DNA of 64,000 nucleotides, taken from the IMG/VR virus record IMGVR_UViG_3300043466_003414. One strand, 5' to 3'. Under the pieces are notes generated by a model. The model saw nothing but the letters and a program-made list of their open reading frames with translations. It ran no database searches and was not told where the DNA came from. Source of the stretch: an uncultured virus (IMG/VR IMGVR_UViG_3300043466_003414) (taxonomy: Duplodnaviria; Heunggongvirae; Uroviricota; Caudoviricetes). Shown here piece by piece: positions 1-64,000 of this stretch (position 1 is its first letter; the number at the start of each line of letters is the position of its first letter). The position numbers and the translations under genes are program-made.

Positions 1-191
1 GGGTTGGAGCTGGGGGTTGGGGTTGGGTTTTCTACTCTCGTATGGTTTTTCAAAGGTAAATAAATTGCATTTCTACTCTCGATTGTAATGCAGGTTGAGG
101 TATGGGTTGTGTTGGGGTAAATGATGGAAAAAACTTGACAAAATGAGGGTTATAGTGGAAAATATAAAGGGGTTTGGGGTTGGGTTTGGGG
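1..191 (+). repeat. G-rich (GGGGTT-like) tracts with G-quadruplex potential
   Basis: GGGTTGGAGCTGGGGGTTGGGGTTGGG at 1-27 and GGGGTTTGGGGTTGGGTTTGGGG at 169-191 in an otherwise AT-rich sequence. Confidence 0.7.
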
Positions 192-295
192 TATAGTGGA
201 AATACGCATATTATTAAATTTATAAGTTTAAATATTACAAGATAAAATAAACTTGTAGGTTGATTTTTTGGTTTTGAGTTTGGTTTTGGCAAAAG

Positions 296-397
296 CTGGG
301 ACTTGTTCTGGAACTTGTTTGGAACTTCTTACAACTGATAATCAAATAGTTAATCGTGAAAATGGAACTAAATCTGGGAATTGTTTGGGAAGTGTTT
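296..397 (+). repeat. Degenerate ~11-12 bp direct repeats (TGG[GA]A[CA]TTGTT), iteron/origin-like
   Basis: ctgggacttgtt-ctggaacttgtt-tggaacttctt at 296-330, plus tggaact, tgggaattgttt and gggaagtgttt at 363-397. Confidence 0.5.
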
Positions 398-426
398 GTA
401 AATTAACAATAAATTAACATAATAAT

Positions 427-473
427 TTTGTAGAACCAAAAAACATTAGTACATTTGCTATGAACTTTAAAAC
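427..473 (+). promoter_or_regulatory. Bacteroidota sigma-70 promoter with TGAACTTTAAAAC leader (copy 1)
   Basis: TTTG 427-430, 19-nt spacer, TACATTTG 450-457, leader 461-473. Confidence 0.8.
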
Positions 474-486
474 TAAATAATAAAAA

Positions 487-834
487 ATGCCTAGAAAAAC
501 AGATTCAATACCTATTAACAATGAATTGTTGGATAGGAGGGTTAAGCTAACAAAAGACCAAAAAGAACTTATTGTGTGGCTTCGAGAGGAGGAGCGAATT
601 AGCTACCAAAAGCTAGCAAATCAATTCAATGTTAGTAAGCGAAGCATTATCTTCATTTGCCGACCAGAATTGAAAGCTAAAGACCTTGAAAACCGAAAAA
701 AGCGTGGTGGCTCAAAAATCTATTACAATAGAGAAAAGCATACCATTCAAATTAGAGAGCATAGGGATTATAAAAAAGAACTTAACGAAAAAGGGTTGCT
801 TAAAACTAAACAAAATGAAGCTGATAGTTTGTAG
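487..834 (+). CDS. HTH DNA-binding protein
   Basis: KLTKDQKELIVWLREEERISYQKLANQFNVSKRSI helix-turn-helix pattern. Confidence 0.7.
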   Translation: MPRKTDSIPINNELLDRRVKLTKDQKELIVWLREEERISYQKLANQFNVSKRSIIFICRPELKAKDLENRKKRGGSKIYYNREKHTIQIREHRDYKKELNEKGLLKTKQNEADSL

Positions 835-1153
835 TTGTTGTGGTTTAGAAAAAAAACACCATGCAAAAAATATGTGTAAGCCTTGTTATTGTAAGTCAAG
901 TCATTATAAGGTTTTAAGAAAGGATATGGATAAAAAATATCAATCTAAAAATAAGCATAAAATTTATGAAGTCAGAAAAATAAGGAGAACAAGCACCGAA
1001 TATAAAGAATCTGATGATTATGCAAAATCATTGATTACACAAAGTTATGGATTATCAAGGAAAACAATAGAAAAAAACCCTTATTTGTTAGAAATAAAAA
1101 AAGTAACATTAAAAACTAAACGTATAATTTTAAAAATAAAAAAAGATGAGTGA
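815..1153 (+). CDS. Zn-finger hypothetical protein (ATG at 815 preferred over the track's start at 686)
   Basis: CSCC...HHAKNMCKPCY motif; ATG overlaps the end of the previous gene. Confidence 0.55.
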   Translation: MKLIVCSCCGLEKKHHAKNMCKPCYCKSSHYKVLRKDMDKKYQSKNKHKIYEVRKIRRTSTEYKESDDYAKSLITQSYGLSRKTIEKNPYLLEIKKVTLKTKRIILKIKKDE

Positions 1154-1376
1154 TAAAAAATATTTAAGACCGAATAATCAAAAAGCATTGTATAATACAG
1201 CTATGATTATACTTACAGACTTACTAAATGGAGATTTAGATGTTTCAAAAGGAGAAGTAGCGAATAATTTAATATCAAACGCTAATCGCACTTTTGCTTT
1301 AGAAATTAAGCTTGCTGAATTGACAAAGCAACCAGTTAGAATTATTGAATCTAAAAATTTTGTAGAAAAAGAATAA
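1146..1376 (+). CDS. hypothetical protein
   Basis: ORF in a tight operon. Confidence 0.6.
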   Translation: MSDKKYLRPNNQKALYNTAMIILTDLLNGDLDVSKGEVANNLISNANRTFALEIKLAELTKQPVRIIESKNFVEKE

Positions 1377-1378
1377 TT

Positions 1379-1729
1379 ATGAACAGACCAATTAAATTTA
1401 GATTTTGGGGCGACTTTGGGGATTTTAAGGAGGAAGCCGATACTTGCGAAAAAGAAATGCTATATGGAGATAGATTTCTTTTTTTTGACTATGCACCAAT
1501 AAACGACTTATTTGCCGATAAAAGATTTGTGATAATGCAATTTACTGGACTTAAAGACAAAAATGGAGTTGATATTTATGAAGGAGATATACTTTATATT
1601 GCTGGAGAAGGAAAAGTAATAGTTAAGTTTCCTTTTTTTGACTTGTACGAAAGAGTTTATTGTGGCGATTCCGATGATATTGAAAATATAATGGGAAACA
1701 TATACGAAAACCCAGAACTTTTAAAATAA
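1379..1729 (+). CDS. YopX family protein
   Basis: IKFR...MQFTGLKDKNGVDIYEGDIL...GNIYENPELL signature. Confidence 0.9.
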   Translation: MNRPIKFRFWGDFGDFKEEADTCEKEMLYGDRFLFFDYAPINDLFADKRFVIMQFTGLKDKNGVDIYEGDILYIAGEGKVIVKFPFFDLYERVYCGDSDDIENIMGNIYENPELLK

Positions 1730-1735
1730 GACAAT

Positions 1736-2092
1736 ATGAAAGAAAATTTAAGATTTTATTTAATATTAGGATTAAACATAGCTTGTGCTTTTAATTGGTA
1801 TGGAGATTTTTTTAATTTACTATTTGGACTACATATAGCAATTTCGATATGGTTGTTATCAAAGCTATTTATTTTTAACATTACAATTAATATGACTATT
1901 CCAAAAGATACCGAAAAAAAGGAATATGAATTTAAGGTAATTGAATATAATCAAGGGTACATAAACGAAAGGCTACAAGAAAAACAAGAAGAAGGTTGGG
2001 AAATAGCTGGTAATAGCAATATTTATAAAGGTACTTATGATGGAAATACTTACGTTTCAGTACCTTTAAAAAGGCTAAAATCAAACAATTAA
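1736..2092 (+). CDS. membrane protein, C-terminal DUF1737/DUF4177-like region
   Basis: Two N-terminal hydrophobic helices; EYEFKVI...LQEKQEEGWEIAG. Confidence 0.5.
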   Translation: MKENLRFYLILGLNIACAFNWYGDFFNLLFGLHIAISIWLLSKLFIFNITINMTIPKDTEKKEYEFKVIEYNQGYINERLQEKQEEGWEIAGNSNIYKGTYDGNTYVSVPLKRLKSNN

Positions 2093-2112
2093 CAAAAAAT
2101 TAACTTTTTTAT

Positions 2113-2159
2113 TTTGTGAAACCAAAAAACTTTTGTACTTTTGGTATGAACTTTAAAAC
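2113..2159 (+). promoter_or_regulatory. Bacteroidota promoter with TGAACTTTAAAAC leader (copy 2)
   Basis: TTTG 2113-2116, 19-nt spacer, TACTTTTG 2136-2143, leader 2147-2159. Confidence 0.8.
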
Positions 2160-2167
2160 TTAATAAA

Positions 2168-2374
2168 ATGGAATTAACAAAACAACACAGAGAGTGCTTT
2201 ATTGATGAGCTTGAAAAAGCAATTGAAGATTTAGATTTACAAAAAAAATGTTTATTAAAGTGTAAAGAAGATGATTTTGCTTCAAAACGCAGATGGGAAA
2301 TTCGTATCTTTTTAGCGGAGCAACGCATCAATTTAATCAAAGAGAGTTTAATTAATAACGAAATTGATTTTTAA
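2168..2374 (+). CDS. hypothetical protein
   Basis: ATG directly downstream of the promoter. Confidence 0.65.
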   Translation: MELTKQHRECFIDELEKAIEDLDLQKKCLLKCKEDDFASKRRWEIRIFLAEQRINLIKESLINNEIDF

Positions 2375-2386
2375 CCTTATCTAATC

Positions 2387-2572
2387 ATGGAAAACACAAT
2401 TCAAGAAACTCAAGAGGTAAAAGTACAAAGTGCTTATATTCCTGCTAATTGGAAAAAAAATCAAGAAAATAAAGCTATGGGTTATCTTAACTGGATGGCT
2501 TATACTATTCAAAGCAAACAATACACAAACGACCAACAAGTGTCGGATGCTTTACTAACTTTTAATAAGTAA
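2387..2572 (+). CDS. hypothetical protein
   Basis: Operonic ORF. Confidence 0.6.
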   Translation: MENTIQETQEVKVQSAYIPANWKKNQENKAMGYLNWMAYTIQSKQYTNDQQVSDALLTFNK

Positions 2573-2576
2573 AAAG

Positions 2577-3005
2577 ATGGCTATTAGACAAACCTCTATT
2601 GATTGTTATAATCAAATAAAGTCTGAAGGACTATTATCGGATTTAAAACTTTTGACTTATCATGCTATGTTACACACAGCACCTTGTACCGCTGGAGAAT
2701 TACAGTCTTACATTGAAAAAAATCAAATTAAAGTCAAACATTCTTGGAAATTATTATCCCAATTAAGAGATTTAGGAGTTATTTACGAAAAGTCAGTAAG
2801 GATTTGTTTTGTAACTAATAGAAATGTAATAGAGTGGGATTTAACCGATAAGTTACCCTTGAAAGAAAAAGCACCAGTTGTTACCAAAAAACAAAAAATA
2901 GAAGAAGTACTTAATGATATTAGTGATTTTGCTAAAACGCTTTCTAATGAAGAAGAATTAAAGGTTTTGAGAGGTATTTATAAAAAAATCAAGTCTTTAA
3001 AATAA
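2577..3005 (+). CDS. winged-helix DNA-binding protein
   Basis: PCTAGEL...WKLLSQLRDLGVIYE...RICFVTNR pattern. Confidence 0.6.
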   Translation: MAIRQTSIDCYNQIKSEGLLSDLKLLTYHAMLHTAPCTAGELQSYIEKNQIKVKHSWKLLSQLRDLGVIYEKSVRICFVTNRNVIEWDLTDKLPLKEKAPVVTKKQKIEEVLNDISDFAKTLSNEEELKVLRGIYKKIKSLK

Positions 3006-3047
3006 TTATAGTTTGTTTTTTTTAGTATATTTGAAAAAAATTTAGTT

Positions 3048-3293
3048 ATGGATGCAAACACAAAAAAAATGTTGTATTATGGAGGTGGAGCAATACTGGT
3101 TGGTGCAGTAGCTTTTTTCGTTTACTCATTCTTTAAAAAAGACGAACTCGTTGTTGGAGATACTTCAATTTCTATTGGAGAAGATGAAGAAGCCGTTACG
3201 TTTCCGACTGGTGGTTTTAAAGCACCGCAAATTTCAGAAGGTATTAATTGGACACCAACGCCATTAAGCGAACTTTGGAATAAACTTAAATAG
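3048..3293 (+). CDS. small N-terminally anchored membrane protein in its own transcription unit
   Basis: TM helix followed by FFKK; TATATTTG at 3026-3033 upstream, terminator downstream. Confidence 0.7.
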   Translation: MDANTKKMLYYGGGAILVGAVAFFVYSFFKKDELVVGDTSISIGEDEEAVTFPTGGFKAPQISEGINWTPTPLSELWNKLK

Positions 3294-3317
3294 ATATTTC
3301 ACATATCTAAAAAAAAT

Positions 3318-3342
3318 AGTGGTACTTGTTACCACTTTTTTT
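3318..3342 (+). terminator. intrinsic terminator
   Basis: AGTGGTA-cttgt-TACCACT followed by a T-run. Confidence 0.75.
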
Positions 3343-3374
3343 ACCGCTAATGGATAAAATAAAACCAAAAAACT

Positions 3375-3674
3375 ATGTCAGCACCTAAAAATTTAAAATT
3401 AAAAATCCTTGAATTAAGAAGGCAAGGTAAGAGTTATAGAGAAATTGAAAATGTTTTAGATTGTACTCGCTCAACTATTAGCTTTCATTGTAAACGACAT
3501 AATATTACCGATACTGGTAAAAAAAGATATGCGATTAGCAATGATTTAAAAAACGCAATACACAATTTTTGCAAAGAGCATAAAACAAGTGAAGCTATTA
3601 AATATTTCAATTTATCTAAAAGTACTATTTTTAAGTATAAGAATCTTGAACTAAAACCAGATGAGCAAAAATAA
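3375..3674 (+). CDS. double-HTH DNA-binding protein
   Basis: ILELRRQGKSYREIENVLDCTRSTI and a second HTH, EAIKYFNLSKSTI. Confidence 0.7.
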   Translation: MSAPKNLKLKILELRRQGKSYREIENVLDCTRSTISFHCKRHNITDTGKKRYAISNDLKNAIHNFCKEHKTSEAIKYFNLSKSTIFKYKNLELKPDEQK

Positions 3675-4644
3675 ACCCACTAATAAAAAAGCAACTTCAA
3701 AAGCAAAAAAGCCAAATGGTAGAAAGACTTGGCTTAAAGTTGCTGGAAAGGTACATGAACTAAATAAAAAGCAAAATTTAGGCTGGACTTGGAATGAAAG
3801 TATGCGTTTTGCATCCAAAAAGGTTTATCCTAAATTTAAGGGAAAATCCGTAAGCAAAGTTAGTCTAAAAGATATAGAGCTTGACTTTAAAAACGCTTTG
3901 CAAGAAGGTCAACCGCCAATGCCTACACCTAAAGGTAAATTAAAAGAAATTTGTTTTTCAGCTTTAAATGTTCCAGCGGAAGATTTAATTGAAAGGGAGT
4001 GGTGGACTATTGCAGATGACGATGTATGGATTAATTTCGATTCTAATTTACCAATGCGTTTTGCTTTTGACACTATAATTGATACTGGAATAATCAAGAA
4101 GTCTGAAATGCCTAATATGATGGAAATACGAGAGGATATTCGTAAGTCTGGAATTAAATATGGATTAGTTATTTTTAAAGTTTTGGTACAGCCAAATAAA
4201 AAAGACGATGGTCAACCATGTAGCTATTATGTTTTAGTAACGCTAGAAAACTCAAGTTACGACCAAAACCTTAAAGATGGAGAGATTTACGGACAAATGA
4301 CAGAGAGGGATTTAAGCGAGGAGCAGATTGCACAAAGAGAGGAAAGAAGAAAGCAAAGGGATAAATTAATGAAGCAGAAAGCTTCAAAAAAGCAAGCTAA
4401 AGAGAGAGAACGACCAAAAGAAGTTGAGCCTAAAAGCATTACCAAAACAAAAGCAAAGCCAAAAGAGGAAAGTAGTTTAGAGCTAGAAAAAATTAAATTA
4501 GAAAAATCAAGGGTTGAAGCTTTAAAATCGGTTTTGGATATACTTCGACAAGATTATAAGGATGGTATCTTAACCAAACGCCAGTACTTACAAAGACAAA
4601 AACAAATTATTGAGAAATTTGAACAAGGTGGAGAAATAAGATAA
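3661..4644 (+). CDS. basic/coiled-coil protein ending in FEQGG-EIR; candidate terminal protein
   Basis: Lys-rich N-terminus, charged coiled coil, directly upstream of the PolB-like gene; function inferred. Confidence 0.45.
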   Translation: MSKNKPTNKKATSKAKKPNGRKTWLKVAGKVHELNKKQNLGWTWNESMRFASKKVYPKFKGKSVSKVSLKDIELDFKNALQEGQPPMPTPKGKLKEICFSALNVPAEDLIEREWWTIADDDVWINFDSNLPMRFAFDTIIDTGIIKKSEMPNMMEIREDIRKSGIKYGLVIFKVLVQPNKKDDGQPCSYYVLVTLENSSYDQNLKDGEIYGQMTERDLSEEQIAQREERRKQRDKLMKQKASKKQAKERERPKEVEPKSITKTKAKPKEESSLELEKIKLEKSRVEALKSVLDILRQDYKDGILTKRQYLQRQKQIIEKFEQGGEIR

Positions 4645-4645
4645 T

Positions 4646-5398
4646 ATGAAACGACAATTCAAGAACTTTTCATGCGACAGAACCTACAAAAGATTAGTAG
4701 GGGGCAAACATAATTTTCTAATACGAAAAGGTAGTGAAGTAAACCAAATCATTTTTGGTAAAAACCACTATCTTTTCGCTACCGAGAATAGAAATTTTCC
4801 TAAAAGTAAATTATACCTATTCAAAATGGTTAATGATGATGTAAAGAAATTTATTGATAATAACCCTTTCATTGATTTACCGCCACAAAAAAAGACCCAA
4901 GAATTTAATTTAGAGTATGATATTGATAAGGGTAATTTGACTGGAACAGACCTTGACCATGCCTACTGGAGAATTGCTTATGTAAAAGGATATATTTCTA
5001 AAAATACTTACGAGCATGGAGTTAAAGATGACAAATCTAAAACCATTCGTTTAGCTACTTTAGGGGTTTTAGGAACGGAGCAAAAGTTTGACCGATACCA
5101 AAATGGAGAATATGTTGAAACATTTGTTCATAGGAGAGAGAATAAACCAATGAAGCAAGTTTACAAGGATATACGATTGACCTGCTTTTACATGATGTAC
5201 GAATTATCGGTTCAATTGGGCGAGGATTTTGAAAGCTGGAATACCGATTGCATATACTACCGAGATAGCATTGAAAATAGAAAATTAGTACACGATTTTT
5301 TTGATATGCACAATATGTTATACAAGCAATTAACCAACAATACAATGGATTATTTTGAGGAACTAGAAGATTCCGAAGATGCAGAAAACGTTATTTAA
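4646..5398 (+). CDS. minimal family-B DNA polymerase-like protein (palm/fingers only)
   Basis: Ordered motif A DLDHAYW, motif B KTIRLATLG, motif C WNTDCIYY; no exonuclease domain. Confidence 0.55.
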   Translation: MKRQFKNFSCDRTYKRLVGGKHNFLIRKGSEVNQIIFGKNHYLFATENRNFPKSKLYLFKMVNDDVKKFIDNNPFIDLPPQKKTQEFNLEYDIDKGNLTGTDLDHAYWRIAYVKGYISKNTYEHGVKDDKSKTIRLATLGVLGTEQKFDRYQNGEYVETFVHRRENKPMKQVYKDIRLTCFYMMYELSVQLGEDFESWNTDCIYYRDSIENRKLVHDFFDMHNMLYKQLTNNTMDYFEELEDSEDAENVI

Positions 5399-5477
5399 AA
5401 AGATAATTTATATTATTTAAAATATATTTTATTTTTTTAGTAAACATTTATTATATTTGTAATTAAAACATACCAAG

Positions 5478-5783
5478 ATGGATTTAACAACAACCCCCTT
5501 TGATATTAAGTTATTAAGGAAAAAATGTAATTTCATAGAGTTTACCGAGAATGGAATTGATATAATCATGCTATCCCCAATAAGCTCTGAAATTAACTCT
5601 GGACATAGATATATGTTTGGAACTTATAAAGACAATAAGTTTTATTGGTTTTTTAACGGAAAGTCGATTGCCAATTCAAGACAAATGATGCGTGATATTT
5701 ATTTTGAAATTACTGAAAACATACTAGATAAAAACCAAGTTGTTTTCGCTTATAAAGGAAATTTGTATGGAAGTAGAATTTAA
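5478..5783 (+). CDS. hypothetical protein
   Basis: ORF preceded by TATATTTG at 5452-5459. Confidence 0.6.
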   Translation: MDLTTTPFDIKLLRKKCNFIEFTENGIDIIMLSPISSEINSGHRYMFGTYKDNKFYWFFNGKSIANSRQMMRDIYFEITENILDKNQVVFAYKGNLYGSRI

Positions 5784-6078
5784 AAAACTAAAAAGCACCT
5801 ATGCGAAAGTAAAATTTTTACTGGAGCAAGTACCAGAATTGTCAACCGATAATGACCGACTTATTTTTACCTTTTATTTTTACGAGCTAGGAAAGGATAA
5901 GATTAACGAAATGAGTGGGTATGATGTGTTTACCTACTTCAATAGTAAATTTACCGATAAAACGGCTAAAATGGAAACTATTTCGAGAGCCAAAAGATTG
6001 GTTTTACAACGAAACCCAAGTCTAAAAAAAGACAAAGCAGAAATAAAAACACTTTTTAAAGTAAAAAATGTTGATTAA
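5740..6078 (+). CDS. hypothetical protein (probable ATG at 5767)
   Basis: ETISRAKRLVLQRNPSL motif resembles a common small phage protein. Confidence 0.55.
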   Translation: MFSLIKEICMEVEFKKLKSTYAKVKFLLEQVPELSTDNDRLIFTFYFYELGKDKINEMSGYDVFTYFNSKFTDKTAKMETISRAKRLVLQRNPSLKKDKAEIKTLFKVKNVD

Positions 6079-6080
6079 TT

Positions 6081-6126
6081 TTTGTGAAACCAAAAAACTT
6101 TTTATATTTGTAGTGAACTTTAAAAC
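6081..6126 (+). promoter_or_regulatory. Bacteroidota promoter with TGAACTTTAAAAC leader (copy 3)
   Basis: TTTG 6081-6084, TATATTTG 6103-6110, leader 6114-6126. Confidence 0.8.
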
Positions 6127-6137
6127 ATAAAATTAAA

Positions 6138-6440
6138 ATGCAAGTTACCTTAATTACAACCGAAGGCGATATTAAAAAAGTAAATATCAAAACCTTTAAA
6201 GATGCAAAGCACTTTGTATCTAAAGACTTCTATGAAAGTCCAATTGAAATTTTATATTTTTCAGATGGCAGACTAATGCTGTTAGACGAAGAAGGTAAGT
6301 TAAAAGGATTGGAATATAACGAAGAAGCTACCAGACGAGCAAAAGAAGATAATTTAATCTATCCAAGTGATTTTATTGTGGGTAATGTGATAATTGTTGA
6401 TGATGTAGATGAGTTTGATAGTTTGGCTTATCAAGATTAA
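6138..6440 (+). CDS. DUF3846-like protein
   Basis: LMLLDEEGKLKGLEYNEEAT...DFIVGNVII. Confidence 0.75.
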   Translation: MQVTLITTEGDIKKVNIKTFKDAKHFVSKDFYESPIEILYFSDGRLMLLDEEGKLKGLEYNEEATRRAKEDNLIYPSDFIVGNVIIVDDVDEFDSLAYQD

Positions 6441-6516
6441 AAAAAAAGAGATAAGCGTGAACTTATCTCTTTTTACCAAGAAACTTTTTTAACAACACTA
6501 ATGGATAAAAGTGTAA
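6441..6516 (-). ncRNA. candidate ~75-nt sRNA
   Basis: Minus-strand TATATTTG at 6523-6530, hairpin at 6495-6514, ends in the bidirectional terminator; no -33 element seen. Confidence 0.35.
6443..6474. terminator. bidirectional intrinsic terminator
   Basis: AAAAAGAGATAAG-cgtgaa-CTTATCTCTTTTT. Confidence 0.8.
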
Positions 6517-6603
6517 TTTAAACAAATATACAATGCTTTCAATTCTAATGGGTTTTTATAAAACACTTTATTTAAAACAAAACCCAAATTAAATAGTTTT
6601 ACT

Positions 6604-6894
6604 TTGAAAACACGATTCTACAAATATTTTTTTTTAGGAGTTGAAAAGCCGATAATCATGGAAGCAGAAAATAAAACCGATGCAGACCAAATGATAGTTC
6701 AATTGCAATATAAATCCCAGACTTCGATAGATTTTAATAAGCTGGTTGATGTTCGTGTTGAAACGCCTATTGTTGGTATCTCTACAAGAAAGCGAAAGGG
6801 CAAGGATTTTGTGTGGGTAGGAAAGGAATATACTAGCGATGGTTGGCTAGAAAAAGAAGAATACGATAGAATTAATAACTTGAACAAAAAATAA
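6604..6894 (+). CDS. hypothetical protein
   Basis: TTG-start ORF abutting the nuclease gene. Confidence 0.55.
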   Translation: MKTRFYKYFFLGVEKPIIMEAENKTDADQMIVQLQYKSQTSIDFNKLVDVRVETPIVGISTRKRKGKDFVWVGKEYTSDGWLEKEEYDRINNLNKK

Positions 6895-6895
6895 C

Positions 6896-7678
6896 ATGAA
6901 AATATCTCAATCATTCGTAAAAGAGTACAGTAAGTACAAGCAAAAAAAGTCATGTGGCTTACAAGTAAAAGCAAAGTACATAGATGGAATTAAATTTCCT
7001 TCAAGCGATGTTATGCAAGTTGGAAACTACTTCGAGTTTATGGCTACTGGTTGCTTACCTAGAACTGGCGAAATTCCAGTTCCAGAAATGGTTTACAAAG
7101 GTACGGCAAAGGAAAAATTATCTACGGACTACGAAAGAGCAAACGCAAGTGCCGAGTTTTTCAAAGTAGTTGCAAAAGAGCTTAACATTGAAATTTTAGA
7201 AACTGGAAAAATAATTACTAAAGATAACCGAACTGGTATTTTAGATATTGTAGCCAAGTTTAATAATAGAATATGCGTTATTGACTTAAAGTATAGCGGA
7301 CTTTTAGATGACAAATGGAACGAAATGGGTTGGGAAACTGAATCATTACCATACAAAGATAATTTAATGGTTCAAGCGGTACACTACACTATTCTTTTAG
7401 CCGAAGTTTGCGAAGTAGACTATGAAGATATTGACTTCTACTTTTTTGTGTTCAATTCAAAAGACCCATTGGATGCCAAAATCATAAAAGTAAATATTGA
7501 CCCAGATGTTTTTGAAAGCCACTTACAAGCAGTTGATAAAATTTACGAGGAAGTGGTTTTGAATAATCATAACTTCAAGCCTTATCCAAGCTTAAAACTA
7601 TGTAAAAGTTGTCCGTTAACCGATTGCAAACACAAAATAACTATTCCTACAATAGAGCAGGTTTACTACACAATATGA
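6896..7678 (+). CDS. PD-(D/E)xK exonuclease (RecB/Cas4-like)
   Basis: GILDIV...VIDLKY, Q-x-x-x-Y motif, N-terminal Cys plus C-terminal CKSC-x3-C; next to RecT. Confidence 0.8.
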   Translation: MKISQSFVKEYSKYKQKKSCGLQVKAKYIDGIKFPSSDVMQVGNYFEFMATGCLPRTGEIPVPEMVYKGTAKEKLSTDYERANASAEFFKVVAKELNIEILETGKIITKDNRTGILDIVAKFNNRICVIDLKYSGLLDDKWNEMGWETESLPYKDNLMVQAVHYTILLAEVCEVDYEDIDFYFFVFNSKDPLDAKIIKVNIDPDVFESHLQAVDKIYEEVVLNNHNFKPYPSLKLCKSCPLTDCKHKITIPTIEQVYYTI

Positions 7679-7926
7679 TAAACGAAAAAGAAATAGATTA
7701 TTTAGTTAACTTAACTCAAGCAGATACTCAATACTATATTCGCTACAAATCACAATTAAAAAAGTTTGCAGTAGATAATAGAGCTGAAATAACCAAAGCA
7801 AAAATGGTTAAGATTTTTTCAGAAATAGAAACAATAACATTGCATATTCAAAAACTCAAAAACCAAGAACAAGAACTTTTAAAACTTTTAGATAACATTT
7901 ATTATGGAAACAACTCAAGAGAATAA
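7675..7926 (+). CDS. hypothetical coiled-coil protein (ATG at 7675 preferred)
   Basis: ATGA overlap with the nuclease stop codon. Confidence 0.55.
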   Translation: MINEKEIDYLVNLTQADTQYYIRYKSQLKKFAVDNRAEITKAKMVKIFSEIETITLHIQKLKNQEQELLKLLDNIYYGNNSRE

Positions 7927-8758
7927 CCAAACACCAGCAAAACGTGAACTATCTTTAATTGATAAATTTACTCAAACCATGAGTATTTACGAGCAAAAAA
8001 ACCTTGCGGAATTGCTTGAAAATTCAAGTTTTACCCCAGCAAAATTTAAGCAAGTCGTAATTACTGAAATTAAGAAAAATGTAAAATTGCAACAAGCTTT
8101 TTTGCAAAACCCAGCGAGTTTGTTTGCCAGCATATTACATTGTGCTGAATTAGACTTATCTCCGAGCCAAATGGTAGGCGAGTTTTTCTTTATTCCTTTC
8201 AAAGATACCATAACACCAGTTTTAGGATATAAGGGTCTTATAACGCTTCTATTGAGGTCGGATAAAATTAAGAAGATTTGGACTGAAGTGGTTTATGAAG
8301 ATGATGACTTTATTTACGAAATGGGTTTAGAGCCAAAATTAGTGCATATACCTAATCATGATGCCGATAGAAGCAATAGCAAGATTAAGTTTGTCTATGC
8401 GTGTGCAAAGCTAGAAGATAACGAAGTTACTTTTAAGGTTATGTCAACAAAAGAAGTAAGAGGTATTATCAATACGCTCAAAGTTTCAAATGAATTGTAC
8501 TTTAATGAAAAAAAAGACCCAGAGAATTGGATGATTAAAAAAGTTGTGTTAAAACAATTAGCTAAAACCTTACCAAAGCAAGATGACCGATTGAAAAAAG
8601 CTATTTCTACCGATGATAATGTAGAAGGAGGTAGTTATTTAGTAATTGATGACAACGACAACGTTAAATTAGTACAAGGAAACATTATAGGCACAAGAAA
8701 AAATAGCCTTTACAATGCTTTAAACGTAAAAAATGAAGCTGAACTATTGGATAGTTAA
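7904..8758 (+). CDS. recT: RecT family single-strand annealing protein
   Basis: LDLSP...GEFFFIPF...LGYKGLI...VVYEDDDF...MIKKVVLKQLAKTLP. Confidence 0.9.
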   Translation: METTQENNQTPAKRELSLIDKFTQTMSIYEQKNLAELLENSSFTPAKFKQVVITEIKKNVKLQQAFLQNPASLFASILHCAELDLSPSQMVGEFFFIPFKDTITPVLGYKGLITLLLRSDKIKKIWTEVVYEDDDFIYEMGLEPKLVHIPNHDADRSNSKIKFVYACAKLEDNEVTFKVMSTKEVRGIINTLKVSNELYFNEKKDPENWMIKKVVLKQLAKTLPKQDDRLKKAISTDDNVEGGSYLVIDDNDNVKLVQGNIIGTRKNSLYNALNVKNEAELLDS

Positions 8759-8782
8759 ATATTTTTTGTAAATTTGTGTTCA

Positions 8783-8888
8783 CACTAAAGTTTCCGACTT
8801 CTGAAAGACTGAAACACCTTTAGATGCTTTTATAAAAATTAAACTAAAAAGTTAGAACCCCATTCGCCAAGCGTTTGGGGTTTTTTCT
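8783..8888 (+). ncRNA. candidate ~105-nt structured sRNA
   Basis: TAAATTTG at 8769-8776, stem CTAAAGTTTC...GAAAC(acc)TTTAG at 8785-8823, ends at the terminator. Confidence 0.35.
8856..8886 (+). terminator. intrinsic terminator at the strand switch
   Basis: AACCCCA-ttCGCcaaGCGtt-TGGGGTT followed by a T-run. Confidence 0.75.
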
Positions 8889-8889
8889 T

Positions 8890-11094
8890 TTATATACCTC
8901 CATCTATAATTATCCAGTTGTTCGGAGCAGAAGCCAATACTAATTTACCAGCACTCGCCCCAGCAGTATATTTAATAGTGCCAAAATTTATGAGTAAGTT
9001 TGGTTGTACTGATAATAAACTCCAACCATTATAAATTGCATCCAAATTAGTTGTACTATAATTTGCAAATGTTTTATTTAGCATAAAATTAGAAAAATTA
9101 GTAACATTAGATATGTTCCAAGAGCCAATATTTTGATTAAATGCCGTTGCAGTAGAAAACATTGAATTCATATTTGTAACACTACTAACATTCCAAGAAG
9201 ATATATTTCCATTAAAAGATGAAGCACCACCAAACATAATAGCCATATTTGTAACACTACTTACATCCCAACTATTTAAGTTTTGATTAAATGCAGTTGC
9301 ATTATTAAACATAATTCCCATTTCTGTAACACTACTAACATTCCAAGAACCTATATTTTGATTAAATGCAAATGCGTTAGCAAACATTCCAAACATATTT
9401 AAAGCACCACCAACATTCCAAGAACCTATGTTTTGATTAAATACTGATGCACCAGAAAACATTTGACCAAAATTTGTAACACTACTAACATTCCAAGAAG
9501 ATATATTTCCATCAAAAGATGAAGCACCACCAAACATAGCAACCATACTTGTAACACCACTTACATCCCAGCTATTTAAGTTTTGATTAAATGCAATTGC
9601 ATTTGTAAACATTGCAAACATATTACCTACATTACTTACATTCCAAGAACCTATGTTTTGATTAAATGCTGATGCTCCTTGAAACATTTGTGTCATATCT
9701 ATTACACTAATTACATTCCAAGAAGATATATTTCCATTAAATGAATTTGAATTTAAAAACATTTGTACCATGTTCGTAACATTACTTACATTCCAACTAT
9801 TTAAACTTTGATTAAAAGCAATTGCATCACGAAACATATTTTGCATATTTGTAACACTACTTACATTCCAGCTATTTAAACTTTGATTAAATGCAGTTGC
9901 ACCACGAAACATTCCAGTCATATTTATTACACTACTCACATCCCAAGAATCAATATTTTGATTAAAAGCAATAGCATTAAAAAACATAAATGACATATTT
10001 GTTACATTAGTAACATTCCAAGAGCCAATATTTTGATTAAATACTGATGCCCCTTGAAACATTTGGCTCATAATAGATACGCTACTAACATTCCAAGAAG
10101 TTATATTTCCATTAAAAGATGAAGCACCACTAAACATAGCAGTCATAAGTGTAACATTACTTACATCCCAACTATTTAAGTTTTGATTAAATGCAATTGC
10201 ATTTATAAACATATTTTGCATATTTGTAACACTACTCACATCCCAACTATTAATACTTTGATTAAATGTATTAGCATTGTTAAACATATTATTCATAGCT
10301 ATTACATTACTAACATCCCATGAATCAATATTGTTTATTGTTGGAAAAGCATAAGAACCAAACATATATTCACAATTGGTACAATTGCCAAAATTTAAAA
10401 CATCTGAAACGGAAGTCAAGTTAAGATTTGTGCAACCTCTAAATTGACCACCAAGATTGCCAATTAATTCAAAATCGCCCCAACTTGCTACTGATAAAAT
10501 TTTTAATTTATCTCCAGCATCATTAAATCTAAAACCTTTACATTCTCCATCAATTGAAATAGTATATGTTCCAGAACTTGTATAAGTATGTGTTACTTCA
10601 GCTTGATTCCATGCGGTTATTGTGTCAGTATTTCCATCTCCCCAATTAACAATAAAATTATATGAACCACCAGAAAATAAAGGCAATGATACTTGATTTG
10701 AAGCACTAGAACCTCCAGAAATATTTGCGGTATTCCAAGTTGAAACAAAAGGCAAACCTATCGTAATATTAGAATATGTATAAATACTTGATGATACATA
10801 AATTGTCGTTCCAGAATAGTTAAAAAGTCCTATTCCTAAAGTATTTAGTGCATCTACAACGCCTTGAATACTTTGAGTAACAACACTAGCAGTTAATGTT
10901 GTTGGTGTTGGATTTGAAGTTGAAGCATAGGTAATATTTACGCTATTTACCCCAACAAAACTTTGTGTTGATAAATCAAAAGAATATAAAATATTTGAAT
11001 TATTAGCACTATTTGGATTTGGTATTACTCCAAGAATAGAAATATCTTGATTAAAAGAAGTGTTATTAGCTATTTTTATATTTATACTTTTCAT
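8890..11094 (-). CDS. PKD-like + BspA/DUF285 surface-repeat protein; probable virion spike/receptor-binding protein
   Basis: VNWGDG...HTYTSSGTYTI PKD motif; about 17 tandem 25-aa FNQNIGSWNVSSVTNMxxMF repeats. Confidence 0.85.
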   Translation of the reverse strand: MKSINIKIANNTSFNQDISILGVIPNPNSANNSNILYSFDLSTQSFVGVNSVNITYASTSNPTPTTLTASVVTQSIQGVVDALNTLGIGLFNYSGTTIYVSSSIYTYSNITIGLPFVSTWNTANISGGSSASNQVSLPLFSGGSYNFIVNWGDGNTDTITAWNQAEVTHTYTSSGTYTISIDGECKGFRFNDAGDKLKILSVASWGDFELIGNLGGQFRGCTNLNLTSVSDVLNFGNCTNCEYMFGSYAFPTINNIDSWDVSNVIAMNNMFNNANTFNQSINSWDVSSVTNMQNMFINAIAFNQNLNSWDVSNVTLMTAMFSGASSFNGNITSWNVSSVSIMSQMFQGASVFNQNIGSWNVTNVTNMSFMFFNAIAFNQNIDSWDVSSVINMTGMFRGATAFNQSLNSWNVSSVTNMQNMFRDAIAFNQSLNSWNVSNVTNMVQMFLNSNSFNGNISSWNVISVIDMTQMFQGASAFNQNIGSWNVSNVGNMFAMFTNAIAFNQNLNSWDVSGVTSMVAMFGGASSFDGNISSWNVSSVTNFGQMFSGASVFNQNIGSWNVGGALNMFGMFANAFAFNQNIGSWNVSSVTEMGIMFNNATAFNQNLNSWDVSSVTNMAIMFGGASSFNGNISSWNVSSVTNMNSMFSTATAFNQNIGSWNISNVTNFSNFMLNKTFANYSTTNLDAIYNGWSLLSVQPNLLINFGTIKYTAGASAGKLVLASAPNNWIIIDGGI

Positions 11095-11585
11095 ATCTTA
11101 TTTTTTCTAATTAAGTAAGTTACTAAAATTCCAATTGCAACAATTGAACCCCACTTAAATACTTGGTTACTAATTAGTTTTTTATCGGTAGCAAAATTAA
11201 CATAATGCTCACAATTAAAATTAATAAAATCGTATTTATAGCCTTTTAAAGCTTCATACATTTTGCTTAAATCTTTACTCCCTAAATCGCTTTTAGTAAC
11301 GGAAATAATATCCCTACCTTTCATATATTTTTCAAGTGGTTCGCAAATTAAATTACCTCCATTTGAATTTATTTTGTCGGTTTGTAAATGATAAATGTAA
11401 AGTTCATCGCCTTGTTTTTCTACAATTCCATAATGATATAAAATCGGCAAAACCTCAACCTTTAATTTAACTAAATCTCCAGTTTCAAGTTTGGATATTG
11501 TGTGCTGTCTGTTTTGAATTTTAATTTCGTCTAAACTACTTAAACTATAAGACATCGCTAAAGTTTTTGAAAAAATCATTATCAA
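11091..11585 (-). CDS. LRAT-like permuted NlpC/P60 enzyme with C-terminal TM anchor
   Basis: YHYGI...IYH...YDFINFNCEHYVN (H-H-C triad); C-terminal TM plus RKNK; true start probably downstream of 11585. Confidence 0.75.
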   Translation of the reverse strand: MIMIFSKTLAMSYSLSSLDEIKIQNRQHTISKLETGDLVKLKVEVLPILYHYGIVEKQGDELYIYHLQTDKINSNGGNLICEPLEKYMKGRDIISVTKSDLGSKDLSKMYEALKGYKYDFINFNCEHYVNFATDKKLISNQVFKWGSIVAIGILVTYLIRKNKI

Positions 11586-11985
11586 AAGCAGAATTTCCAG
11601 AAAGGTAATCTCTCATGGCTAATTCCTCTACATAAATATTCATAAAAACAACTTCATTTGGCAAAATAGTCATATCAAAAAGGGTTTGACCATTCAATAC
11701 TACATTTTCTTCTGACAACTTAAAAAAAGTTGAATTTTGATATTGGTAAGGGTCTATTGTTGGCTTTTGTGAAAATGCTTTTATATAACCATTAACATCG
11801 TATTGTTCAATAGAAAATCCCTCTAATATTTGAGCATTAGAATTTGCCTTTAAATAAATACCATCTACACCATAAACAAAACTACCCATAGAATTTAATA
11901 TCGACTGATAAGAAGTTCCATCGGTACTTATTACGGAAACAACACCTCCGCTATATGTGGTTACTGTTGGTATATAAGCTGGCAT
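11545..11985 (-). CDS. paralog of the putative capsid protein (minor capsid/penton candidate)
   Basis: QILEGFSIEQYDVNG...KPTIDPYQYQ aligns with QVLETISVNTKDANG...VPTIDPYQQQ in 37263..37964. Confidence 0.6.
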   Translation of the reverse strand: MPAYIPTVTTYSGGVVSVISTDGTSYQSILNSMGSFVYGVDGIYLKANSNAQILEGFSIEQYDVNGYIKAFSQKPTIDPYQYQNSTFFKLSEENVVLNGQTLFDMTILPNEVVFMNIYVEELAMRDYLSGNSAFDNDFFKNFSDVL

Positions 11986-11988
11986 TGT

Positions 11989-12339
11989 TTATTTTTTTTC
12001 TATTTCTTCTTCAGCAATTACGCTTCCTTTTTTATTCATTGCTCTTAATAAACCAGTTTTTTTAGATATTACTACCTTAATGCCTTGTTCTTTTAGAATC
12101 ATAGCACTTAACTTGTCTAATTCGGCTTTTTTCTCTCCAGAGTTTATGGCTTCACGCATAGCTTGAAGTCCTATGACCGCATTTTCCTTTTCTTTTTTCA
12201 CATCTTCAGTAGCTTCTTTTGGTGCAGAATATTTGTCATCTAATGACTTTGTTCCATCGTCTTTTTTTGGTTTAAATATCCAAACCAAACCAAGTGCAAC
12301 ACCTAAAGTTACCAATAATACTTTTACTTCTTTATTCAT
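11989..12339 (-). CDS. small membrane protein
   Basis: N-terminal TM followed by KPKK. Confidence 0.7.
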   Translation of the reverse strand: MNKEVKVLLVTLGVALGLVWIFKPKKDDGTKSLDDKYSAPKEATEDVKKEKENAVIGLQAMREAINSGEKKAELDKLSAMILKEQGIKVVISKKTGLLRAMNKKGSVIAEEEIEKK

Positions 12340-12704
12340 CGTTTTTTTAATTTTAATAATAATAGAGCATAAATCAAAACTCCTACTCCTAAACCAACAT
12401 ATAAAATAGTTCTTTCTTTTTTACCTTGTTCTTTTAATTCATCAATTTTTTGTTTGTCAACATATTGATAAACTATTTTTTGTCTTTCAATTTCGGTTTC
12501 AGCTTGCTGTACTTTTGCCAAAAGTTCTTCTTGCTTTTTAGCACTTAATTTAGCTATTTCTTTTTCAAACCTTTTTTGGTCTTTTTTTATTGATGATGCG
12601 AAAGCATAATTAACAATAAGACCAGTAGCAATTGAAACTGCTTCTGTGTACCCACCTAAAGCACTACCAGTGCTTCCTAATGCAATGTCTGGAGGAATTG
12701 GCAT
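12336..12704 (-). CDS. membrane protein (coiled coil + C-terminal TM)
   Basis: LYVGLGVGV TM followed by KLKKR. Confidence 0.7.
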   Translation of the reverse strand: MPIPPDIALGSTGSALGGYTEAVSIATGLIVNYAFASSIKKDQKRFEKEIAKLSAKKQEELLAKVQQAETEIERQKIVYQYVDKQKIDELKEQGKKERTILYVGLGVGVLIYALLLLKLKKR

Positions 12705-12706
12705 AC

Positions 12707-13051
12707 TTATCCTTTTTTATAACTTCCACCTACTAAAGCAACTCCATAAATTAATGAAATTCCTAAACCACTACCCACTACATAAATCCAAGTATCTTTA
12801 AGCCTTTTGGTGCTTTCTTCTTGCAAAGCAACTCTATAACCTAACAAAGTACCAGCAAGAATTTTTGTTCTCTCGGTTTCTCCTAAAAGCTTTAATTCCT
12901 CGTATTTTAATTTTTCTTGAGAAGTCAAATTAGACAAAAACATTGCTTTTTGCAATTCTCTTTGTTTTTTCGCTTCTTTTTTGGCTCTATTTCCACCTAT
13001 AAAACTTGTTATTAATGAACCGCCTACCGATGCCACCGCTACATAACTCAT
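12707..13051 (-). CDS. membrane protein (coiled coil + C-terminal TM)
   Basis: Gly-rich N-terminus, C-terminal TM. Confidence 0.65.
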   Translation of the reverse strand: MSYVAVASVGGSLITSFIGGNRAKKEAKKQRELQKAMFLSNLTSQEKLKYEELKLLGETERTKILAGTLLGYRVALQEESTKRLKDTWIYVVGSGLGISLIYGVALVGGSYKKG

Positions 13052-13057
13052 AAAAAA

Positions 13058-13540
13058 TTATTTTAATTGTTTGTACTTATTGTAATCTTCAAACGAAGAA
13101 ACAACAAATTTTTCCTCTAATTGCTCTATATTTTCCTCATTATCTGGATTAGGATGAACGTTAACGAAAATAGAATCTTCCATAGCAACTACAACTCTTT
13201 TTGTTCCTGCTGGGGATTTTCCATAAAAAGGAGCAACCATTTCTTCTACTCCGTTTTCCGTACATAACATCAATTTCCCTTTTAATAAGAAAAAAGCGTG
13301 GTCGTGTTTATGTATTTTACCAATCGCAACTACGCCTTGTTTTAAAAATATTTCTCTTAAATAAATTCCATCACAAAAAGTGTGAGTTAAAGGCAAAGCT
13401 TCCGAATTACCTATTACTACATCTGGAGAGCCACTATTAATCATTAAGCTTTCAAGATACTCAACTTGCTGATAAAAATTTGAGCCGTTTTGCTCAAAAA
13501 AAACAGCGTTTTCTTTTTGTTCTACTTCTTTTAAATCCAT
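13058..13540 (-). CDS. cupin-fold protein
   Basis: HTFCDGIYLRE...GKIHKHDHAFFLLKG...NVH. Confidence 0.65.
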   Translation of the reverse strand: MDLKEVEQKENAVFFEQNGSNFYQQVEYLESLMINSGSPDVVIGNSEALPLTHTFCDGIYLREIFLKQGVVAIGKIHKHDHAFFLLKGKLMLCTENGVEEMVAPFYGKSPAGTKRVVVAMEDSIFVNVHPNPDNEENIEQLEEKFVVSSFEDYNKYKQLK

Positions 13541-13597
13541 TAGTGAAAAATATTAATAATATAGCACAATATTACGAAAAAATTATTAATTATAATA

Positions 13598-14470
13598 TTA
13601 TTTTAATTTTTCAATTATTTCGGCTACATTAAAAACCTCGTTTAAGTCATTGTAAGGTATTTTTGAAATGTCCTCAAATAAAGGTAGTCTTTGATAGTAA
13701 TTGTGGCTTAAATCCAATTCTTTTGTGTATGGATTAGCGTTTATGTTAGTGTGCATATCATAGCCAAAAACTTTTTCACTTGTTCCTATCCAAGCAACAA
13801 CTGAAGGTAAATTTAAAGAAGTTGCAATGTGCATAGCCGAACTATCAATTAGAAGTCTTTTTTCTGACATTGTTAACATAACAGCTATACTTCTAAAAGT
13901 ATCTAATGCACCAATAGTATTTTCATACATAATTTGGTCATCTCGCTTAATGTGAACAATAGCATAATCATTTTTGTATCTTTCAATGATTTGCTCCATT
14001 ATTGGTACTGGAATATCCCTTGTCCAAGAATATTTTAGCGGTTGGTTTATTGCTCCCCCATGCGGTTGAATAGCCATAATTGGTTTGTCAAGTCTATAAA
14101 AAGGCTCAAAATATTGTTTTTCAGCTTTCGACAAAAACATTTCTGGCATTTCTCCATTATACTTAATACCAAACATTTCGCACCAAATTTGAATTAAGTG
14201 CTTGCTTTCGGTTATGTAGTCTGAAGTAGAGTAAGGGTCGCTTATAAATACCTTTGCATCTTTGTTTTGAATAAGGTTTTTATAAATACCAGAACTATTG
14301 GCTTGCGTTATTATTTTATTAACGTTTGGGTTGTTAATAAATACATCTGGATATGCAGTTGAAACCACTATGTTTGCTTTGCTATATTGTTTTTTAATTG
14401 CTTTTAATACGGCGGTTGCCATAACAGACTTTCCAAGACCCCCATCCACCGAAAATATTACTGTACTCAT
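13598..14470 (-). CDS. GT9 (ADP-heptose transferase-like) glycosyltransferase
   Basis: GGLGKSVMATAVLKAIKKQY...NNPNV...IDSSAMHIATSLNLPSVVAW. Confidence 0.8.
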   Translation of the reverse strand: MSTVIFSVDGGLGKSVMATAVLKAIKKQYSKANIVVSTAYPDVFINNPNVNKIITQANSSGIYKNLIQNKDAKVFISDPYSTSDYITESKHLIQIWCEMFGIKYNGEMPEMFLSKAEKQYFEPFYRLDKPIMAIQPHGGAINQPLKYSWTRDIPVPIMEQIIERYKNDYAIVHIKRDDQIMYENTIGALDTFRSIAVMLTMSEKRLLIDSSAMHIATSLNLPSVVAWIGTSEKVFGYDMHTNINANPYTKELDLSHNYYQRLPLFEDISKIPYNDLNEVFNVAEIIEKLK

Positions 14471-14473
14471 AAT

Positions 14474-15172
14474 TTATAATTTTATATAATTAGTGTTTTT
14501 TTTACTTCTTAATCTACCATTTAATGTTGACCTATTTATTCCAGATTCAGAGCAATATTGTTCTATTGTTTCGTATCTTATTCCATAAACTTCTATTGGC
14601 TTTCCTAATGCTTTAATTAAAGCTGTTTTTCTTCTTAATTTTTCTTCTTCCGAGTGTACTCTACCTCTATTTTTTTCATGTGCTTTTAAAACACAAATTT
14701 TGGCTTTTGGATTTTTTCTACCTTTTGATTTTATAGACATTTTTAATCTGGTTTCTTCACTTGGTATTTTTCCTAAATGAGCTAAACTCATGTTTTTTCT
14801 TGTTTGTTCAGTATGTTTAAACCCAATACAATTTTTATTTCCAGTAGATAATATTTTTAATTTTTCTTTTGTTTCGTTTGTGTGTTTTAAACCATAAGCA
14901 CCATCTCCACCCAAAGTAATATTACACAATGTGCCACCATCTGTTTTTCTTTTATATTCAGAAATAAGTTTAACTTCAAATTCACAAGCTGTTTTCCAAT
15001 CTAAATTTTCATGTAAAATTTCAACAATATAGTCTGGGTATTTTTTTATAATACTCATCCAATGCTTGTTTTTTCTGAATTTATAATATGGTCTTTCTTT
15101 GTTTCCAATACCTATATAAAAAATAACTCCATTTGGTTTTTTATGAGCATATACACAAAATATATTTTCCAT
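14474..15172 (-). mobile_element. GIY-YIG/NUMOD3 free-standing homing endonuclease
   Basis: CVYAH...FYIG, NITLGGDG, repeated HTxETKxKxS NUMOD3 motifs. Confidence 0.8.
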
Positions 15173-15174
15173 AA

Positions 15175-15393
15175 CTAATCTTTTTTAATTTCTTTTATTC
15201 CAAAATTGGAAAATTTATACCATGCTCTTTCGTGTAAAAAATACATAAAAGGCTTTAATAGTATTTCAGTTGCTCCTACACTACCAGCAATAACAAAACT
15301 TCCAGTAAAGAAGTATGATATAACGCAAGTTTGAAGCGTTCCTAAAATTCGATAACTAATTGCTTTTGCAATGTGTCTTTTATAACTTATCAT
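15175..15393 (-). CDS. DUF2061 membrane protein
   Basis: RHIAKAISYRILGT...YFLHERAW. Confidence 0.85.
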   Translation of the reverse strand: MISYKRHIAKAISYRILGTLQTCVISYFFTGSFVIAGSVGATEILLKPFMYFLHERAWYKFSNFGIKEIKKD

Positions 15394-15395
15394 GA

Positions 15396-15629
15396 CTAAC
15401 GTATTATAGCTACTCCAGTATCAGTCCAACTAACATAATCAGCCTTACAGCTAATGTGGTGCTTATTTACCATTTCATTTTTTTGTGGGTCGAAAACATC
15501 ATCCCTTGTGGTAAATGTAGGCACGTTAATTTGTATGTCCGAAGCCAAAAATTCAGCACCATCAATTATTAATCGCCAAAACATTTTGTCATCGGTGCAA
15601 CTATGATTGTATCTTATTTTTATGTCCAT
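15396..15629 (-). CDS. hypothetical protein
   Basis: Operonic ORF. Confidence 0.6.
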   Translation of the reverse strand: MDIKIRYNHSCTDDKMFWRLIIDGAEFLASDIQINVPTFTTRDDVFDPQKNEMVNKHHISCKADYVSWTDTGVAIIR

Positions 15630-16033
15630 TATAATTTTCCTTCTTTTCTTAATTCTTCTCTAATTTTTGTTGCCGAAATATTACCTAAAACAGTTGGGGG
15701 TACATGCTCAATAATATCATATCCTACACCTCTACCAAACTCTACCGAGCAAATATCTGGAATAATCATAACTTTTACTACATCGCAATTAACAAGTAAC
15801 GCATATTCCATTTCTATTACCTCTTTAACTTGTTCAGCAGTATATGGATTTTTGTCATCAATTTCGCCATCTCTGATGCAAATTAAAAGATTTTTACCCT
15901 CATCTATTGCTTGTTGAAACAAATGTTTATGACCCAAGTGTAATGGTTGAAATCTTCCTATAAACATTGCATATTGATTTGGTTTTGGCTCTAAAGAAGA
16001 TTTAACGTGAACAATTTTTTCCCAGTTTTCCAT
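15629..16033 (-). CDS. HxGH cytidylyltransferase-like nucleotidyltransferase (candidate minimal ATP sulfurylase)
   Basis: GRFQPLHLGH...ISATKIRE; lies between cysC and DUF2061. Confidence 0.8.
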   Translation of the reverse strand: MENWEKIVHVKSSLEPKPNQYAMFIGRFQPLHLGHKHLFQQAIDEGKNLLICIRDGEIDDKNPYTAEQVKEVIEMEYALLVNCDVVKVMIIPDICSVEFGRGVGYDIIEHVPPTVLGNISATKIREELRKEGKL

Positions 16034-16035
16034 TT

Positions 16036-16488
16036 TTAAAATTTTAGGTTGTTAAGAATTTCGTTTAAAGTTTCTAGTTCAGAATCGTTTGTAGTGTCAA
16101 CGCTTACAAAGTTTTCTAAAGGCGGTTCGTAATTAGCTACATGGAAATTTTCACGACCTCTAATTTCAGTAGTGTGAATATAAAACTCTTTGCAGTCTAA
16201 TTCTGATTTTAATTTTTCCCTTAAATCCCTAAACGGACTTACTAAAGAAATAATAATGTGATTTAAAGGATTTTGTTTTTGCAAGTATTTTGCAATAGCG
16301 TGAGCAGTTTCAATGTTTTTTCTTCTACCTTGCTCCGAATAGTCTTTATTATCTAAAATTTCTCTTAAATCATCTCCATCAATGTTATATACTTTGCCAT
16401 CAATAAAAGAAGTTTGTAAGGCGGTTTTTAGATAATTCGCAATAGTGGTTTTTCCGCTATGCGGTTGACCAGTTAATATTATTATCAT
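16036..16488 (-). CDS. cysC: adenylylsulfate (APS) kinase (ATG at 16488 preferred)
   Basis: LTGQPHSGKTT, IDGDDLR, GRRKNI, SLVSPFRDLR, YEPP. Confidence 0.88.
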   Translation of the reverse strand: MIIILTGQPHSGKTTIANYLKTALQTSFIDGKVYNIDGDDLREILDNKDYSEQGRRKNIETAHAIAKYLQKQNPLNHIIISLVSPFRDLREKLKSELDCKEFYIHTTEIRGRENFHVANYEPPLENFVSVDTTNDSELETLNEILNNLKF

Positions 16489-16519
16489 GTTTCTTGGTTT
16501 TATTTCAAACAAAAATAAC

Positions 16520-16527
16520 TATATTTG
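16520..16527 (+). promoter_or_regulatory. -7 promoter element TATATTTG
   Basis: Upstream of the isolated plus-strand gene at 16551. Confidence 0.6.
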
Positions 16528-16550
16528 TATTATAAACCAAGAAAATTTTT

Positions 16551-18689
16551 ATGAAAACAAAAATCCTATTTTACGCCCCCCATTTAAGTACTGGTGGGAT
16601 GCCCCAATTTCTACTTAAAAGAATTGAAACTCTAAAAGATAATTACGAAATATTTGTTGTAGAAAACCAGTGCGTTTCCGACAAATATGTAGTTCAACGA
16701 AACAAAATAATCAATTTAGTAGGCGAAAAAAACTTCTTTACAACTATCGGCAAAAACCTTATCAAAGTTATTAAAGACAATAAAATTGATATTGTGCATT
16801 TGGAACATGAAGCTGAAGGTTTTGACTATGATTTGATGAAATTATTGTACGCTGACAATAGAAAATACAAAATAGTTGAAACGTGCCACAATGTAGGTTT
16901 TATTCCACAACACAAAGTTTTTTATCCAGATGCTTTTGCTTTTTGTTCTCCTTTTCATTTGGAAACTTTTGAGCATATAAAGGCAAAAAAGCAACTTATA
17001 ATGTACCCTATTGAAAAGCACAATGTTTATTCCGTTACAAAAAAGGCAAAAGCTTTGCAATTAGGTTTTAGAGAAAAAAAAGTAAATGTTTTATCAGTAG
17101 GTTTATGGTGCGAAAACAAAAACCAATCTAAAGTTTTAGAAGTAGCTAAAAATTATCCAGATTATGATTTTCATATAGTAGGAAACCAAGCCGAAAACTT
17201 TGAAAGTTATTGGAAACCATTAATGGAAAACATACCTAGTAACGTAAAAGTTTGGGGAGAAAGAGAAGATATTTCGGATTTTATGTTGGCTTCGGATATT
17301 TTTTTCTTTCCAAGCAAAAATGAATGTAACCCTATTGTACTTCGTGAAGCTATTGGTTATGGTTTGACTATCTATGCTAATAACTTATCTCAATATTGCG
17401 GTATGTTTGATGGTTTTATACAGCCAATACATTTTGAATTGAAAAAGAAACTATCTCCAAATCATCCAGATACTTCGATTCAATTTAAAAAAGACCATTT
17501 AGATTTTTACAATTCCCTTATTGAAGAAAAACCAAAAAAACAACCAAAAAATAGAAATTTCACTATTAACAACCATTTCGTTGATGGTGCTTTTTTAGAA
17601 ATTAACGGCAACTCAAAAGATAAATTTAAAGTTGAATTTTTTGATGGGGAAAATTTGTTTTACGAAAATACTATCAATTGTAATTCATGGGTAAAGCTAA
17701 ATAGAAAATACTATACCAATTACAAAATAAAAGTTTCACAAATTAAAAAATTAAAGGTTTACGACTTTGAGAACGTAATTGAAACAAAAGTCATTTTAGA
17801 TGAGCAATTATCCTTAAAAGGCAAAAAGGTTATGATTAGCTTTGAAAGTAGTTCATTGGGCGATACTTTGGCTTGGATGCCTTATTGTGATGAGTTCCAA
17901 AAGAAACACGATTGCGTTTTATTCGTTTCTACCTTTAAAAACTTTTTATTCGAGGGTCAATACCCTAACATTAATTTTATTAAGCCTGCTGAAGTAGTTA
18001 CTAATTTGTACGCTAAATACGATTTAGGTTGGTTTTACGATACCAATAAAGAACCAGTTTTACCAAACACAATACCATTACAACAAACCGCTACAAACAT
18101 ATTAGGATTAGATTTTTCGGAAATAAAACCAAAATTAAATTTTGAGCCGAAAAAAGGTAATAAAGATAGTGTTCCTGCAAAATATGTTTGTATAGCACCA
18201 GATTCAACTGCTGGTTGTAAGGAGTGGGATGCTGTAAATTGGGAAATTTTAGTAGATATGTTGGTTGACGAGGGTTATCAAGTCGTAAATGTATCTTTAA
18301 ATTCAAGATACAAACTTAAAAATGTTTATTGCCCAGAAAACTTATCGCTAGAAAGCACTATGCAAATAATACATTTTGCTAAATTCTTTATTGGTTTGTC
18401 AAGCGGTTTATCATGGTTAGCTTGGTCTTTAAATAAGCACGTTTATATGATTGCTAACTTTACAAAAGCCGACCATGAATTTCAAAAAAATTGCACTAGA
18501 TTCACAAATGAAAACGTATGTAATGGTTGCTGGAATAACAAAAATTTCAAATTCGACAAAGGTAATTGGAATTGGTGTCCGATTTGGGATGGTTACGATA
18601 AGCAATTTGAGTGTCAAAAAGGAATAAACCCATTTTGGGTGCTTGAGGAAATTAAAGACAATATAAATTACAAAAGGCTACATAATTAG
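16551..18689 (+). CDS. GT4 glycosyltransferase fused to an Aah/TibC-like protein O-heptosyltransferase
   Basis: N-half PHLSTGG...FPSKNECNPIVLREA (GT4); C-half SSSLGDTLAWMPY...FIGLSSGLSWLAW...CNGCWN...CP...FECQK. Confidence 0.85.
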   Translation: MKTKILFYAPHLSTGGMPQFLLKRIETLKDNYEIFVVENQCVSDKYVVQRNKIINLVGEKNFFTTIGKNLIKVIKDNKIDIVHLEHEAEGFDYDLMKLLYADNRKYKIVETCHNVGFIPQHKVFYPDAFAFCSPFHLETFEHIKAKKQLIMYPIEKHNVYSVTKKAKALQLGFREKKVNVLSVGLWCENKNQSKVLEVAKNYPDYDFHIVGNQAENFESYWKPLMENIPSNVKVWGEREDISDFMLASDIFFFPSKNECNPIVLREAIGYGLTIYANNLSQYCGMFDGFIQPIHFELKKKLSPNHPDTSIQFKKDHLDFYNSLIEEKPKKQPKNRNFTINNHFVDGAFLEINGNSKDKFKVEFFDGENLFYENTINCNSWVKLNRKYYTNYKIKVSQIKKLKVYDFENVIETKVILDEQLSLKGKKVMISFESSSLGDTLAWMPYCDEFQKKHDCVLFVSTFKNFLFEGQYPNINFIKPAEVVTNLYAKYDLGWFYDTNKEPVLPNTIPLQQTATNILGLDFSEIKPKLNFEPKKGNKDSVPAKYVCIAPDSTAGCKEWDAVNWEILVDMLVDEGYQVVNVSLNSRYKLKNVYCPENLSLESTMQIIHFAKFFIGLSSGLSWLAWSLNKHVYMIANFTKADHEFQKNCTRFTNENVCNGCWNNKNFKFDKGNWNWCPIWDGYDKQFECQKGINPFWVLEEIKDNINYKRLHN

Positions 18690-18702
18690 TAGCCTTTTTT
18701 TT
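18672..18702. terminator. bidirectional terminator
   Basis: AAAAGGCTAC-ataatta-GTAGCCTTTT plus a T-run, between convergent genes. Confidence 0.75.
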
Positions 18703-18728
18703 ATGTAAACAAATTTGTTTATATCAAT

Positions 18729-19547
18729 TTATAAATATCCAAAATAATCATAAAACCACTTATAATGGTTTCTTATGTTCATGGATAGTTCATACCCTAG
18801 AACATCTAAATAATCGTCTGGCTTGCGTTCAAATTTTGGTCTTAACGTATGGTCGCCATAAATTCCATGAATTGTATCGTTTTCTTGAGTGTATTGCGTT
18901 ACATTTTCAAAATCGTGCTTGTCGTAGTAAGGCACTTCAAAATGCTCGTAAATACGCTTCATTTCGTTTTCTGGGTTATCCATTAAATCTTCATAACGAA
19001 CAAATAAAATGTTTTTATCTATTCCTTGTTGCATTATATCCCTTAATCGGTCTATTGCAACTCCTACTGGAACTCCACTTGCCCAAATATCAATTCTTTT
19101 ATCTAATGTAGTTCCTACTAATTGTGGTACGTTTTGGATATGGTTTTCTTTATGTGGATTTTTACGGAAGTTTTTTTCCATTGAAGCATAAATACAACGT
19201 ATATCCCTAACCATGCAAATTATTTTTGGATTAGGAAATATCATATTCAATAAACCATGATTAACTCCCCACTCTCGACTTTTATCAACAACGAAAGGCT
19301 TATCGGTCAAGCCTTTAAAAAAACCTTGCATACCGCTTCTACAAAACTCTACAAACGCATTTTCCATTTGTTTTGGGTCTTGAGATATAAACGCTTGAGA
19401 ATGGTTATAATTGTTTTTTGAAGCCATGATTAAATCTACCAAACCACTTGTAGGCGTAGAGTAAAAATCTGGATTTTGAGCAATTATGTTTTGAATTAAT
19501 GTACTACCGCTTCTGGGTAGTGAGGAATTATAAAATATTTTTTTCAT
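18729..19547 (-). CDS. PAPS-dependent sulfotransferase
   Basis: SLPRSGSTL (5'-PSB), KIICMVRD..IYAS (3'-PB), VRYEDL. Confidence 0.88.
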   Translation of the reverse strand: MKKIFYNSSLPRSGSTLIQNIIAQNPDFYSTPTSGLVDLIMASKNNYNHSQAFISQDPKQMENAFVEFCRSGMQGFFKGLTDKPFVVDKSREWGVNHGLLNMIFPNPKIICMVRDIRCIYASMEKNFRKNPHKENHIQNVPQLVGTTLDKRIDIWASGVPVGVAIDRLRDIMQQGIDKNILFVRYEDLMDNPENEMKRIYEHFEVPYYDKHDFENVTQYTQENDTIHGIYGDHTLRPKFERKPDDYLDVLGYELSMNIRNHYKWFYDYFGYL

Positions 19548-19566
19548 TATTTCTTGGTTTAAAATA

Positions 19567-19608
19567 CAAATATAAATAAAAAAGCGAGATTTGTATAAAA
19601 CCTCGCCA
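19567..19608 (-). promoter_or_regulatory. terminator (GCGAG...CTCGC) followed by a TATATTTG promoter for the sulfotransferase
   Basis: Hairpin near 19584-19606 with a minus-strand T-run; caaatata at 19567-19574. Confidence 0.55.
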
Positions 19609-19619
19609 TTTTCTAGTAT

Positions 19620-19931
19620 TTATTTTTTATCTTGTAATAAATCATAAGCCGTTCTTAACTCGGCTATTAAATCATCAATAAAAGTTACTAAATCTTGTTG
19701 GTCTTTTAATTGAAAACCATCTTTAGAAACCCATCTTATATCTTTGTAATTAAAAAAATTAACTACATGATAATTTTCTTCTGCTGTACTACCTTCTGGT
19801 TTTTTATTCCAAACCGCATTAATTAAAGGAGTTACAGTTTGCAAAGTTGTTGTTTCTACTTTTACAGAAAACTCCTTTGAGTTAATTTGTGTTTCTCCAT
19901 AACCAAATATATGAATTGTGAAATTTTCCAT
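19620..19931 (-). CDS. hypothetical protein downstream of the fibre gene (possible chaperone)
   Basis: Operonic ORF; function inferred from position only. Confidence 0.55.
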   Translation of the reverse strand: MENFTIHIFGYGETQINSKEFSVKVETTTLQTVTPLINAVWNKKPEGSTAEENYHVVNFFNYKDIRWVSKDGFQLKDQQDLVTFIDDLIAELRTAYDLLQDKK

Positions 19932-19935
19932 ATTA

Positions 19936-22900
19936 TTAATTTATTTTTTTAGGTTGTAATATTTCTACACCATTCCATCCTTTAATAGCATCTTTATCTT
20001 TTCTTGTTCCTATGATAAGAACGTTATACTCCAAATCCTCGTTAGCAAATATAATTGCTTTTGTTAAATCTGCATTTACTTCTCCATAAGCAATTCCAAA
20101 TCCTTTTTTAGGCGTTACCCAAATTTGAGTGTTTTCATTTAGGAATTTAAAATAATCTGGCAATTCAATTTCAGCAAAACCATCTACCACTTTAACAACA
20201 TATCTATAAATATTATCTCCAGCAGTAGGCGATTCAACAAACGAGTGTTGTAAGTAATGTGTTTTGTTTTTTATAGGGTCTGGGTGCTTAATTCTAAAAG
20301 TACCACTTGTTTTTGATAATGCTTGAACAAATGTTGTATCATTAGCCGATGCAGAAATGGATGAACCTATAATATGTGAGTTTGTATATCCATTTATTGT
20401 ATTATAGCTACCACCTAAAATAGAATTATAATCAGCATAACTGCTACTACTAATTATTTTATTACATCTACCGCCACCAATAAAATTAAATGAAGCATTA
20501 TTATTAGGATATGCTTTTATTATATTATAACTTCCACCAACTATTGCATTAAATCGGCTACAAGCAGAACCCGAATAATAATTAAGTATTTTGTTAGCGT
20601 TCCCTCCTAAAATAGAATTATGTCTTGTATAGTCTATATTACCAGTTTTTCCACAAATTTGGTTTGAGCAACCACCTCCAATAATATTAAGACAAGAGTA
20701 TGTCATAATATTAGAAGCACCACCACCAATAGTATTACCACTTCCATAACCGAAAACATTACCAGTACCACCACCTATTGTTCCATATTCAGCATTAGTA
20801 CCAATGGCATTATATTTACCCCCACCAATAAATGATTGAATAGCATTGATGGTATTTAATTGTCCACCGCCAATTGTTGAACAAGCTCCCAATCCTCTAT
20901 TACATAAACCACCCCCAATAAACGATAATCTACCAGCATAACAACAACTACTAACACCAGTAAAAGCACCAGTTGTTGTATTTAATGTACCACCATAAGT
21001 ATTATGACCAATACCACCGCTTATAGTTGCACCAAAAGAGCAACATTCATTTGTTGGAGATTGAATTATATTTGTGTTACCGCCACCTATTGTAGAGTAT
21101 CTTGCGTTTGTTATGTTGCAATAACCAGCTCCAATAAATGAAAATCTACTACCATCCACGTCATTACATCGACCACCTACAATGGCTGAATAAAGTGAAA
21201 ATTTAGCAATACAATTTTCTTTACCGCCTAAAATAGCAGTAAAAGATTCTCCTACACGATTATAACAACCACCCCCAACAAATGAACCTCCACTACTTGC
21301 TACATTACAAAAACCACCACCAATGAATGAATAATTACCACTACTAACATTACAACAACCGCCTACAATAGAATTTGCAATACCATTTATAGTATTAGTA
21401 CTACCGCCACCAATAAAAGAAAGTGGTTGGTTAATTCTATTACCTGCACCGCCTCCTATAATTGATTGTTGTTCACATATAATATTACCACCACCACCAA
21501 CAATAGAACTATCACTCCCATACGTTCCTGCGTTTATTATATTGCCACTACCTCCTCCTATGAAATGAGTACTTCCAAGATTGATGTAATTATTAAATCC
21601 ACTTGCTATTCCATTAGCACCACCAGAATTACTACCGCCAATAATTCTATTCGATAAACCACCACCTATTGTTGAAAAACATTGCTGATTATTATTAAGG
21701 CAACCACCACCAACTGATGAACTTTGACAAGTAGCACGATTACAATTACCACCAGCAATTGTTGAAAAATAACCAGTAGCAGTATTACATCGACCACCAC
21801 CAATAGTAGATATATTACCAGCAACACAATTTCTATAACCACCACCTATTGTTGATAATCTACCAGCATTACAACAAGTAATTGCACCAGTCAAAGCACC
21901 AGTAGTATTACTAAATGTTCCCCCAGCAGTATTATGTCCTATACCACCGCCTATTGTTACACCAAAAGAGCAACATTCGTTTGTTGGCGATTGAATAATA
22001 TTTCTTTGACCACCACTAATTGTTGAAAATCTTGAATTTGTTATGTTGCATTGACCTCCACCTACTGATGAATAACTACCCGATGCCGTATTACAAAAAC
22101 CACCGCTAATTGTAGAATTTGCACCGCATGAAGTATTAGAATAACCACCTCCCACAGTTGTTCCTTTAGCCGTTGAAATATTATCTCTACCCCCTAAAAT
22201 TGAAGAAAAAGAAATATCTGCAAAATTGTTTCTTCCACCTCCAATAAAAGAACCAACTCCACAAACAACATTGCATAAACCACTACTAACCGATGATATA
22301 CAACCACTCGCACTATTCAAATTACCACCGCTAATTGTTGAATAACAACCAGATGCAGTATTAGATTTACCACCACTAATTGTTGAATATTTATTAGATG
22401 CAACATTACAATAACCCCCACCAACAAATGAAATATAACCACAAACAGTATTATTTTTACCTCCTGCCACATTTGAGTAAGAAGAACAAGCACAATTTTG
22501 AAATCCACCACCTATCGTTGCATAAGTTCCAGTATTTATGTTCTGACCACCACCTCCAATTGTAGAAGTAATACCTGATGCTAAATTTTGATAACCACCA
22601 CTTATTATGGAATTTAAACCGCCAGAAGTGTTGTTTTTACCACTTAAAGAGCCACTATAATCTCCATTTGAAGCATTACCAACGCCAGTTCTAACTGATG
22701 AACCAACACAAGCACCTAAAATAATAACGGCACTTGAACCTACGTTTGTTCCGCTACTTCCACTAGAACCAGAAGTTCCAGTAGTTCCACTTGTTCCATT
22801 AGAACCATTAGAGCCACTTGTACCATCAATACCAGAAGTACCACTTGTTCCGTTAACACCAGAAGTTCCATTAGCACCACTTGTTCCATTAGTACCACTC

Positions 22901-24450
22901 GTTCCATTTATTCCGCTTGTACCATCAATACCAGAAGTACCATTTGTACCATTAATTCCGCTTGTACCATTAACGCCACTTGTTCCATCAGTACCGCTTG
23001 TACCATCAGCACCACTTGTTCCAGCCGAACCATTTGTTCCGCTAGTACCATTTGTACCGCTAGTACCATCAATTCCAGAAGTTCCACTAGTTCCGTTAAC
23101 TCCACTAGTTCCATTTGCACCAGAAGTTCCGCTTGTACCAGTTAAACCAGAAGTTCCGCTTGTACCATCAACACCACTAGTACCACTAGTTCCATCAACA
23201 CCAGTAGTTCCGCTAGTTCCATTTGAACCATTAGAACCGCTTGTACCACTTACACCAGAAGTACCGCTTGTACCATCGACACCAGTAGTTCCACTAGTTC
23301 CATTAGAACCATTAGAGCCACTTGTACCATTAACACCAGAAGTGCCACTTGTACCATCAATGCCAGAAGTTCCGCTTGTACCACTTACACCAGAAGTTCC
23401 AGTTGTTCCAGAAGTTCCACTAGTACTACCTACGGCAACACCAACTTGTTTTGCAACTACAATGATTGAAGGTGCTGAAGGATGAGCGTAAGGCGTTGTT
23501 TGTACTGGAACAGCAGTAATTTGAACGGATGCAGAAGTAGAAGCAAATATTACTTCTAAATAATCATTTGCGTTTAAATCTAAAATAATAGAAACAAAAG
23601 GTAGTGATTTGTTGTTGTTGCTATCTAAAGATAAAATTGAATCTGTACGGACTATATCTGTACCATTTTTTCTTAAAAATATATCAACATCAGTAGCAGT
23701 ACCGCCACTTGTTTTTTCTATTTGTAAAGAATATCCTATTTCATAAACACCAGCATAAGGAAAAGTAATTTGAGAACCACTTGCTAAAGTAATTCCATTG
23801 CTTATTTCGGTTGTATTATATGTAATTGCAGTAGGAGTATTTGCCCCAGTAACTTGTTGAGTTGTAGAATCAGAAAAACTTGCGTACCAATTGGCGATAC
23901 CAGCTCCAGAAGAACCATTTAAACCACTTGAACCACTTGAACCAGAAGTTCCAGTTGTACCAGAAGTACCATTAGACCCATTAGAGCCACTTGTACCATC
24001 TATTCCGCTTGTACCACTTGTTCCGTTTACACCAGAAGTTCCGTTTACACCAGAAGTTCCAGAAGTTCCATCAACTCCAGAAGTTCCAGAAGTTCCAGCC
24101 GAGCCAGTAGTACCACTAGTTCCATTAGTACCATTAGTACCATCAGAACCGCTTGTACCATTAGTTCCACTTGTTCCATTGACACCAGAAGTTCCAGAAG
24201 TTCCATTAACACCAGAAGTTCCGTTAACGCCAGAAGTTCCATCAGTACCGCTAGTTCCATCATTCCCACTTGTACCGCTTGTACCAGACGAGCCAGATGT
24301 TCCGCCACCTATGTAATCTTGAAGTCTTTCAATATTACCATAAATGTCTTTAATCATTGCATCGTTAGTAATGCCATCAATAAACAAAGCCAAACTATTT
24401 CCGTTTGGCGATTGAATATTGGACTTTCCAGATTTACTTACTTTTGCCAT
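19936..24450 (-). CDS. 1504-aa collagen-like fibre/spike protein
   Basis: Two Gly-X-Y (GTS/GVN/GTN) tracts flanking a C1q/BclA-C-like domain, long Cys-rich GGxxN repeats, C-terminal FRIKHP...LQHSFVESP chaperone-like domain. Confidence 0.8.
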   Translation of the reverse strand: MAKVSKSGKSNIQSPNGNSLALFIDGITNDAMIKDIYGNIERLQDYIGGGTSGSSGTSGTSGNDGTSGTDGTSGVNGTSGVNGTSGTSGVNGTSGTNGTSGSDGTNGTNGTSGTTGSAGTSGTSGVDGTSGTSGVNGTSGVNGTSGTSGIDGTSGSNGSNGTSGTTGTSGSSGSSGLNGSSGAGIANWYASFSDSTTQQVTGANTPTAITYNTTEISNGITLASGSQITFPYAGVYEIGYSLQIEKTSGGTATDVDIFLRKNGTDIVRTDSILSLDSNNNKSLPFVSIILDLNANDYLEVIFASTSASVQITAVPVQTTPYAHPSAPSIIVVAKQVGVAVGSTSGTSGTTGTSGVSGTSGTSGIDGTSGTSGVNGTSGSNGSNGTSGTTGVDGTSGTSGVSGTSGSNGSNGTSGTTGVDGTSGTSGVDGTSGTSGLTGTSGTSGANGTSGVNGTSGTSGIDGTSGTNGTSGTNGSAGTSGADGTSGTDGTSGVNGTSGINGTNGTSGIDGTSGINGTSGTNGTSGANGTSGVNGTSGTSGIDGTSGSNGSNGTSGTTGTSGSSGSSGTNVGSSAVIILGACVGSSVRTGVGNASNGDYSGSLSGKNNTSGGLNSIISGGYQNLASGITSTIGGGGQNINTGTYATIGGGFQNCACSSYSNVAGGKNNTVCGYISFVGGGYCNVASNKYSTISGGKSNTASGCYSTISGGNLNSASGCISSVSSGLCNVVCGVGSFIGGGRNNFADISFSSILGGRDNISTAKGTTVGGGYSNTSCGANSTISGGFCNTASGSYSSVGGGQCNITNSRFSTISGGQRNIIQSPTNECCSFGVTIGGGIGHNTAGGTFSNTTGALTGAITCCNAGRLSTIGGGYRNCVAGNISTIGGGRCNTATGYFSTIAGGNCNRATCQSSSVGGGCLNNNQQCFSTIGGGLSNRIIGGSNSGGANGIASGFNNYINLGSTHFIGGGSGNIINAGTYGSDSSIVGGGGNIICEQQSIIGGGAGNRINQPLSFIGGGSTNTINGIANSIVGGCCNVSSGNYSFIGGGFCNVASSGGSFVGGGCYNRVGESFTAILGGKENCIAKFSLYSAIVGGRCNDVDGSRFSFIGAGYCNITNARYSTIGGGNTNIIQSPTNECCSFGATISGGIGHNTYGGTLNTTTGAFTGVSSCCYAGRLSFIGGGLCNRGLGACSTIGGGQLNTINAIQSFIGGGKYNAIGTNAEYGTIGGGTGNVFGYGSGNTIGGGASNIMTYSCLNIIGGGCSNQICGKTGNIDYTRHNSILGGNANKILNYYSGSACSRFNAIVGGSYNIIKAYPNNNASFNFIGGGRCNKIISSSSYADYNSILGGSYNTINGYTNSHIIGSSISASANDTTFVQALSKTSGTFRIKHPDPIKNKTHYLQHSFVESPTAGDNIYRYVVKVVDGFAEIELPDYFKFLNENTQIWVTPKKGFGIAYGEVNADLTKAIIFANEDLEYNVLIIGTRKDKDAIKGWNGVEILQPKKIN

Positions 24451-24465
24451 ATTTTTTTGAATATT

Positions 24466-25017
24466 TTATGTTACAATACTCAAAACGCCTTTATTGTTCC
24501 AAACTGCACCTTTAGGCAACCCTTTGTCTGAATTAGGAATATTTGTGATTGATAAATTCTCTACGAATGTAGCATCTTCACGATTAGCTTCTATATTAGA
24601 ACCTAATAAGTGAGTATTGTTGTATTTTGTACTATTATTTGCACCACCAACTATTGTTGAATTATCCGAATCAATGTCGTTACCTCTACCACTTCCTATG
24701 AATGAATTTTTCCTAGAAATTGTATTTGCATTACCTCCAGCTACAACTGAATTATCCCCTCTTACAACATTATATTCTCCAGATAAAACGGCACTTAATT
24801 CCGCATCTATTTTATTAGTTTCGTTTGCCGAAATAAAACTGCCTTTTTCAGATTTTAAAAATACTATTTCATTGTATTTAAAAAAATCTTTTAAAGGTTG
24901 TGTATTACCTACAACATCTTTAAGCATTACTTCTTCAGTAGCAACATCAACATAAATAACCAAACTACTTCCGTTTGAAGAAACTTGACCAGCGTTTTGT
25001 TTTATAACATTTCCCAT
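24466..25017 (-). CDS. short paralog of the fibre protein
   Basis: Shares the N-terminal domain (NGxSL...MxKDxxGN), GGxxN repeats and NxHxxGS.I.A...DxTFVxxLS. Confidence 0.7.
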   Translation of the reverse strand: MGNVIKQNAGQVSSNGSSLVIYVDVATEEVMLKDVVGNTQPLKDFFKYNEIVFLKSEKGSFISANETNKIDAELSAVLSGEYNVVRGDNSVVAGGNANTISRKNSFIGSGRGNDIDSDNSTIVGGANNSTKYNNTHLLGSNIEANREDATFVENLSITNIPNSDKGLPKGAVWNNKGVLSIVT

Positions 25018-25019
25018 AA

Positions 25020-25334
25020 TTAACTAAATATTTTATCCCAATATCTTAAAAGCACACCATAAAGAATACCTACAACAGTTGCACCGCCAACTAATTTGGC
25101 TTTAAAAGACTTGTCATCTTCTATGTATTTTCTATGGTCATTAACTTGCTCTACAAGTCCTTTTTGACCATATTCTTTATTTCCAATAACTGTTTGGTTA
25201 AGCTTAACTAAAGAAATTTCCATTTCGTTTAGTTTTCCGTTCATTTTAGTCAACATATCTTTAATAAAAGTCATGTCGCTTTCTGGAACACTTATCATTG
25301 CTTCTTTTGGTTTTCTACTTCTACCTATTGTCAT
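25020..25334 (-). CDS. coiled-coil + C-terminal TM protein (XhlA/holin-like)
   Basis: VIGNKEYGQKGLV followed by a TM. Confidence 0.55.
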   Translation of the reverse strand: MTIGRSRKPKEAMISVPESDMTFIKDMLTKMNGKLNEMEISLVKLNQTVIGNKEYGQKGLVEQVNDHRKYIEDDKSFKAKLVGGATVVGILYGVLLRYWDKIFS

Positions 25335-25335
25335 T

Positions 25336-25761
25336 TTATATTCCCAATTTTTCTAAATGTTGTGCTAGCGTAACTACTTTTAATTTTGCTAAAGGTTTGT
25401 TTTCCTCTATTTTGTAAAATCCAAGACCTACGCCTTGTTTTTGGTTTTTATCTTCATATTTTAATATGAAGCAACAAACTTGGTTTACATTAGTTTCGTT
25501 TTCTTCTGCACACTCGATTAAACTTTTTTTAAGAAACGGACTTGCCAGAGCTTCGTACCCAAACATATCCAATTTCTTATCCATAATTTCTAAAAATCTA
25601 ACCTTTTCTTCCTCTACATAGTTTTTACACATAACGTAAAAAACATTTCCATTCTCATCGTTCAAAACTTTTATTTGAACTTGTAAATCGGTTAATCCGT
25701 AAATTTTTGCGTATTTTTCAATACCAGTAAACATGATTTTTTTTACAATCCCTTCTACCAT
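25336..25761 (-). CDS. hypothetical protein
   Basis: Own -7 element (caaaaata at 25790-25797). Confidence 0.65.
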   Translation of the reverse strand: MVEGIVKKIMFTGIEKYAKIYGLTDLQVQIKVLNDENGNVFYVMCKNYVEEEKVRFLEIMDKKLDMFGYEALASPFLKKSLIECAEENETNVNQVCCFILKYEDKNQKQGVGLGFYKIEENKPLAKLKVVTLAQHLEKLGI

Positions 25762-25797
25762 TTTTTTATATTATTAAAGTTTCTTGGTTCAAAAATA

Positions 25798-26361
25798 CTA
25801 TTTAATTCCGAAAAAATTGAATATTTTTGAATATTTCTGCTTTAATTTATCGTAATCTTTGCCAAAACCATATTCACTAATCAAATCGCTTGAATAAGTA
25901 AATTGTTCTTTATTGAATTGAATAGTGGAATTTACGTTCATGAAATTAATTTTCAATTGCCCTTCTACTTCAATTTTAATTGGTTTTTGCTTTAATACAT
26001 CAGATAAAAATGCTGGTAAACCTGCCTTTATGTCGTTTACGTTAATTACGCCAACACCAGTAATATCAAAAGAGCTATTTGGCTCAACTGTAACTGATTT
26101 TGTAGAAATAACATCGGCAAACTTTTTACCCTCATAATATAAATCTAAATCAAAAGAATTTATAACCAATTTAAAATTAGACTTATTGGTAATTTGAATA
26201 GTAGCACTAACTTTCACATCATTGCCATCAATTCCCAAATACTTAAAGTTTTTTATATTGTAGTCATATTTCATTGCTAAATCAACTTGATATTTGAAAT
26301 AACGATATAAGCCGTAACCAGCTAATCCTACACCTCCTATAATTAATACTTTTTTAATCAT
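25798..26361 (-). CDS. LEA_2/WHy-domain membrane-anchored protein
   Basis: N-terminal TM; IQITNKSNFKLVINSFDLDLYYEG...VEPNS. Confidence 0.7.
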   Translation of the reverse strand: MIKKVLIIGGVGLAGYGLYRYFKYQVDLAMKYDYNIKNFKYLGIDGNDVKVSATIQITNKSNFKLVINSFDLDLYYEGKKFADVISTKSVTVEPNSSFDITGVGVINVNDIKAGLPAFLSDVLKQKPIKIEVEGQLKINFMNVNSTIQFNKEQFTYSSDLISEYGFGKDYDKLKQKYSKIFNFFGIK

Positions 26362-26367
26362 TTATTT

Positions 26368-26934
26368 TTATTTTTTTGTAATTATATACAATCCAGTTAG
26401 TAAAACAACTGCTCCTAAACCAATGTAAAGATATTGCTCTTTATAATTTGCTGGCAAAACATTTTGTTCTTGAATTGCAGACTGTTTTGTTATAATTTTA
26501 GCACTTTCTTCTAAACGTTTTTTCTCTATTGCATTTCTACAATCTAAATCTACAAATTTATTTTCTAAAGTTTTTATAACGTTTTGCAATAGATTATCTC
26601 CTAGATATTTACCATAATAATCATTTACATTTGTGTTTTTTTTATAAAAGTCTGATGCTTTTGTATTCATATAATTTTTGAATGAAGCAAGACTTTCTTT
26701 TATGAATAAAGGTTGATTTGGCAAAGTCATTTTATAACCATTTAGCTTTTCAGCTTTTAAATAAGCTAAAGAATCCTTTGCTTCTTTTAAAGCCACATCT
26801 AAAGAGATACAATCTTTTAAATTGAATTTATTGTAAGTAAAATCTCTGATAAAAACATATCTTGGGTCATCTCCTCCAACTGGGATTTGAAGTCCAAAAA
26901 TATTATCAAAACCTAAATCTAATCCTAAAGCCAT
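26368..26934 (-). CDS. C-terminally anchored membrane protein (paralog of 28138..28836)
   Basis: Ends QEQNVLPANYKEQYLYIGLGAVVLLTGLYIITKK. Confidence 0.7.
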   Translation of the reverse strand: MALGLDLGFDNIFGLQIPVGGDDPRYVFIRDFTYNKFNLKDCISLDVALKEAKDSLAYLKAEKLNGYKMTLPNQPLFIKESLASFKNYMNTKASDFYKKNTNVNDYYGKYLGDNLLQNVIKTLENKFVDLDCRNAIEKKRLEESAKIITKQSAIQEQNVLPANYKEQYLYIGLGAVVLLTGLYIITKK

Positions 26935-27296
26935 TATTTTCTGCTTTTAAATTCATAAATTATCACTCCTAAAACTAGTAGTGTAGCTACACCATAAATA
27001 AGATAATCTTTATTTTTGGTTTTGCTTTCTAAATTTGATATGTAATCAACAGATTTTTCTTCTGCTTCCTTTATTATTTCTTTATTTTTTTCTTCTTGAA
27101 TTTTCTCGTAATTCAATGCTTCATTCCAACTAGCATCGCCTAAACCACTACCTATTGCAACTGAACCTACTGGCAATTGAAAATTACCAGACATTAAGTT
27201 ATTTAGGTTATCCCAAATTTCTTTTTGTGTAGCACATGAAACACCTTTTGACACTCGTGCTTCATCACATTTAAAAGGTTCTATTATCGTTGACAT
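26934..27296 (-). CDS. C-terminally anchored membrane protein
   Basis: C-terminal TM followed by KSRK. Confidence 0.65.
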   Translation of the reverse strand: MSTIIEPFKCDEARVSKGVSCATQKEIWDNLNNLMSGNFQLPVGSVAIGSGLGDASWNEALNYEKIQEEKNKEIIKEAEEKSVDYISNLESKTKNKDYLIYGVATLLVLGVIIYEFKSRK

Positions 27297-27299
27297 AAT

Positions 27300-27947
27300 T
27301 TATCTTTTTATTAATTTGTAAGCCAAATATACTAAAAACAAAGCACCAACACCCAAACCTATTTTTTCGGCTGTTGTTAGTACTGAAATTTTACTGGCAA
27401 CATAAACTGCATCTTTATCTTTGTCTTGCTTAATTTCATCAAATAATAAATGGGATTTACCCTCATCATCTAATTTGTTTATAAAATTTACTTCGGCATC
27501 AACTAAATTAAAAGAGTTTCCTAATAAATTTTGATAAGATGTTCCGTAATCTTCTAATTTTCTTACATATCCTAAATTCTTTAATTTATCAAAAATCACA
27601 GCAATTCCCAAACCTCTATTTTCAACTAATGCGTTTGCTACACCTTGATTTTTAATTTTATCTCCTTGAATAGAATCCCAAAATACTTTTTTAAAAATAA
27701 CGTTATAAATAGAATCTGGCATATTTTTAAAGTTTTCACAACTTGCAACATATCCTAAAGAATCTGCATTGTTTACAAACTCATCCCAAGTTATACCATA
27801 GCTTGTATTATTTTTTTTTATACCAAAAAGACCTTTAGTGTCTGTAACGCCTAAATCACAAGGTGGCTCTAAAGCACTAAAAATGCTCCATGAAAGACCT
27901 TTGTTTTTGTTTTTAATAACAGAAACTATTTTTTTGTAATCAGCCAT
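27300..27947 (-). CDS. GH108-like protein, probably inactive, with C-terminal TM
   Basis: Clear paralog of 43852..44532 but NKGLS replaces the catalytic EGGLS. Confidence 0.7.
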   Translation of the reverse strand: MADYKKIVSVIKNKNKGLSWSIFSALEPPCDLGVTDTKGLFGIKKNNTSYGITWDEFVNNADSLGYVASCENFKNMPDSIYNVIFKKVFWDSIQGDKIKNQGVANALVENRGLGIAVIFDKLKNLGYVRKLEDYGTSYQNLLGNSFNLVDAEVNFINKLDDEGKSHLLFDEIKQDKDKDAVYVASKISVLTTAEKIGLGVGALFLVYLAYKLIKR

Positions 27948-28136
27948 TTATTTTTTCTTTTTGACTATTATTTTTAATAAAAGAATAGATAAAACACTTA
28001 CCCCTAGAATTATTCCAAAACGAATAATTTTTTTGTTGTCTTGTTCTTTATCAATTTCTTGAAATTGTTTTTCTTGCTTTTCAAGTAATTCGTTTATTCT
28101 GCCCAATGATGACGAATCGTATATTAATCCAGACAT
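27948..28136 (-). CDS. small membrane protein
   Basis: C-terminal TM followed by KKKK. Confidence 0.65.
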   Translation of the reverse strand: MSGLIYDSSSLGRINELLEKQEKQFQEIDKEQDNKKIIRFGIILGVSVLSILLLKIIVKKKK

Positions 28137-28137
28137 A

Positions 28138-28836
28138 TTATTTTTTTGTAATTATGTATAAACCAGTTAATAAAACTACCGAACCCAATCCAATATAAAG
28201 ATATTGCTCTTTATAATTCGATGGTAAAACATTTTGCTCTTGCTTTTCGGCTTGAGTACTCAATAAATAACCAGATTCATTTAGATTTTGTTTCTCTAAA
28301 GTATTTCTGCAATTTTTTTCAGCAAATTCATTTTGTTTTTTAAGTAATAATACATTGTATTTATCCCTTAAAATCTGCATGGTGTCTTTACTATATTTTG
28401 TACTTCCAGTAGGCTTTAAAAGTTCTGCTGAATATTTTGCAATTTCATCTGAAACTTGTTTTAAATCCCCATCTAAAACCGAACATTCCGAAGAACTAAA
28501 ATCTGCTATTTGCCTACATTTATTATCAAAACTTTGTTGTAATTCTAGCCTTTGTGGATTTAAAATTCGCAATTTATCGCCAAGCTCTTTCATCGTTTGT
28601 TTTTCAGAATCGGTCAAACTTTTTTTAGAATAAAGTTTTTGATATTCTGGAGATATTAGAGCTATTTCTGAATTGACTAAATTTAATTTTATTTTTAATA
28701 AATCGCAAGTACTTTCTGCTCCTTTCCCAATTAAAATTTCTTCATTGGTCAATTTCTTTTCTTTTTTAAAAAAGAAAGGATATGCAACCGCTGAAGCACC
28801 TACAACTAATAAAGAAATTCCTGCTACTTTAGACAT
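28138..28836 (-). CDS. membrane protein with Cys-bracketed helical repeats
   Basis: TM at both ends; two C...(N/K)CR units. Confidence 0.7.
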   Translation of the reverse strand: MSKVAGISLLVVGASAVAYPFFFKKEKKLTNEEILIGKGAESTCDLLKIKLNLVNSEIALISPEYQKLYSKKSLTDSEKQTMKELGDKLRILNPQRLELQQSFDNKCRQIADFSSSECSVLDGDLKQVSDEIAKYSAELLKPTGSTKYSKDTMQILRDKYNVLLLKKQNEFAEKNCRNTLEKQNLNESGYLLSTQAEKQEQNVLPSNYKEQYLYIGLGSVVLLTGLYIITKK

Positions 28837-28837
28837 A

Positions 28838-29416
28838 CTATTTTTTTCTGAAAATTAAATAACCTCCAACTAAACCAGCAATTAAAATCCAATAAGGGAA
28901 TGGTTTTTTTGCTTTTGGAGTTTCAGTTATTTGCTCGCTAGCACCAGCACTTGCACCGCCACTTGCACCACCACTTAAACTACCTAAAAAAGCACCTAGA
29001 TTTGGCAAAGAAGTTCCAGTAGTACCGCTTGTAGTTCCAGATAGAGGATTAGTTGGCGTAATTATTTCTGGTTCAGCAATAATACTTGAACCTAAACCTC
29101 CTTGACAAGTTTTCAAAAATTCCTCTTTAGCTTTTATCATAGCTTCTTCAGAAGCAAACCTAGAAACCATTGCTATTTGTTGCCATTTTTTTTCACACTC
29201 CTCACTTCCAATAGGCATTAATCCTAAAGGTGGATATTTACGAGGTGGAATTTTATCTGGGTCTATGCCTAATGGCGGTGGGGTAATTTCAGACAACAAT
29301 GGGTCGGTTTTAATTTGATTAATTTCTTTTTGTGGTTTTGGTAAAACACTATCTATTAGTATTTGCTCTGGATGATATTCAAGGCTATCACTCGTTACAT
29401 TTTTATAATAATTCAT
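28838..29416 (-). CDS. C-terminally anchored membrane protein
   Basis: ECEKKW...FLKTC module; KPFPYW-TM-RKK end. Confidence 0.7.
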   Translation of the reverse strand: MNYYKNVTSDSLEYHPEQILIDSVLPKPQKEINQIKTDPLLSEITPPPLGIDPDKIPPRKYPPLGLMPIGSEECEKKWQQIAMVSRFASEEAMIKAKEEFLKTCQGGLGSSIIAEPEIITPTNPLSGTTSGTTGTSLPNLGAFLGSLSGGASGGASAGASEQITETPKAKKPFPYWILIAGLVGGYLIFRKK

Positions 29417-29428
29417 AACTAATTAATT

Positions 29429-29956
29429 TTATTGTTCTAAAACAAAGCCTGCTGGCTCTACTACTTTTCTAATTTTTGTTTTTAAAGCACCATCGCCTAC
29501 TCCTAATTCATAATTTAACCATGAAATTAAGTCAAGGTTTTCACTATTCCATAAATAAGTAAGTGGAGATGGAGTACCTCCAGTTAAGGCTGAATAACTT
29601 CTTTTACCAAAAGCATTATAAACTTTTTTAAAGTCCTCTGGGTTTAATTTTGAAAAAACACTTTCTATAACACCTTTGTCTGTTCCAAAAGTATAATTAA
29701 ATGCTTGTAATAAATTTTCGGCATAGTTTTTAGCTTGAGCATCAGTAATAGTGGTTTTAGTTTCATCTACATCTTGTTCGATAAATTTACTACCTACAAT
29801 AGATTCTCCAGCAATTCCACCTTTTAATCTTTTTACAACAGCATAACCTATTACTACAACAGCAATAGCACCACCTACATAAAGTAAAGGTTTTTTATTG
29901 TTTGCTATAAAATCCCCAGTTTTACCTAAAGATTTACTTAATTGAAATTTTTCCAT
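29429..29956 (-). CDS. membrane-anchored protein with an annexin-repeat-like segment
   Basis: N-terminal TM; AENLLQAFNYTFGTDKGVIESVF...KVYNAFG. Confidence 0.55.
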   Translation of the reverse strand: MEKFQLSKSLGKTGDFIANNKKPLLYVGGAIAVVVIGYAVVKRLKGGIAGESIVGSKFIEQDVDETKTTITDAQAKNYAENLLQAFNYTFGTDKGVIESVFSKLNPEDFKKVYNAFGKRSYSALTGGTPSPLTYLWNSENLDLISWLNYELGVGDGALKTKIRKVVEPAGFVLEQ

Positions 29957-29963
29957 TTTAATA

Positions 29964-30239
29964 TTATTTTATTGCTTTACCGCCTTTTGTATTGTAATTT
30001 TTAAGCTTATAGGTAAAAGTGCTTTTGCTATTTTTAACTGCATTTGCCCACTCGTTTAAATAACCTTCCTCGAATGTACTCAAAATATTATTTGCGTTTT
30101 GGGTCATATTTGCCCCTACAATAATGTCAATGTTTTCTTGTTTGGTTCTAACTGGTTTCTTTAGTAAGTTTTTATAAATAAAATACCCACCAACACCTAA
30201 TATTGCAACCGAAATCCAAATGTAAGTTTTATTTTTCAT
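29964..30239 (-). CDS. small membrane protein
   Basis: N-terminal TM. Confidence 0.65.
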   Translation of the reverse strand: MKNKTYIWISVAILGVGGYFIYKNLLKKPVRTKQENIDIIVGANMTQNANNILSTFEEGYLNEWANAVKNSKSTFTYKLKNYNTKGGKAIK

Positions 30240-30243
30240 GTTT

Positions 30244-30771
30244 TTAAATTTTAACTAAAAAAGAACCACCAGAACCTTCTTTATATTCGTAACCTAATTT
30301 TAATAAATCATTTTTTAATTTTTCAATTTTAGCTGGATATGGATTTGTTGGTTTTACCCCAATTAATCCGCCAGAACTTCTAAAAGCATTTGATGGTTTC
30401 CACATTGATATTGAAATTTGTCTTTTTCTACTCAATTCCATGTTCTTTTTTATACTATCCATAATAGCGTCTAATTCCATTTGATTTTGAATAGTTGGAG
30501 CTGTATTTGATGGTGTTGTTATTACAGAAGTTGTAACCCCATCTACTGTTGTAGGCGTTATTGTACTCCCTTTAGGCAAAGGTGTTATCCCACCATCATT
30601 AGCACTACTTGTAGTACCAGCTGGAGTAGTTCCATTAGGAGCAATACTGCTTGGCTGTGTAGCCGAAGCACCACCTAATATTGCTTCTTGTTTTTTCTTG
30701 TTTTTTAGGTATAAGTAAGCTAAACCACCTACTACTGCTAAACCCCCACCTATTAATAATACTTTTTTCAT
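30244..30771 (-). CDS. membrane protein with Thr/Pro-rich linker
   Basis: MKK-TM-KNKKK. Confidence 0.7.
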   Translation of the reverse strand: MKKVLLIGGGLAVVGGLAYLYLKNKKKQEAILGGASATQPSSIAPNGTTPAGTTSSANDGGITPLPKGSTITPTTVDGVTTSVITTPSNTAPTIQNQMELDAIMDSIKKNMELSRKRQISISMWKPSNAFRSSGGLIGVKPTNPYPAKIEKLKNDLLKLGYEYKEGSGGSFLVKI

Positions 30772-30772
30772 T

Positions 30773-31141
30773 TTATTCCTTATTTGAAATTAATATAATA
30801 CTCGTTGCTACCAAAAGAATACCAATACCAATATAAATTCTTTTTTTAACTTCAGATTTACTTTCGGCTTCAATTCTAATTTTATCAATTTCTTGATACT
30901 TTGTAGCTATTTGGTTGACTTGTTCTAGCTTCTTATCTCCTATTACAATTTGACAATTTTTTTTGGCAAAAAAATCATTTAATTCTTTAAGTCTTGCATC
31001 TAAAACACTAATCTCTTTACTATTCAATGATAAAGCATAATAAGATTTTTCATTAATGACTTTGTCTATTGTTTTTTGCAATTGAACACAATCATCTGAA
31101 TAAGGAAAAGCCAATCTAATATCTTGAATACTTCTAGCCAT
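30773..31141 (-). CDS. C-terminally anchored protein with a Cys-bracketed helical hairpin
   Basis: DCVQL...KKNC...IYIGIG TM. Confidence 0.65.
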   Translation of the reverse strand: MARSIQDIRLAFPYSDDCVQLQKTIDKVINEKSYYALSLNSKEISVLDARLKELNDFFAKKNCQIVIGDKKLEQVNQIATKYQEIDKIRIEAESKSEVKKRIYIGIGILLVATSIILISNKE

Positions 31142-31150
31142 AAATAATAA

Positions 31151-31585
31151 TTATTTTACAAATTTTGTAAAAAACTCTAAAGATACTTGACCATAAACAA
31201 AACTAGTTCCAAAAGCATTATTAGATATATAATCAGCAATAGCTTTTTGATTTGGATATTCTTGCATATTTCTTACAGCACTTTCCGTTTTAGCACCAAA
31301 AATACCATCTGGAGTTAAATTTGGTTGTGCATATCCATTCTTATTTAACCAATTTTGTAATGTAATTACATTACTACCTTTTGAACCATTTTTCAATGGA
31401 TAAGAAGCTACTGGCAACACAGCACTAACAATAGTGCTTGTAGCACCCTTTACATCTTGTTTAACACTTTCTGGATAAGTCAAAGTTTCGCCTTTTTTAG
31501 TTTTTGAAATAAATCTATAAACTAAATAAGCACCAACTCCAATTACTGCAAAAGCACCTAAAAAAAGTTTTTTATTTTTTGTCAT
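31151..31585 (-). CDS. membrane-anchored peptidoglycan-binding (PG_binding_1) protein
   Basis: LKNGSKGSNVITLQNWL...DGIFGAKTESAV. Confidence 0.85.
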   Translation of the reverse strand: MTKNKKLFLGAFAVIGVGAYLVYRFISKTKKGETLTYPESVKQDVKGATSTIVSAVLPVASYPLKNGSKGSNVITLQNWLNKNGYAQPNLTPDGIFGAKTESAVRNMQEYPNQKAIADYISNNAFGTSFVYGQVSLEFFTKFVK

Positions 31586-31904
31586 TTTTAAAATCTTTTA
31601 AAGTTATTTGCTTAACTCCTTTGGCTTGAAATAAAGCCTTTTCAGTCATTATTCCGAAGTCGCCATCAATTCCATCGCCATCAGCACCAAAAGTTCCTAA
31701 ATCGTAACCCATTTCATCTTTTAAAATGCGTTGCAATTCAACTACTTCTGCACCTTTTGAGCCTTTTGATAAAAGCAAGTTTTCGTCAAGCAAACTTAAT
31801 TGCCCTGCACTTGGCTTTCTTAATCTCTGAAATATTCTACCAACTAGGAATAATCCTGCTAATACTCCAATTCCAATAAATATGTTTTTTGTTGTTTTGT
31901 TCAT
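31572..31904 (-). CDS. membrane-anchored peptidoglycan-binding (PG_binding_1) protein
   Basis: LSKGSKGAEVVELQRIL...DGDFGIMTEKAL. Confidence 0.85.
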   Translation of the reverse strand: MNKTTKNIFIGIGVLAGLFLVGRIFQRLRKPSAGQLSLLDENLLLSKGSKGAEVVELQRILKDEMGYDLGTFGADGDGIDGDFGIMTEKALFQAKGVKQITLKDFKNDKK

Positions 31905-31906
31905 CG

Positions 31907-32644
31907 TTATTTTGGTTGTTTTAAAAATTCATTATAAGCATCTGAAAATTCACGAACTGAAATTTTTGTTGGCATTACTCCACTCATCCCAGTTGTAGAA
32001 TAAGGTTGTTTATAAACATCTGGAACACTAAACGAAGAAGCAAATCCAGTTAAAGTTTTATCAATATTTTTATAATATCTTGTATTAAAACCTTTAGACT
32101 TTACTATAAACTCATTAGGTATTTTACTTAATATTGACCAATCAAGTTCAACTATTGGCATGGCTAAACCACTAATTTTTGGCATTGGCGTTGGCTCAAT
32201 AGCGACTTTTTGTTTTGGCTCTTGTTTTGGCATATTTTTTCTATCATACTCGATACTTAATTGATAAGCCAATAATGGTGCTAAACCACCAACAACCATT
32301 CCTAATGTGGTAGATTTACCCATGTTTTTAGCAACATATCTACCTACAACTGCACCCAAAATAATATAAGCACCTAACCTCATTGGTCTTTCAAAACTCC
32401 AACCCCCTTGTTTACCAAAAACCTTATCGGTTATACCACTATAACTCATTTGCGACATTTCTTGCATTAAAGCTTGTTGTTGTGCTAATTTGTTTTGTGC
32501 GTCTAAAAATGCTTGTCCTCCTTCTATTGGGTTAATTGGTTTTTGTAGATTTGTATTTAAGGTGTTTTTACCTCTATCATCAACATAACCTTGCATCATT
32601 TGTTCAAAAGAATATCCCATAACTATATTTTTTTTATTTAACAA
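31907..32644 (-). CDS. membrane protein
   Basis: Two central Gly-rich TM helices. Confidence 0.6.
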   Translation of the reverse strand: MLNKKNIVMGYSFEQMMQGYVDDRGKNTLNTNLQKPINPIEGGQAFLDAQNKLAQQQALMQEMSQMSYSGITDKVFGKQGGWSFERPMRLGAYIILGAVVGRYVAKNMGKSTTLGMVVGGLAPLLAYQLSIEYDRKNMPKQEPKQKVAIEPTPMPKISGLAMPIVELDWSILSKIPNEFIVKSKGFNTRYYKNIDKTLTGFASSFSVPDVYKQPYSTTGMSGVMPTKISVREFSDAYNEFLKQPK

Positions 32645-32912
32645 CTTTTTCTCCAGATGTAGTCATTTTTCCCTCTGCTATTAACTTGTTTTTTTCTGCC
32701 AAAGATTTTTCATAAAATGCTTTAGCTTCTGCTTCTCTATTTTTTTTTGCTTCTGATTTTGTAAATTGAAAACCAATAACAACTCCTAATACACAACCGA
32801 TTGCTACGCCTACACCTTTTGATATTTTTAAATTTTTATGCAATAAAAAACCAGATATTCCACCTATTCCTAAACCAACTATTGTGCTTTTGTGTCCTTC
32901 TATTTCAAACAT
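32634..32912 (-). CDS. glycine-zipper membrane protein
   Basis: GLGIGGISG and GVAIGCVLG helices. Confidence 0.6.
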   Translation of the reverse strand: MFEIEGHKSTIVGLGIGGISGFLLHKNLKISKGVGVAIGCVLGVVIGFQFTKSEAKKNREAEAKAFYEKSLAEKNKLIAEGKMTTSGEKVVK

Positions 32913-32923
32913 AACTTTATTTT

Positions 32924-33712
32924 TTATCTTAATACCATGTTTTTTTTCTCAAAGTCCATTACGAACTTTTCTATAACTTTCATCCTATTTAAGTTTTGTT
33001 GGCTGTCGCTTTCCTTGAATACCTCATAAAAAGCTTGCAACCCTTCAATTCTAGGGTAGCCTAATCCTAAATAGATTAACAATCCGTTTATATCGGCTTC
33101 ACTTTCATTATCAATATCATCATTAACGTAAAAGTGGCTAAACTCATGACATAGTATAGCAAAACGCATAGGAACTGTATATTTGTCAAAATATTTTTTT
33201 GCAACTTGTATTCTACCAGTTACCCTTGAAATTCTAGCTGGAGTAGTTAACTCTTTGCCAGTATTAGAGCTTTTAATGACTGGTAAATACTCAATAAGAA
33301 ATTGACCATTGTCCGACTGATAAGTCTTATTAGCCGATAAATAAGGAGCATTATAACTAAACCTTTGAGCAAAATCGACAAAGTTAGCAACCACCATGTT
33401 TTTAATATCAACAACATCTAATCTTTTTTCTAATGGGGTTTTATTAACCTCTAATATTTTAATGTTTTTTTCTTGAGCCTTTGGTACGTTACCTACATTT
33501 TTATCGTAAACCGATATGATTACATTCTCTGAAGTTATAGGCAATCTTACATAAAATGTTTGTTGCCCCCTTACAGTTGCCCATCTATCCGTAAATATAA
33601 TGTTTGGCTTATCTTCAGAAGCTACTTTAACAACCACTTCGCATGGTTGAGCAACAGCTACCTTAATAACCAAACACATTTCATCGTATCGAGTATTTAA
33701 TCTGTAATTCAT
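32924..33712 (-). CDS. zincin (HExxH) metallopeptidase
   Basis: AILCHEFSHFY followed by ESEAD. Confidence 0.75.
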   Translation of the reverse strand: MNYRLNTRYDEMCLVIKVAVAQPCEVVVKVASEDKPNIIFTDRWATVRGQQTFYVRLPITSENVIISVYDKNVGNVPKAQEKNIKILEVNKTPLEKRLDVVDIKNMVVANFVDFAQRFSYNAPYLSANKTYQSDNGQFLIEYLPVIKSSNTGKELTTPARISRVTGRIQVAKKYFDKYTVPMRFAILCHEFSHFYVNDDIDNESEADINGLLIYLGLGYPRIEGLQAFYEVFKESDSQQNLNRMKVIEKFVMDFEKKNMVLR

Positions 33713-34026
33713 TATTTTTTCTGTTTTTGATAAATTTTAAAAGCAACCGCACCTAAAATTAAAGTTACGGAAATTATTATTACAGCTTTGTTCAAACCTT
33801 TAGTAACATCTTTTGGATTAGATTTATTCTTTAAAGTTTCTTGTATCAATTTTTGGCTATCACTCAAACTATCGTCTGAATCTATTGAATTAAATTCGGT
33901 TAATTGTTTGTTAGGCAAAAATCTTCCTTTGTCCTTTTCTCTTTGCAACCAATTTTTAAAACTTAACGTGCTACCGCTTTCTTTCCAGATTTGATTAGCA
34001 CTCTTTCCTAAATCTATATTTTCCAT
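33712..34026 (-). CDS. C-terminally anchored membrane protein
   Basis: TM followed by QKQKK. Confidence 0.65.
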   Translation of the reverse strand: MENIDLGKSANQIWKESGSTLSFKNWLQREKDKGRFLPNKQLTEFNSIDSDDSLSDSQKLIQETLKNKSNPKDVTKGLNKAVIIISVTLILGAVAFKIYQKQKK

Positions 34027-34032
34027 TTTTTA

Positions 34033-34164
34033 TTACTTTTTTGTTTCTTGTTCCATTTCTTTAATCACTTCTTGTCTTGGTTTGTAAAAACCTAAATATA
34101 GGTAAACTAGTCCACCTATACTTAAACTTGTCAAAACAATACCAACAATTGATTTTTTTTTCAT
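34033..34164 (-). CDS. 43-aa membrane microprotein (not in the ORF track)
   Basis: MKKKSIVGIVLTSLSIGGLVYLYLGFYKPRQEVIKEMEQETKK, translated by hand. Confidence 0.7.
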   Translation of the reverse strand: MKKKSIVGIVLTSLSIGGLVYLYLGFYKPRQEVIKEMEQETKK

Positions 34165-34166
34165 AA

Positions 34167-34328
34167 TTAAGCTTTTTGTGATTTTTTCCATGCTCTACCT
34201 ACAACCCAAACAGTTGCGAATAAAACCGCTACGCTTACACCAATTCCAACTACTTTTTTCAAATAGTCGTCTTTTTTTTCTCCAGCGAAACCTCCGCTAG
34301 TTGGATTTACATTATTTGCTACTTCCAT
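34167..34328 (-). CDS. 53-aa membrane microprotein (not in the ORF track)
   Basis: MEVANNVNPTSGGFAGEKKDDYLKKVVGIGVSVAVLFATVWVVGRAWKKSQKA. Confidence 0.75.
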   Translation of the reverse strand: MEVANNVNPTSGGFAGEKKDDYLKKVVGIGVSVAVLFATVWVVGRAWKKSQKA

Positions 34329-34340
34329 AATTTTTAATTT

Positions 34341-34616
34341 TTATCTTAACGTTAATGTTCTTTTTGATGCAAAACAACTATCATTTCCAGCACACAATCC
34401 ACCTTGAGCAAAATAAGTGCTACCACTTTGTTTTTGACAAACTCTACAATTACCACCTCCAGCAACGCTTGAGAAGGTTTCACTTGTTGGCGTTCCTTGT
34501 GGTTTTACTGCACTAGGGCAATTACAAGCTGTCTTTTTTTTGTTTTTATCCCAAAAATAAACTCCTGCAATAGCACCAACTACTAATAATCCGTATATGA
34601 ATTTTTGATTTTTCAT
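34341..34616 (-). CDS. Cys-rich membrane protein
   Basis: N-terminal TM; 6 Cys. Confidence 0.65.
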   Translation of the reverse strand: MKNQKFIYGLLVVGAIAGVYFWDKNKKKTACNCPSAVKPQGTPTSETFSSVAGGGNCRVCQKQSGSTYFAQGGLCAGNDSCFASKRTLTLR

Positions 34617-34617
34617 A

Positions 34618-34728
34618 TTATTCTTGAGATTTTTTCCATCCTTTACCTACAACATAGGCATATCCGTAAACTACGGCTAAAGATAAAACTAATCCTACAA
34701 CTCCCATAACTAAATTTGGTTTTTTCAT
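34618..34728 (-). CDS. 36-aa membrane microprotein (not in the ORF track)
   Basis: MKKPNLVMGVVGLVLSLAVVYGYAYVVGKGWKKSQE; paralog of 34167..34328. Confidence 0.75.
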   Translation of the reverse strand: MKKPNLVMGVVGLVLSLAVVYGYAYVVGKGWKKSQE

Positions 34729-34740
34729 TTTTTTTAATTT

Positions 34741-34789
34741 TAAGGTTATAAACTGATTTTTTTTTATTTTTTTAAGGTTATAGACTGAT
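34741..34789. repeat. 17-bp intergenic direct repeat
   Basis: TAAGGTTATAAACTGAT at 34741-34757 and TAAGGTTATAGACTGAT at 34773-34789. Confidence 0.6.
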
Positions 34790-34790
34790 A

Positions 34791-35429
34791 TTATTTTTTA
34801 AACAATCTATAAACTATATATCCACCACCCAATAACAAAGCAATGTTTATTAAATTTTTGTTGTCTTTTGGTATTGAATCTGAAGAAACTGATTTGTCTA
34901 ATAATTCGTATTCTCCTTTTGATAATTGAGGCAATTTCATCATACCATCAGTTGAAGTAAAAATATTTGTAATAGGATTAATATAACCTTTTACAATTTG
35001 TCCTTTTTTTACTTTTCTACATGGATTGTATTCCATTGTTTGAATCAAAGAGCCATCAGTTTTACATTTACCCATTTCTTTATCAATTAAAGACTTTACA
35101 GTTACATATTCTATTTTTTTTAATTTACCATCTTTTAATGCTTTTTCATATTGTTCTTTATGAATAGTTTGTGGTAAAAAAATAATAGAGTTTTTTGTAA
35201 TAGGCAATTTTTGAATACCAGAATTACCCATTTTATTTTCCCATTTATTTTCAATAATAAATTCTTCTAAAACCAAATATGGGAATTTTTCTTCTTCTTT
35301 AAGGTTTTCTTGAATTTGTAACAATGGTATTTGTTTAATTGGCTGAATTTTAGCTGGCAAATTATTAAACTTATCAAAAAGAGATGTAGATTCTGTTTTT
35401 GTTATATATGGCTCTACTATATTACTCAT
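34791..35429 (-). CDS. C-terminally anchored membrane protein
   Basis: TM followed by RLFKK. Confidence 0.65.
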   Translation of the reverse strand: MSNIVEPYITKTESTSLFDKFNNLPAKIQPIKQIPLLQIQENLKEEEKFPYLVLEEFIIENKWENKMGNSGIQKLPITKNSIIFLPQTIHKEQYEKALKDGKLKKIEYVTVKSLIDKEMGKCKTDGSLIQTMEYNPCRKVKKGQIVKGYINPITNIFTSTDGMMKLPQLSKGEYELLDKSVSSDSIPKDNKNLINIALLLGGGYIVYRLFKK

Positions 35430-35435
35430 AACTAA

Positions 35436-35651
35436 TTATTTTTTATTAACAATCATAGCGGTTGCAACACCACCTACAATAGCACCAGTAAGACCCGATG
35501 CGTAAATATTATATTTCTTATAGTAACCTACCATAAGACCAATAACAAGACCAGTAATAGCACCATTTATAGATGCTTTTGAAGTGTGCATAAACAACTC
35601 TCGTTTGTCTTTGTCCACTATGTTTTTCGCTTCTTCTAAATAATTTTGCAT
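35436..35651 (-). CDS. glycine-zipper membrane protein
   Basis: GAITGLVIG and GAIVGG helices. Confidence 0.65.
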   Translation of the reverse strand: MQNYLEEAKNIVDKDKRELFMHTSKASINGAITGLVIGLMVGYYKKYNIYASGLTGAIVGGVATAMIVNKK

Positions 35652-35655
35652 ATTA

Positions 35656-35973
35656 CTATTTTTTTACAGCCAAATAAACGACTAATCCTAAAATTACAGC
35701 ACCACCAATTCCCAAACCAACATAAAGACCAGTATTGCTTTTTGCTCCGCCACTTCCTCCACTTTGTTGTGCTTGTAATTGTAATTGTGCGGTTTGATAA
35801 GCTAATTCTTGTGCTTTAACTTGAGCATCTGCAATTGCTTTGGCATCATTCGCCTGCCCTTTTGCTTTTTGTTTTTCTTGATTAGATAAAATAAGTCCAC
35901 CACCTAATCCTAAAAGACTTTCAAGAGTTTTACTCCCTGCACTACTTTTAATAAAATCTCCAAATGCACTCAT
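35656..35973 (-). CDS. C-terminally anchored membrane protein
   Basis: SNTGLYVGLGIGG...VKK. Confidence 0.7.
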   Translation of the reverse strand: MSAFGDFIKSSAGSKTLESLLGLGGGLILSNQEKQKAKGQANDAKAIADAQVKAQELAYQTAQLQLQAQQSGGSGGAKSNTGLYVGLGIGGAVILGLVVYLAVKK

Positions 35974-35976
35974 ATT

Positions 35977-36186
35977 TTATCTATTACGTTCTACAAAATC
36001 GCTAAATTCTTTTAAGAATGTTGGCGAACTAACTAATCCATCAATGGTAGCATTTACTAATTGTTCCGAATTATAATTTTCGGCATCAATAGTTACTCCA
36101 TTTTTATTAAGCATTTCAGCAACTTGTTTTGGGAAAAAAGCTACTGTTACACCTACAATTTCTGAAGTTGCTTTTACTACATCCAT
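35977..36186 (-). CDS. hypothetical protein resembling the N-terminus of 36189..36779
   Basis: MLNKNGVTI vs LLRRNGVLV. Confidence 0.6.
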   Translation of the reverse strand: MDVVKATSEIVGVTVAFFPKQVAEMLNKNGVTIDAENYNSEQLVNATIDGLVSSPTFLKEFSDFVERNR

Positions 36187-36188
36187 GA

Positions 36189-36779
36189 TTATTGTTTTTT
36201 AGCAATTACATAAACCAAAACACCAACTAAAGCAAGACCGCCAACACCTAAACCAATGTATAAACCTACATTGCTTTTTTCATCTGGATTATCTTTTTCT
36301 TTTTTATCTAGTATTACTTGATTGTCTGAAATTTTACCACCAGTTTGTGCTTCAACTTTTCTAACATCTAGTGCTTTATTTTCTAAATACTTATTACCTA
36401 TTGTAAAAAGTTTATCAACAATACCTCCAACAGTTGTGTCTGCAAAGTCTTTTTTAGGTTTATCAGTACTTGTTGTAGTTGTACTAGTTGTTGTATTAGT
36501 TCCAAAAATAGTGTCGCTTGTAGGCTTCCATAATGTGTCAAATCCAGTATAATTAGCAAAAGAACTATCCTTGCTTTCAGAAATTAAAACACCCATAAGC
36601 AAAATAGCTTCTTTTTTGAAAGAATCTGATTTTTGCATAGCTTTTAAAATCATGTTTGTCAAATCCTCGCTTGAAGTATTAGTATTAACCAATACGCCAT
36701 TTCTTCTTAACAAACCTAAATATTTTTCTTTATTTTTTCTTACTGAATCTAGTAAGATTAATCCAAAGTTATTTTCCAT
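36189..36779 (-). CDS. C-terminally anchored membrane protein
   Basis: SNVGLYIGLGVGG...AKKQ. Confidence 0.7.
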   Translation of the reverse strand: MENNFGLILLDSVRKNKEKYLGLLRRNGVLVNTNTSSEDLTNMILKAMQKSDSFKKEAILLMGVLISESKDSSFANYTGFDTLWKPTSDTIFGTNTTTSTTTTSTDKPKKDFADTTVGGIVDKLFTIGNKYLENKALDVRKVEAQTGGKISDNQVILDKKEKDNPDEKSNVGLYIGLGVGGLALVGVLVYVIAKKQ

Positions 36780-36782
36780 GTT

Positions 36783-37163
36783 TTATTTTTTAATCATTAA
36801 TGCAGTAAAAATAAACAAAGCAGACACTAAAATCATAGCATTTGTTTGTTGTGCAATCATGCTTGAGCTTGAATTATCTTTTTCTTTAGAAACTTCTAAT
36901 CCACTTGCATTTAAAAATCCTTCTTGTCTTTTGCTACCACAACCACAACCACAAGTTGAAGTTTTGGTATCAGAAAACATTTCTAAAATTATTTCTTTGT
37001 CTGGGTGGTTTTCCATTACTTTTTTTAATGCAGGCTCTCCTACTTTTGCAACTACTTGAGATAATCCCATGTCTGGAGTGTTAGCGTGTTCGTAACCAAA
37101 CGATTCGATAATACCTTGAGCCACTATCGGATTACTTTCTGCTACATATTTATATACATCCAT
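36783..37163 (-). CDS. membrane protein with a CGCGC motif (ATG at 37163 preferred)
   Basis: HPDKE...CGCGC...TM-KK; the longer start overlaps the terminator. Confidence 0.65.
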   Translation of the reverse strand: MDVYKYVAESNPIVAQGIIESFGYEHANTPDMGLSQVVAKVGEPALKKVMENHPDKEIILEMFSDTKTSTCGCGCGSKRQEGFLNASGLEVSKEKDNSSSSMIAQQTNAMILVSALFIFTALMIKK

Positions 37164-37181
37164 CTTTTTTTGTGTTTTAAG

Positions 37182-37220
37182 AAAAAAAGGACAAGACGAA
37201 TTAATCAATCTTGCCCTTTT
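37182..37220 (-). terminator. intrinsic terminator of the capsid transcription unit
   Basis: Minus strand AAAAGGGCAAGA-loop-TCTTGTCCTTTTTTT. Confidence 0.7.
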
Positions 37221-37262
37221 ATATCAATTATACATTAATTCGTTGCTTAAAGCATCATTAAA

Positions 37263-37964
37263 TTAAGCTTTTAATTTAATTGTTTGCCCATTAACAACAT
37301 TTGGATTACCAAATTGTTTAGCAACAGCGTTTCCACCTAATGCACGAGATAAATTGATATTATCTGCTGGGTAGAAGTATAATTTAACAGTTGCATTAGC
37401 AAGTACTTGACGAATGATAAGTTTTGTGAAACCATCAATTCTATAAGCATACTTCATTGCAATAATGTTAGTTTGTTGCTGATATGGGTCAATTGTAGGC
37501 ACTAAAGTTTTTTGTGCCAAGTTACCATTTGCATCTTTAGTGTTAACCGAAATAGTTTCTAAAACTTGGTTAGCAGTTGCAGATTGGATATAAGTTAAAC
37601 CAACTGAATATGGTTGATTCATAAATTGGTATAACATTTCACGATAGTTAATATCAGAAATTCCAGAAGAAATAGTGATTGAACCAATTACTAAATCCCC
37701 ACCAGTTGTGAAACCAGCATTGTTGATGTATTGGTATGAACCTAATACTTCAAAGTTAGATACCGCTGAACCAGATGTAGAAGTAATATCTACAATATAA
37801 GGTTGAGAAGTTGGAGCAGAAGCACCCATCATATCTCCACCAGCGTTTCTGAAGAAATCATCTCCAGTAAATGACAAATCGTCATCGATAAAACCATCTG
37901 CATTTGCAAAACTTTCCATTGCATTTCTTTGAGCAGAAGCTAAATATTTTCTTACGTTAGACAT
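37263..37964 (-). CDS. putative major capsid protein (single jelly-roll-like)
   Basis: 233 aa, beta-strand pattern, no TM, own promoter and terminator, close to the packaging ATPase, has an in-window paralog; fold inferred. Confidence 0.55.
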   Translation of the reverse strand: MSNVRKYLASAQRNAMESFANADGFIDDDLSFTGDDFFRNAGGDMMGASAPTSQPYIVDITSTSGSAVSNFEVLGSYQYINNAGFTTGGDLVIGSITISSGISDINYREMLYQFMNQPYSVGLTYIQSATANQVLETISVNTKDANGNLAQKTLVPTIDPYQQQTNIIAMKYAYRIDGFTKLIIRQVLANATVKLYFYPADNINLSRALGGNAVAKQFGNPNVVNGQTIKLKA

Positions 37965-38009
37965 AATAATAAATTTTTATAATTTTTAAATAATTTTTTT
38001 GAAACTCGA

Positions 38010-38138
38010 TTAAGCTTCCGTTTCTACTGGAGCAAGAGTTTTAGTTGACATATACTTTTTTTCAATAGCATTAGCAATTAAAACACCAGCAACTACAACA
38101 GCAACACCTTTCAATAATGACACTAATTCTTTTTGCAT
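38010..38138 (-). CDS. 42-aa membrane protein co-transcribed with the putative capsid gene (ATG at 38138)
   Basis: MQKELVSLLKGVAVVVAGVLIANAIEKKYMSTKTLAPVETEA. Confidence 0.7.
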   Translation of the reverse strand: MQKELVSLLKGVAVVVAGVLIANAIEKKYMSTKTLAPVETEA

Positions 38139-38201
38139 TTCAGAATGTTTTTTAATTAAACTTATTTTTAATAATAATTGTTTACAGAAACAATAACAAT
38201 T

Positions 38202-38245
38202 CAAAGATATAATACAATAAAAAAAGTCCGTAATAAAACGGACTT
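38202..38245 (-). promoter_or_regulatory. terminator plus TATCTTTG promoter of the capsid operon
   Basis: AAGTCCGT-aataaa-ACGGACTT hairpin at 38224-38245; caaagata at 38202-38209. Confidence 0.6.
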
Positions 38246-38309
38246 GTTATTTATAACTAAAAACTATTTGTTTAGTTTGTTTTATAGGAAAACCTTATTA
38301 TTATTGGCT

Positions 38310-38495
38310 TTATTGAGTTTTTTGTTCAATAATTTTTTTTTGAATTTTTTCTAATTTTATTTTTAATTCTTTTGTATCTTCATTTATAACACAAACAATA
38401 ACGTTGGTTAGCGAAGTAATAACCAGAATAAGACATAAAATTAATATGAAAAAATCTTGTTTTAGCTCTTTTTTCTTTACTTTATATTCCTCCAT
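38310..38495 (-). CDS. small membrane protein
   Basis: Central TM. Confidence 0.55.
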   Translation of the reverse strand: MEEYKVKKKELKQDFFILILCLILVITSLTNVIVCVINEDTKELKIKLEKIQKKIIEQKTQ

Positions 38496-38498
38496 GAC

Positions 38499-39317
38499 TT
38501 ACAAATAGTATTTAAGGATTCTTTCTTTATGAAATTTAACTGCATCTGCTGGAGTAAATTTTTTCTTTCCACCTATCAAATCCTTTTGTTGTAGCATAGG
38601 AGTAATTAGTTTTCGATAATTATGCGAAATATATTCGTCAATAATTGGCTCTAGCTTTTTTCTATCTGCACCTTTTATCTTTTCGTCATCAATATCCACA
38701 TATACAAATATCCTTTGATTATCGTATTCGTGGTATTCCTTATTTGTATAGAGTTCAACTATTTTGAACATTTCGTATTTATCCTCAAACTTATTTCTAT
38801 GCTTATCTACGCTATCGGTATTTTTATGAAAACGCATCCAATTAAGGTTTTGCCAAATTTTCGGAGAAACCCTACCAATAGATTGAAAGTGCAAAATAAT
38901 ATCCGTATCGGTATGTCTATTTGTTACAATAGCACCAACAAGGTCATTTGGTAAATAATCCGAAATATATCGGTTAATATCCTCAATAAGCAAAAGTCCA
39001 TTTCTAAAGTCAAATAAGATTTTGAACAATGTTTCTTGAACATCATTAATGGTCATTCTTGTTCCGTTATCGTGGAAAGGTCTAATCCTTCTTATTTCAA
39101 TTTTAGGGTGCATAGAAAACTTTTGCACATCCGATATTTTTAACGCTTTAATATCTTCATACTCATCGTTAACATCAAGTATAAGCACTCGTCTTGGAGC
39201 AACCCCTTTTGTTGGGTTGCCTTGAACATATTGTTGAAGCATACGTTTAGTCGTAAAGGTTTTACCACAACCTTTACGACCAACCGCTACTCCTAATTTT
39301 GGTTCTCTTTCTTCCAT
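38499..39317 (-). CDS. A32/FtsK-HerA-type genome packaging ATPase
   Basis: Walker A GRKGCGKT, Walker B LLLIEDI, arginine-finger RH, HFQS; about 270 aa with no nuclease domain. Confidence 0.75.
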   Translation of the reverse strand: MEEREPKLGVAVGRKGCGKTFTTKRMLQQYVQGNPTKGVAPRRVLILDVNDEYEDIKALKISDVQKFSMHPKIEIRRIRPFHDNGTRMTINDVQETLFKILFDFRNGLLLIEDINRYISDYLPNDLVGAIVTNRHTDTDIILHFQSIGRVSPKIWQNLNWMRFHKNTDSVDKHRNKFEDKYEMFKIVELYTNKEYHEYDNQRIFVYVDIDDEKIKGADRKKLEPIIDEYISHNYRKLITPMLQQKDLIGGKKKFTPADAVKFHKERILKYYL

Positions 39318-39344
39318 GATTATTTTCTAGGTTTTGTTATTTTT

Positions 39345-39488
39345 TCAACCATAACTTATTGTTTCGCTCTTTATATAAGCACGCCAAGTTTGTCTGGTTA
39401 TCCCTAAAAAATTTGAAACTTCTGAAACTTTTATTCTTCTTGACTTTAAAAAATCCTCTAAAGTCTTACCCATGTGTGTTTTATTCAT
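39345..39488 (-). CDS. 47-aa Cro/XRE-like HTH microprotein (not in the ORF track)
   Basis: MNKTHMGKTLEDFLKSRRIKVSEVSNFLGITRQTWRAYIKSETISYG. Confidence 0.55.
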   Translation of the reverse strand: MNKTHMGKTLEDFLKSRRIKVSEVSNFLGITRQTWRAYIKSETISYG

Positions 39489-39517
39489 GATAAATATGAT
39501 AAAAAATTATAATTTTA

Positions 39518-39859
39518 TTAATTTTTAGTAATTACACTATTAACCCATTCTAAATTTTTATTAATCTGATTAAAATCTTCTTCTGAAATTTTATTTTTTT
39601 CATTTTTATATTCTAAAAAAAATTTATGAGGTCTTTTAAAAAAAGGAGCATATAAAACATGTTTTATGTGTAATTCTTTATGTTCATTTAAAATTTTATA
39701 AATAATCTCATAATAATAAATATCTTTATCTAAACCTTTCTCGAAAGACATAATTAAGTTTCCTTTTTTCAACCATATTTTCTCAATAAAAAGACATGAA
39801 ATAATTTTTATTATTATAATCACGACAAATAATGCGAAAAATAAAAATAAATTTACCAT
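39518..39859 (-). CDS. membrane protein
   Basis: N-terminal TM; own promoter. Confidence 0.55.
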   Translation of the reverse strand: MVNLFLFFALFVVIIIIKIISCLFIEKIWLKKGNLIMSFEKGLDKDIYYYEIIYKILNEHKELHIKHVLYAPFFKRPHKFFLEYKNEKNKISEEDFNQINKNLEWVNSVITKN

Positions 39860-39864
39860 AATAA

Positions 39865-39936
39865 TTTTAGCACTTGCCCTTGCAATCGGTTTTAAAGTTC
39901 ATAGCAAATGTAATAATATTATTTTGGTTTTACAAA
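39865..39936 (-). promoter_or_regulatory. Bacteroidota promoter with TGAACTTTAAAAC leader (copy 4) plus a 28-bp leader repeat
   Basis: Minus strand TTTG 39933-39936, TACATTTG 39905-39912, leader 39889-39901; 39865-39892 recurs at 59543-59570. Confidence 0.8.
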
Positions 39937-39959
39937 ATTATTTTACCATTTTTTTTACA

Positions 39960-41027
39960 TTATTTTCTTGGTTTTCTTGGAGAAGTTGCTCTCTTTGTTG
40001 TTGTTCTTTTGGTTTTACGAACTGGTTTTTCTAAATCGCTATCTTTTGCAATTTTTTCAATACCAGCTAATATATCTGGGTCGCCAAATGTAGGCATATT
40101 ATCTGCTACTTTGCTTTCAGTTTTAAAACCTCCATTATCATTTAATATTGAATATACTCCGTTTTCAACTTCTTCTGGCTCAAAAAACTCAACTTGACTA
40201 TCAAGGTTCGTTGCTGGTTTTTTTCTTTTTGGTGGGGCTACATATTCTTGCTCTACTGCTTCGCTTATGTTATCCGTATATTCCGAACTTGAAGTAGTTT
40301 CTGCTTTTGGCTCGTATTTAACTTCTTGCTCTTGAGGTCTTGGTTTTGGTTGTTGCGGTTCACGAATAGCTAAAGTATTTTCTCTTAACGAATCTATAAT
40401 ACCATTTGCCGTTTTTCTTAACATAAAAGCTTGAACTCCTTTTGCACCAAAGTCGGTTGCAAAATAATACATAAGCAATTGCTCATCGGTCATACCAATA
40501 CCACGCTTTTTGAAAACTCTTTCTAAAGGTGGTTTTACTTTTTCTTTGAACTCATCGGAAACCGAAAACGCTTCTTTAATGCTATCGTTATATTCCCTTG
40601 CAAAGTCTTTTACTCCCAAACTTCCTCCTTCGGTTGGAATTTCTATATTCCCATCAATTTCGCCTTCAGCTATTAATCGGTCTAGTTTTCCTTCGGAAAT
40701 TTCGGGCAATTTACCTAACAAGCCACAACCCTTTTCGTAAAGGTCAAGGGTCATTTCTGCCATCATTTTAGCACCCATTGTTTTTTCCTTACCATCTAAT
40801 TCGCTATACGCTTGGTTAAATGGTCTTTCTGGCTCGGCTTCTCCGCCTTCTTCCTCAAAGTCGTTAAAACTAGGTGGTTGAAAAGTTGGTTCTTCTAAAT
40901 CCCCTAACACTTGTGCATCTGCAATATGGTGCTGGGTATATGAACGTTGTTTTACTGGTGCATCTAATGGAGAAAAATCGTCAATTATTTCTACCTCTGG
41001 TGCTGTATTAATTGTTTCTTGGCTCAT
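39960..41027 (-). CDS. acidic protein with a basic C-terminal tail (possible packaging/assembly factor)
   Basis: 355-aa ORF near the ATPase; RKTKRTTTKRATSPRKPRK tail. Confidence 0.6.
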   Translation of the reverse strand: MSQETINTAPEVEIIDDFSPLDAPVKQRSYTQHHIADAQVLGDLEEPTFQPPSFNDFEEEGGEAEPERPFNQAYSELDGKEKTMGAKMMAEMTLDLYEKGCGLLGKLPEISEGKLDRLIAEGEIDGNIEIPTEGGSLGVKDFAREYNDSIKEAFSVSDEFKEKVKPPLERVFKKRGIGMTDEQLLMYYFATDFGAKGVQAFMLRKTANGIIDSLRENTLAIREPQQPKPRPQEQEVKYEPKAETTSSSEYTDNISEAVEQEYVAPPKRKKPATNLDSQVEFFEPEEVENGVYSILNDNGGFKTESKVADNMPTFGDPDILAGIEKIAKDSDLEKPVRKTKRTTTKRATSPRKPRK

Positions 41028-41037
41028 GTTGTATTTT

Positions 41038-41469
41038 TTAATTGTTTTCTAATTTTAATAAAATGTCGTCTAATTTTGACAAAATTTGTTTTTCAAAAGG
41101 GTGTGTTTTACTCATTTCTTTAATTTCCTTTATAAGTATGGAAATTAAAGGGAATGGTTTTTTTGTGATAAAAGATATTTTCTCGTAGTCGAAATCATAT
41201 TTTTTATACAAAATGTAAAAAACACTTCCTAAAGCATATCTCCTATTGTTTTTTCGTTTGTTAGAATAAAAATCTTCCAAACTCATAGAGTACGTTTCAC
41301 AAACAATGTTTATAATGAACATCGCTTTATCGTATTCCTCAATAGTTAAATCTTTTGTTGATTTTTGAATATTCTTTAAAATTTCGGTAAGTTTTGAAAC
41401 CCCAACAATTTCTGCTGTTGCCCCAACCTCCATTAGCATTTTTGATATGTCGTCTTTTTCTTGGCTCAT
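41038..41469 (-). CDS. DnaA C-terminal-like HTH protein
   Basis: IINIVCETYSMSLEDFYSNKR...RRYALGSVFYIL. Confidence 0.55.
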   Translation of the reverse strand: MSQEKDDISKMLMEVGATAEIVGVSKLTEILKNIQKSTKDLTIEEYDKAMFIINIVCETYSMSLEDFYSNKRKNNRRYALGSVFYILYKKYDFDYEKISFITKKPFPLISILIKEIKEMSKTHPFEKQILSKLDDILLKLENN

Positions 41470-41472
41470 TAA

Positions 41473-41865
41473 TTACACTTTTAAATAGTTGTCTATTATA
41501 TCCTTTGTCATGTGAAAATTCCAGCTAAAACAACAAAAGTAACCTTTTGCTTTAAGTTTCTCAATACTTTCTAACTGGTTTTTCAAATGGTCATTAGTTG
41601 ATGCCTTAATTTCTCCGTTCTTTTTGAATGGTGTTTCCACTTTCAGCTCAATAAATAATCCACTATATCCGTTTCTTGGCTCTAAAATTAATAAATCTGG
41701 AGTAGAAAAACCAAATTTTTGTATTTTTTTATTTCTACTAGCTTGTGCAGGGGTTAATTTTAAGCTTGCAATAGTATCAGACAAAAAAAGCACCGATGGA
41801 AATTCATAACTTAAATACCTACAAATAGCTACTTGTAAATCGTATTCTGGTTGTCTTTTGCTCAT
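41473..41865 (-). CDS. VRR-NUC / Holliday-junction resolvase-like nuclease
   Basis: EYDLQ...TPDLLI...GLFIELK...Q...LKAKGY. Confidence 0.8.
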   Translation of the reverse strand: MSKRQPEYDLQVAICRYLSYEFPSVLFLSDTIASLKLTPAQASRNKKIQKFGFSTPDLLILEPRNGYSGLFIELKVETPFKKNGEIKASTNDHLKNQLESIEKLKAKGYFCCFSWNFHMTKDIIDNYLKV

Positions 41866-42527
41866 ATACCATATTTTTTCGCAAACTCTTTATGCTTTAA
41901 TATATTCTCCCCAACTTCTTTTGCAAAGTCATTATCGGATGGATAGTGTAAACCTAAATTTACTCTACTTTCTGCTACATCTTCAATTATTGATTTGCAA
42001 AACTTATAATGTGTTGGGTACATACTACCAATTACGTTTAGCATAACGTATGATTGAACAGTATGTCCAGAAGGGAAAGAAGGGGAGCTTGCCGAAAAAC
42101 TATCAAATGGGAAAAGTTTTAGCTTATAATAATTAGCTAATTGATATGGTCTTGGTCTATTGAAATGCACTTTCAATTTAGCAATTAAAGGGTTAATATC
42201 CAAAAATATTTCCTCGCATACTTCTTGAACATCGACCCCTTTTTGCTTAAATATAGATACCAAAGTTTGTATTAAACTTCGGTCATAAGAATTATACCTT
42301 TTTAAAAACAATTCGTTTTCTGGATTTTCCAATAAGGAAATACCATCTACCACCTCGTTCAACTCCTCTTTAGTTAATTCAGAATCGTTGTAAGGCATTG
42401 GTGCATTTTTAAGTTGGTCAAAAAGGCTATCCACTAAACCTTTTTTGCTTAATAATGCTTTTGTTTTTTGTGTTGGGTTTCCGTAAGTTACTTGGTTTAA
42501 CTCCATAATTATTTGCTTAATAAACAA
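41862..42527 (-). CDS. PAP2-superfamily phosphatase (probable ATG at 42506)
   Basis: KVHFNRPRP, SFPSGH, SRVNLGLHYPSD. Confidence 0.85.
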   Translation of the reverse strand: MFIKQIIMELNQVTYGNPTQKTKALLSKKGLVDSLFDQLKNAPMPYNDSELTKEELNEVVDGISLLENPENELFLKRYNSYDRSLIQTLVSIFKQKGVDVQEVCEEIFLDINPLIAKLKVHFNRPRPYQLANYYKLKLFPFDSFSASSPSFPSGHTVQSYVMLNVIGSMYPTHYKFCKSIIEDVAESRVNLGLHYPSDNDFAKEVGENILKHKEFAKKYGI

Positions 42528-42829
42528 CTATTCATGAAGTCTGCTTTCATTTTATCTAAAGCTTCTTGAGAAGAAGGTCTGATAGTTGAAGCATATTCAG
42601 TCCATTTTTTTTCACACTCGGCTTGTTTAGGATTAACTAATTCAGTTACAGCACCAGTAACCGTACTTACAGCACCGCCTACTACTTGCTCTGCTCCAGA
42701 AACAATTTCTCCAGCACCGCCAGTTAATTGTGCTAATCCAGTACCTTTTTTCTTGAATAAATCTTTTTTAAAGATAAGATAACCAATTGCTACCCCACTT
42801 GCTACTAATAATAAGTCTTTTGCTTGCAT
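42509..42829 (-). CDS. membrane protein sharing the ECEKKW module with 28838..29416
   Basis: N-terminal TM; ECEKKW...FMNSC. Confidence 0.7.
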   Translation of the reverse strand: MQAKDLLLVASGVAIGYLIFKKDLFKKKGTGLAQLTGGAGEIVSGAEQVVGGAVSTVTGAVTELVNPKQAECEKKWTEYASTIRPSSQEALDKMKADFMNSCLLSK

Positions 42830-42831
42830 AA

Positions 42832-42969
42832 TTATTTTGCTTTGTAAACAGTTAAACCAGTTTTTGTTTTTGAAGCTACATAAGTTTTACCATTGTATTC
42901 AAATGAACTTGCTCCTTTTTTTTTGGCTTCCAACATTGCTTTGAAATACCCATTTTGTGCTTTTGGCAT
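42832..42969 (-). CDS. 45-aa basic protein, candidate DNA-condensing core protein (not in the ORF track)
   Basis: MPKAQNGYFKAMLEAKKKGASSFEYNGKTYVASKTKTGLTVYKAK. Confidence 0.7.
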   Translation of the reverse strand: MPKAQNGYFKAMLEAKKKGASSFEYNGKTYVASKTKTGLTVYKAK

Positions 42970-42980
42970 AATTTTAAATT

Positions 42981-43310
42981 TTAAGTTGTTTCGTATTTTT
43001 TACCTAATGCTTTTTTAAGGTTATATTTAACCTCGTCAATATCGCCACTCATATTTTCATATTCTTCGGCTGTTGGTTGTTCGTCTAATTTCTTTATAGC
43101 TTTTCTATAATAGAAAATTCCGTAAACCGACAAAGTAATTAGCAAGGCACTAATAACAATGTCTTTAATGTTCATTTTGCCACTTGTAATGCTTCCCATC
43201 GCTCCTCCTTCTTCATAACTAGTTTCTACTGTTGGAGCAGGTGTACTTGCTACTACTGGTGCTGGTGCTGGCGTACTTACTTCTGCTGGCGGTGTTGTTT
43301 GTCCTTCCAT
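42981..43310 (-). CDS. membrane protein with Pro/Thr-rich N-terminus and a YEEGG motif
   Basis: TSYEEGGAM precedes the TM helix. Confidence 0.7.
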   Translation of the reverse strand: MEGQTTPPAEVSTPAPAPVVASTPAPTVETSYEEGGAMGSITSGKMNIKDIVISALLITLSVYGIFYYRKAIKKLDEQPTAEEYENMSGDIDEVKYNLKKALGKKYETT

Positions 43311-43311
43311 G

Positions 43312-43725
43312 TTATTTCTTTTTAATTGACATAAAAATTAATGCTAAACCTAATAAACCAGAAAATCCAGCATAAGCATATTTGTTTTTTATAAAATGCT
43401 CTTTAACCTTATTTTTTTTGGTATCTTGATTTATGTTTTTTGGTTTAGAAAAATCAATTACAAGTTCTCCTAGTTCAGTTGTTGCTTCTTTTAAAGTTAC
43501 TTTCTTGTTTTGTAATTCATCAGCGGTAAAAGTTTGTTTAGCGAATCCGACATAACTAACTTCAAATATATCTTTTTCAGTAAAGCTATCGCTTTCTAAA
43601 CTAAAGTTACCATCGAAGTCTGCGTTTGTTCCGACCTTACCAGCCTTTGAACCGCTTTTTAGTGTAATGTTAGCACTAATTAAAGGCTCATTATCTACAT
43701 CTACTACTTTGCCACTTATTCTCAT
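43312..43725 (-). CDS. CarboxypepD_reg-like (SusC N-terminal-type) domain with C-terminal TM
   Basis: ISGKVVD..NEPLISANI...GTNADFDGNFSL...VSYVGF. Confidence 0.8.
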   Translation of the reverse strand: MRISGKVVDVDNEPLISANITLKSGSKAGKVGTNADFDGNFSLESDSFTEKDIFEVSYVGFAKQTFTADELQNKKVTLKEATTELGELVIDFSKPKNINQDTKKNKVKEHFIKNKYAYAGFSGLLGLALIFMSIKKK

Positions 43726-43871
43726 TACGCTTTACCATTTAATCGTTTAATAGTGTAATAATTCACTATTGCTCCCAAAGTGAAAGACACTATACCAACT
43801 ACCACAAATATTGTTGACAAATGTTTGTGTATTTGTGTATTTTTTTCTTGTTTATTTTCTTGTTCTAACAT
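43725..43871 (-). CDS. 48-aa membrane microprotein (not in the ORF track)
   Basis: MLEQENKQEKNTQIHKHLSTIFVVVGIVSFTLGAIVNYYTIKRLNGKA. Confidence 0.65.
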   Translation of the reverse strand: MLEQENKQEKNTQIHKHLSTIFVVVGIVSFTLGAIVNYYTIKRLNGKA

Positions 43872-44532
43872 ATATGTATGCACCTCCTAATGCGATTAAT
43901 CCTATCCCTATAACTAATGCTAATTTGTTGCCACTAGACAAAGCGTATGGTTTGTTTAAAACATAAAAAGCATCTAGCCTATTTAACCACCCTTTTAAAA
44001 AAGTTGGTTGATTTAATGCTTTATATTTATTTGCTCTAAAATCGTTTAATTTTTCAAACAATTCTGGAGTTTGACCTTCATCATCTAATTTGTTGACAAA
44101 ATTTACCATTTCGGAAATTGTAGTAAGGTTTTTATTATAGTTTTTTTTGAAAAAACTATTTAGCCAACCTAATGTACCAGTACCTTTACTAACACTTCCT
44201 AAACCACTACCCCAAATCATTTCTACAAATGTATTTGCAATAGCTTGATTTTTTATTTTATCGCCTTGTATAACATCCCAAAAGCCAACTTTATATACCT
44301 TATACCAAACTGAATCTGGCATTTTTAAGAAATTATCGCAAGTAGCTGAATAACCGCCTTTAGAAGCTAATCCTTGAAAGGTTGCCCACGTAATACCTTT
44401 ATTGGTATGAATTGGATAACCATCCTTATTACCACAAGGAGAAGGATTTTTTGATGCAGAATCTTTTGGATTTGAACTTAAACCTCCTTCCGATTTTCTA
44501 ATATGGGGTACTAAATTTTTATAATCTGCCAT
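43852..44532 (-). CDS. GH108 lysozyme with C-terminal TM anchor
   Basis: SEGGLSSNPKD...TNKGIT...FLKGWLNRL, then TM-RTRK. Confidence 0.85.
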   Translation of the reverse strand: MADYKNLVPHIRKSEGGLSSNPKDSASKNPSPCGNKDGYPIHTNKGITWATFQGLASKGGYSATCDNFLKMPDSVWYKVYKVGFWDVIQGDKIKNQAIANTFVEMIWGSGLGSVSKGTGTLGWLNSFFKKNYNKNLTTISEMVNFVNKLDDEGQTPELFEKLNDFRANKYKALNQPTFLKGWLNRLDAFYVLNKPYALSSGNKLALVIGIGLIALGGAYIYVRTRK

Positions 44533-44826
44533 TTACCATAAAATTTTATCAGCATAATATCCATTTGAACCAACTATATGTCGGTCTTTTTCATGCCTTT
44601 CTTTATACAATTTTCTACGCTTGTTTGCGTACCCTTTTTCATAATATCCTTTTTTCTCTTTTGCAAGATATGTAGGATAATCATTCATTCCTCTAGCTCC
44701 AATACTGGCTATTTTTTTACCATTTTTAAAAACATCTATTTTTTTCAAAAGGTTGGTAGATGGTTTTATAACCACCCCCAACTCTTTTGCCTTTCTAAAA
44801 CTGTATGGTAAAATATTATATGCCAT
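44533..44826 (-). CDS. DUF5754-like basic protein
   Basis: IGARGMNDYPTY...RRKLYKERH...SNGYYADKILW; family recalled, not searched. Confidence 0.55.
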   Translation of the reverse strand: MAYNILPYSFRKAKELGVVIKPSTNLLKKIDVFKNGKKIASIGARGMNDYPTYLAKEKKGYYEKGYANKRRKLYKERHEKDRHIVGSNGYYADKILW

Positions 44827-44981
44827 TACATATTATCAATTATATCGTTAGCTTCGTCTAAAGATACTTTTGTAGCATCTTTTTTCATTTCCAAAAATCT
44901 TTGTAATGTAAAAAAAGATAATGCTGAAATTACCCCTAAACCAAGAACTACTACCGAATATTTTATAAATTTATTTTTCAT
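44826..44981 (-). CDS. 51-aa membrane microprotein (not in the ORF track)
   Basis: MKNKFIKYSVVVLGLGVISALSFFTLQRFLEMKKDATKVSLDEANDIIDNM. Confidence 0.7.
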   Translation of the reverse strand: MKNKFIKYSVVVLGLGVISALSFFTLQRFLEMKKDATKVSLDEANDIIDNM

Positions 44982-44983
44982 AA

Positions 44984-45529
44984 TTATTCTATTTTACCGA
45001 ATCCTAAAATATTTCTAACTCTAGTTACATTACGCTTCATTTTACCCAGATATTGTTGTCTTGTCGTTAAAGGGTCATAACCAGCATCATGAATCAATAA
45101 AATTTGTTCTTCTGGACTTTTAGCATTTAATCTTGCTTTTTCGTATCTTTTTGATTTTAGATTATCAATATATCCTTTTACTCCTTCTTCATAATTTTTC
45201 CATTTTGCCCATTTTCCAGTTGAAGATTGGTAAAAATCTTTATGAATATTTGAATTATATCTAACACCGCCAAAATTATTACCATTCATGAAAATATTGC
45301 TTCTTCCAAAAAAACTTTCGGTAATAGACATAGGTATTACAGCACTCAAGAATAAACCGCTACCCTTTACTTCTTTTGCAAAAAGTTTCCCATATTTGGC
45401 TATAAAATACTTAACTTTTGCATCAGGTTCTCCCATAGTAGAAAATGTACTATATGGCAATGAATCCATATACTTGATTAACTGTTCATTAGTTAATTTT
45501 TCTAATTCCGCTTTTGTTTTTACAGCCAT
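44984..45529 (-). CDS. GH73/glucosaminidase-like peptidoglycan hydrolase
   Basis: ITESFFGRS...NNFGGV...AGYDP. Confidence 0.75.
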   Translation of the reverse strand: MAVKTKAELEKLTNEQLIKYMDSLPYSTFSTMGEPDAKVKYFIAKYGKLFAKEVKGSGLFLSAVIPMSITESFFGRSNIFMNGNNFGGVRYNSNIHKDFYQSSTGKWAKWKNYEEGVKGYIDNLKSKRYEKARLNAKSPEEQILLIHDAGYDPLTTRQQYLGKMKRNVTRVRNILGFGKIE

Positions 45530-45537
45530 TTTATTTA

Positions 45538-45972
45538 TTATCTATTGTTCCTAAAATAATTTATTGCTCCCAAACTTCCAACAAGCAATAAACCACCGAA
45601 AATCCAACCAGCAATATTTGTAGAAGATTCTTTTTCCTCTTTAGGTTTTTCTTCCCCTTTCGGTTTTTCTTCCTCTTTCGGTTTTTCTTCTCCTTTTGGT
45701 TTTTCTTCTCCTTTTGGTTTTTCTTCTCCTGCTTTTGCTTTTGCTTCAATTAATGATTCTAAATCCTCAATTAAATCTTCCTTATAATCTTCGATATAAT
45801 CGACTATTTCTTGGTGCGATTCTTTTAATTCCTCATCATCTGGACTGGCATCTAAATCCTTTTTAGCTACCGCTAACCTAGTTTCAAGGTTATTCAATCC
45901 ATCTAATCTTTTAGCAATCGTTGGCGTTACTTTGTTTTCTAATTTTTCTAATAATTCTGCAATTTTATCCAT
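45538..45972 (-). CDS. coiled-coil protein with EEKPK repeats and C-terminal TM
   Basis: Five (G/E)EEKPK units; own TATATTTG promoter at 46004-46011. Confidence 0.7.
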   Translation of the reverse strand: MDKIAELLEKLENKVTPTIAKRLDGLNNLETRLAVAKKDLDASPDDEELKESHQEIVDYIEDYKEDLIEDLESLIEAKAKAGEEKPKGEEKPKGEEKPKEEEKPKGEEKPKEEKESSTNIAGWIFGGLLLVGSLGAINYFRNNR

Positions 45973-46037
45973 TTTTTGTTGTTTTTTTAAGTTAATTAAT
46001 TTACAAATATAATAAATTATTATTTACAATATATTTT

Positions 46038-46505
46038 TTAAAAAATTTTATATTCTAATACTATTCCATAACCAGATGGTTTGTTAGGCTGGATAAAGTA
46101 TTGACCGCCAACTTTTAATTTAGAATATTCAATTAGAACCCTACCATAAAGATAAGGGTCAACCATATCAAACCTTAAAGTTTCAACCCCTAAATAGCCA
46201 TGAATTTGTGGTTTTTTCCACCAGCCAATAGCTTTGTCTTGTATAGTAATTATTTGGTCTTTTTTACTAGATATACTATCTTTTATTTTGATTATTTCAA
46301 CTAGCTCATCGTTTTGCTCTTGTAGGTTTTTAATTTCCTCGTCTTTGAGTATCAATAGCTTTTTACAAATATCCCCTTGAACCAAATCCTTAACTACTTC
46401 CCTAGCGGTTTTTTCATTCAATACTATCTTTTTGATTGTATCGTTTTGAGAAAAACTCTTGAAGCTTACTAAAAGCAATAGTATCAATAATTTTAATCGT
46501 GTCAT
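46038..46505 (-). CDS. spanin-like outer component
   Basis: Signal peptide, coiled coil, C-terminal beta strands ending in Phe; overlaps the upstream gene. Confidence 0.5.
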   Translation of the reverse strand: MTRLKLLILLLLVSFKSFSQNDTIKKIVLNEKTAREVVKDLVQGDICKKLLILKDEEIKNLQEQNDELVEIIKIKDSISSKKDQIITIQDKAIGWWKKPQIHGYLGVETLRFDMVDPYLYGRVLIEYSKLKVGGQYFIQPNKPSGYGIVLEYKIF

Positions 46506-46764
46506 GTTGTAGTTGAATTAATGTTTTTTGTTTTTCTATTATAGTGTTTCTACCTAGTTGTAAGCTTTCAAACTTATCCCAATGTAGTTTTTCCTTTTGC
46601 TCAAGTGCTTCAATTTCTTTTTCAAGTCGTTGCTTCTCTTTTTTCAAGTCATTATTTTCTCCTATTCCGTAAAATAGGAATAGGATAAATAATGCGATTA
46701 GTAAGCTACCTAACCATTGTTGCTTTATGAAATTAACTATATGGAACATAACTTGTTTTTCCAC
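46414..46764 (-). CDS. spanin-like inner component
   Basis: N-terminal TM plus coiled coil, directly after the endolysin. Confidence 0.5.
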   Translation of the reverse strand: MEKQVMFHIVNFIKQQWLGSLLIALFILFLFYGIGENNDLKKEKQRLEKEIEALEQKEKLHWDKFESLQLGRNTIIEKQKTLIQLQHDTIKIIDTIAFSKLQEFFSKRYNQKDSIE

Positions 46765-47200
46765 CTTGCTTAATTGCTTTCAAAACTTGCTTGCGTTGTT
46801 TTCCAGTTGATTCATAAGAAACATGAACCCAGTCGGGATTAGCACTTGTTCCAAACTCAAAAATTAATTGGTCAAAAGACAAATTATTTTTTATATAGTC
46901 AAAAACTTGCTTATTGGTTATACCACTTGCACTACCATCCATGTCAATATCAATAGCTTCGCCAGTACAATGTTGAGAAGTTAAACTACCTCCAATTGCT
47001 TTATTTAGCTCTTTGCTTCTATAACCACTACTTATGTGTATTGGTACTTTAAAATGCTCTCTAATTGGCTCAAAAACCTTTTCGGCAAGCAACTTAAAGT
47101 TTTCTAAATGTTCTGGGGTTGGCATATTGCTAACACCCTTTCTTTTTGCTGTTTCGCTTCGTGTAACTTCGGCAAGCGATAAATGTTTACTCAATTGCAT
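46733..47200 (-). CDS. peptidase M15 endolysin
   Basis: SSGYRS..LN..IGGS..SQH..GEAID...WVHVSY. Confidence 0.88.
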   Translation of the reverse strand: MQLSKHLSLAEVTRSETAKRKGVSNMPTPEHLENFKLLAEKVFEPIREHFKVPIHISSGYRSKELNKAIGGSLTSQHCTGEAIDIDMDGSASGITNKQVFDYIKNNLSFDQLIFEFGTSANPDWVHVSYESTGKQRKQVLKAIKQGGKTSYVPYS

Positions 47201-47444
47201 CTTTTTCTTCGTTTTTATTGTTTTTATTAAAAATTTTACCTGCGGTAGCTATACCAAAAACTACCGATGTTAGCATTAAAAAACCATTGAAAATAAATTC
47301 CTCAATTACTAATTTAACACCCCATATTCCAGTAATAATATCTACTAGAAATGCAAGTACCATCATAAAAAAAGAAATTACACCCACAAATGATTTTTCA
47401 TTTATGCTATTGTTGTCGCTGATTAATTCTCTCCAAAATCCCAT
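47187..47444 (-). CDS. holin
   Basis: Two TM helices, charged C-terminus, directly before the endolysin. Confidence 0.65.
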   Translation of the reverse strand: MGFWRELISDNNSINEKSFVGVISFFMMVLAFLVDIITGIWGVKLVIEEFIFNGFLMLTSVVFGIATAGKIFNKNNKNEEKDAIE

Positions 47445-47446
47445 AA

Positions 47447-47830
47447 TTATTTTATTGTGTCTATGACTGTTATTGAATCCTTATTTTTACCTAAAACCTT
47501 ATCAAAAAAACTTCTTTTTTTAGGGAATTTATACTCTTTAATTTTATCGTTTGCCACTTGTAAACAATCCTTAACCATAACCAATTCGTCTTTAACTAAA
47601 ACCAGTTCCTTATTAAGTTTTTTGTTGTCAACTTTTAAAGTTTGTTTTTCATAAATAACTTCGTCAACGGAAATTTTGAATCCATCAACCATTTCTAATA
47701 AGCTATCTACTTTCTCTGTGTCTTGGTAGTCTAAAACAACTTCTTCTTGAATAGGTTTTTGTAATACTTCTTTATCATTGCATGAAAGCAATAAAAAAGA
47801 TAATGCTAATGTTATAATGTATTTTTTCAT
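47447..47830 (-). CDS. lipoprotein with coiled coil
   Basis: MKK...LLLSC lipobox. Confidence 0.65.
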   Translation of the reverse strand: MKKYIITLALSFLLLSCNDKEVLQKPIQEEVVLDYQDTEKVDSLLEMVDGFKISVDEVIYEKQTLKVDNKKLNKELVLVKDELVMVKDCLQVANDKIKEYKFPKKRSFFDKVLGKNKDSITVIDTIK

Positions 47831-48090
47831 TATTTCAATCCTTTTATTTCGTTTAACATTTCTAATTTAGCACCAGCTCTAGCTAAAGTACTATCCGACT
47901 TTCTTAATCTTTCGTCTAACAAATCAACTTTTTTAGTTAATTGTTCTACGTTAACTCCACATTTTTCAATTTGAGAAGTATAATTCATTTTGTTATCAAC
48001 ATAAAGATAACCTACTGCTATTAATACTAAAAACAGCAATCCTTTTACTGGGTCTTTAGCAAAGTCCTTAAAACTTATTGGCATTTCCAT
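47830..48090 (-). CDS. membrane protein with coiled coil (lysis block)
   Basis: FAKDPVKGLLF TM. Confidence 0.6.
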   Translation of the reverse strand: MEMPISFKDFAKDPVKGLLFLVLIAVGYLYVDNKMNYTSQIEKCGVNVEQLTKKVDLLDERLRKSDSTLARAGAKLEMLNEIKGLK

Positions 48091-48152
48091 ATTTTAATTT
48101 TTTTTTAAAATCAAGGCGTTAATATCTTTACTAACACCTTGAATAGTTATTA

Positions 48153-51100
48153 TTATTTTTTTCTCATTTGCTCGTTAGCACGTTTCAATGCACTCGCCCA
48201 ACTTTCTCCTTCTTTACGAATTTGTTTAGCTAATACCATTGCACCACCTCGCTTGGTTGTACCACCACCAGACATTTTACTATCGTATTTTGCTTTTTGG
48301 CTACCAGCTATCTTATTACCTACTTCTTTTGCTTCGGCTTTGTCGTAAACCTTTCCATACTCTTTTTGGTATTTTGGTTCTACTTTTTTGCCTTCAAAAT
48401 TTTTGGCTATTGCGGTTGCTTTCTCTTTGAAAGTGGTTTTGCCACCGACTTCAAATTTAGAGAAAGGTTTAAATAAACCTCTTTCATCTATTTCTTTTTG
48501 AGTAGATGGTGCAACTTTTGATTTTGATTGGTGTTTGAATTTTAAAGGATTATATACCTCTAATTCTGTAATACTTACGTTACCATCTGCATCTGTTTTA
48601 ACCTCTCCTTTTTCTTCTGCAATTCTTACTATACCAACGCTTTTTGTTCTTTTATTGTAAACTAAATCATCTACTTTAAATTTTGGTTTTTTGGCTAATG
48701 AAACTTTATTTTTAAAACCATCCAAAGCACTTTTTTTAACCCAATATCCATTAGAAGGCTTTAGCTTATCTCCATCTTCCATTACAACTTCTTTAATATA
48801 TCTTTTAGCAAAATAAGTATGGTCGTTTTTCAATTTACCGCCACCATCATACAAGTTCACTCCATTAAGGACATCTTTAGACGAAAGCACTATTTCTTTA
48901 CCATCTTTAACAATAGTAATTGTTGAAATTTTATCTTTAGCTACATAATTAGTTGATTTTGATTTTGAACCACCAGAAAGAGAAATTATTTTTGGATTAG
49001 AAACATAATTTCTATATTTTGGGTCTTTAAATCTATCTTCTCTCCATGCTTTTTCGGTTTTTGTGATTTCTGGGTCATAGTAACCATTCCAAACTAAAAA
49101 CTCATTGAATAAATGCCAATTTTCATCGGTATAAAAGTCATAGTCCTCTTGGTCAAAACTACCTTTACCAACTTCCTCTTTTTGTAGCATTTCTTGAACA
49201 CCTTCAGCATAAGCTTTTAGCAATTTATCGCTATTTCTTATATCAGCACCAGAATTAGCACCAATTTTATCCCAAACATCCCCTTCTTTTTGTCCTAATT
49301 TTTCAAGGTATTCGTTTCTTTTTTTTCTAAACGATTTACCAACACCTCCACCAGTTGCATAACTATAAACTATAATTCTTTCTTTTGGAACGCTATATCT
49401 GTTTCCGTTTTTCTTTCCTCTTAAACGGTAGTTACCATTTTTGATTTCTTCAACCACAAAAACATCTAAATTATCTTTATGGTATTCCGAATCAAATTTT
49501 AACCCTACTTCTTGACCTTTGACAATTTCCCCACCTTTAGCAAATTGAACTTTTTGCTCATCGGTTAATACTTCAGTTGGTTTATTATCAACACCTCTAA
49601 CTGTACGCATTTGAAAAGCATCTATTGTACCACCATCTGCAAACATTTCGCCACTTGACATAGCACCAGTTTCTCCAACAAGTCCAGTATAAGAAATTCC
49701 TAAATCTCTACCTAGTGGAGTTTCTGGATTTCCAATAATTGTACCACCATCGGCATATCCATACCCTCGTCTTTTTGGCTTGTCTTTTGCATAACGAACT
49801 TCATAGTCTTGACCATGATTTACAAATCTTCTTTCTGTAGTTCTTCCGCCTTTGTCAAAAGGTAATGGCGGTTCAGCACCTCTATAACCATTTGCTAAAT
49901 TAACGTAAACAATATCGCCAGTTCTAGTTTTTACTTTTTGTACCCCACCAGACATGGTTTTGATAATTTGGTCGCCTTGTTTTAATCCATGATTACCTAG
50001 TGAACCACCTTCTGCATAAATACCAGCTTGAAAATCTCCAAAGTTAGGGTCTGTTAAATAACCATCTACAAGTGAGCCACCTTGTTCAAAAATTCCAGCA
50101 CTTGCTCCTTCTCCTAAATAATAGTTTACAAATTGTTGTTCAGCACCAGCTGGTAAACCAGTTGAGCCACCATCCATAAACATTTCGCCACTTGACATTG
50201 CACCAGTTTCTCCAACAAGTCCAGTATAGTGCATATCCAAACCTCTTGCAAGTGGAGTTTCGGGAGTTCCGATAATTGCACCACCATCGGCATATTTTAA
50301 ATACTGTTTACCAACAAGTCCACTCAACTTCGTTGCTTTACCAATAGTCATAACTTCATTAGTTTCTCCATCAATTTTTGGCAACAATGATTTTAGTTTT
50401 TCTGCTTTTGCTTTTGTGGTTGGTTTTGACATTACAAATCCCCCACCTTTTTCGCTTTTAGCAATAACTACATATCCACCACCAGCATAACCACCATCGG
50501 CTAAATAAATTTTATCGTCAAAACTAGGAGCAAGTCTATCAGTTCTATTATCACGATTTTCGTAATATACTCTACCTCCTTCAGATTCTCCATATTGGTT
50601 TTTCCAACCTTTTTTAGATATTCTTCTACCTTTCGGTAAAGCTTCAATTTTAGAATCTTTTTTTACTGAAGTTCCAGACAAGCCTTCTAATTCTTTTCTA
50701 CGCTTAATGAAAGCCAATAACTTATCGGTTTCGCTTTTCATTTTTTTAGTAGTATCTTCCTTTTCGGTTTCCATTACTTTTTTAGCACGAGCTTTAGCAT
50801 CTTCCCAACTTTCATCGGCTTTACGAATTTCTTTTGCTATTGAAAAAATGGTTCTTTTACCACCAGCTTCTTTTTTAGCTTTTTTTGGTTTTTTGGTTTC
50901 ACTTTTTGGCTCTTTTTTTACAACCTCTTTTTTGGCTTTAGGCTCTTGCTTTTTTGATTCTCCCTTAATTGCTTGAGGATTGGTAGCTTTTAGTTTTGTA
51001 ATAATATTATCTAATGCACTATCAACCTTATCCAATGCTTTTTGGTCTGTAATTGTAAAATCTTTGGTAGCTGTCTTAATTTTACCAAGAATTTCTTTTT

Positions 51101-51155
51101 GATTTTCGCTTAATTGACTTTGGTCAATGCTTTCAAATTTTTGTTTTATACTCAT
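48153..51155 (-). CDS. 1000-aa modular protein punctuated by about 13 [FYLM]xxGG motifs (putative virion-core polyprotein)
   Basis: LADGG, YADGG x2, FMDGG, FEQGG, YAEGG, FDKGG, FADGG, FAKGG, YATGG, YDGGG, FEVGG, MSGGG. Confidence 0.7.
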   Translation of the reverse strand: MSIKQKFESIDQSQLSENQKEILGKIKTATKDFTITDQKALDKVDSALDNIITKLKATNPQAIKGESKKQEPKAKKEVVKKEPKSETKKPKKAKKEAGGKRTIFSIAKEIRKADESWEDAKARAKKVMETEKEDTTKKMKSETDKLLAFIKRRKELEGLSGTSVKKDSKIEALPKGRRISKKGWKNQYGESEGGRVYYENRDNRTDRLAPSFDDKIYLADGGYAGGGYVVIAKSEKGGGFVMSKPTTKAKAEKLKSLLPKIDGETNEVMTIGKATKLSGLVGKQYLKYADGGAIIGTPETPLARGLDMHYTGLVGETGAMSSGEMFMDGGSTGLPAGAEQQFVNYYLGEGASAGIFEQGGSLVDGYLTDPNFGDFQAGIYAEGGSLGNHGLKQGDQIIKTMSGGVQKVKTRTGDIVYVNLANGYRGAEPPLPFDKGGRTTERRFVNHGQDYEVRYAKDKPKRRGYGYADGGTIIGNPETPLGRDLGISYTGLVGETGAMSSGEMFADGGTIDAFQMRTVRGVDNKPTEVLTDEQKVQFAKGGEIVKGQEVGLKFDSEYHKDNLDVFVVEEIKNGNYRLRGKKNGNRYSVPKERIIVYSYATGGGVGKSFRKKRNEYLEKLGQKEGDVWDKIGANSGADIRNSDKLLKAYAEGVQEMLQKEEVGKGSFDQEDYDFYTDENWHLFNEFLVWNGYYDPEITKTEKAWREDRFKDPKYRNYVSNPKIISLSGGSKSKSTNYVAKDKISTITIVKDGKEIVLSSKDVLNGVNLYDGGGKLKNDHTYFAKRYIKEVVMEDGDKLKPSNGYWVKKSALDGFKNKVSLAKKPKFKVDDLVYNKRTKSVGIVRIAEEKGEVKTDADGNVSITELEVYNPLKFKHQSKSKVAPSTQKEIDERGLFKPFSKFEVGGKTTFKEKATAIAKNFEGKKVEPKYQKEYGKVYDKAEAKEVGNKIAGSQKAKYDSKMSGGGTTKRGGAMVLAKQIRKEGESWASALKRANEQMRKK

Positions 51156-51167
51156 GATTTTTCTTTT

Positions 51168-52061
51168 TTAAAAAGTGTCGTTTATTTGTTCTAAAAAGTC
51201 ATCTGAAAAAACATCGTCTAATTCGTCTAAAAACGATAGGTCTGCTTCTTCTTCAGTCTTAATTGGTTCTACTATTTTTTGTTCTATTTTTTTGACTTTT
51301 TTACCAGTTTCTAATTTGTTGTTTATAATATCATTAACGATATTCATAAACTCTCTGGTTTTGTCATACAAATTTTCGTCAACTTCCCTAATTTTTTGTA
51401 TTTCGCTACCATTTGTTTCTAAAATAGTGTCTATAAAAACGTTTTTAGTAGCTTTTAACGACATATTTTTTTGATTGTTAACCTTTGTTATGTAAAGTGC
51501 TATTTCTCTTTCTGTTGGTCTTTTTTCAATAACCAAAATATCATCTTTAAAATCGTTTGCATCTACTAAAGGAAACATTATTTCACTATCATATTTTCCG
51601 CTTTGAAAATTATCATTAATTTTTTCATTAATTTGATAATCGGTTAATTTTCCTTGAAATAAAGATTTGTAGTCGTCTGCGATTTTACTTGGATTCAACA
51701 ATAATGGAGTGGGAATATTCCATTGTGCATAGGTATTTACTATAAATCCTAAAACATCATAAGTAAGTCCAGCATAATCTACTATTTCTCCAACGTGTAA
51801 TTCTGTATCAAATCTTTGTAAAATACCTCCATCTCTAGCAATATTTTCTATTATCCTATCTTCGCTCAAAATAAAAAATGGTCTTGTACCTTTAAATTGA
51901 GTTATATCTTTAAAAGTAAAGGCTTCTATTAAAGCACCAGTATTTATTTTTTGCGAAGAAACATCTTTATAGTCCATGCACAAATACAATTTTTTATAGT
52001 CAGAAATTTTCTTTAAGACTATATAATTTGAATTTTGCGGTATAATTCTTTCTAAATTCAT
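51168..52061 (-). CDS. hypothetical protein with acidic DLSFLDELD tail
   Basis: Operonic ORF. Confidence 0.65.
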   Translation of the reverse strand: MNLERIIPQNSNYIVLKKISDYKKLYLCMDYKDVSSQKINTGALIEAFTFKDITQFKGTRPFFILSEDRIIENIARDGGILQRFDTELHVGEIVDYAGLTYDVLGFIVNTYAQWNIPTPLLLNPSKIADDYKSLFQGKLTDYQINEKINDNFQSGKYDSEIMFPLVDANDFKDDILVIEKRPTEREIALYITKVNNQKNMSLKATKNVFIDTILETNGSEIQKIREVDENLYDKTREFMNIVNDIINNKLETGKKVKKIEQKIVEPIKTEEEADLSFLDELDDVFSDDFLEQINDTF

Positions 52062-52063
52062 AT

Positions 52064-53650
52064 TTAAGGTATTAATTCGTTTAATATAGCTAGATTTTTG
52101 GCTCTATCCTCTCTAACCTTATCTTGTTCCTCTTTTGTGTCCAATTGAATTTGAACTCTTAATTGATTATCATAATCTTTTTGAGATATTTTACCACTAT
52201 CTAACTCCTCTTTCAACTTACTTGGCGTTTTACTTTGTATTTCGCTTGTAGTAGAATAAACATTAGTCAAAATGTTTTGTAAATAGTTTTTAATCTCATA
52301 ATCAGACTTATTTTTAGACTTCAAACGTTTAATAATTTCTTGCATTATTATTCTTGGTGTTTTACTCAAATTAAGCTGTATGTAATCCATGTTTGAATAA
52401 AAACCATCTATAATTCTTTCCTCAATGCTTGCTTCATTTATTTCCTCATTAGGGTTGCTTTCAACTCCTCCATAAATCATTAATCTTTTATCAACAACTT
52501 GACTTGGAAATTCTCCAGTTTTTATTTTGTAATCTACAACATTTCTTATGCTTGGTAAAACAACCTCTTTAAAATCTTTATAATAACTTTGAGAAGTGTC
52601 TGGTCTTACATTATTAGAATTAATCAAACTAAAATTATGTCCGACTGAACCATTAAACAAATGGTATCTAAAAAATCTTGGGTCTGCCGAAAAAACAGCA
52701 AGTTTATTTACATCGGTTGTTTCTCCATAATCTTTTACCTTGAAAGCTAAAGAAATATTTTCTTGAGTAGCATTTTGTCTTTGATTATAAACAGCAAAAA
52801 TTCTTACTCTAACACCACTTTTTTCTAGCAATCTACCTAAAATAATACTTGGAATTGCTCTAATTAGCATTTGTTCTGGGTCAAAATTAGCATTACCCCC
52901 AATTGGAATATATAAATCAACATAAGGAGCAACACCACCGCCTTTTTTCTCTCTAAATGCGTAAACTTTTTTATTTGTAGAGGTAAAACGTAGCCTATTA
53001 CCCTTGCACTCGTTTACTATTTTACCATTATCATCGTATGGTAAAAATAATTTAGAGTTTTCGTCATATTTTATTTCTAAAAAAGGACAAGATTCAACCA
53101 TTTTAGTTGTACCCTCTTGTCGTCTTTGAACTTCATACTCCTCATCTTCTAACAGATAATAAAAAAAGTCTTTCCCATATTCTTTTTTAAGGAACACATT
53201 TTCTGCTTTTATAAGCTTTTTTTCATGAAATGAATAAAATTCAACTGGTCTAATTAAGCCTTTTGATGCTTGAGAAAACGAAAATACACCAATTGGTTTA
53301 TCGGTAAATTTTATTCTTGCTGGTTTGCTATCTTTACCTAAATCAAGCTTGGCATTAATCTCTGAAAAAACTCCTTCAAATTCATTAATTAAGTCTTGGT
53401 CTATAAAAGACCCTAACATATTTACATCGAATTGTTCGGCTACACTTAAATTAGAACTTGAATTATATCCACCCCAATTGTAAGGTTTATTCCTCGCTTT
53501 TGTGGTATTTGGCTCTCCAGAATTAATAGCTCTACTTTCTGAAAAATAAATACCTAAATTATTTTTCAAAGCAAGGTCTATCCCTTCCCTTATAAATTCA
53601 TAAGGGTCAAGTCCAAATTTTATATAATTTTTTAAATAACTAAAAGCCAT
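52064..53650 (-). CDS. vWA-like partner of the MoxR ATPase
   Basis: YVDLYIPIGGNA...LLEKSGVRVRIFAV...VKDYGE...DPRFFR; adjacent to the AAA+ gene. Confidence 0.55.
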   Translation of the reverse strand: MAFSYLKNYIKFGLDPYEFIREGIDLALKNNLGIYFSESRAINSGEPNTTKARNKPYNWGGYNSSSNLSVAEQFDVNMLGSFIDQDLINEFEGVFSEINAKLDLGKDSKPARIKFTDKPIGVFSFSQASKGLIRPVEFYSFHEKKLIKAENVFLKKEYGKDFFYYLLEDEEYEVQRRQEGTTKMVESCPFLEIKYDENSKLFLPYDDNGKIVNECKGNRLRFTSTNKKVYAFREKKGGGVAPYVDLYIPIGGNANFDPEQMLIRAIPSIILGRLLEKSGVRVRIFAVYNQRQNATQENISLAFKVKDYGETTDVNKLAVFSADPRFFRYHLFNGSVGHNFSLINSNNVRPDTSQSYYKDFKEVVLPSIRNVVDYKIKTGEFPSQVVDKRLMIYGGVESNPNEEINEASIEERIIDGFYSNMDYIQLNLSKTPRIIMQEIIKRLKSKNKSDYEIKNYLQNILTNVYSTTSEIQSKTPSKLKEELDSGKISQKDYDNQLRVQIQLDTKEEQDKVREDRAKNLAILNELIP

Positions 53651-55017
53651 TATTTGATTTTGTCTTTAGTAGTTTGCTCAAATTGTTTAATTAGCATTTC
53701 TGCTTCTTTTTTATCAGTATCAGTCGTTAAATCTGCAAGCGATAATTTGTTTTTTTGGTCGATTAAATCGTAAAATTCATTAGTATTTACTTCTGAATTT
53801 AAAACTGAACGTTGTTGCTCGGTAAATAAATCTAAAAATGTTTTTACAGCAATTTGTAAAGTTTTAGGTTGAGAAATTTTGTTAGAACCTTGCATTTCGT
53901 TTAATCTATAAGCAATATATGTATCACGCATAGAAACCATTAACCTTTGAGAAACAAATGCTCTACCGCTATAATTATTTTTTTCAATAGCTGTTCTTAA
54001 CTTGAATAAAAAGTTAAATATAAATGTAAAAGAAGTTATTTCATCTCCTACTTTTATGTTAGACATGATATTGTCTAATTCGTATTGTGGGTCGATAATT
54101 AACTCGTATGTACTACCAGCAAATCGGTCTTGCAAAGACAAATCTTGCTTGAAGTTAGCTTCATAGTTTACATCAGCTTCATTCAACAAAGAGTTACCAG
54201 TTGCTATAACAAATATGTTTTTCTTTGAAATAACTTGACCTCTACCATTTGTAATTGTAGGCATTATTTCTCTACCACTTTCACTTCTTTCAATTGGGTC
54301 TTTTATTTTTGACAAACCATCATTTAAAACCCCTGCTGTATTTGGGTCTAACTTTGGCAACTCATCTAGCAACAATAAAGCACCAGAATAAGGTTTTCCA
54401 GTATTTGCATTTATTTCATTAGCATCCCATAAATTACCAAAAGCATAAGTTAATCTACCCTCTTGATAACCCTCAATTGTTTGTCCACCGACAATATCTA
54501 ATGGAGAAGTAAATTGGTTACAATTCAAAGTAACTAATTTATAGTTCAAAGCTTTTGCTATTTGACCAGCTATAAAGGTTTTTCCAGTACCAGCACCACC
54601 ATATAAATAAACATTGTTACCAGCTTCAAAGTCAGATAAAACTATGTCAAAAATCTTTCTTTTTTTACCATCAGAAGTTTTAACTTTTACATTTTGCCAG
54701 TTTACGATTTGAACAGTTTGTGTTTTTCCAATTAAGTCTAAAATACTTGAATCCAAGTTCTTTTTACCTATTTTAAGGGTCTTAAACCTATCAGTAAGTA
54801 TTTCTTCTACTTTTTGTTTATCAACTCCAGCATTTGCAAGTTTTTCAATTGATTTGTTAAACTCTTTTACCGCAAACAATATATCATTATCTACACCTTG
54901 ACTTTCATCTTCGGTTTCAAGTGCTAATATTTTGTCAAGTTGCATTTGTGCATCTGCTTTTATATCCGCTTCAATGTTCGGATTATTAATAATTTCTAAT
55001 AATTGTTCTTTTTTCAT
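53650..55017 (-). CDS. MoxR/CbbQ-type AAA+ ATPase
   Basis: GGAGTGKT, LLLDE, VIATGN, DLSLQDRF, SQR. Confidence 0.85.
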   Translation of the reverse strand: MKKEQLLEIINNPNIEADIKADAQMQLDKILALETEDESQGVDNDILFAVKEFNKSIEKLANAGVDKQKVEEILTDRFKTLKIGKKNLDSSILDLIGKTQTVQIVNWQNVKVKTSDGKKRKIFDIVLSDFEAGNNVYLYGGAGTGKTFIAGQIAKALNYKLVTLNCNQFTSPLDIVGGQTIEGYQEGRLTYAFGNLWDANEINANTGKPYSGALLLLDELPKLDPNTAGVLNDGLSKIKDPIERSESGREIMPTITNGRGQVISKKNIFVIATGNSLLNEADVNYEANFKQDLSLQDRFAGSTYELIIDPQYELDNIMSNIKVGDEITSFTFIFNFLFKLRTAIEKNNYSGRAFVSQRLMVSMRDTYIAYRLNEMQGSNKISQPKTLQIAVKTFLDLFTEQQRSVLNSEVNTNEFYDLIDQKNKLSLADLTTDTDKKEAEMLIKQFEQTTKDKIK

Positions 55018-55018
55018 T

Positions 55019-56047
55019 TTATATGTTTTGTAATTCAGTTATTAAGTTTGTAGCTAATATGCTTTTTTTATCGTTTAATGAAACTTCTTTTTCAATTCCT
55101 ATTCTATCGGACAAATCTTCAATTTCGTTTTTACCTAGTAAAAACACAAAATCACGCACAAAGTCTGGAGTTGGAAATCTTCTTTTTAATTCTAAATCAT
55201 CTACTTTTAATTTTTCTTTTAAAGCACTTACGACTGGCTTGTACTCTTTCTCTGCAAATTCATTTTGCATATTGTCTAAAAACCCCATGTCGTTTTGCTC
55301 TGGTTGTTTTTCTTTGTCTATTTCATCTTTTAATCCCTTATCATTTCGATTTTTAGTAAAGTCATTATCAACTTTGCCTTCTTCTACTTTTTTTAAGAAA
55401 TCTTCTAAATCAATAGCTTCGTCATTAGATTGACCTTTCGTGTCTTTGTTGTCAATTTGGTTATCTAGTTGGTCGATAAAATCTTGAATATCTTTTGAAC
55501 TCATTTTTCCTTCTGCACCTTGACCTTCGCCACCTTGCTCATCGCCACCTTGCTTATCGCCACCTTGTTCATCTCCACCCTCTTGACCTTCGCCACCTTG
55601 CTCATCTCCACCTTGTTCCTCTTTAGCTTTTTCTTCTTCTTCTTTAGCTTTTTCTTTTTCTTTTTCAAGCTCCTCTTTTAAAGTTTCAAGCAACAATTCG
55701 TTGAATTTTTTTGCTAATTCTTCGTAATGAAAATTGAATTTATTTACAGCATCCGAAAGACCTACATTTTTATAATCTTGAGCTATGTTTGTAAAATCTT
55801 CTCCGTTTTCGTAATTATAAACCCTACCCATGATTACATATCTTTCACTATTTTTAGCATAAAATAAAGCAATAGTGAATTTTAAATTAACTTCTTCTTT
55901 TAAGTCGGTAATTTTAATAGTATCTCCACCCTCGTTTAAATCAAATGAAGAATAGTTAAAGTTTTTATCTGGAAACAAAGGCAATAACCTTAATTCTTTT
56001 ATTTTTTTTTCTATGTCCATATCTTTATAATTTTCCCCCTTGTTCAA
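55019..56047 (-). CDS. acidic protein with EQGG repeats
   Basis: EEQGGDEQGGEGQEGGDEQGGDKQGGDEQGGEGQG linker. Confidence 0.65.
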   Translation of the reverse strand: MNKGENYKDMDIEKKIKELRLLPLFPDKNFNYSSFDLNEGGDTIKITDLKEEVNLKFTIALFYAKNSERYVIMGRVYNYENGEDFTNIAQDYKNVGLSDAVNKFNFHYEELAKKFNELLLETLKEELEKEKEKAKEEEEKAKEEQGGDEQGGEGQEGGDEQGGDKQGGDEQGGEGQGAEGKMSSKDIQDFIDQLDNQIDNKDTKGQSNDEAIDLEDFLKKVEEGKVDNDFTKNRNDKGLKDEIDKEKQPEQNDMGFLDNMQNEFAEKEYKPVVSALKEKLKVDDLELKRRFPTPDFVRDFVFLLGKNEIEDLSDRIGIEKEVSLNDKKSILATNLITELQNI

Positions 56048-58943
56048 ATCTTGAATCGGTAATCAAAGCATTAAACTCTGTTGCTGTTGTAAACTTAATT
56101 TGGTTACTATCAAAAGCACAAAACGACAATGAAGCACCATCTAACCCAGTACCTACTTTATCTGGATGGTATTCGTAAAAAATATAGCCATCATAAGTAG
56201 TTGCCATTTTAACATACTCGGTAAAGCTTTGCCAATTTCTAATAATCATCCACGAATAAACCAATGTGTCTTGAGCCAAGTTGTTAAACAATCTAAAATT
56301 AGTCCAAAAGTCAAAATCCCCTATATTATAGTTTATTTGTAAAAACATAAGAAAATCGCTTACTGGTCTTTTTTCAACTCCAAATCTTGAGAAGTCAATT
56401 GGATTTTTTATATCCAAGAAGCATCTATAAAGATATTCGCCTTTATTTGGGTTTAAAGCTTTTAAAAGGTTTGAATCTTTTGCCGAAACATCTCCTCTCC
56501 CTTTTGACCATTGCTCTGCAAACCATTGAGAGAAATCTCTATTTTTTGCAAAATAATGTGCATTGTTTGTTTTATATGTTTTCCATTCAGTAAACAATAC
56601 GTTAGTACCATGATAAACTGGCATAGGTTCTTTTGTTTCTGGGTCAATAACTTTTGAAACACCACTAAAGTCGCCAATTTCATTAGCCAATCTCCAATCT
56701 CCAAAAAACGAACTAAAATATGGACTTCTTACATTTACCCATTCTTCATCGGTTAATTTTGTCGGCAAACCATTTGGAGCTAACAAATCTTTTGATGGAG
56801 TAAACTCGGCATTTATATTGCCCCATTTCAAAGCATAAGCACTTTCTAACCTATCTTTTAGTGGTAAAAACTCTAATTCTTTTTCATTGGCTATTCTTAA
56901 TTTTTCAATTAAGTTATTAATATCCCTTTGGTAAAAACCTATTTCTTCATTTGAAAGTCTTGGTTTTTTAAAATTCAACTCTTTTGTTAAATCGGCAATT
57001 CTTAAAGTCAAATATTTTTTAGTTGCTTCAAAATCAATTCTTACTTCTTCTTTTATTGGCTTTGGTTGTGGTGCTGGAGAAGGTTCTTGATTAAAAAAAT
57101 CAGTTAATTCTTTAACAGACATTTTTTCTGGAACATTCTCTTTCCCACGAAATAATGCAGATAAATCAACATTAGGGAAATAGTTAACAAAAAACCTATC
57201 AAGAATACCTAAAGGAACTTCGTTTATGTTGAAGTGTCTTATATCTTCATTTTCTTTTTGCAGATAAAAAGAATCATTAGCTATGTAAGTTCCTCCTATT
57301 CTCTCTAAATCTATTGTAACTTTAACATCTCTATCTGAAAAAACTTTTAAATATTCAAAAAAAGCAGAAACATAAAAAAAAGAATCCTCTGCTATTAAAT
57401 TATTGTTTTCTACAATTGAAAATCTAATACGAATAGCTTTTTCTTTTGTTGGCTCTGGTTGTGGTTGAGGTTTTGGTGTTGCTTTACCTCCTAACCAATT
57501 AGTGAAATCTAAATTATTTCTTCTAATAGTAGAACCATATCTTCTTTCTAATTGTTTGTAGAAATCAGAACTTTTACCAGTCAAAGGATTAAAATTCAAA
57601 ACAGTATTCTTGGTATTTTTAAATTGAATAGCTAATCTTGTTGGTGTTATTTTTTCTCCATTTTTTAAAACATAAAAATAGAAATAACCGCCAAATTTAT
57701 TTTTGTCAATAAATACACTTTGTAAATCAGAAAGAAATTCTTTGTAAGAATTATATTCTGTTTTAGGCATACTGCCAGAATAAGTTGCACTTGAGCTGTC
57801 TAATCTTATAGCATCTACTTGATTAGTAGTTGCACCGCCATCGTCAAATTTTTCTACCGCTTCGTCTAAAAAGTCTAAATTGCCACCATCGGCATACAAA
57901 CCAGTTTCAGCACCAACTTGACCATCAACACCTACATCCATTAAATCATTATAATTATTCAAATCTCTTGATGGATGGTCGCCTTTTTTAGATTCTTTTG
58001 ATAAATCTAAATTGCCCCCTCTTTTTAATCCTACTTTTTTCAAAATAGTATAGTAATTTGGATTTTCGTACAAATGGTCTTTTACGATTTTCATTTGTTC
58101 TCTTTTTGATGAGGTATGTTCGATTTCAGCTTTTAATCCTAATTTAACTTGATTATTAATTTCAGACAAAGTTACATTATGCTTATCAGCAATTTGTTTT
58201 AATGTCATTCCTTTAGATAAATGACCACCAGTATTCATTTTCAATTCATTTGAATCTACTTTTGATGCTTTACCGCCCATTACTGCACTATAAACCCTTG
58301 CCATTGCCCATTGTTCTTTTGACTTAACGTTTGGTCTTACACTTTCTGGATTTGTTTTATATGCACCTATACCTTTATTGTAAATTTGTTGCAATCCTTT
58401 TATAGAAATTCCAGTATCTTTTGAAATTTGTTCTAAATCATGCGAAGTACCTTTAGGGTATTTGAATTTTTTGTTATATTTATCTTTATAAGTTACTACG
58501 CCACCTTTTTTATATTCACGCTCACTACCACAATCGTTCATGCTTTGCATAATTTCATAATCGGTCATGGTTTTACCACCATAATTGTAGGAGCTACCAT
58601 TGAAATAAATTTCTCCACCATTCTCTAATGAAACACCACCCCCTTTTTCGTTGATTTTAGACAATATTTCTCTATTGGTAAGCATTTGTCCTTCAAACTC
58701 TCTTTTTGTTTGGTCTGCAACGGCTGGTGCGGTAATAATTACTTCTCCACCTTGAACCTCAATTGGTTGTCCAGTAGATTTATTAATACCTTTTATTCCG
58801 CCCTCTTTATGTAATTTGCCTACAAAGTAGCCACCTTGAGTTCCTTTATCGTGAATTATTGTTTGACCTTCTCTTTTACCAACTAAAACTCCCCCTGCTG
58901 GAGATTTTTTAGCTTTTTGTTCAGTCATTATATCTTTTTTCAT
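56025..58943 (-). CDS. 972-aa polyvalent protein with GG-delimited modules and a C-terminal ART-PolyVal-like domain
   Basis: GKLHKEGGI..EVQGGE module; DUF5824-like (GIGAYKT..RP..QWAMARV); DUF5661-like (EHT..DHLYENPNYY); APNG..FFGDW..SKVID..EPMPVYHGT; ends FEQGGKL. Confidence 0.7.
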   Translation of the reverse strand: MKKDIMTEQKAKKSPAGGVLVGKREGQTIIHDKGTQGGYFVGKLHKEGGIKGINKSTGQPIEVQGGEVIITAPAVADQTKREFEGQMLTNREILSKINEKGGGVSLENGGEIYFNGSSYNYGGKTMTDYEIMQSMNDCGSEREYKKGGVVTYKDKYNKKFKYPKGTSHDLEQISKDTGISIKGLQQIYNKGIGAYKTNPESVRPNVKSKEQWAMARVYSAVMGGKASKVDSNELKMNTGGHLSKGMTLKQIADKHNVTLSEINNQVKLGLKAEIEHTSSKREQMKIVKDHLYENPNYYTILKKVGLKRGGNLDLSKESKKGDHPSRDLNNYNDLMDVGVDGQVGAETGLYADGGNLDFLDEAVEKFDDGGATTNQVDAIRLDSSSATYSGSMPKTEYNSYKEFLSDLQSVFIDKNKFGGYFYFYVLKNGEKITPTRLAIQFKNTKNTVLNFNPLTGKSSDFYKQLERRYGSTIRRNNLDFTNWLGGKATPKPQPQPEPTKEKAIRIRFSIVENNNLIAEDSFFYVSAFFEYLKVFSDRDVKVTIDLERIGGTYIANDSFYLQKENEDIRHFNINEVPLGILDRFFVNYFPNVDLSALFRGKENVPEKMSVKELTDFFNQEPSPAPQPKPIKEEVRIDFEATKKYLTLRIADLTKELNFKKPRLSNEEIGFYQRDINNLIEKLRIANEKELEFLPLKDRLESAYALKWGNINAEFTPSKDLLAPNGLPTKLTDEEWVNVRSPYFSSFFGDWRLANEIGDFSGVSKVIDPETKEPMPVYHGTNVLFTEWKTYKTNNAHYFAKNRDFSQWFAEQWSKGRGDVSAKDSNLLKALNPNKGEYLYRCFLDIKNPIDFSRFGVEKRPVSDFLMFLQINYNIGDFDFWTNFRLFNNLAQDTLVYSWMIIRNWQSFTEYVKMATTYDGYIFYEYHPDKVGTGLDGASLSFCAFDSNQIKFTTATEFNALITDSRFEQGGKL

Positions 58944-58962
58944 AATTAGTTATAATAATTTT

Positions 58963-58970
58963 CAAATGTA
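58963..58970 (-). promoter_or_regulatory. -7 element TACATTTG for the 58943-48153 operon
   Basis: caaatgta about 20 nt upstream of the start codon. Confidence 0.6.
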
Positions 58971-59099
58971 ATAAATTCTATTGAAACATAAAAATCATAT
59001 TATTTATAATAAGTTTTATATTTTAAACAAAATTAGGCATTTAATATTTTTTTGCTACATTTGTTGGAATAAATATTTATTAACTTAAAATTTTAAATC

Positions 59100-59216
59100 A
59101 TGGGTGCAGGATTTTTTGACATCAAAAGTGCTAACTGGTTAGGTGGAAATAACGTACACAATACGTTAATCATCTTGGGAGTTGGTTACTTGGTTTACAA
59201 AGCTTACAAAAAATAA
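59100..59216 (+). CDS. 38-aa membrane microprotein in its own plus-strand transcription unit (not in the ORF track)
   Basis: MGAGFFDIKSANWLGGNNVHNTLIILGVGYLVYKAYKK; TACATTTG at 59056-59063; terminator downstream. Confidence 0.75.
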   Translation: MGAGFFDIKSANWLGGNNVHNTLIILGVGYLVYKAYKK

Positions 59217-59232
59217 TTTGTAGTTTTTAGCC

Positions 59233-59266
59233 AAAAAAATACCCACCGAATTGGTGGGTTTTTTTT
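59233..59266. terminator. bidirectional terminator
   Basis: A-run, ACCCACC-gaatt-GGTGGGT, T-run. Confidence 0.8.
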
Positions 59267-59267
59267 A

Positions 59268-59537
59268 TTAGTTTGGATAAATTCTTTTAATTTTCATGTT
59301 TGGATTATTTTTTTGAGTAAAAATTAACACACCATCATTTCCTTCGGTATAATAAATAATTTCAGCATCATTTTCTCCAGTATCTATTGCTTTGCAATTG
59401 TTTAATACAATTGTTTCTTTTTGATTTTGAAAAATAGCTTCTACAAAATAAGAAAAAACTTTTCTGTCAAAACCAGATTCTTCTAATTCTTTAAAAGAAA
59501 TGGTTGTTCCAGTAATTAAATCTTCATGATTTTTCAT
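59268..59537 (-). CDS. hypothetical protein
   Basis: Preceded by the 28-bp leader repeat at 59543-59570. Confidence 0.6.
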   Translation of the reverse strand: MKNHEDLITGTTISFKELEESGFDRKVFSYFVEAIFQNQKETIVLNNCKAIDTGENDAEIIYYTEGNDGVLIFTQKNNPNMKIKRIYPN

Positions 59538-59575
59538 AATCTTTTTAGCACTTTACCTTGCAATCGGTTTCTTGG

Positions 59576-60853
59576 TTAAATTAATTTTAAAATTATTTGT
59601 TCAAACTTTTTAGCAATATCTTTCCACTTCCACTTTGTAACGTGGTTGTATGCGTTTTCGATAATATTCTTAACTTGTTCTTGAACTTCTGATTCTTCAT
59701 TTTGAATATTGTAAACAATACCGCAAACTTGAGCTACTTCCTCTGGGTTTGAAATAAATCTAATTTTCTCAAAGTCATTTACAAAAACGGCTCTTTGCAT
59801 GAACTTAAATAAGAAAGCGTTATTACCATTATCGGTAATTTCTTGTATAGAAGTATGTCTTGGTGCAACAACTAGCTTTTTAGTAGCCATTGCTTCCACA
59901 ATACTTAACCCCCAACCTTCCGCTGTCGTAGTTGTAATGAAACAATCAAAAGTGTTGTAGATTTTATTTAATTCGGATTCGGAAATACCATTATTTTCGT
60001 TAAAATCTTTTGGGAAAAATATGTCAGTTCCAACATCCAAACCTAACCTTTCAGATAATCTAAAACAATCAATACCCATTTTGTCTTTTGGGTTACAATG
60101 TAAGTACAAAACGGCATTAGCTTGAGTTGTATGCTTGAACATAGCAAATCCAATCATAAGGGTTGCTAAATCCTTTCTAGCTGAATTACGATTAACGCTA
60201 CCAAACACAAAAACATCATTTTTTCCGAAAAGTTGTTCTTTGGTTTTACTTACTTCAAATTTGTTGTCAATAGGGTAAAACACTTCGGTATCTATTCCAT
60301 GAGGAATAACTTTTATTTTTTTCCAGATAGATTCTGAAACAAGTGGTTTTAAAGTTGCTTTACCATACTCGGTATAAGTAATTACTTCATCAAATAAATT
60401 TAGCACCCCACAATCGCTTGGTCTTGGCTCACTATCTATTGGAGTATATAAAATGTACTTGGTTTTCTTTTTGTTGGCTTTTGCACGTTCTTTTTTTACG
60501 TTTGCCAAATGCTCGGTCATAGAGTTAAGCACCTCAATATCGTTTAGTGCAAAAAACACATCGTAATTTTCCGCATATAGAGTTTTAAGCAACTCTAATC
60601 TCGCATAACTATCTTTGTTTTCATCGGCTACCAAACATGGAATTACAAATACATTAGGTTTGTAGTTGTATGGTTTTTCCGATAAGTCATTAATAGCTAA
60701 TACTACAATGTTGAAGTTTTTATTTTTGCTCCAGTTATCAATTAGTTGTTTCGATACGTTACCGAAACCAGTTGTGCAATTAAAATCCCCATAAAAGAGG
60801 ATATTTGCAACTTTGTCTGCTTTTTTAGTCTTTTGGCTGTGTACTACTTTCAT
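59576..60853 (-). CDS. GT4 glycosyltransferase
   Basis: TTGFGNV, IPHGID, NRNSARK, AEGWGLSIVEAMA. Confidence 0.88.
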   Translation of the reverse strand: MKVVHSQKTKKADKVANILFYGDFNCTTGFGNVSKQLIDNWSKNKNFNIVVLAINDLSEKPYNYKPNVFVIPCLVADENKDSYARLELLKTLYAENYDVFFALNDIEVLNSMTEHLANVKKERAKANKKKTKYILYTPIDSEPRPSDCGVLNLFDEVITYTEYGKATLKPLVSESIWKKIKVIPHGIDTEVFYPIDNKFEVSKTKEQLFGKNDVFVFGSVNRNSARKDLATLMIGFAMFKHTTQANAVLYLHCNPKDKMGIDCFRLSERLGLDVGTDIFFPKDFNENNGISESELNKIYNTFDCFITTTTAEGWGLSIVEAMATKKLVVAPRHTSIQEITDNGNNAFLFKFMQRAVFVNDFEKIRFISNPEEVAQVCGIVYNIQNEESEVQEQVKNIIENAYNHVTKWKWKDIAKKFEQIILKLI

Positions 60854-60863
60854 TTTTAAAAAT

Positions 60864-61139
60864 TTAATATTTTTCCATTACTACTATTCCATATATATAA
60901 CTATCTCCTCCTGCTAAAGATTGAGATTTTAAAATCCATCCTTTTTTCATCATATTTCCTATAAAAGAAGATTGTTTTTCTGTTTCGTAAAAATGTTTTA
61001 CAATAAAATGTTTTGGCGTAGCTGGTTTAACAGTCATTACGCTAACTGTTGTTGCGGAAGTTAGGATTATTAATGCAATTCCTAACATAAAATAAAATGC
61101 TTTTTTCATTTTAGTTTTTTTCGTAAATTTTAATTCCAA
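60864..61139 (-). CDS. small secreted/membrane protein (probable ATG at 61109)
   Basis: MKKAFYFMLGIALII signal-like segment. Confidence 0.55.
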   Translation of the reverse strand: MELKFTKKTKMKKAFYFMLGIALIILTSATTVSVMTVKPATPKHFIVKHFYETEKQSSFIGNMMKKGWILKSQSLAGGDSYIYGIVVMEKY

Positions 61140-62091
61140 ATAATTTGAAGTATTTAACTTCTTTTGGTTCTATTTTAGGTTTTATGCTCTTAAAGGATTT
61201 TTTTTGTTCCAAAACTTCAATTTCAATTTCTTGCTCCTTTATAACTTTTTTTGCTTCGTCAAGACTTTTTTGTGCATCTTCAAATCTTTTCTTGTAGCTT
61301 TCGGCTGAAGCTTTTTCTGAATTTAATGAATTTTCATATCCTTGAATTTTATTTTCTTGTATCTTAATTATTTTTAACGATTGTTTTAAGTTTTCTTCCG
61401 TTTCAAAAATTCTTTTTTTGTAGCTTTTATTTGCAGTTTGTTGTCGAGTTAAAGCTTCTCTTTCTTTTTTCAGTTCCTCTTGTAATTGCTTATACTTTAT
61501 ATTAAGCGATTGTAAATCTTGAGCATAAGAATTTGGAAACAATTCTTCAAGCGTAGGCTCTCTATGTTGAATTTTTAATTTTGAATTTTCTACTGATTTT
61601 TTTTCTGATAAAATTTCACTTGCTCTTTTTATCGCATCTTGCCAATTTTCATCTTTTTCTCTTATTTCTTTAGCTAAAGTCATTGCTGTATTTCTAGGTT
61701 TAAAAAGACCTTCGTTAAAATGAAAAAAAGGATGGTCAAAATTTTCTATCAATTCTTCCGAAGTTGAAATAGCATCTTGTTTTTTTTGCCTTTGCATTAT
61801 TTCTTCTCTTGATTTTATAGCATTATTGTATAAAAAATCAAATATATGATAGTTTAAATTTCTTCGGAAATTCCATTTGTAAAACTTTTTTTTACCTTCT
61901 TTTTTGGCAATTTTAATGTAATCTTTAGATACTAAATTTTCAAATATCTTATAATTATATATCGATGAATATTTTTTGCTTATTTCAAAAGTTGCCATTT
62001 GATTTTCTATCAAATCATCTCTCATTTTTCTTAAATCACTAATCATTCTTTTTTTAGTGAAAACCGTTCTTTTTTTTCTAGTGTTTTCCAT
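61111..62091 (-). CDS. coiled-coil protein with an AKxIR..ExW..AxKRA module (ATG at 62091)
   Basis: AMTLAKEIREKDENWQDAIKRA; long heptad region. Confidence 0.65.
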   Translation of the reverse strand: MENTRKKRTVFTKKRMISDLRKMRDDLIENQMATFEISKKYSSIYNYKIFENLVSKDYIKIAKKEGKKKFYKWNFRRNLNYHIFDFLYNNAIKSREEIMQRQKKQDAISTSEELIENFDHPFFHFNEGLFKPRNTAMTLAKEIREKDENWQDAIKRASEILSEKKSVENSKLKIQHREPTLEELFPNSYAQDLQSLNIKYKQLQEELKKEREALTRQQTANKSYKKRIFETEENLKQSLKIIKIQENKIQGYENSLNSEKASAESYKKRFEDAQKSLDEAKKVIKEQEIEIEVLEQKKSFKSIKPKIEPKEVKYFKLFGIKIYEKN

Positions 62092-62101
62092 TTCTAATAA
62101 A

Positions 62102-62160
62102 GTTTTAAAGTTCAAGTTTCAAAAATACAAAATATTATTTTAAATACAAAATATTATTTT
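62102..62160 (-). promoter_or_regulatory. Bacteroidota promoter with TGAACTTTAAAAC leader (copy 5), overlapping a 19-bp tandem repeat
   Basis: Minus strand TTTG 62147-62150, TATTTTTG 62120-62127, leader 62102-62114. Confidence 0.7.
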
Positions 62161-62184
62161 AGATATAATTTATTATTTTTAATA

Positions 62185-62862
62185 TTAATCAATTCCTTGC
62201 TCCCTATTATCAGATAAACTCATTACATGATATGTAGGTGGGTGGTTTGTTGCTTTAGCGTTTATTCCAAATTTAGCCATTGCTTCTATTAATGCCCAAT
62301 CGTGTCCATAGTGTTCGTTATGGGTCGGCATTGTTTTTAAAAACTCGGTTCTAATGATTAATTCGCTATGTCCAATCATTCCATATTGAAGTTGTGCTAT
62401 TCTATTTGCTCGTCTAGGTGCTACATAACTATCGAAATACATAAAGTCATAATTAGTATTTTCAATAGCCGACAAATAGTTTTCAAAATGGTTTGGCAAA
62501 ATAATATCATCGTTAGCAAAAAAAGTAAAGTATTTACCTCTAGCAATTCTAATGTTTTCATTGGTTATAAAGTAACCATGACCCCCTTGATTAATCTTGT
62601 TGTTCGTTATAATAAGTTGGTTTCCTTTTGCTTCGCAATCCTTTACAATATCAGCAAAATAATTGCTATCTATGAAGTCTTGCATAATAGGACAACCATC
62701 TCCAGTAACAAGTGCTTCCCAATCGTTTGCCGTTTGGTTTGCAATACATTCAATTGCTCTTATAGTACCTTTTCTTCTACCGAAACAAGGCATTGAAACA
62801 GTCAACCTAAATTCGGTTGAAAAGTAATCGTGGTTAGTGCATGGATTCTTCATGTCTTTCAA
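62185..62862 (-). CDS. GT2 glycosyltransferase
   Basis: TVSMPCFGR...WEALVTGDG...ARGKYFTFFANDD...DW. Confidence 0.82.
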   Translation of the reverse strand: MKDMKNPCTNHDYFSTEFRLTVSMPCFGRRKGTIRAIECIANQTANDWEALVTGDGCPIMQDFIDSNYFADIVKDCEAKGNQLIITNNKINQGGHGYFITNENIRIARGKYFTFFANDDIILPNHFENYLSAIENTNYDFMYFDSYVAPRRANRIAQLQYGMIGHSELIIRTEFLKTMPTHNEHYGHDWALIEAMAKFGINAKATNHPPTYHVMSLSDNREQGID

Positions 62863-63547
62863 TCATTTTTTCAAATTCAGCACAAATATCCAAAACCATT
62901 TCGTAACTCCATTTTTGTTTTTGGTAGTCGTTTTCCTTTATATATTTAGCTGGGTTTCCAACATACGTTCCAAAGCATTGCACGTTTACTTTTTTAGTAA
63001 CAATAGAACCCATACCTATCATTGCATAAGAGCCTATTTTAGAGTATTGGTGGCAAATACTACCTAATCCCATATTTACTCCAACTCCAAGCAAGGAATG
63101 ACCCCCAATAAGCACATTGCAACTAATCGTGCAATCGTTATTAATTTCGCTATCGTGTCCAATATGCGAACCCCTTAACATAGTTATATTATCGCCTAAT
63201 TGAGTTGGCACAAAACAACCAGCATTAATCGTTACATATTCTCTAAAAACATTATTGTTTCCAATATAAGTTCCTTTATTTTTTTTGCCGAAAAAATCTT
63301 TATGTTCTGGCTCGTTTCCTATTGAACAAAAAGGCTCAAACACATTATTGTCGCCAATCCATGTTTTACCTTGAATTACTACATAAGCACCAATTTTGTT
63401 GCCTTTTCCAAGTCTAACATTTTTTCCGATTATTGCGGTTGGGTGGATATGATTATCTCTTACCATTTGCATAAATCTTTTAGTAGGTTGAGTAGCTGTA
63501 TCGGTAGTGTAGTATTGTTTTTGAAATGGTGTTAAATCGCTCATCAT
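62834..63547 (-). CDS. LpxA-like hexapeptide-repeat acyl/acetyltransferase
   Basis: IHPTAII...IGNNNVFREYVTINAG...HIGHD...VGNPAK. Confidence 0.8.
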   Translation of the reverse strand: MMSDLTPFQKQYYTTDTATQPTKRFMQMVRDNHIHPTAIIGKNVRLGKGNKIGAYVVIQGKTWIGDNNVFEPFCSIGNEPEHKDFFGKKNKGTYIGNNNVFREYVTINAGCFVPTQLGDNITMLRGSHIGHDSEINNDCTISCNVLIGGHSLLGVGVNMGLGSICHQYSKIGSYAMIGMGSIVTKKVNVQCFGTYVGNPAKYIKENDYQKQKWSYEMVLDICAEFEKMIERHEESMH

Positions 63548-63792
63548 CTATAAGTTTTTGGTGTTATTTGACAATGAAAACCTTTTTTACAATCCAAAAC
63601 ATCGTATGGGTTAATCCCACTCCAAAATAACTCGAATTTAAAAACTTCTTTCTCTTTATACTTAAATAAGTAGTAACCACTTAATATTGACATATATTCA
63701 ATCCAAGTATAACCTCTTACTACATGGATTCTTTCTGGTGCTGGTTTTAGTTCGTCTAAATCTTCAGCTTTTTTAGATTTTTTAGTTAGCAT
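63544..63792 (-). CDS. hypothetical protein
   Basis: Operonic ORF. Confidence 0.5.
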   Translation of the reverse strand: MLTKKSKKAEDLDELKPAPERIHVVRGYTWIEYMSILSGYYLFKYKEKEVFKFELFWSGINPYDVLDCKKGFHCQITPKTYR

Positions 63793-63793
63793 T

Positions 63794-64000
63794 TTATTTG
63801 TTGAATTTAGTTAAATATTTTTCTTCGGTAGGTAAGCCACCCCACATTTGAATATACATTTGTTTGTTTTGCATAAACTTTTGATTCAAAGTTGGGTCTT
63901 TGGCAATAGTCATTGAATTACGATAAACAATAGGGTCTAAAAATGAAGTCCATGTTTTCTTTGCTCCAACTAAAGTCATTTTATAGTCAAAGCTATTATC
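63794..64000 (-). CDS. C-terminal part of a gene running off the window (GT2-like tail)
   Basis: Frame is open to the window edge; ends NKQMYIQMWGGLPTEE. Confidence 0.45.
   Translation of the reverse strand, partial: DNSFDYKMTLVGAKKTWTSFLDPIVYRNSMTIAKDPTLNQKFMQNKQMYIQMWGGLPTEEKYLTKFNK

Follow-up and report, generated by a model that had tools for sequence, protein, structure and literature searches.

An undescribed minimal family-B-like polymerase gene and its constant partner in uncultured phages

In a 64,000-nucleotide stretch of DNA from an uncultured virus of the Caudoviricetes (IMG/VR record IMGVR_UViG_3300043466_003414; the whole stretch is called the window below), two adjacent genes form a real and undescribed minimal PolB-like enzyme module that is presumably catalytically active. 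Its core is a protein of 250 aa with a predicted palm fold and an invariant Asp/Lys/Asp set, which is constantly accompanied by a 327-aa upstream neighbor, here called the partner. As to their function, our leading, still tentative reading is that the pair consists of a reduced family-B-like polymerase and an obligate partner which together carry out short-range synthesis at the genome ends.

Both open reading frames had been described in an earlier note made from the letters of this DNA, and their coordinates were confirmed together with the single nucleotide between them (4644 is the last base of the stop codon and 4646 the first of the ATG). They are part of an early replication/recombination arm with the order HTH protein, partner, polymerase-like gene, small ORFs, PD-(D/E)XK exonuclease, and RecT. 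The relevant features are as follows, with neighbor-gene counts taken within 5-kb flanks over 47 viral loci:

1..400, no strand: non-coding terminal region, G-rich on the + strand (composition; alignment to relative G002)
3375..3674, + strand: small helix-turn-helix protein of 99 aa, 5' of the pair (Pfam HTH_38/HTH_23; cluster C6, 25/47 loci)
3661..4644, + strand: obligate partner, 327 aa (ORF; 89 homologues; pairing; model)
4646..5398, + strand: polymerase-like gene, a minimal family-B-like polymerase core of 250 aa (ORF list)
5478..5783, + strand: conserved 101-aa ORF directly 3' of the polymerase-like gene (cluster C4, 29/47 loci)
6896..7678, + strand: PD-(D/E)XK recombination exonuclease, early arm (Pfam PDDEXK_1 8e-5; phrog_69; cluster C2, 33/47 loci)
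7904..8758, + strand: RecT-family single-strand annealing protein, early arm (Pfam RecT 3e-32; phrog_148 6e-48; cluster C3, 31/47 loci)

Pfam and PHROG searches with the 101-aa ORF returned no match. Of the 24 contigs that measure 45 kb or more, 18 carry the polymerase-like gene less than 9 kb from a contig end; its orientation is not uniform among loci, as it points to the nearer end in L048, L051, and L052. Record G001 begins inside the last codons of this gene.

The polymerase motifs that had been read from the 250-aa protein are present in the claimed order, that is, TDLDHAYW (D102), SKTIRLATLG (K132), and WNTDCIYY (D201), and their catalytic residues proved to be conserved. Among 84 aligned family members, which share 19–83 % identity with the window protein, D102, K132, and D201 are the sole invariant columns besides Met1, which argues that the motifs are not chance look-alikes; Y107, W108, A111, I117, V62, and M184 are kept in at least 90 % of the members. 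The family amounts to 382 representative clusters (50 % identity) at E ≤ 1e-3, and since its listed members are mostly 230–270 aa long, the length of 250 aa is native rather than the result of truncation.

The predicted structure (pLDDT 92.8, pTM 0.85) comprises a small N-terminal beta/alpha part (residues 1–50), followed by a palm with short fingers, in which D102 ends strand 98–103, K132 starts helix 129–140 between the two aspartates, and D201 occupies the turn of the hairpin 195–199/202–206. An Asp ending strand 1 and an Asp in a beta-hairpin turn, the mark of a family B palm, are thus both found in the model. D102, K132, and D201 occupy the end of strand 1, the helix that follows it, and the hairpin turn, where PMC7824862 describes the metal ligands of RRM-type palms. 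By position and by-eye comparison, K132 resembles the lysine of the motif B signature KxxxNSxYG; likewise by eye, D[IL]NHAYW resembles phi29 DVNSLYP (D, N at +2, Y at +5) and TDCI resembles TDSI, the phi29-family motifs being the invariant columns of alignment A5. A fold search of BFVD gave nine matches at E ≤ 1e-3, the named ones being mostly viral DNA polymerases and one being annotated as 'Divergent family B DNA polymerase', and the nearest Pfam-bearing atlas clusters were DNA_pol_B_2 (0.88) and DNA_pol_B (0.85), which are leads only because both lie below 0.9. The family is devoid of the first Asp of motif C; in PMC11161782, the same loss is reported for PolBs that are active, among them those of mavirus and pipolins.

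The predicted lack of an exonuclease and of TPR1 within the 250 residues also held, and a thumb is missing in addition. There is no 3'-5' exonuclease (DEDD) domain in the protein, as the stretch before motif A measures only 97 residues and contains no invariant acidic one; TPR1 is excluded because just 30 residues separate D102 and K132; and in place of a thumb, just the helix 231–247 (pLDDT 58–69) lies beyond strand 226–229. A beta-hairpin (146–163) is present in the model between fingers and motif C, presumably occupying the place of TPR2 in phi29 polymerase. A split PolB, with a DnaQ-type exonuclease encoded separately in the other arm of relative G002 as the missing half, was considered and rejected, as this exonuclease is of the RNase_T/DnaQ type and occurs in only 5 of 17 relatives.

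The identification as PolB, while supported by fold and motif, failed in every sequence-profile test. Pfam, PHROG, and NCBIfam searches with the 250-aa protein gave no match, a scan of the 84 members against Pfam and PHROGs gave no polymerase-family match, and a profile search of PDB sequences with the family gave none at E ≤ 10. Comparison by hhalign with phi29 polymerase, PRD1 polymerase, and a 22-sequence pPolB alignment yielded probabilities below 1 %, and similarity to the family B models PF00136 and PF03175 or to solved members was not detected. The family was also not found by tblastn with four queries in 50,697 isolate phage records, and literature searches, supplements aside, returned no description of this family.

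The tight coupling to a partner gene, likewise proposed in the earlier note, was borne out across the family. The partner lies upstream in all 47 viral loci (on the same strand; 37 with the first HMM and 47 after one iteration) and in 3 of 3 loci from cellular genomes, and it directly abuts the polymerase-like gene except in L044 and L050, where a short ORF lies between. The partner has 89 homologues, and conservation was computed on 131 distinct sequences. Three parts may be distinguished: a basic, helical N-terminus (1–90, pI 10.4), an acidic alpha/beta middle domain (91–215, pI 4.6), and a C-terminal part in which a Lys-rich helix precedes the SHOCT-like helical pair and the final KFEQGGEIR. 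Within the middle domain, R161 is invariant and T142, Y189, and C98 are nearly so; as hydroxyl candidates, T142 is found in 129 and Y189 in 128 of the 131 sequences, none being strictly universal. SHOCT (PF09851) was matched by 6 of 31 diverse partners (best E 7.4e-5) and SHOCT_2 by 5 of 31, the window partner being matched by neither. Three polymerase-like proteins (P0096, P0101, and P0133) carry fused SHOCT-like extensions, in which hhalign picked the tail motif of the partner with E values of 0.008 (probability 5 %) and 0.026 (2 %), the Pfam E value being 0.28; as a weak lead, these fusions might point to physical coupling with the partner.

Sequence profiles of Pfam, PHROGs, NCBIfam, and PDB gave the partner no name, and hhalign comparisons with the terminal proteins (TPs) of PRD1 and phi29 returned probabilities of 0.1 %. 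Fold searches (VIA, Foldseek, atlas) found helical-hairpin look-alikes only; the terminal helices dominated these searches, which barely covered the middle domain. A retropepsin-like aspartic protease, suggested by the 'DTG' in IIDTGII, was rejected, as conservation across the wider family extends to T142 only and not to the Asp. The little-finger fold runs beta-alpha-beta-beta-alpha-beta and differs from the beta-beta-alpha-beta-beta order of the modeled middle domain. In PMC11161782, the little-finger-type TP is a four-stranded sheet with two helices, and no solved structure of a PRD1-type TP is said to exist; the description given there of the PRD1 and adenovirus TPs is echoed by the central sheet domain of the partner, its helical extensions, and a DDGxPCSY loop preceding the last strand of the sheet. 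The genomic context of a TP, a gene that adjoins the polymerase gene in a linear, ITR-bearing genome, is found here in the pairing and in the inverted terminal repeats (ITRs) of relatives. A role as terminal protein or in end patching is plausible for the partner, and would entail that it binds the polymerase-like protein and primes synthesis.

For the favored reading, the following course may be envisaged. The 4646..5398 product would be a catalytically competent palm with a two-helix finger stub, devoid of exonuclease, TPR1, and thumb, that acts as an obligate pair with the 3661–4644 product, both genes lying a few kilobases inside one terminus of a linear, ITR-bearing phage genome, the bulk of which would probably be copied by a recruited host replisome. 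The partner would grip the DNA ends via its basic regions and an oligomerising tail, Y189 or T142 in its acidic alpha/beta domain would provide the hydroxyl that serves as primer, and the mini-polymerase would add the first nucleotides or fill a terminal gap, corresponding to terminal-protein-type initiation or end patching.

The strongest rival, which we consider rather unlikely, is a recombination or repair polymerase that extends or fills the 3' ends made by exonuclease and RecT, for example, in recombination-dependent replication, gap filling, or ITR-to-ITR end repair, with the partner serving not as a primer but as an accessory or processivity subunit that binds DNA and oligomerises. The pair is indeed co-oriented in one arm with the exonuclease and RecT, neighbors that could maintain ends by recombination and without protein priming, and both the basic, Lys-rich regions with the SHOCT-like tail and the dissimilarity of the partner to known TPs would suit such a subunit. 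However, exonuclease and RecT are absent from about one third of the loci and the partner from none, many RecT/exonuclease phages do without a polymerase of their own, and the link to genomes that end in ITRs and never in DTRs would be left unexplained.

Among known systems, phi29 (Salasmaviridae) and PRD1 (Tectiviridae) come closest to the end-synthesis reading in layout, their TP gene being located directly 5' of the polymerase gene near a genome end. Yet their polymerases comprise 553–572 aa with exonuclease, TPR1, and thumb, all of which the 250-aa protein lacks, their genomes measure 15–19 kb as compared to 60–100 kb here, their TPs are unrelated in sequence to the window-type partner, and in the present phages the DnaD-like initiator suggests the host replisome for bulk synthesis. 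In the linear replicons of Streptomyces (Tpg/Tap), replication starts at an internal origin with the replisome of the cell, and a terminal protein primes the fill-in at the ITR ends; this concept of end patching is shared with the role proposed here, whereas Streptomyces uses cellular polymerases and unrelated proteins.

A PolB-derived accessory subunit is found in the herpesvirus helicase-primase (chain C of 9ut1, 9yc9, and 9ndz), which we take to be UL8, a protein of about 750 aa that is regarded as catalytically inactive; the family here, in contrast, keeps its invariant Asp/Lys/Asp. It is improbable, in our estimate, that the 250-aa protein is not a DNA polymerase but either another palm nucleotidyltransferase (reverse-transcriptase-like, of the cyclase/signalling type, or a terminal transferase adding G-rich end repeats) or a non-catalytic structural subunit like UL8. 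Palms without exonuclease and without the first motif C Asp are considered active in PMC11161782, namely mavirus TP-vOTU-PALM and the Tlr1-like helicase-palm proteins, and these pPolB derivatives of eukaryotic viruses carry a deubiquitinase-type protease between priming domain and palm, a likeness being that the partner here ends in ...FEQGG just before the polymerase gene. They differ in that they keep TPR1 and TPR2 and are much larger multidomain proteins of eukaryotic Preplasmiviricota, whereas the palm described here stands alone in bacterial viruses, related atlas clusters being labeled Uroviricota.

That bulk replication is left to another machine, as the earlier note had supposed, is supported by the replication genes of relatives, in which no other polymerase family was found. 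PolA, PolB, pPolB, Pol III alpha, and Prim-Pol were detected in none of 17 relatives (PF00136, PF00476, PF03175, PF07733, and PF09250 all 0/17) and DnaB_C in none of 27; the DnaD-like initiator Phg_2220_C, encoded in the terminal arm opposite to the pair, was detected in 15 of 17 relatives, and all 9 near-complete records carry it. Since a DnaD-like initiator is encoded while no polymerase, primase-polymerase, or DnaB was found, synthesis of most of the genome probably falls to the host replisome. A 272-aa ATPase was also compared with phi29 gp16 as a possible packaging enzyme, and the Walker A motif alone aligns.

The absence of a primase or Prim-Pol from the 17 relatives would also suit a primer-independent initiator, that is, a primase-like PolB that begins DNA chains de novo, as reported for the PolBs of pipolins (piPolBs), either at an origin or at the genome ends, before the host replisome takes over, with the partner targeting it to DNA. 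To this we assign a slim chance: piPolBs are of full size and include exonuclease and TPR regions, sequence similarity to the pPolB and piPolB group was not detected, and host DnaG would conceivably suffice once the DnaD-like initiator has loaded the helicase. Besides the family-B-type fold, the missing first Asp of motif C speaks for it, being likewise missing in pipolin PolBs (PMC11161782).

Linear genomes with ITRs, a further expectation of the earlier note, were found in the records of relatives, and terminal redundancy was not seen: the IMG/VR labels give ITR for 3 and DTR for none of 35 relatives, 9 of these records being at least 90 % complete. By blastn, ITRs lie at the extreme ends of G003 (123 nt, 100 %), G009 (653 nt, 100 %), and G017 (about 132 nt, 99 %); in G002 and G010, the left tip is an inverted copy of a segment about 0.8–1.0 kb inside the right end. 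In G002, positions 1–120 and 174–280 are inverted copies of its right arm, and window positions 292–486 align to G002 176–371. The G content of the + strand reaches 32–38 % in window positions 1–200 as compared to 13 % overall, and the contig of a relative extends at least 91 nt further to the left with more G-rich repeats. Positions 1..400 of the window probably correspond to an inner portion of an ITR, base 1 being no proven terminus. Of the 10 relatives with examined ends, only 5 showed complete or partial ITRs, and four of the five inverted repeats measure 114–133 nt; because this is close to the typical top k-mer size of assemblies, a longer true repeat is needed to explain them. The stretch of the window itself is present in 22 runs, all in contig form, from lake-water and other aquatic metagenomes of 17 studies. 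Least probable of all, and in our view very unlikely, is that the ITR ends are covalently closed hairpins or assembly artefacts to which the pair is unrelated, since the near-k-mer repeats, the five relatives devoid of any, and contigs in which molecule ends are invisible are outweighed by the perfect 653-nt ITR at both tips of G009, longer than any k-mer, by the arms of about 0.9–1.0 kb on one side of G002 and G010, and by the lack of a protelomerase in 17 relatives and of DTRs in the 35 records.

For the end-synthesis reading, the tail of the partner may be of additional relevance. The terminal FEQGG tag noticed earlier is real (...KFEQGGEIR) and is common to the partner and two giant virion-type proteins. 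Exact FEQGG occurs three times in the 99 non-overlapping ORFs of the window as compared to 0.013 expected, and none of 2000 shuffles reaches three; no enrichment is seen for the looser [FLIMVY][EDQ]xGG (9 vs 5.4 expected; 184 of 2000 shuffles reach 9), and a GG tag is missing from 11 of the 31 diverse partners. A protease for the tag is suggested only by a sub-threshold PPPDE/LRAT-like match elsewhere in the window, in which no OTU domain was found. A more far-reaching version of the end-synthesis reading, to which we would give a rather small chance, is that the smallest natural DNA polymerase core so far (about 240 residues of family-B-type palm and finger stub) functions only together with a new, fourth kind of TP, the two forming a telomere-patching pair in phages of 60–100 kb with ITRs of about 0.65–1 kb and a host-copied bulk, FEQGG marking the partner for cleavage by a papain-like GG-peptidase or for packaging, so that the partner rides on the DNA ends.

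Since the family is abundant yet absent from isolate phage records, the replication strategy of a whole clade is at present unannotated. If the enzyme is active, it would push the lower size limit of templated DNA polymerases further down and would show which parts of family B are dispensable in the presence of a partner, with bearing on polymerase evolution and enzyme engineering. Should the pair prime or patch ends, protein-primed replication of genome ends would extend beyond the small phi29- and PRD1-type viruses, and large phages that borrow the host replisome would use a viral counterpart of Streptomyces end patching.

The two open reading frames lie where the earlier note had placed them, on one strand and separated by a single base:

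3661-4644 (+): 327-aa partner, the candidate terminal protein (TP)
4646-5398 (+): 250-aa polymerase-like (pol-like) protein

The three motifs quoted for the 250-aa product are found in the expected order, marked by D102, K132 and D201. HMMER, run over the full set of 1.84 billion representatives, retrieved 382 clusters at E <= 1e-3, including 125 at E <= 1e-10, and members are mostly 230-270 aa long among the matches listed; the 250-aa protein thus represents a real, large, stand-alone family. In an alignment of 84 members, D102, K132 and D201 are the sole invariant residues besides Met1, and at least 90% of the members share Y107, W108, A111, I117, V62 and M184. The reading under study had been made to depend on conservation of the catalytic aspartates, and both D102 and D201 are retained throughout.

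An AlphaFold2 model built on this 84-member alignment (pLDDT 92.8, pTM 0.85) predicts an RRM-type palm for the pol-like protein, with the following elements:

Residues 1-50: small sheet and one helix
Residues 98-103: strand with D102 at its end, followed by helices
Residues 129-140: helix opened by K132
Residues 146-163: beta-hairpin
Residues 167-194: long helix
Residues 195-199/202-206: hairpin with D201 in the turn
Residues 209-221 and 226-229: helix and strand forming the rest of the core
Beyond residue 230: single, poorly predicted helix

A Foldseek search of the PDB with this model returned nothing at E <= 1e-3, but right-hand polymerases account for nearly all of the matches listed (ranks 1-49); reverse transcriptases lead by E-value, and the best TM-scores go to Pol alpha and Pol II. 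In BFVD, nine matches reached E <= 1e-3, and those with names are mostly viral DNA polymerases. The nearest named clusters in a language-model atlas, DNA_pol_B_2 (0.88) and DNA_pol_B (0.85), fall under the 0.9 line and serve as leads only.

The family found no match in Pfam, PHROGs, NCBIfam or PDB sequence profiles, and hhalign probabilities stayed below 1% against the phi29 polymerase, the PRD1 polymerase and a 22-sequence alignment of protein-primed family B DNA polymerases (pPolB). Compared by eye with the invariant columns of a phi29-family alignment, D[IL]NHAYW resembles DVNSLYP and TDCI resembles TDSI. The protein is without exonuclease, TPR1 and thumb. The missing first aspartate of motif C is not disqualifying, since excerpts of the literature report the same loss in the PolB_SITDG group (PMC7544198) and in active PolBs that include those of mavirus and pipolins (PMC11161782). 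Of the PolB palm claimed in the earlier note, the palm-type fold (model and structure searches) and the motif likeness by eye held up, and a match to PolB by sequence methods did not materialize. We therefore file the protein as one predicted to work like a family B palm, membership of family B itself being undemonstrated. Literature searches did not turn up this family, and excerpts of PMC7544198, PMC12926913, PMC11348598, PMC7824862 and PMC11161782 contain no description of a stand-alone PolB-like protein of ~250 aa or of its partner, although their supplements may list such groups.

The partner has 89 homologues in a word-indexed search. In the window and 46 viral loci recovered through the pol-like family, the first HMM places a partner homologue upstream, on the same strand, in 37 of 47; after one iteration all 47 have one, the partners of the ten loci gained being outside the HMM training set. 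By coordinates, it adjoins the pol-like gene everywhere except in loci L044 and L050, where one short ORF intervenes. It is also present in all three cellular-genome loci, from MAGs labelled Sediminibacterium, Ignavibacteria and Gammaproteobacteria. Among 131 distinct sequences R161 is invariant, and T142 (129), C98 (129), Y189 (128) and S52 (125) are nearly so. Residues 1-90 are basic (pI 10.4), 91-215 acidic (pI 4.6), and the Lys-rich 216-275 as well as the tail again basic. In the model (pLDDT 85.7, pTM 0.51), three N-terminal helices lead into an alpha/beta domain of four strands (131-195), and a long Lys-rich helix then connects to a C-terminal helical pair. Pfam SHOCT is matched by 6 of 31 members (best E 7.4e-5); fold searches gave no convincing relative and barely covered the middle domain, and hhalign against the PRD1 and phi29 TPs was empty. 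According to excerpts of PMC11161782, TPs of different virus families are without sequence similarity and arose at least three separate times, and those of PRD1 and adenovirus are built around a sheet of four strands that is extended by helices on both its N- and C-terminal sides; in the loop preceding the last strand, and close to Gly or Pro, sits the linking residue. A loop of this kind, DDGxPCSY(189)Y, leads into the last strand of the partner, but the modelled strand order differs, and the likeness is a resemblance only. Three pol-like members carry extensions resembling the partner's SHOCT-like tail, N-terminal in P0096 and P0101 and C-terminal in P0133; hhalign picks up the tail motif weakly (E 0.008 and 0.026; probabilities 5% and 2%).

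The partner does end in the proposed tag (KFEQGGEIR), and exact FEQGG occurs three times in the window against 0.013 expected:

3661-4644 (+): C-terminus of the partner
56025-58943 (-): C-terminus (RFEQGGKL) of a 972-aa polyvalent protein (DUF5824, DUF5661, ART-PolyVal)
48153-51155 (-): IFEQGG at residue 356, inside a 1000-aa orphan

FEQGG may serve these proteins as a common signal for processing or packaging. All 27 closer partner homologues keep the KGG tail, but 11 of 31 diverse ones lack it, so the module must be able to do without the tag. A protein of 164 aa (11091-11585, -), conserved in nine related loci, carries the motifs HYGIV and NCEHY as well as a hydrophobic helix at the C-terminus and weakly matches the Pfam families PPPDE peptidase (E 1.9e-4, below cut-off) and LRAT. 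PPPDE enzymes are di-glycine isopeptidases; as a lead only, the 164-aa protein might be a peptidase specific for GG or a lipid enzyme of the PLAAT-like kind.

The window derives from lake-water metagenomes, its first 6 kb being present in runs from 17 studies, and has ~30% G+C and a phage-like gene content: RecT, a PD-(D/E)XK exonuclease, YopX, a collagen-like tail fibre, endolysin-type enzymes and a polyvalent protein. With RecT and an exonuclease at hand, the pol-like enzyme might provide fill-in synthesis for a recombination route, the partner being a DNA-binding subunit, which we regard as unlikely. That the protein has another palm-fold activity or is an inactive scaffold appears improbable.

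Several further genes deserve mention. A 272-aa P-loop ATPase (38499-39317, -) is highly conserved (56-100% identical in 25 loci), with weak HerA/DUF87 and terminase-PHROG matches and without a nuclease domain; a canonical large terminase, portal or major capsid protein found no match in the window or in the last 20 kb of G002, a relative's virus record. A 734-aa protein (8890-11094, -) has DUF285 (BspA-like) repeats encoded by 15 tandem 75-nt units, and the 1504-aa collagen-like tail fibre protein (19936-24450, -) contains long runs of 9-nt (Gly-X-Y) repeats. Two clusters of sugar/sulfate chemistry genes (15629-19547 and 59576-63547) encode a cytidylyltransferase-like protein, APS kinase, a 712-aa double glycosyltransferase, a sulfotransferase, further glycosyltransferases and a hexapeptide transferase, and may modify the surface or the virion.

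In searches whose controls behaved as expected, none of 17 relatives gave a match to PolB (PF00136), PolA (PF00476), pPolB (PF03175), Pol III alpha (PF07733) or Prim-Pol (PF09250), and none of 27 gave one to DnaB_C (PF03796). Phg_2220_C (PF09524) is present in 15 of the 17, including nine of nine near-complete records, and RNase_T (PF00929), a DnaQ-type exonuclease, in five. Two PHROGs are also hit by the Phg_2220_C protein, phrog_428 'replication initiation protein' and one for a DnaD-like helicase loader, and its gene lies in the terminal arm opposite the pol module in near-complete records with a worked-out pol position. The window ends before the equivalent region, which in G002 (pol-like protein 79% identical; CheckV 100%) is located as follows:

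58.7-63.4 kb (-; 8496-9131 and 12503-13252 of locus L014): DnaD-like initiator (Phg_2220_C), DnaQ/RNase_T exonuclease, DNA methyltransferase and DUF932 protein

These counts support the earlier proposal that bulk synthesis is done by another machine, most simply the host replisome. Primer-independent initiation by the pol-like enzyme is distinctly improbable.

Among 35 relatives (nine at least 90% complete), IMG/VR assigns inverted terminal repeats (ITR) to three and direct ones to none. Blastn of contig tips in ten relatives gave:

G003: ITR of 123 nt, 100% identical
G009: ITR of 653 nt, 100% identical
G017: ITR of ~132 nt, 99% identical
G010: left 1-114 has an inverted copy 792-905 nt from the right end
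G002: left 1-120 has an inverted copy 879-998 nt from the right end, and left 174-280 has one further in
G005, G006, G015, G016, G018: no inverted repeat within 3 kb of the ends

We infer that the ~114-133-nt tip repeats are remnants of a longer ITR collapsed at the assembly's top k-mer, whose size we assume to be close to theirs; the true size, accordingly read from G002, G010 and G009, would be ~0.65-1.0 kb. A search of 17 relatives for protelomerases gave no match. The window starts ~116 nt left of the start of G002, and G makes up 32-38% of its first 200 nt versus 13% overall; contigs of a related population reach at least 91 nt beyond the window's left edge and carry additional G-rich repeats there, so base 1 is not a proven terminus. 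Contig ends of G010, G016, G018 and G015 (L070, L074, L076, L073) and window 1-300 are strongly G-rich on the inward-read strand, with short irregular GGGTT/GGGGTT-like repeats; the first 200 nt of G016 are 47% G with 18 G-runs. A ~60-nt intergenic repeat precedes gene blocks at 423-485, 2109-2171 and 6076-6138 (+) and is inverted at 39889-39961; it contains TTTG ... TAnnTTTG, which we take to be the Bacteroidota sigma-A promoter consensus, and a similar element occurs in the ITR of G003. Of 24 contigs with a length of 45 kb or more, 18 have the pol-like gene no further than 9 kb from an end; the gene usually reads inward (exceptions L048, L051 and L052). That the genome ends are unrelated to the pair, or artefactual, is very improbable.

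Taken together, the two proteins quite probably form an obligate module whose polymerase is minimal, family-B-like and active. If another machine copies the bulk of the DNA, a linear genome with ITRs still faces an end-replication problem, and we tentatively predict that the module may initiate synthesis by protein priming or patch the ends, the partner being the candidate terminal protein.

What the first reader, a model, noticed from the sequence alone, without database searches (positions are those of the whole stretch)
13058..24450. Self-contained PAPS-sulfation plus protein-heptosylation module next to a Ser/Thr-rich collagen-like fibre
Seen in one block: sulfotransferase (18729), APS kinase (16036), HxGH nucleotidyltransferase (15629), DUF2061, GT9 (13598), a GT4-Aah/TibC-like heptosyltransferase fusion (16551) and a cupin, all just downstream of a fibre with long GTS-triplet tracts. 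Known: APS kinase makes PAPS for sulfotransferases; Aah/TibC heptosylate Ser residues of adhesins. Inference: the virus decorates its spike with sulfated heptose-containing glycans, possibly to mimic sulfated polysaccharides that Bacteroidota bind, or to stabilise a Pro-free collagen helix.
Basis: partly seen in the sequence, partly recalled or inferred. Interest (0 to 1): 0.8.

Follow-up and report, generated by a model that had tools for sequence, protein, structure and literature searches.

The report
Phage fibre sugar-and-sulfate decoration genes
An uncultured phage carries, beside a giant tail-fibre gene, enzymes that probably coat the fibre with sugars, plus a compact kit for making and using activated sulfate, a virus-particle chemistry that has not been described.

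Summary
The gene block is real. "GT9" holds at fold level only, and "cupin" is unproven.

Comparison shows two separable modules, not one.
- **GT4–BAHT fusion:** it travels with proline-free Gly-Thr/Ser-Ser collagen tracts in phages and also in bacteria.
- **Sulfation cassette:** sulfotransferase, a GT9-fold protein lacking the usual catalytic Asp, APS kinase, a small nucleotidyltransferase, DUF2061 and a 77-aa protein. It travels instead with the fibre's other domain, a β-roll homologous to the head of the trimeric adhesin UspA1.

The window's fibre is a mosaic carrying both domains. The nucleotidyltransferase is often fused to canonical APS kinases, so it is a candidate minimal ATP sulfurylase.

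Still unknown:
- No sugar or sulfate has been observed.
- The donor sugar is uncertain, because the adenine-reading Arg of TibC is missing.
- Host envelope glycans remain a rival target for the sulfation cassette.

This scan had already noted the BAHT–collagen pairing and the kinase–nucleotidyltransferase fusion on other DNA. My searches found no paper describing either.

The parts
19936..24450 (-). Mosaic tail-fibre gene, 1504 aa: N-terminal ~47 aa, collagen tract 1, globular middle domain, collagen tract 2, beta-roll, C-terminal domain
   Evidence: ORF, translation, PF01391 162.7 bits, PHROG tail-fibre families, domain composition
23896..24309 (-). Collagen-like tract 1 (about aa 48-185), G-T/S-S triplets, no Pro
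   Evidence: Translation; S 33, T 29, G 48, P 0 of 138 aa
22651..23430 (-). Collagen-like tract 2 (about aa 341-600), G-T/S-S triplets, no Pro; candidate acceptor of the GT4-BAHT enzyme
   Evidence: Translation; S 58, T 54, G 83, P 0 of 260 aa; co-occurrence of such tracts with BAHT
20461..22650 (-). Beta-roll domain (aa 601-1330) of ~14-residue 'YSTIGGGxxNxAxGx' repeats, Cys-rich (40 Cys); homologous to the UspA1 trimeric-adhesin head; the fibre element that the sulfation cassette tracks
   Evidence: PDB 3pr7 E 1.3e-22, residues 11-271 against 12-262; present in 62 of 80 sulfotransferase loci against 4/40, 3/73 and 0/80 in the control sets
19620..19931 (-). 103-aa protein of unknown function between fibre and sulfotransferase (u103)
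   Evidence: No Pfam/PHROG hit; HMM hits in 26 of 80 sulfotransferase loci, typically just upstream of the sulfotransferase
18729..19547 (-). PAPS-type sulfotransferase, 272 aa
   Evidence: PF13469 83.5 bits; 5'-PSB-like PRSGST and invariant R114/D115/R117/S122; model pLDDT 80.3; nearest solved folds TPST1/2, E 1.5e-7, TM ~0.48
18672..18698 (.). Terminator-like hairpin read on both strands, between the convergent BAHT and sulfotransferase genes
   Evidence: Consensus scan only; sequence
16551..18689 (+). 712-aa fusion: N-terminal GT4 domain (invariant ExxxxxxxE, E258/E266) plus C-terminal TibC/Aah-type GT9 domain (BAHT)
   Evidence: PF00534 and PF01075; TIGR04414 247.9 bits against cut-off 200; TibC E 7.7e-46; invariant D438, T553, K557, W622, C657, C660, C676, C688 in 11 viral sequences
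16036..16512 (-). Minimal APS kinase, 158 aa
   Evidence: PF01583 58 bits; 11 of 11 PDB hits are APS kinases, with P-loop, DGDxxR and SPFR aligned
15629..16033 (-). 134-aa HxGH nucleotidyltransferase; candidate minimal ATP sulfurylase
   Evidence: PF01467; 84 of 120 longer relatives carry an APS_kinase domain and 1 a sulfotransferase domain; fused to full canonical APS kinases in P0038/P0056
15396..15629 (-). 77-aa cassette protein of unknown function (u77)
   Evidence: No family hit; in 35 of 80 sulfotransferase loci; in one ORF with DUF2061 in 13 loci
15175..15393 (-). DUF2061 small membrane protein
   Evidence: PF09834 69.7 bits; in 51 of 80 sulfotransferase loci
14474..15172 (-). GIY-YIG/NUMOD3 homing endonuclease inserted in the cassette; not part of the function
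   Evidence: PF07460, phrog_314; absent at this place in the close relative L003/G001
13598..14470 (-). 290-aa GT9-fold protein with Lys where GT9 enzymes have the catalytic Asp (GGLGK); the sulfotransferase's most constant neighbour
   Evidence: Foldseek top hits 3tov, 1psw, 2h1h, 4rap on a model of pLDDT 67; hhalign 62%, E 7.5e-5; K14 invariant; in 68 of 80 sulfotransferase loci
13058..13540 (-). 160-aa possible cupin; peripheral, not a core member
   Evidence: Only E 0.06 to cupin_2 chains; phrog_12032 4e-28; in 7 of 80 sulfotransferase loci

Best explanation
The block encodes two decoration systems for one mosaic tail fibre.

(1) The GT4-BAHT fusion. It is a cytoplasmic protein O-glycosyltransferase of the TibC/Aah kind. 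It puts a sugar on Ser (perhaps Thr) of the fibre's proline-free Gly-Thr/Ser-Ser collagen tracts. The sugar may be heptose, but the donor nucleotide is uncertain. The fused GT4 domain then adds a second sugar.

(2) The sulfation cassette. It makes its own sulfate donor: the small HxGH nucleotidyltransferase adenylylates sulfate to APS, and the minimal APS kinase converts APS to PAPS. The sulfotransferase uses PAPS on the fibre's UspA1-like beta-roll domain. Most likely it sulfates a sugar placed there by the GT9-fold partner protein. Less likely it sulfates a protein side chain directly. DUF2061 and the 77-aa protein form a membrane-bound accessory unit of unknown role, possibly in sulfate supply.

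Shown: gene identities, conserved catalytic residues, fusions and co-occurrence. Inferred: every chemical step and the target.
For: BAHT identity:
- TIGR04414 scores above its cut-off, and TibC aligns at E 7.7e-46.
- The counterparts of TibC D110, T226, K230 and W305 are invariant in 11 viral sequences (residue roles from PMC4358343 section 11).
- Four aligned Cys are invariant, as is the GT4 ExxxxxxxE motif.

BAHT with GTS collagen:
- 27 of 40 viral loci have a tract, with S+T 0.63-0.96 of X/Y positions and no Pro.
- 19 of 24 lineages, or 13 of 18 without the six lineages positive by construction.
- 17 of 80 bacterial/MAG loci, several with signal-peptide or lipoprotein (G-T/S-S)n proteins beside a stand-alone BAHT.
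- Mel-JY01 and a 735-kb phage show the same pairing.
- Only 4 of 50,697 GenBank phage records have a BAHT at all.
- The beta-roll is not shared by most BAHT-linked fibres, so the collagen tract is the common element.

Sulfation cassette, from 80 sulfotransferase-seeded loci:
- APSK 59, NTase 51, DUF2061 51, u77 35, GT9-fold protein 68.
- Gene order is shuffled between lineages.
- APSK and NTase lie in one ORF in 3 loci; u77 and DUF2061 in one ORF in 13 loci.

NTase in the PAPS pathway:
- 84 of 120 longer relatives carry PF01583, and 1 carries PF13469.
- P0038 and P0056 join a full canonical APS kinase (224 and 222 bits) to this NTase.

Cassette with the beta-roll:
- 62 of 80 loci, against 4/40 (all four SULT-positive), 3/73 and 0/80 in the other sets.
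- The beta-roll ORF lies upstream on the same strand in 46 of 62.
- In other lineages, methyltransferases occupy the place of the sulfation genes beside the BAHT, as expected of alternative glycan-tailoring enzymes.
Against: - No glycan or sulfate has been observed on any of these fibres.
- TibC's Arg-286, which reads adenine N1 and whose Ala mutant loses activity, is T/S/A/V in all 11 viral sequences. ADP-heptose is therefore not assured.
- No GmhA/HldE/GmhB-like gene was found among the window ORFs scanned.
- Most GTS-collagen contigs lack a BAHT within 10 kb: only 7 strong hits plus 1 weak among 57 contigs (contig count is my own, from the listing).
- 42 of 80 sulfotransferase loci lack a BAHT-domain hit. 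Of the 42 loci with full flanks, 19 have neither BAHT nor GTS.
- The GT9-fold partner has Lys at the catalytic-Asp position and may not be a transferase. By fold it is as close to the LPS heptosyltransferases WaaC/WaaF as to TibC.
- In one bacterial chromosome DUF2061 sits in a polysaccharide export cluster next to a sulfotransferase, which fits a glycan-on-envelope target.
- One lineage (L030) has APSK and SULT without the NTase.
- The 80 sulfotransferase loci are the closest of 528 and are related to each other. Co-occurrence with the beta-roll may therefore partly reflect shared descent.
- The NTase's best family matches are NMN adenylyltransferases. Its ATP-sulfurylase Pfam match is below cut-off, 16 against 24.3 bits.
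Confidence: 0.45

Rival explanations
1. The sulfation cassette (sulfotransferase, GT9-fold protein and PAPS genes) modifies a host envelope glycan such as the LPS core or capsule, not the virion. This could block superinfection or stop progeny sticking to debris. It lies beside the fibre gene because the fibre recognises that same structure. The BAHT fusion may still glycosylate the fibre.
For: - The GT9-fold protein has the bare GT-B core of LPS heptosyltransferases. Its top structural hits include WaaF and WaaC, and it lacks the BAHT Cys cluster.
- DUF2061 is a membrane protein. In a Chitinophaga MAG chromosome it lies between the Wzm and Wzt genes, next to a sulfotransferase.
- 19 of the 42 full-flank sulfotransferase loci have neither BAHT nor GTS nearby, so the cassette does not need the BAHT glycan.
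- The window carries other envelope-type genes: GT4, GT2, an LpxA/NeuD-like acyltransferase and PAP2.
Against: - The cassette lies directly after, and on the same strand as, a beta-roll fibre gene in 46 of 62 loci. It follows that fibre type specifically.
- The sulfotransferase's only PDB sequence hits and its best structural hits are protein tyrosine sulfotransferases.
- The family is nearly absent from cellular genomes: 5 of 401 Bacteroidota genomes searched, all distant.
- No integrase or lysogeny module was seen among the ORFs scanned. That is weak evidence.
Confidence: 0.25
2. The sulfotransferase sulfates protein side chains of the fibre directly (Tyr, Ser or Thr of the beta-roll repeats), as TPSTs do. 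The GT9-fold protein with Lys for Asp is a non-catalytic adaptor or has another role.
For: - TPST1/2 are the nearest solved relatives by sequence (E 1e-5) and by fold (E 1.5e-7).
- The beta-roll has 29 Tyr, often at a fixed repeat position (YSTIGGG), plus 93 Ser and 58 Thr.
- The GT9-fold partner lacks the catalytic Asp.
Against: - TM-scores are only about 0.48.
- Where human TPST1 has 'GEET' in the alignment, the phage enzyme has 'TPTSG', invariant across the family. That this stretch holds the TPST catalytic Glu is recalled, not checked.
- The repeat Tyr may be buried in the beta-roll core. This was not tested.
Confidence: 0.15
3. There is no functional link between cassette and fibre. The sulfation genes are mobile cargo that lands at a permissive site downstream of fibre genes in one related group of phages. 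The kinase and nucleotidyltransferase serve general sulfur or nucleotide metabolism such as NAD salvage.
For: - The NTase's best named matches are NMN adenylyltransferases.
- A homing endonuclease sits inside the cassette.
- The 80 loci are related to each other (55-97% sulfotransferase identity).
- Distant sulfotransferase homologues in cultured cyanophages have no such neighbours.
Against: - The fusions of the NTase to canonical APS kinases and to a sulfotransferase are hard to reconcile with NAD salvage.
- The cassette keeps the sulfotransferase and the GT9-fold gene together in 68 of 80 loci despite shuffled order.
- It appears beside BAHT/GTS fibres in several BAHT lineages at 41-50% BAHT identity: L030, L033 and L284.
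Confidence: 0.1

Closest known systems
TibC-TibA and Aah-AIDA-I of E. coli (bacterial autotransporter heptosyltransferases, BAHT; TIGR04414; PDB 4rap/4rb4; PMC4358343)
   Same: - The C-terminal half aligns over TibC residues 43-374.
- The catalytic Asp, the two beta-phosphate binders, the heptose-O4 Trp and four Cys are conserved.
- The enzyme gene lies next to the gene for a repetitive, Ser-rich surface fibre.
   Different: - It is fused to a GT4 domain.
- The adenine-reading Arg-286 is missing.
- The partner is a phage collagen-like G-T/S-S tract, not a beta-helical autotransporter passenger.
- No outer-membrane translocator is present.
- Activity, donor and oligomeric state are untested.
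Bifunctional PAPS synthases (canonical ATP sulfurylase plus APS kinase, e.g. Aquifex PDB 2gks, animal PAPSS)
   Same: Two activities, sulfate adenylylation and APS 3'-phosphorylation, are encoded together and are fused in relatives. They feed an adjacent sulfotransferase.
   Different: - The adenylyltransferase is a 134-aa NMNAT-like HxGH domain. It is not a PF01747 or CysD enzyme: its PF01747 score is 16 bits against cut-off 24.3.
- The kinase is trimmed to 158 aa.
- The sulfurylase activity is inferred only.
UspA1 head of Moraxella catarrhalis (trimeric autotransporter adhesin, PDB 3pr7)
   Same: The fibre's aa 611-871 align with the UspA1 head repeats 'YSTIGGGxxNxAxGx' at E 1.3e-22.
   Different: - It is part of a phage fibre with collagen stalks.
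- No autotransporter anchor was found by Pfam.
- It is rich in Cys (40 in 730 aa).
- It is linked to a sulfation cassette.
Tyrosylprotein sulfotransferases TPST1/2 (PDB 5wrj, 3ap1)
   Same: They are the nearest solved relatives of the sulfotransferase by sequence and fold. The PAPS-binding motifs are conserved.
   Different: 17-23% identity and TM about 0.48. The stretch aligned to TPST1's 'GEET' differs. The enzyme is cytoplasmic and phage-encoded, and its acceptor is unknown.
Mycobacteriophage virion glycosylation by phage-encoded glycosyltransferases (recalled; seen here only as a phrase cited in papers listed)
   Same: The phage encodes the glycosyltransferases that decorate its own virion proteins.
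   Different: Different enzyme families, different targets (capsid and tail tube, as recalled) and no sulfation.

Membership tests
BAHT (TIGR04414, TibC/Aah) | Score above the curated family cut-off | tested here: met
   247.9 bits against cut-off 200, residues 339-702
BAHT (TIGR04414, TibC/Aah) | Catalytic base Asp-110 | tested here: met
   D438 aligns with TibC D110 (my count on the alignment). It is invariant in 11 viral sequences. Role from PMC4358343 section 11.
BAHT (TIGR04414, TibC/Aah) | Donor-binding Thr-226, Lys-230 (beta-phosphate) and Trp-305 (heptose O4) | tested here: met
   T553, K557 and W622 are invariant
BAHT (TIGR04414, TibC/Aah) | Arg-286 reading adenine N1 (ADP specificity) | tested here: not met
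   It aligns to Thr in the window, and to T/S/A/V across all 11 viral sequences
BAHT (TIGR04414, TibC/Aah) | Four-Cys iron site | tested here: met
   C657, C660, C676 and C688 are invariant and aligned with TibC's CxxC...C...C. That these Cys bind iron is recalled; the passages I read mention only a bound ferric ion.
BAHT (TIGR04414, TibC/Aah) | Heptosylates an autotransporter passenger; dodecameric | not testable with these tools
   There is no autotransporter here. The neighbour is a collagen-like fibre.
APS kinase (PF01583 / TIGR00455) | Family score and signature motifs (P-loop, DGDxxR, SP[FY]R) | tested here: met
   58 bits against Pfam cut-off 21.1. The motifs align with solved APS kinases, and 11 of 11 PDB hits are APS kinases.
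APS kinase (PF01583 / TIGR00455) | Equivalog-level score and full-length match | tested here: not met
   58.1 bits against cut-off 138.7. Only profile positions 2-102 of 152 are matched.
ATP sulfurylase (PF01747 Sat; CysD) | Family score | tested here: not met
   PF01747 gives 16 bits against cut-off 24.3, E 0.0085. The 'works like' claim rests on fusions.
NMN adenylyltransferase (NadM/archaeal type) | Family score | tested here: not met
   The best NCBIfam subfamily hit is 35.2 bits against cut-off 127. The PDB NadM hit, E 1.7e-6, covers residues 21-90 only.
GT9 heptosyltransferase (PF01075), for the 290-aa protein | Family score | tested here: not met
   No Pfam hit at E 0.01. TIGR02201 gives 19.6 bits against cut-off 170.2.
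GT9 heptosyltransferase (PF01075), for the 290-aa protein | GT-B fold closest to GT9 enzymes | tested here: met
   Foldseek hits: 3tov 3.8e-8, 1psw 1.7e-7, 2h1h, 4rap, on a model of pLDDT 67. hhalign against clear GT9s gives 62%, E 7.5e-5.
GT9 heptosyltransferase (PF01075), for the 290-aa protein | Catalytic Asp in the N-terminal GLGD motif | tested here: not met
   GGLGK, with K14 invariant in 4 sequences. It aligns to LGD of clear GT9s.
PAPS-dependent sulfotransferase (PF13469/PF00685) | Family score, PAPS-binding motifs and fold | tested here: met
   83.5 bits against cut-off 27. PRSGST and R114/D115/R117/S122 are invariant. 64 PDB matches at E<=0.001; those listed are mostly PAP/PAPS-complexed sulfotransferases.
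Tyrosylprotein sulfotransferase | Catalytic Glu after the 5'-PSB loop | tested here: inconclusive
   TPST1 'GEET' aligns to 'TPTSG'. The identity of the catalytic residue is recalled, not checked.
Collagen triple-helix repeat (PF01391) | Long uninterrupted G-X-Y tracts | tested here: met
   162.7 bits in 5 stretches. The tracts are Pro-free. Triple-helix formation is not testable here.
Trimeric autotransporter adhesin | Head repeats plus C-terminal membrane anchor | tested here: not met
   Head repeats are present, but no anchor family appears in the Pfam scan of the fibre.

The most novel reading that the evidence does not exclude
Tailed phages sulfate their own virions. A widespread viral cassette makes PAPS with a third, previously unrecognised kind of ATP sulfurylase: a 134-aa NMNAT-derived domain working with a minimal APS kinase. 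It uses the PAPS to put sulfate on the adhesin-like beta-roll heads of tail fibres. A separate TibC-type enzyme glycosylates proline-free Gly-Thr/Ser-Ser collagen stalks in both phages and bacteria.
Probability: 0.3. Interest if true: 0.88.

Novelty: new variant of a known kind. Interest (0 to 1): 0.72.

Why it matters
- **Virion chemistry:** if true, phage fibres carry sugars and sulfate that sequence alone does not show. That would affect receptor binding, stability and recognition by hosts and grazers in natural waters.
- **BAHT substrates:** the BAHT–(G-T/S-S)n pairing would give these enzymes a second, much larger substrate class than autotransporters, in bacteria as well as phages.
- **Sulfur metabolism:** a minimal ATP sulfurylase would be a new entry point into sulfur metabolism. 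It would change how viral 'cysC' auxiliary genes are read, as part of a sulfation kit rather than sulfur assimilation.
- **Testability:** Microcystis phage Mel-JY01 is a cultured system for testing the glycosylation half.

Tried and rejected
- **DNA as the substrate:** nothing supports it. No DNA-modification family was found in the block.
- **Beta-roll as the BAHT target:** I first thought the BAHT might target the beta-roll, by analogy with beta-helical autotransporters. I rejected this as the main reading because most BAHT-linked fibres lack that domain.
- **L052/L086:** an APS-kinase HMM hit lies next to giant GTS fibres there. It proved a divergent P-loop protein (29% identity, DAD for DGD, no Pfam hit) with no sulfotransferase nearby, so I did not use it.
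- **320-aa relatives of the NTase:** their N-terminus is not an APS kinase.
- **Cyanophage sulfotransferase neighbourhoods:** uninformative.
- **Close relatives elsewhere:** megablast of the block against GenBank phages gave no match. A single-sequence scan of genome contigs gave none.
- **u77 Atlas look-up:** scores were 0.82-0.86 to GH97_N clusters, below the reliable range.
- **Promoter scan:** no more sites than in shuffles.
- **Host identity:** not settled. The hints are DUF2061 relatives named from Flavobacteriaceae and MAG labels.
- **Literature:** searches found nothing on BAHT with collagen-like or phage fibres, nothing on phage sulfotransferase/PAPS modules with fibres, and nothing on TAA-head repeats in phage fibres. 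Subscription journals are not covered.

Full report
**What is there.** The window is AT-rich (about 30% GC) and phage-like. It holds RecT and a PD-(D/E)XK nuclease, several lysins, a polyvalent protein with an ADP-ribosyltransferase domain, and many ORFs without a family. Its own assembly is not held. A 52-kb viral record, G001, is a close relative, with the fusion enzyme 90% and the sulfotransferase 97% identical.

- a 1504-aa fibre with two Pro-free G-T/S-S collagen tracts;
- a 103-aa ORF;
- a sulfotransferase;
- on the opposite strand, a 712-aa GT4 + TibC/Aah-like fusion;
- then an APS kinase, an HxGH nucleotidyltransferase (NTase), a 77-aa ORF (u77), DUF2061, a homing endonuclease, a 290-aa protein and a 160-aa protein.

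The homing endonuclease is absent at this place in G001.

**The fusion enzyme.** Its C-terminal half passes the NCBIfam cut-off for autotransporter O-heptosyltransferases, 247.9 against 200 bits. It aligns with TibC residues 43-374 at E 7.7e-46.

I read section 11 of the TibC structure paper (PMC4358343). Asp-110 is the catalytic base, Thr-226 and Lys-230 hold the beta-phosphate, Trp-305 binds heptose O4, and Arg-286 reads adenine N1. In an alignment of 11 divergent viral fusions:
- The counterparts of D110, T226, K230 and W305 are invariant.
- Four Cys aligned with TibC's are invariant.
- The GT4 domain's ExxxxxxxE motif is invariant.
- Arg-286 is replaced by Thr, Ser, Ala or Val in all 11.

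The enzyme is therefore a true BAHT relative with an intact catalytic site, but its donor nucleotide is open. No heptose-precursor gene was seen among the window ORFs scanned.

**What the BAHT travels with.**
- A scan of viral contigs gave 40 loci at 42-89% identity. In 27 of them a Pro-free collagen ORF lies in the locus, with Ser and Thr filling 63-96% of X and Y positions. Of the 13 without, 11 are short loci with no collagen ORF at all, and 2 (L035, L036) have only an Ala/Pro/Gln-rich collagen 7 kb away.
- I collapsed all 89 viral loci with a strong BAHT hit to 24 lineages, by single linkage at 70% identity. Of these, 19 have such an ORF. Six of the 19 came only from the GTS-seeded scan and are positive by construction, which leaves 13 of 18.
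- The reverse does not hold. Among 57 contigs found by a G-[TS]-S DNA pattern (my count from the listing), only 7 have a strong BAHT hit and 1 a weak GT9 hit.
- BAHTs are rare in phages: 4 of 50,697 GenBank records.
- The one cultured phage with a BAHT is Microcystis phage Mel-JY01. It has a + strand ORF of at least 1016 aa with 202 such triplets, 1.7 kb upstream of the BAHT gene. GenBank annotates the antisense strand there.
- A 735-kb uncultured phage shows the same pairing; a 636-kb one does not.
- Of the 80 bacterial or MAG BAHT loci most like the viral profile, 17 carry S/T-rich, Pro-free GXY ORFs.
- In four that I read, a stand-alone BAHT of 371-394 aa is flanked by signal-peptide or lipoprotein genes with (G-T/S-S)n tracts. 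These are an Arenicellales chromosome, a gammaproteobacterial MAG, a Methylococcales MAG and a Pseudobdellovibrionaceae MAG.
- The window fibre's other domains are not shared by most BAHT-linked fibres. The collagen tract is the common element and the likeliest acceptor.
- Around the BAHT, different lineages carry different tailoring genes: FkbM and other methyltransferases, radical-SAM and 2OG oxygenases, or the sulfation genes.

**The sulfation genes.**
- *Kinase.* It passes the Pfam cut-off for APS kinase, and all 11 PDB hits are APS kinases with the P-loop, DGDxxR and SP[FY]R motifs aligned. It is short and fails the equivalog cut-off.
- *NTase.* It looks most like NMN adenylyltransferases but far below their cut-offs.
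- *NTase fusions.* Of 120 longer relatives listed, 84 carry an APS-kinase domain and one a sulfotransferase domain. P0038 and P0056 join a full-length canonical APS kinase (224 and 222 bits) to this NTase.
- *Distribution of the fusions.* About ten Atlas clusters of such fusions are mostly from tailed phages. This is a lead only.
- *My inference.* An adenylyltransferase tied to APS kinase and to a sulfotransferase most simply makes APS from ATP and sulfate. That is inference.
- *Sulfotransferase.* It belongs to an abundant, tightly conserved viral family: 2,574 clusters at E<=1e-10, with the top 120 at 63-97% identity. The family is nearly absent from the 401 Bacteroidota genomes sampled, with 5 distant hits. 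Its model (pLDDT 80.3) is a PAPS-sulfotransferase fold, closest to tyrosylprotein sulfotransferases at modest TM of about 0.48.
- *The 290-aa protein.* It has a GT9-like GT-B fold, but Lys stands where GT9 enzymes have the catalytic Asp.

**What the sulfation genes travel with.** I seeded on the sulfotransferase and took the best 80 of 528 viral loci. Within 10 kb of it I found:

| Neighbour | Loci of 80 |
|---|---|
| GT9-fold protein | 68 |
| APS kinase | 59 |
| NTase | 51 |
| DUF2061 | 51 |
| BAHT-domain hit | 38 |
| u77 | 35 |
| GTS collagen | 28 |

- APS kinase and NTase share one ORF in 3 loci. u77 and DUF2061 share one ORF in 13.
- Gene order differs between lineages.
- The strongest fibre correlate is not the collagen. 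It is the fibre's aa 601-1330 region, which gives BLASTP alignments of at least 200 aa in 62 of 80 loci. In the control sets the count is 4 of 40 in the BAHT-seeded set (all four also have the sulfotransferase), 3 of 73 in the GTS-seeded set and 0 of 80 in the bacterial set.
- Of the 18 sulfotransferase loci without this region, 11 have the sulfotransferase within 1.4 kb of the locus start, so the upstream DNA is missing.
- The region lies upstream on the same strand in 46 of 62 loci.
- It is homologous to the head of the trimeric adhesin UspA1 (PDB 3pr7, E 1.3e-22), sharing the 'YSTIGGGxxNxAxGx' repeat in register.

**Reading.** The window's fibre is a mosaic of collagen stalks and an adhesin-like beta-roll. 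Two enzyme sets that are separable elsewhere meet beside it.
- I think it likely, about three in four, that the GT4-BAHT fusion glycosylates the collagen tracts.
- I think it likely that the kinase feeds the sulfotransferase.
- It is somewhat better than even that the NTase is the missing sulfurylase.
- It is about even that the sulfate ends on the fibre's beta-roll domain, on a sugar or directly.

The main rival for the sulfation cassette is a host envelope glycan. The GT9-fold partner resembles LPS heptosyltransferases as much as TibC. DUF2061 is a membrane protein that, in one bacterial chromosome, lies in a polysaccharide export cluster beside a sulfotransferase. And 19 of the 42 full-flank loci have neither BAHT nor GTS nearby. 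Because the 80 loci are kin, co-occurrence with the beta-roll may partly be shared descent. I ran no tree-aware test.

**Novelty.** Earlier notes of this scan, on other genomes, had already paired TibC-like enzymes with Ser/Thr collagen fibres, twice with a sulfotransferase. They had also proposed the APS-kinase-NTase fusion as a mini PAPS synthase. I reached both readings from my own calls before seeing those notes. They are AI notes, not independent evidence.

New here:
- the split into two modules;
- the link of the sulfation cassette to UspA1-like beta-roll fibres;
- its constant GT9-fold partner with Lys for Asp;
- the bacterial (G-T/S-S)n partners of stand-alone BAHTs;
- the cultured test system, Mel-JY01.

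My literature searches found no paper on any of this. They cover open-access papers and bioRxiv only.

Noticed in passing
L288 (GenBank PP395634.1, Microcystis phage Mel-JY01) 1-3052: GenBank annotates a minus-strand 'hypothetical protein' (739-2298) made of EVP/LVP repeats. This is the antisense frame of a + strand ORF of at least 1016 aa with 202 G-T/S-S triplets that runs to the start of the linear record. The fibre gene is probably mis-annotated.
   Followed up: partly
L204, L207, L213, L223 (bacterial/MAG chromosomal loci): Stand-alone BAHT homologues (371-394 aa) are flanked by small secreted or lipoprotein genes with long (G-T/S-S)n or (GSS)n tracts, some ending in Asp runs. This is a possible bacterial O-glycosylation system for Ser-rich repeat proteins.
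   Followed up: partly
window 20461-22650 (-): The UspA1-like beta-roll has 40 Cys in 730 aa, often at a fixed repeat position (GGxCN). This is unusual for a protein assembled in a reducing cytoplasm. No explanation was tested.
   Followed up: no
window 14474-15172 (-): A GIY-YIG/NUMOD3 homing endonuclease is inserted between the GT9-fold gene and DUF2061. It is absent at this place in the close relative G001/L003. Some relatives of the NTase are called as fusions with NUMOD3 domains (P0022).
   Followed up: partly
L052 12417-12890 and L086 3362-3835: A 157-aa P-loop protein distantly like the APS kinase (29% identity, DAD instead of DGD, no Pfam hit) lies just after giant GTS collagen ORFs (3817 aa in L052). 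These phages also share RecT and PD-(D/E)XK with the window. No sulfotransferase or BAHT is in either locus.
   Followed up: partly
L285 (Chitinophaga MAG chromosome) 4518-13786: DUF2061 lies between the Wzm-like and Wzt-like ABC transporter genes of a polysaccharide cluster. It is directly followed by a PF00685 sulfotransferase, an acetyltransferase and methyltransferases.
   Followed up: no
window 59576-63547 (-): A second glycan-type gene group: GT4 (425 aa), GT2 (225 aa) and a hexapeptide acyltransferase resembling LpxA/NeuD. A PAP2 phosphatase lies at 41862-42527.
   Followed up: no
window 8890-11094 (-): A 734-aa protein made of DUF285 repeats (556 bits) with a weak PKD hit lies a few genes downstream of the block, on the same strand. 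It is conserved at about 70% in L003, L004 and L018, and may be another surface or receptor-binding protein.
   Followed up: no
window 52064-58943 (-): A MoxR-type AAA_5 ATPase next to a DUF7192 protein, and a 972-aa polyvalent protein with DUF5824, DUF5661 and an ART-PolyVal ADP-ribosyltransferase domain.
   Followed up: no
window 27300-27947, 43852-44532, 44984-45529, 46733-47200 (-): Four separate cell-wall enzyme genes: two GH108, one glucosaminidase and one M15 peptidase. A PG_binding_1 protein lies at 31151-31585.
   Followed up: no

Follow-up and report, generated by a model that had tools for sequence, protein, structure and literature searches.

Gene content of the locus

Two large minus-strand genes at 48153..58943 of the window (i.e., the whole stretch of 64,000 nucleotides analysed from this uncultured virus) code for the proteins P0001 and P0002 and belong to a long leftward gene run shared with the particle genes. 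Their place in this run is the one hint that the two proteins may travel in the particle and enter the host with the DNA. The four genes that they enclose code for a protein of 297 aa with an acidic tail, a DUF7192 protein, an AAA ATPase of the MoxR type and an acidic protein of 342 aa.

48153..51155, minus strand: P0001, 1000-aa polyvalent-type protein with 15 motif copies (ORF translation)
49629..49757, minus strand: 43-aa motif-bounded unit of P0001, copy 2 (residues 467-509)
50166..50294, minus strand: the same unit, copy 1 (YADGG...MFMDGG; residues 288-330)
51168..56047, minus strand: four genes between P0001 and P0002
56025..58943, minus strand: P0002, 972-aa polyvalent protein with 8 motif copies (ORF translation and Pfam)
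56028..56048, minus strand: FEQGGKL, the C-terminal motif of P0002, abutting the stop codon
56085..56633, minus strand: ART-PolyVal in P0002 (Pfam, residues 771-953, E 3e-9)
58038..58202, minus strand: DUF5661 in P0002 (Pfam, residues 248-302, E 9e-11)
58260..58571, minus strand: DUF5824 in P0002 (Pfam, residues 125-228, E 7e-14)

P0002 combines several unrelated effector domains in one chain, and the DUF5824-like, DUF5661-like and ART modules that a first-pass annotation had recognised from the letters alone were all matched by Pfam (ART-PolyVal at 38.1 bits against a cut-off of 31.2). P0001 consists of a conserved N-terminal head (residues 1-220), small shuffled modules and a conserved C-terminal tail; such heads and tails are strongly conserved in the polyvalent proteins. 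It gave no Pfam match, even as separate pieces at E up to 5, while its homologues bear RelA_SpoT, DUF2958 and LPD11. The two copies of its 43-aa unit are identical at 35 of 43 residues, confirming the duplication reported earlier. Related proteins carry Zeta_toxin, RelA_SpoT, GNAT, LPD11 (107.5 bits in one relative) and DUF2958. Judged by their sequences, P0001 and P0002 are phage-type polyvalent proteins, i.e., strings of small, independently swappable modules, with P0001 being assigned to the class only via its mosaic homologues. As in the phage-type polyvalent proteins of Iyer et al. 2017, many unrelated effector domains share one polypeptide, and the earlier label of core proteins gives way to that of polyvalent effector proteins, to which the domain content points.

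The virus falls in a large uncultured clade that comprises more than 2000 shell-protein clusters and no cultured member. No terminase, portal or HK97 capsid gene was detected in the clade; among five related records (at least 92% complete), for which the hallmark search was limited to three Pfam models, Terminase_6N, Phage_capsid and Phage_portal each matched 0/5. Likewise, Pfam and PHROGs showed no terminase, portal or HK97 capsid in the window, save that the HerA-type ATPase of 272 aa weakly matches a PHROG whose annotation is large terminase, and the 14.6 kb of DNA of a close relative (G002) that lies beyond the window holds small early genes only. The virus is apparently tailless, unlike the phage examples of the 2017 survey, which, in the part of the text available to us, assigns polyvalent proteins to phages and conjugative elements and names the tailed phages P1 and N4 (PMC5512222).

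37263..37964, minus strand: P0123, 233-aa protein of strand-like sequence, the clade's most conserved protein
38499..39317, minus strand: 272-aa HerA/FtsK-type ATPase (Pfam, PHROGs)

P0123, which is not part of the motif system described below, is probably the shell protein, and the ATPase is probably the genome-packaging enzyme. We also considered for the shell role the 355-aa protein encoded next to the ATPase (39960..41027) and rejected it: members of its family are acidic, have a basic tail and look helical more than rich in strands, and neither PDB nor the Protein Atlas gave a lead for it. Regarding the host, a search of species genomes returned a single match, a contig of 132 kb from the bin of a Sediminibacterium MAG. 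This contig looks viral at both ends (HNH/NUMOD4 and RNase_T genes; 31% G+C); we rejected it as proof of host integration and retain it as a weak hint of the host only.

A recurrent Gly-Gly heptapeptide

The first-pass annotation had counted about 13 copies of [FYLM]xxGG in P0001 and 7 in P0002. We found 15 and 8, against 2.0 and 1.26 expected from shuffling each translated protein, and neither number was reached in 5000 shuffles apiece (0/5000 for both), so that the proposed enrichment over background held for the two large proteins. All of the listed examples (LENGG, YKKGG, MNTGG, LKRGG, YADGG, FDDGG and FEQGG) are present, and P0001 retains 12 sites when G is barred from the x positions. 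Across 2187 GG sites of 120 homologous proteins, which are not mutually independent, the consensus is [FY]-[AE]-[DEKN]-G-G-x-[VLI], with F+Y accounting for 51% at -3, A for 29% at -2 and V+L+I for 45% at +3. Motif density is 12 per 1000 aa with a median motif-to-motif spacing of 56 aa, and the number of copies rises with protein length, up to 33 in a relative of 2781 aa. Doublets with a spacing of 10 residues are strongly stereotyped (consensus YADGGFMN[ND]VYA[DK]GG), and many of the units between motifs are just 30-39 aa long.

The motif is also conserved: aligned sites were kept, for example, at 11/11 positions in a homologue of 72% identity and at 9/10 at 63% identity. At 72% identity, 23 of 24 motif glycines were retained, compared with 72 of 91 other glycines. 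Synonymous codons differ among motif copies (e.g., TATGCCGATGGTGGT, TTTGAACAAGGTGGC and TTAAAAAGAGGGGGC), indicating that the motif is under selection as protein and not as DNA.

Outside the two large genes, the motif marks two further proteins.

3661..4644, plus strand: 327-aa lysine-rich protein ending in FEQGGEIR (4618..4641)
42981..43310, minus strand: 109-aa membrane protein with YEEGGAM at 43197..43217

The former matches no family in Pfam or PHROGs, its G002 homologue terminates in FEKGGKIY, and its end resembles the FEQGGKL end of P0002 exactly as had been claimed. In the latter, a variable Pro/Ala/Thr-rich leader is followed by the conserved YEEGGAM and then by a membrane helix, the order noted earlier; across the family, [YFM]E[ED]GG[AV][MF] is conserved after a hypervariable, leader-like N-terminus. 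The broader claim that the motif tags other proteins survives for these two families only. In the other 99 ORFs, we counted 5 copies of the strict form ([FY] and two polar residues before GG), where 2.25 would be expected (p ~0.08), and 27 of the loose form against 13.7, the latter excess being mostly due to L-x-x-G-G within membrane helices.

Beyond the clade, a 3469-aa tape-measure-type protein (locus L159; PhageMin_Tail, E 6.5e-26) bears the same motif and doublets, and no clade marker genes were found in the stretch of DNA available around it; a clade-specific protease therefore cannot be the sole partner of the motif. In the 3633 aa of a polyvalent protein from an isolated Bacteroides phage, only 7 motifs stand against an expectation of 3.0, and this single isolate protein gave no support to the idea that the motif is a trait of polyvalent proteins generally.

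The motif lies at module borders

Among 28 domain matches (9 Pfam families, 15 proteins), only 2 motifs fall inside a domain, compared with 21 expected, in agreement with the proposal that motifs sit between domains and not within them. From a domain end to the next motif, the median distance is 12 residues (at most 19 in 21 of 27 cases), and from a motif to the start of the following domain it is 44 aa. Mosaicism follows the same borders, with 270 of 397 internal BLAST block ends lying no more than 10 residues away from a motif, where 29% would be expected; blocks start most often at the aromatic residue and end most often at +1 and +3. DUF5824 occurs in other viruses as a stand-alone, motif-free ORF of 90-112 aa at 30 of the 37 loci examined, and the limits of this ORF equal those of the P0002 module (residues 149-234, between two motifs). 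The motif is thus no part of the domain fold.

Chain ends carry the motif as well. In 14 of 68 related proteins, it stands at the C-terminus, with at most 7 residues following Gly-Gly, and these motifs are complete through the hydrophobic residue (GGKL*, GGKI*, GGKVN*). Such terminal motifs stand behind at least four unrelated kinds of sequence, namely ART, the differing C-terminal domains of the proteins L049 and G001_886, and the 327-aa basic protein, and the one of P0002 is kept in relatives with ART domains merely 23-65% identical. Three split genes (loci L005, L099 and L118) start a few residues upstream of a motif and retain it with the downstream module. In the two large proteins, almost all joints bear the motif. 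Read from these positions, the heptapeptide [FY]-[AE]-x-G-G-x-[VLI], which follows each module, signals junctions and chain ends, and it is probably the place where the module strings are cut or docked. We found no description of such a motif in our search of the published literature.

Candidate proteases

Two genes of the window had been proposed to encode the cutting enzyme.

32924..33712, minus strand: P0122, 262-aa candidate zinc metallopeptidase with HEFSH at 33134..33148
11091..11585, minus strand: P0124, 164-aa protein with a His...Asn-Cys-Glu-His pattern and a C-terminal membrane helix

P0122 proved a good candidate. Its gene, stand-alone and zinc-peptidase-like with HExxH, is always present in the clade and lies inside the block of particle genes. 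The P0122 family has 657 cluster representatives; among the best 150 matches, all 137 of the full-length members (137/137) have HExxH, and 70 diverse members share H189, E190, H193, E203 and D207 without exception. The zincin signature, HExxH with a downstream acidic residue, is hence kept across the family. No match exceeded any Pfam cut-off; sub-threshold matches among the 70 members were to PhageMetallopep (14 members, best E 0.0044), SprT-like (6), M48 (5), M56 (4) and M78 (2). With its clade-wide, invariant HExxH...E...D pattern, P0122 appears to be the best virus-encoded candidate for a motif protease.

P0124 is a poor one and unlikely to be the Gly-Gly protease, since its PPPDE/C97 match is weak (E 1.9e-4, under the cut-off) and its homologues turned up in no genome other than G001 and G002, the two closest relatives; PDB gave no match for it. 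The parallel to adenovirus- or ASFV-type proteases also lost its enzyme, as none of the 102 ORFs matched the clan CE families (adenain/Ulp1/pS273R; C5, C48, C57 and C63 in Pfam) at E up to 0.01. Peptidase_C39 likewise had no Pfam match among the ORFs of the window. Of the original reading of the motif as a cut or a tag, the enrichment, the position between domains and the conservation stand; the clan CE enzyme and the core-protein label found no support, and P0124 is unlikely.

Searches further afield were little help. PDB sequence searches returned nothing usable for P0001, P0002, P0122, P0123, the HerA/FtsK-type ATPase or a 63-aa double-motif unit, and the Protein Atlas gave only unnamed viral clusters for the two proteins submitted. 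NCBIfam, run on 16 proteins, yielded just weak P-loop matches (the MoxR ATPase) and one weak match of the protein at 28138 far under the cut-off. Among isolated phages (50,697 records), there is no homologue of P0001, P0122, P0123 or the doublet-bearing segment, and thus no published virion proteome is applicable.

Cutting, docking or joining

Our preferred reading, which we advance tentatively as quite possible though short of probable, is that a protease cuts at the motif and thereby frees the modules of P0001 and P0002. The motif would be read by a factor acting in trans, most likely a protease, whose cut would fall at Gly-Gly, directly behind it or ahead of the hydrophobic residue two positions downstream. 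Modules might be freed during particle maturation or once inside the host with the DNA, with P0122 as the best viral candidate for the enzyme and a host protease as the alternative.

Several observations speak against cutting. A cut at the motif that ends 14 of 68 related proteins would shed almost nothing, the stereotyped doublets resemble a single unit of structure or binding rather than a pair of cutting sites, and many inter-motif units are very short (30-39 aa). No peptidase domain, including zincin (MPTase), was found in the 29 related polyvalent proteins scanned (0/29) or in P0001 and P0002; the zincin domain is frequent in polyvalent proteins but not obligatory. P0122 has neither a match at a Pfam cut-off nor a PDB relative by sequence, and the Bacteroides phage protein (7 vs 3.0) also counts against cutting. 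Against cutting that is specific to the clade stands the tape-measure-type protein with its motif and doublets.

Multiple motif-directed cutting of virion proteins has precedents. The adenovirus protease AVP cuts at (M/I/L)XGG|X and (M/I/L)XGX|G, and SPN3US gp245 is cut in this manner in a bacteriophage, as far as the consulted parts of the two sources go (PMC4246237; PMC10052503). In adenovirus, a non-HK97 virus, a short Gly-Gly motif with an upstream hydrophobic residue recurs in several proteins, as it does here. The adenovirus motif, according to the same part of the source, directs multiple cuts of internal virion proteins, whereas ours is a candidate cutting site. The sites differ as well: here F/Y is conserved at P5 and A/E at P4, whereas the adenovirus site has its hydrophobic residue at P4, so that the aromatic lies one place farther from Gly-Gly than the (M/I/L) of the AVP site and the parallel drawn earlier is inexact. 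A hydrophobic residue two places past Gly-Gly is an additional preference here.

The prohead proteases of T4, phiKZ and SPN3US process head and ejection proteins at motifs that end in Glu; these enzymes are serine proteases of HK97-type heads, and T4 Alt is a packaged, processed ADP-ribosyltransferase. Phages with prohead proteases resemble our virus in having proteins, particle-borne in those phages, with many copies of a short motif, and long regions of them are cut there into several pieces. A prohead protease, portal or HK97 capsid gene is not detectable in our virus. The double-glycine leaders of the C39 system are N-terminal, whereas the motifs here are internal or C-terminal save in the 42981 family.

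Alternatively, the heptapeptide might stay uncut and serve for docking or loading, as a short linear tag to which some component of the particle binds, such as the inner face of the shell, a membrane protein or the packaging vertex. Modules would have brought their own C-terminal tags at gene fusion, and with many tags on a chain the cargo would be loaded tightly and in order. The cargo-loading peptides of encapsulins and the capsid-targeting sequence of T4 are comparable in that they are short, terminal and rich in Gly and hydrophobic residues and steer unrelated cargo into a shell; each cargo protein has one of them, which binds an HK97-fold shell, whereas here each module has its motif, a chain up to 33 of them, and an HK97 shell protein is not detectable. 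Docking would explain why motifs lie nearer to the end of the preceding domain than to the next start (medians of 12 and 44 aa), why complete motifs end chains of at least four unrelated kinds, and why a membrane protein family (42981) bears one copy; the doublets would fit two-point binding. Yet the density of motifs goes well beyond the needs of an address label, their count tracks the number of modules, and the conserved heads and tails could already act as loading signals. Moreover, the occurrence in a tailed-phage tape-measure protein leaves no single shell type as receptor, and we consider docking without cutting unlikely.

A further view dispenses with a trans-acting reader altogether, the motif being an intrinsic structural joint, i.e., a compact, self-contained linker in which the aromatic caps the preceding module, Gly-Gly is the hinge, the hydrophobic residue starts the next module and the doublet is a mini hairpin. 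Such joints would be favoured as letting unrelated small modules join and thread out of the particle. This would suit the location exactly at junctions, the split genes that keep the motif with their downstream module and the conserved residues between doublet halves (FMN[ND]V), and, given that different ejected proteins including a tape-measure type are involved, a physical role is simpler than one shared enzyme. A linker would be pointless at the extreme C-terminus, yet the motif is kept there in ART-ending proteins only 23-30% identical; linkers of unrelated domains seldom converge on one seven-residue consensus, and stand-alone DUF5824 proteins fold without it. We regard such a joint, too, as rather unlikely.

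Finally, a DNA-level recombination joint, with the motif as the translated trace of a short cassette-shuffling sequence, is very improbable and was rejected: module shuffling does break at the motif, and the first Gly codon is GGT in 16 of 20 copies against 78 of 154 other Gly codons (giving a recurrent GGTGG), but the codons of the second Gly and the other motif residues vary freely, the copies have no more than about 5 bases in common, and the motif tolerates conservative amino-acid replacements, which is the pattern of selection on protein.

Implications for polyvalent proteins

Polyvalent proteins are thought to be the first weapons that a phage or plasmid delivers into a cell. To our knowledge, the conversion of a chain of 10-30 unrelated modules to working units is a conjecture built on the zincin domain, and no cutting sites are known. 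Iyer et al. 2017 proposed that zincin (MPTase) domains process polyvalent proteins into functional units, and the part of their account available to us gives no cleavage-site motif; the words 'glycine', 'linker' and 'diglycine' are absent from the text of the paper, so that the junction motif is not described there (PMC5512222). In their proteins, the zincin domain often lies within the chain, whereas here the particle genes include one for a separate HExxH protein.

Extending the cutting reading to the whole clade, one may picture a tailless, membrane-lined and very abundant group of viruses (60-130 kb, probably of Bacteroidota) that loads polyproteins of dozens of tiny anti-host modules, cut by its clade-wide stand-alone zinc protease at [FY]-A-x-G-G; this full picture is doubtful. 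The carrier clade is notable in any case, having polyvalent proteins without tailed-phage hallmark genes or a cultured member. Whatever the mechanism, the motif can serve as a parser that splits giant 'hypothetical' proteins into candidate effector modules of 30-90 residues. If cutting is true, the motif would supply the cleavage code of the processing that Iyer et al. 2017 proposed for polyvalent proteins, and would represent a bacterial-virus counterpart, via a different enzyme, of the Gly-Gly-X processing of core proteins in adenovirus and African swine fever virus.

A conserved Gly-Gly motif in two large proteins

The window has a G+C content of 30%, and almost all of its genes from 8.9 kb to 64 kb are oriented leftward. 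The following two reading frames are rich in the motif:

48153..51155, (-) strand, P0001, translated ORF of 1000 aa
56025..58943, (-) strand, P0002, translated ORF of 972 aa

The first-pass annotation had counted about 13 and 7 copies of [FYLM]xxGG in these proteins; we found 15 and 8, against 2.0 and 1.26 expected by shuffling, and the observed count was reached in 0 of 5000 shuffles for each. The duplicated 43-aa unit of P0001, the two protein ends in FEQGG and the YEEGG ahead of a membrane helix are present as it described. Based on 2187 Gly-Gly sites from 120 proteins, which are related to each other and not independent, the consensus is narrower, namely [FY]-[AE]-x-G-G-x-[VLI] (hereafter the junction motif), with F or Y at position -3 (51%), a preference for A or E at -2 and for D, E, K or N at -1, small residues directly following Gly-Gly, and V, L or I two places past it (45%). 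Its density across the 120 proteins is about 12 per 1000 aa.

Conservation in relatives, on which the earlier reading depended, was borne out. Aligned sites were mostly retained in pairwise alignments (11/11 at 72% identity, 9/10 at 63%, 7/9 at 58%, and 4/10 at 37%), and retention was higher for motif glycines than for other glycines. Motif copies differ in synonymous codons, so it is the peptide that is under selection. In P0001 and P0002, GGT is the first Gly codon in 16 of 20 motif copies, whereas 78 of the remaining 154 Gly codons are GGT. The resulting GGTGG recurs, a bias that is probably of minor importance.

P0001 and P0002 as polyvalent proteins

Pfam detected DUF5824, DUF5661 and ART-PolyVal in P0002, while P0001 had no family match in Pfam (whole or in pieces) or PHROGs. 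Of 8000 candidates scored against P0001, 583 are homologues (E up to 0.001); they are mosaics, 550-1750 aa long, and a RelA_SpoT, DUF2958 or LPD domain occurs in some of them. Zeta_toxin, GNAT, DUF3140 and LPD11 are also present among 29 related large proteins, in none of which Pfam found a peptidase domain. Judged on domain content, the group are phage-type polyvalent proteins (PMC5512222). The closest relative, G001, shares >90% identity with the window for most genes, yet its polyvalent region is reshuffled. Most related polyvalent proteins begin with one of a few conserved heads. Many of those that do not end in the motif have a conserved C-terminal tail, 'SWxDAxKRA...KK', and this tail may be the real loading or DNA-binding signal. 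P0001 itself contains this helix-like element, 'GG..(I/L)AK.IRK..ESW..A..RA', twice, after residue 98 (50766..50864) and at the extreme C-terminus (48156..48248).

The motif at module borders and protein ends

Four lines of evidence support the motif as a marker of borders between modules. Consistent with the first-pass annotation, motifs lie between modules rather than within domains: across 28 Pfam matches, drawn from 9 families and 15 proteins, only 2 motifs are inside a domain versus 21 expected from overall motif density. Both fall in the first part of DUF5824 matches, and the median distance from a domain end to the next motif is 12 residues. In comparisons of P0001 with its homologues, similarity blocks tend to end near a motif: 270 of the 397 internal block ends are no more than 10 residues from one (29% expected), a statistic to which a conserved motif will contribute by anchoring block ends itself. 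The aromatic residue of the motif is the first position of a block in 62 cases, and blocks stop at +1 or +3. In P0002 the DUF5824 module (residues 149-234) is exactly bounded by two motifs, and in 30 of 37 loci examined DUF5824 is encoded alone, by an ORF of 90-112 aa that has identical limits and no motif. Successive motifs are most often 30-39 aa apart, with a median spacing of 56 aa.

Related proteins whose 3' end is intact number 68 after removal of redundancy, and 14 of them finish at most 7 residues past a motif. The five of these sharing an ART-type C-terminal domain (23-65% identity) all end in R-F-x-x-G-G-x-[VIL], and two further motif-ending proteins have different C-terminal domains. 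Three split genes begin just ahead of a motif. The motif also closes the basic protein encoded at 3661..4644 (327 aa) and the homologue of that protein in G002, another close relative, and the family of the membrane protein at 42981 retains it behind a hypervariable leader. The proposal that the motif tags other proteins stands for these two families but not for the remaining proteome (5 copies versus 2.25 expected, not significant). The 342-aa acidic protein at 55019..56047 contains a run of (E/D/K)QGG repeats, EEQGGDEQGGEGQEGGDEQGGDKQGGDEQGG, which lack the aromatic residue and are therefore not the junction motif.

In many relatives, motifs also occur as pairs with a spacing of about 10 residues, for which the stereotyped consensus is YADGGFMN[ND]VYA[DK]GG. 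Scanning one instance of this doublet pattern against viral contigs yielded 40 loci, and those with motif-rich ORFs mostly carry marker genes of the clade of uncultured relatives. Two loci, L159 and L135, showed no clade markers in the DNA examined at each; L135 encodes a 1762-aa ORF with 7 motifs, and L159 the following:

2..10408, (-) strand, ORF of 3469 aa; PhageMin_Tail (tape-measure) domain; 14 motifs, some of them in doublets

By eye, the C-terminal 'GGHV.G.D.IPAMLTPGEFVV' of L159 resembles the P0002 N-terminal module 'GG...IEVQGGEVII'. A polyvalent protein of 3633 aa from an isolated Bacteroides phage showed little enrichment (7 motifs versus 3.0 expected).

Candidate processing enzymes

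The first-pass annotation invoked adenovirus- and ASFV-type proteases; Pfam found no clan CE protease in the window. Its candidate at 11091..11585 fared poorly, with a weak PPPDE match, a His/Cys pattern, and homologues only in the two closest relatives. The 262-aa protein P0122 (32924..33712) contains HEFSH. Its family counts 657 representatives (E up to 0.001), nearly all of which are stand-alone proteins of about 260 aa. HExxH is present in 137 of 137 full-length members (among the top 150), residues H189, E190, H193, E203 and D207 do not vary across 70 diverse members, and Pfam matches are sub-threshold, toward zincin families.

The virus and its clade

P0001 is exactly present on a 73,582-nt contig, and the gene order of the window is shared by G002, a record of 70,173 nt that is rated complete. 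The 14.6 kb by which G002 extends past the window hold small early genes only. Terminase_6N, Phage_capsid and Phage_portal had no match in 5 related records at least 92% complete. Pfam and PHROGs found no tailed-phage head genes in the window, apart from a weak match (E 3.6e-6) of a 272-aa HerA/FtsK-type ATPase to a PHROG annotated as large terminase. No protein is better conserved than the shell candidate P0123, a 233-aa protein with strand-like sequence (relatives are 75-99% identical, and there are >2000 clusters). The window also encodes many small hydrophobic proteins rich in glycine. We infer from this gene content a large tailless membrane virus. It seems to be a member of a very abundant, uncultured clade with genomes of 60-130 kb, featuring a HerA-type packaging ATPase, a small, highly conserved strand-like shell candidate and many small membrane proteins (24466..41027), with terminase, portal and HK97 capsid genes not detected; no relatives occurred among 50,697 isolate phage records. 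A P0001 profile found 49 loci. In 47 of these there is an open frame that is 400 aa or longer and contains five or more motifs, and clade markers are present at 46.

Near the polyvalent genes of these 49 loci, MoxR occurs in 30 and DUF7192 in 31; both could form a chaperone or loader pair for polyvalent proteins. In the window, a MoxR-type AAA ATPase and a DUF7192 protein lie between the P0001 and P0002 genes (52064..55017), and both genes are absent from the two closest relatives. Weak hints of a host in Bacteroidota come from a CarboxypepD_reg-like domain (Pfam) and one contig, viral at both ends, binned with a Sediminibacterium MAG.

The N-terminal arm of P0123 (37263..37964) holds FANADG and FRNAGG, two copies of a second motif, [FY]xN[AF]xG, which begins like the junction motif (F-A-N/D). 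At 15629..24450, a 1504-aa collagen-repeat protein adjoins sulfotransferase, APS-kinase-like, cytidylyltransferase-like and two-domain glycosyltransferase genes, an arrangement that points to a fibre decorated by sulfation or glycosylation. Cell-wall hydrolases are encoded by four separate genes (27300..27947, 43852..47200; two GH108-like, one glucosaminidase, one M15 peptidase), and two further proteins have a PG_binding_1 domain, a set unusually large for one virus.

Possible roles of the motif

Polyvalent proteins and motif-directed virion processing are already known; in the literature searched there was no description of the junction motif, of its occurrence once per junction or of such a motif in a clade of tailless type. 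One conserved heptapeptide per junction of unrelated modules is the hallmark of viral polyprotein cutting sites, and we know of no docking tag or neutral linker with this property. On balance we tentatively favour a cutting site; an uncut docking tag and an intrinsic structural joint are each less likely. A DNA-level joint is highly improbable given the synonymous codon variation between copies.

Cutting is consistent with the clade-wide candidate zincin together with the earlier proposal (PMC5512222) that zincins process polyvalent proteins. Four features weigh against cutting: motif copies at protein ends, doublets with a stereotyped sequence, units that are very short, and the occurrence of the motif in a tape-measure-type protein on DNA without clade markers. 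There is good support for the motif as a signal, acting at the level of the protein, that marks the junctions and ends of polyvalent proteins.
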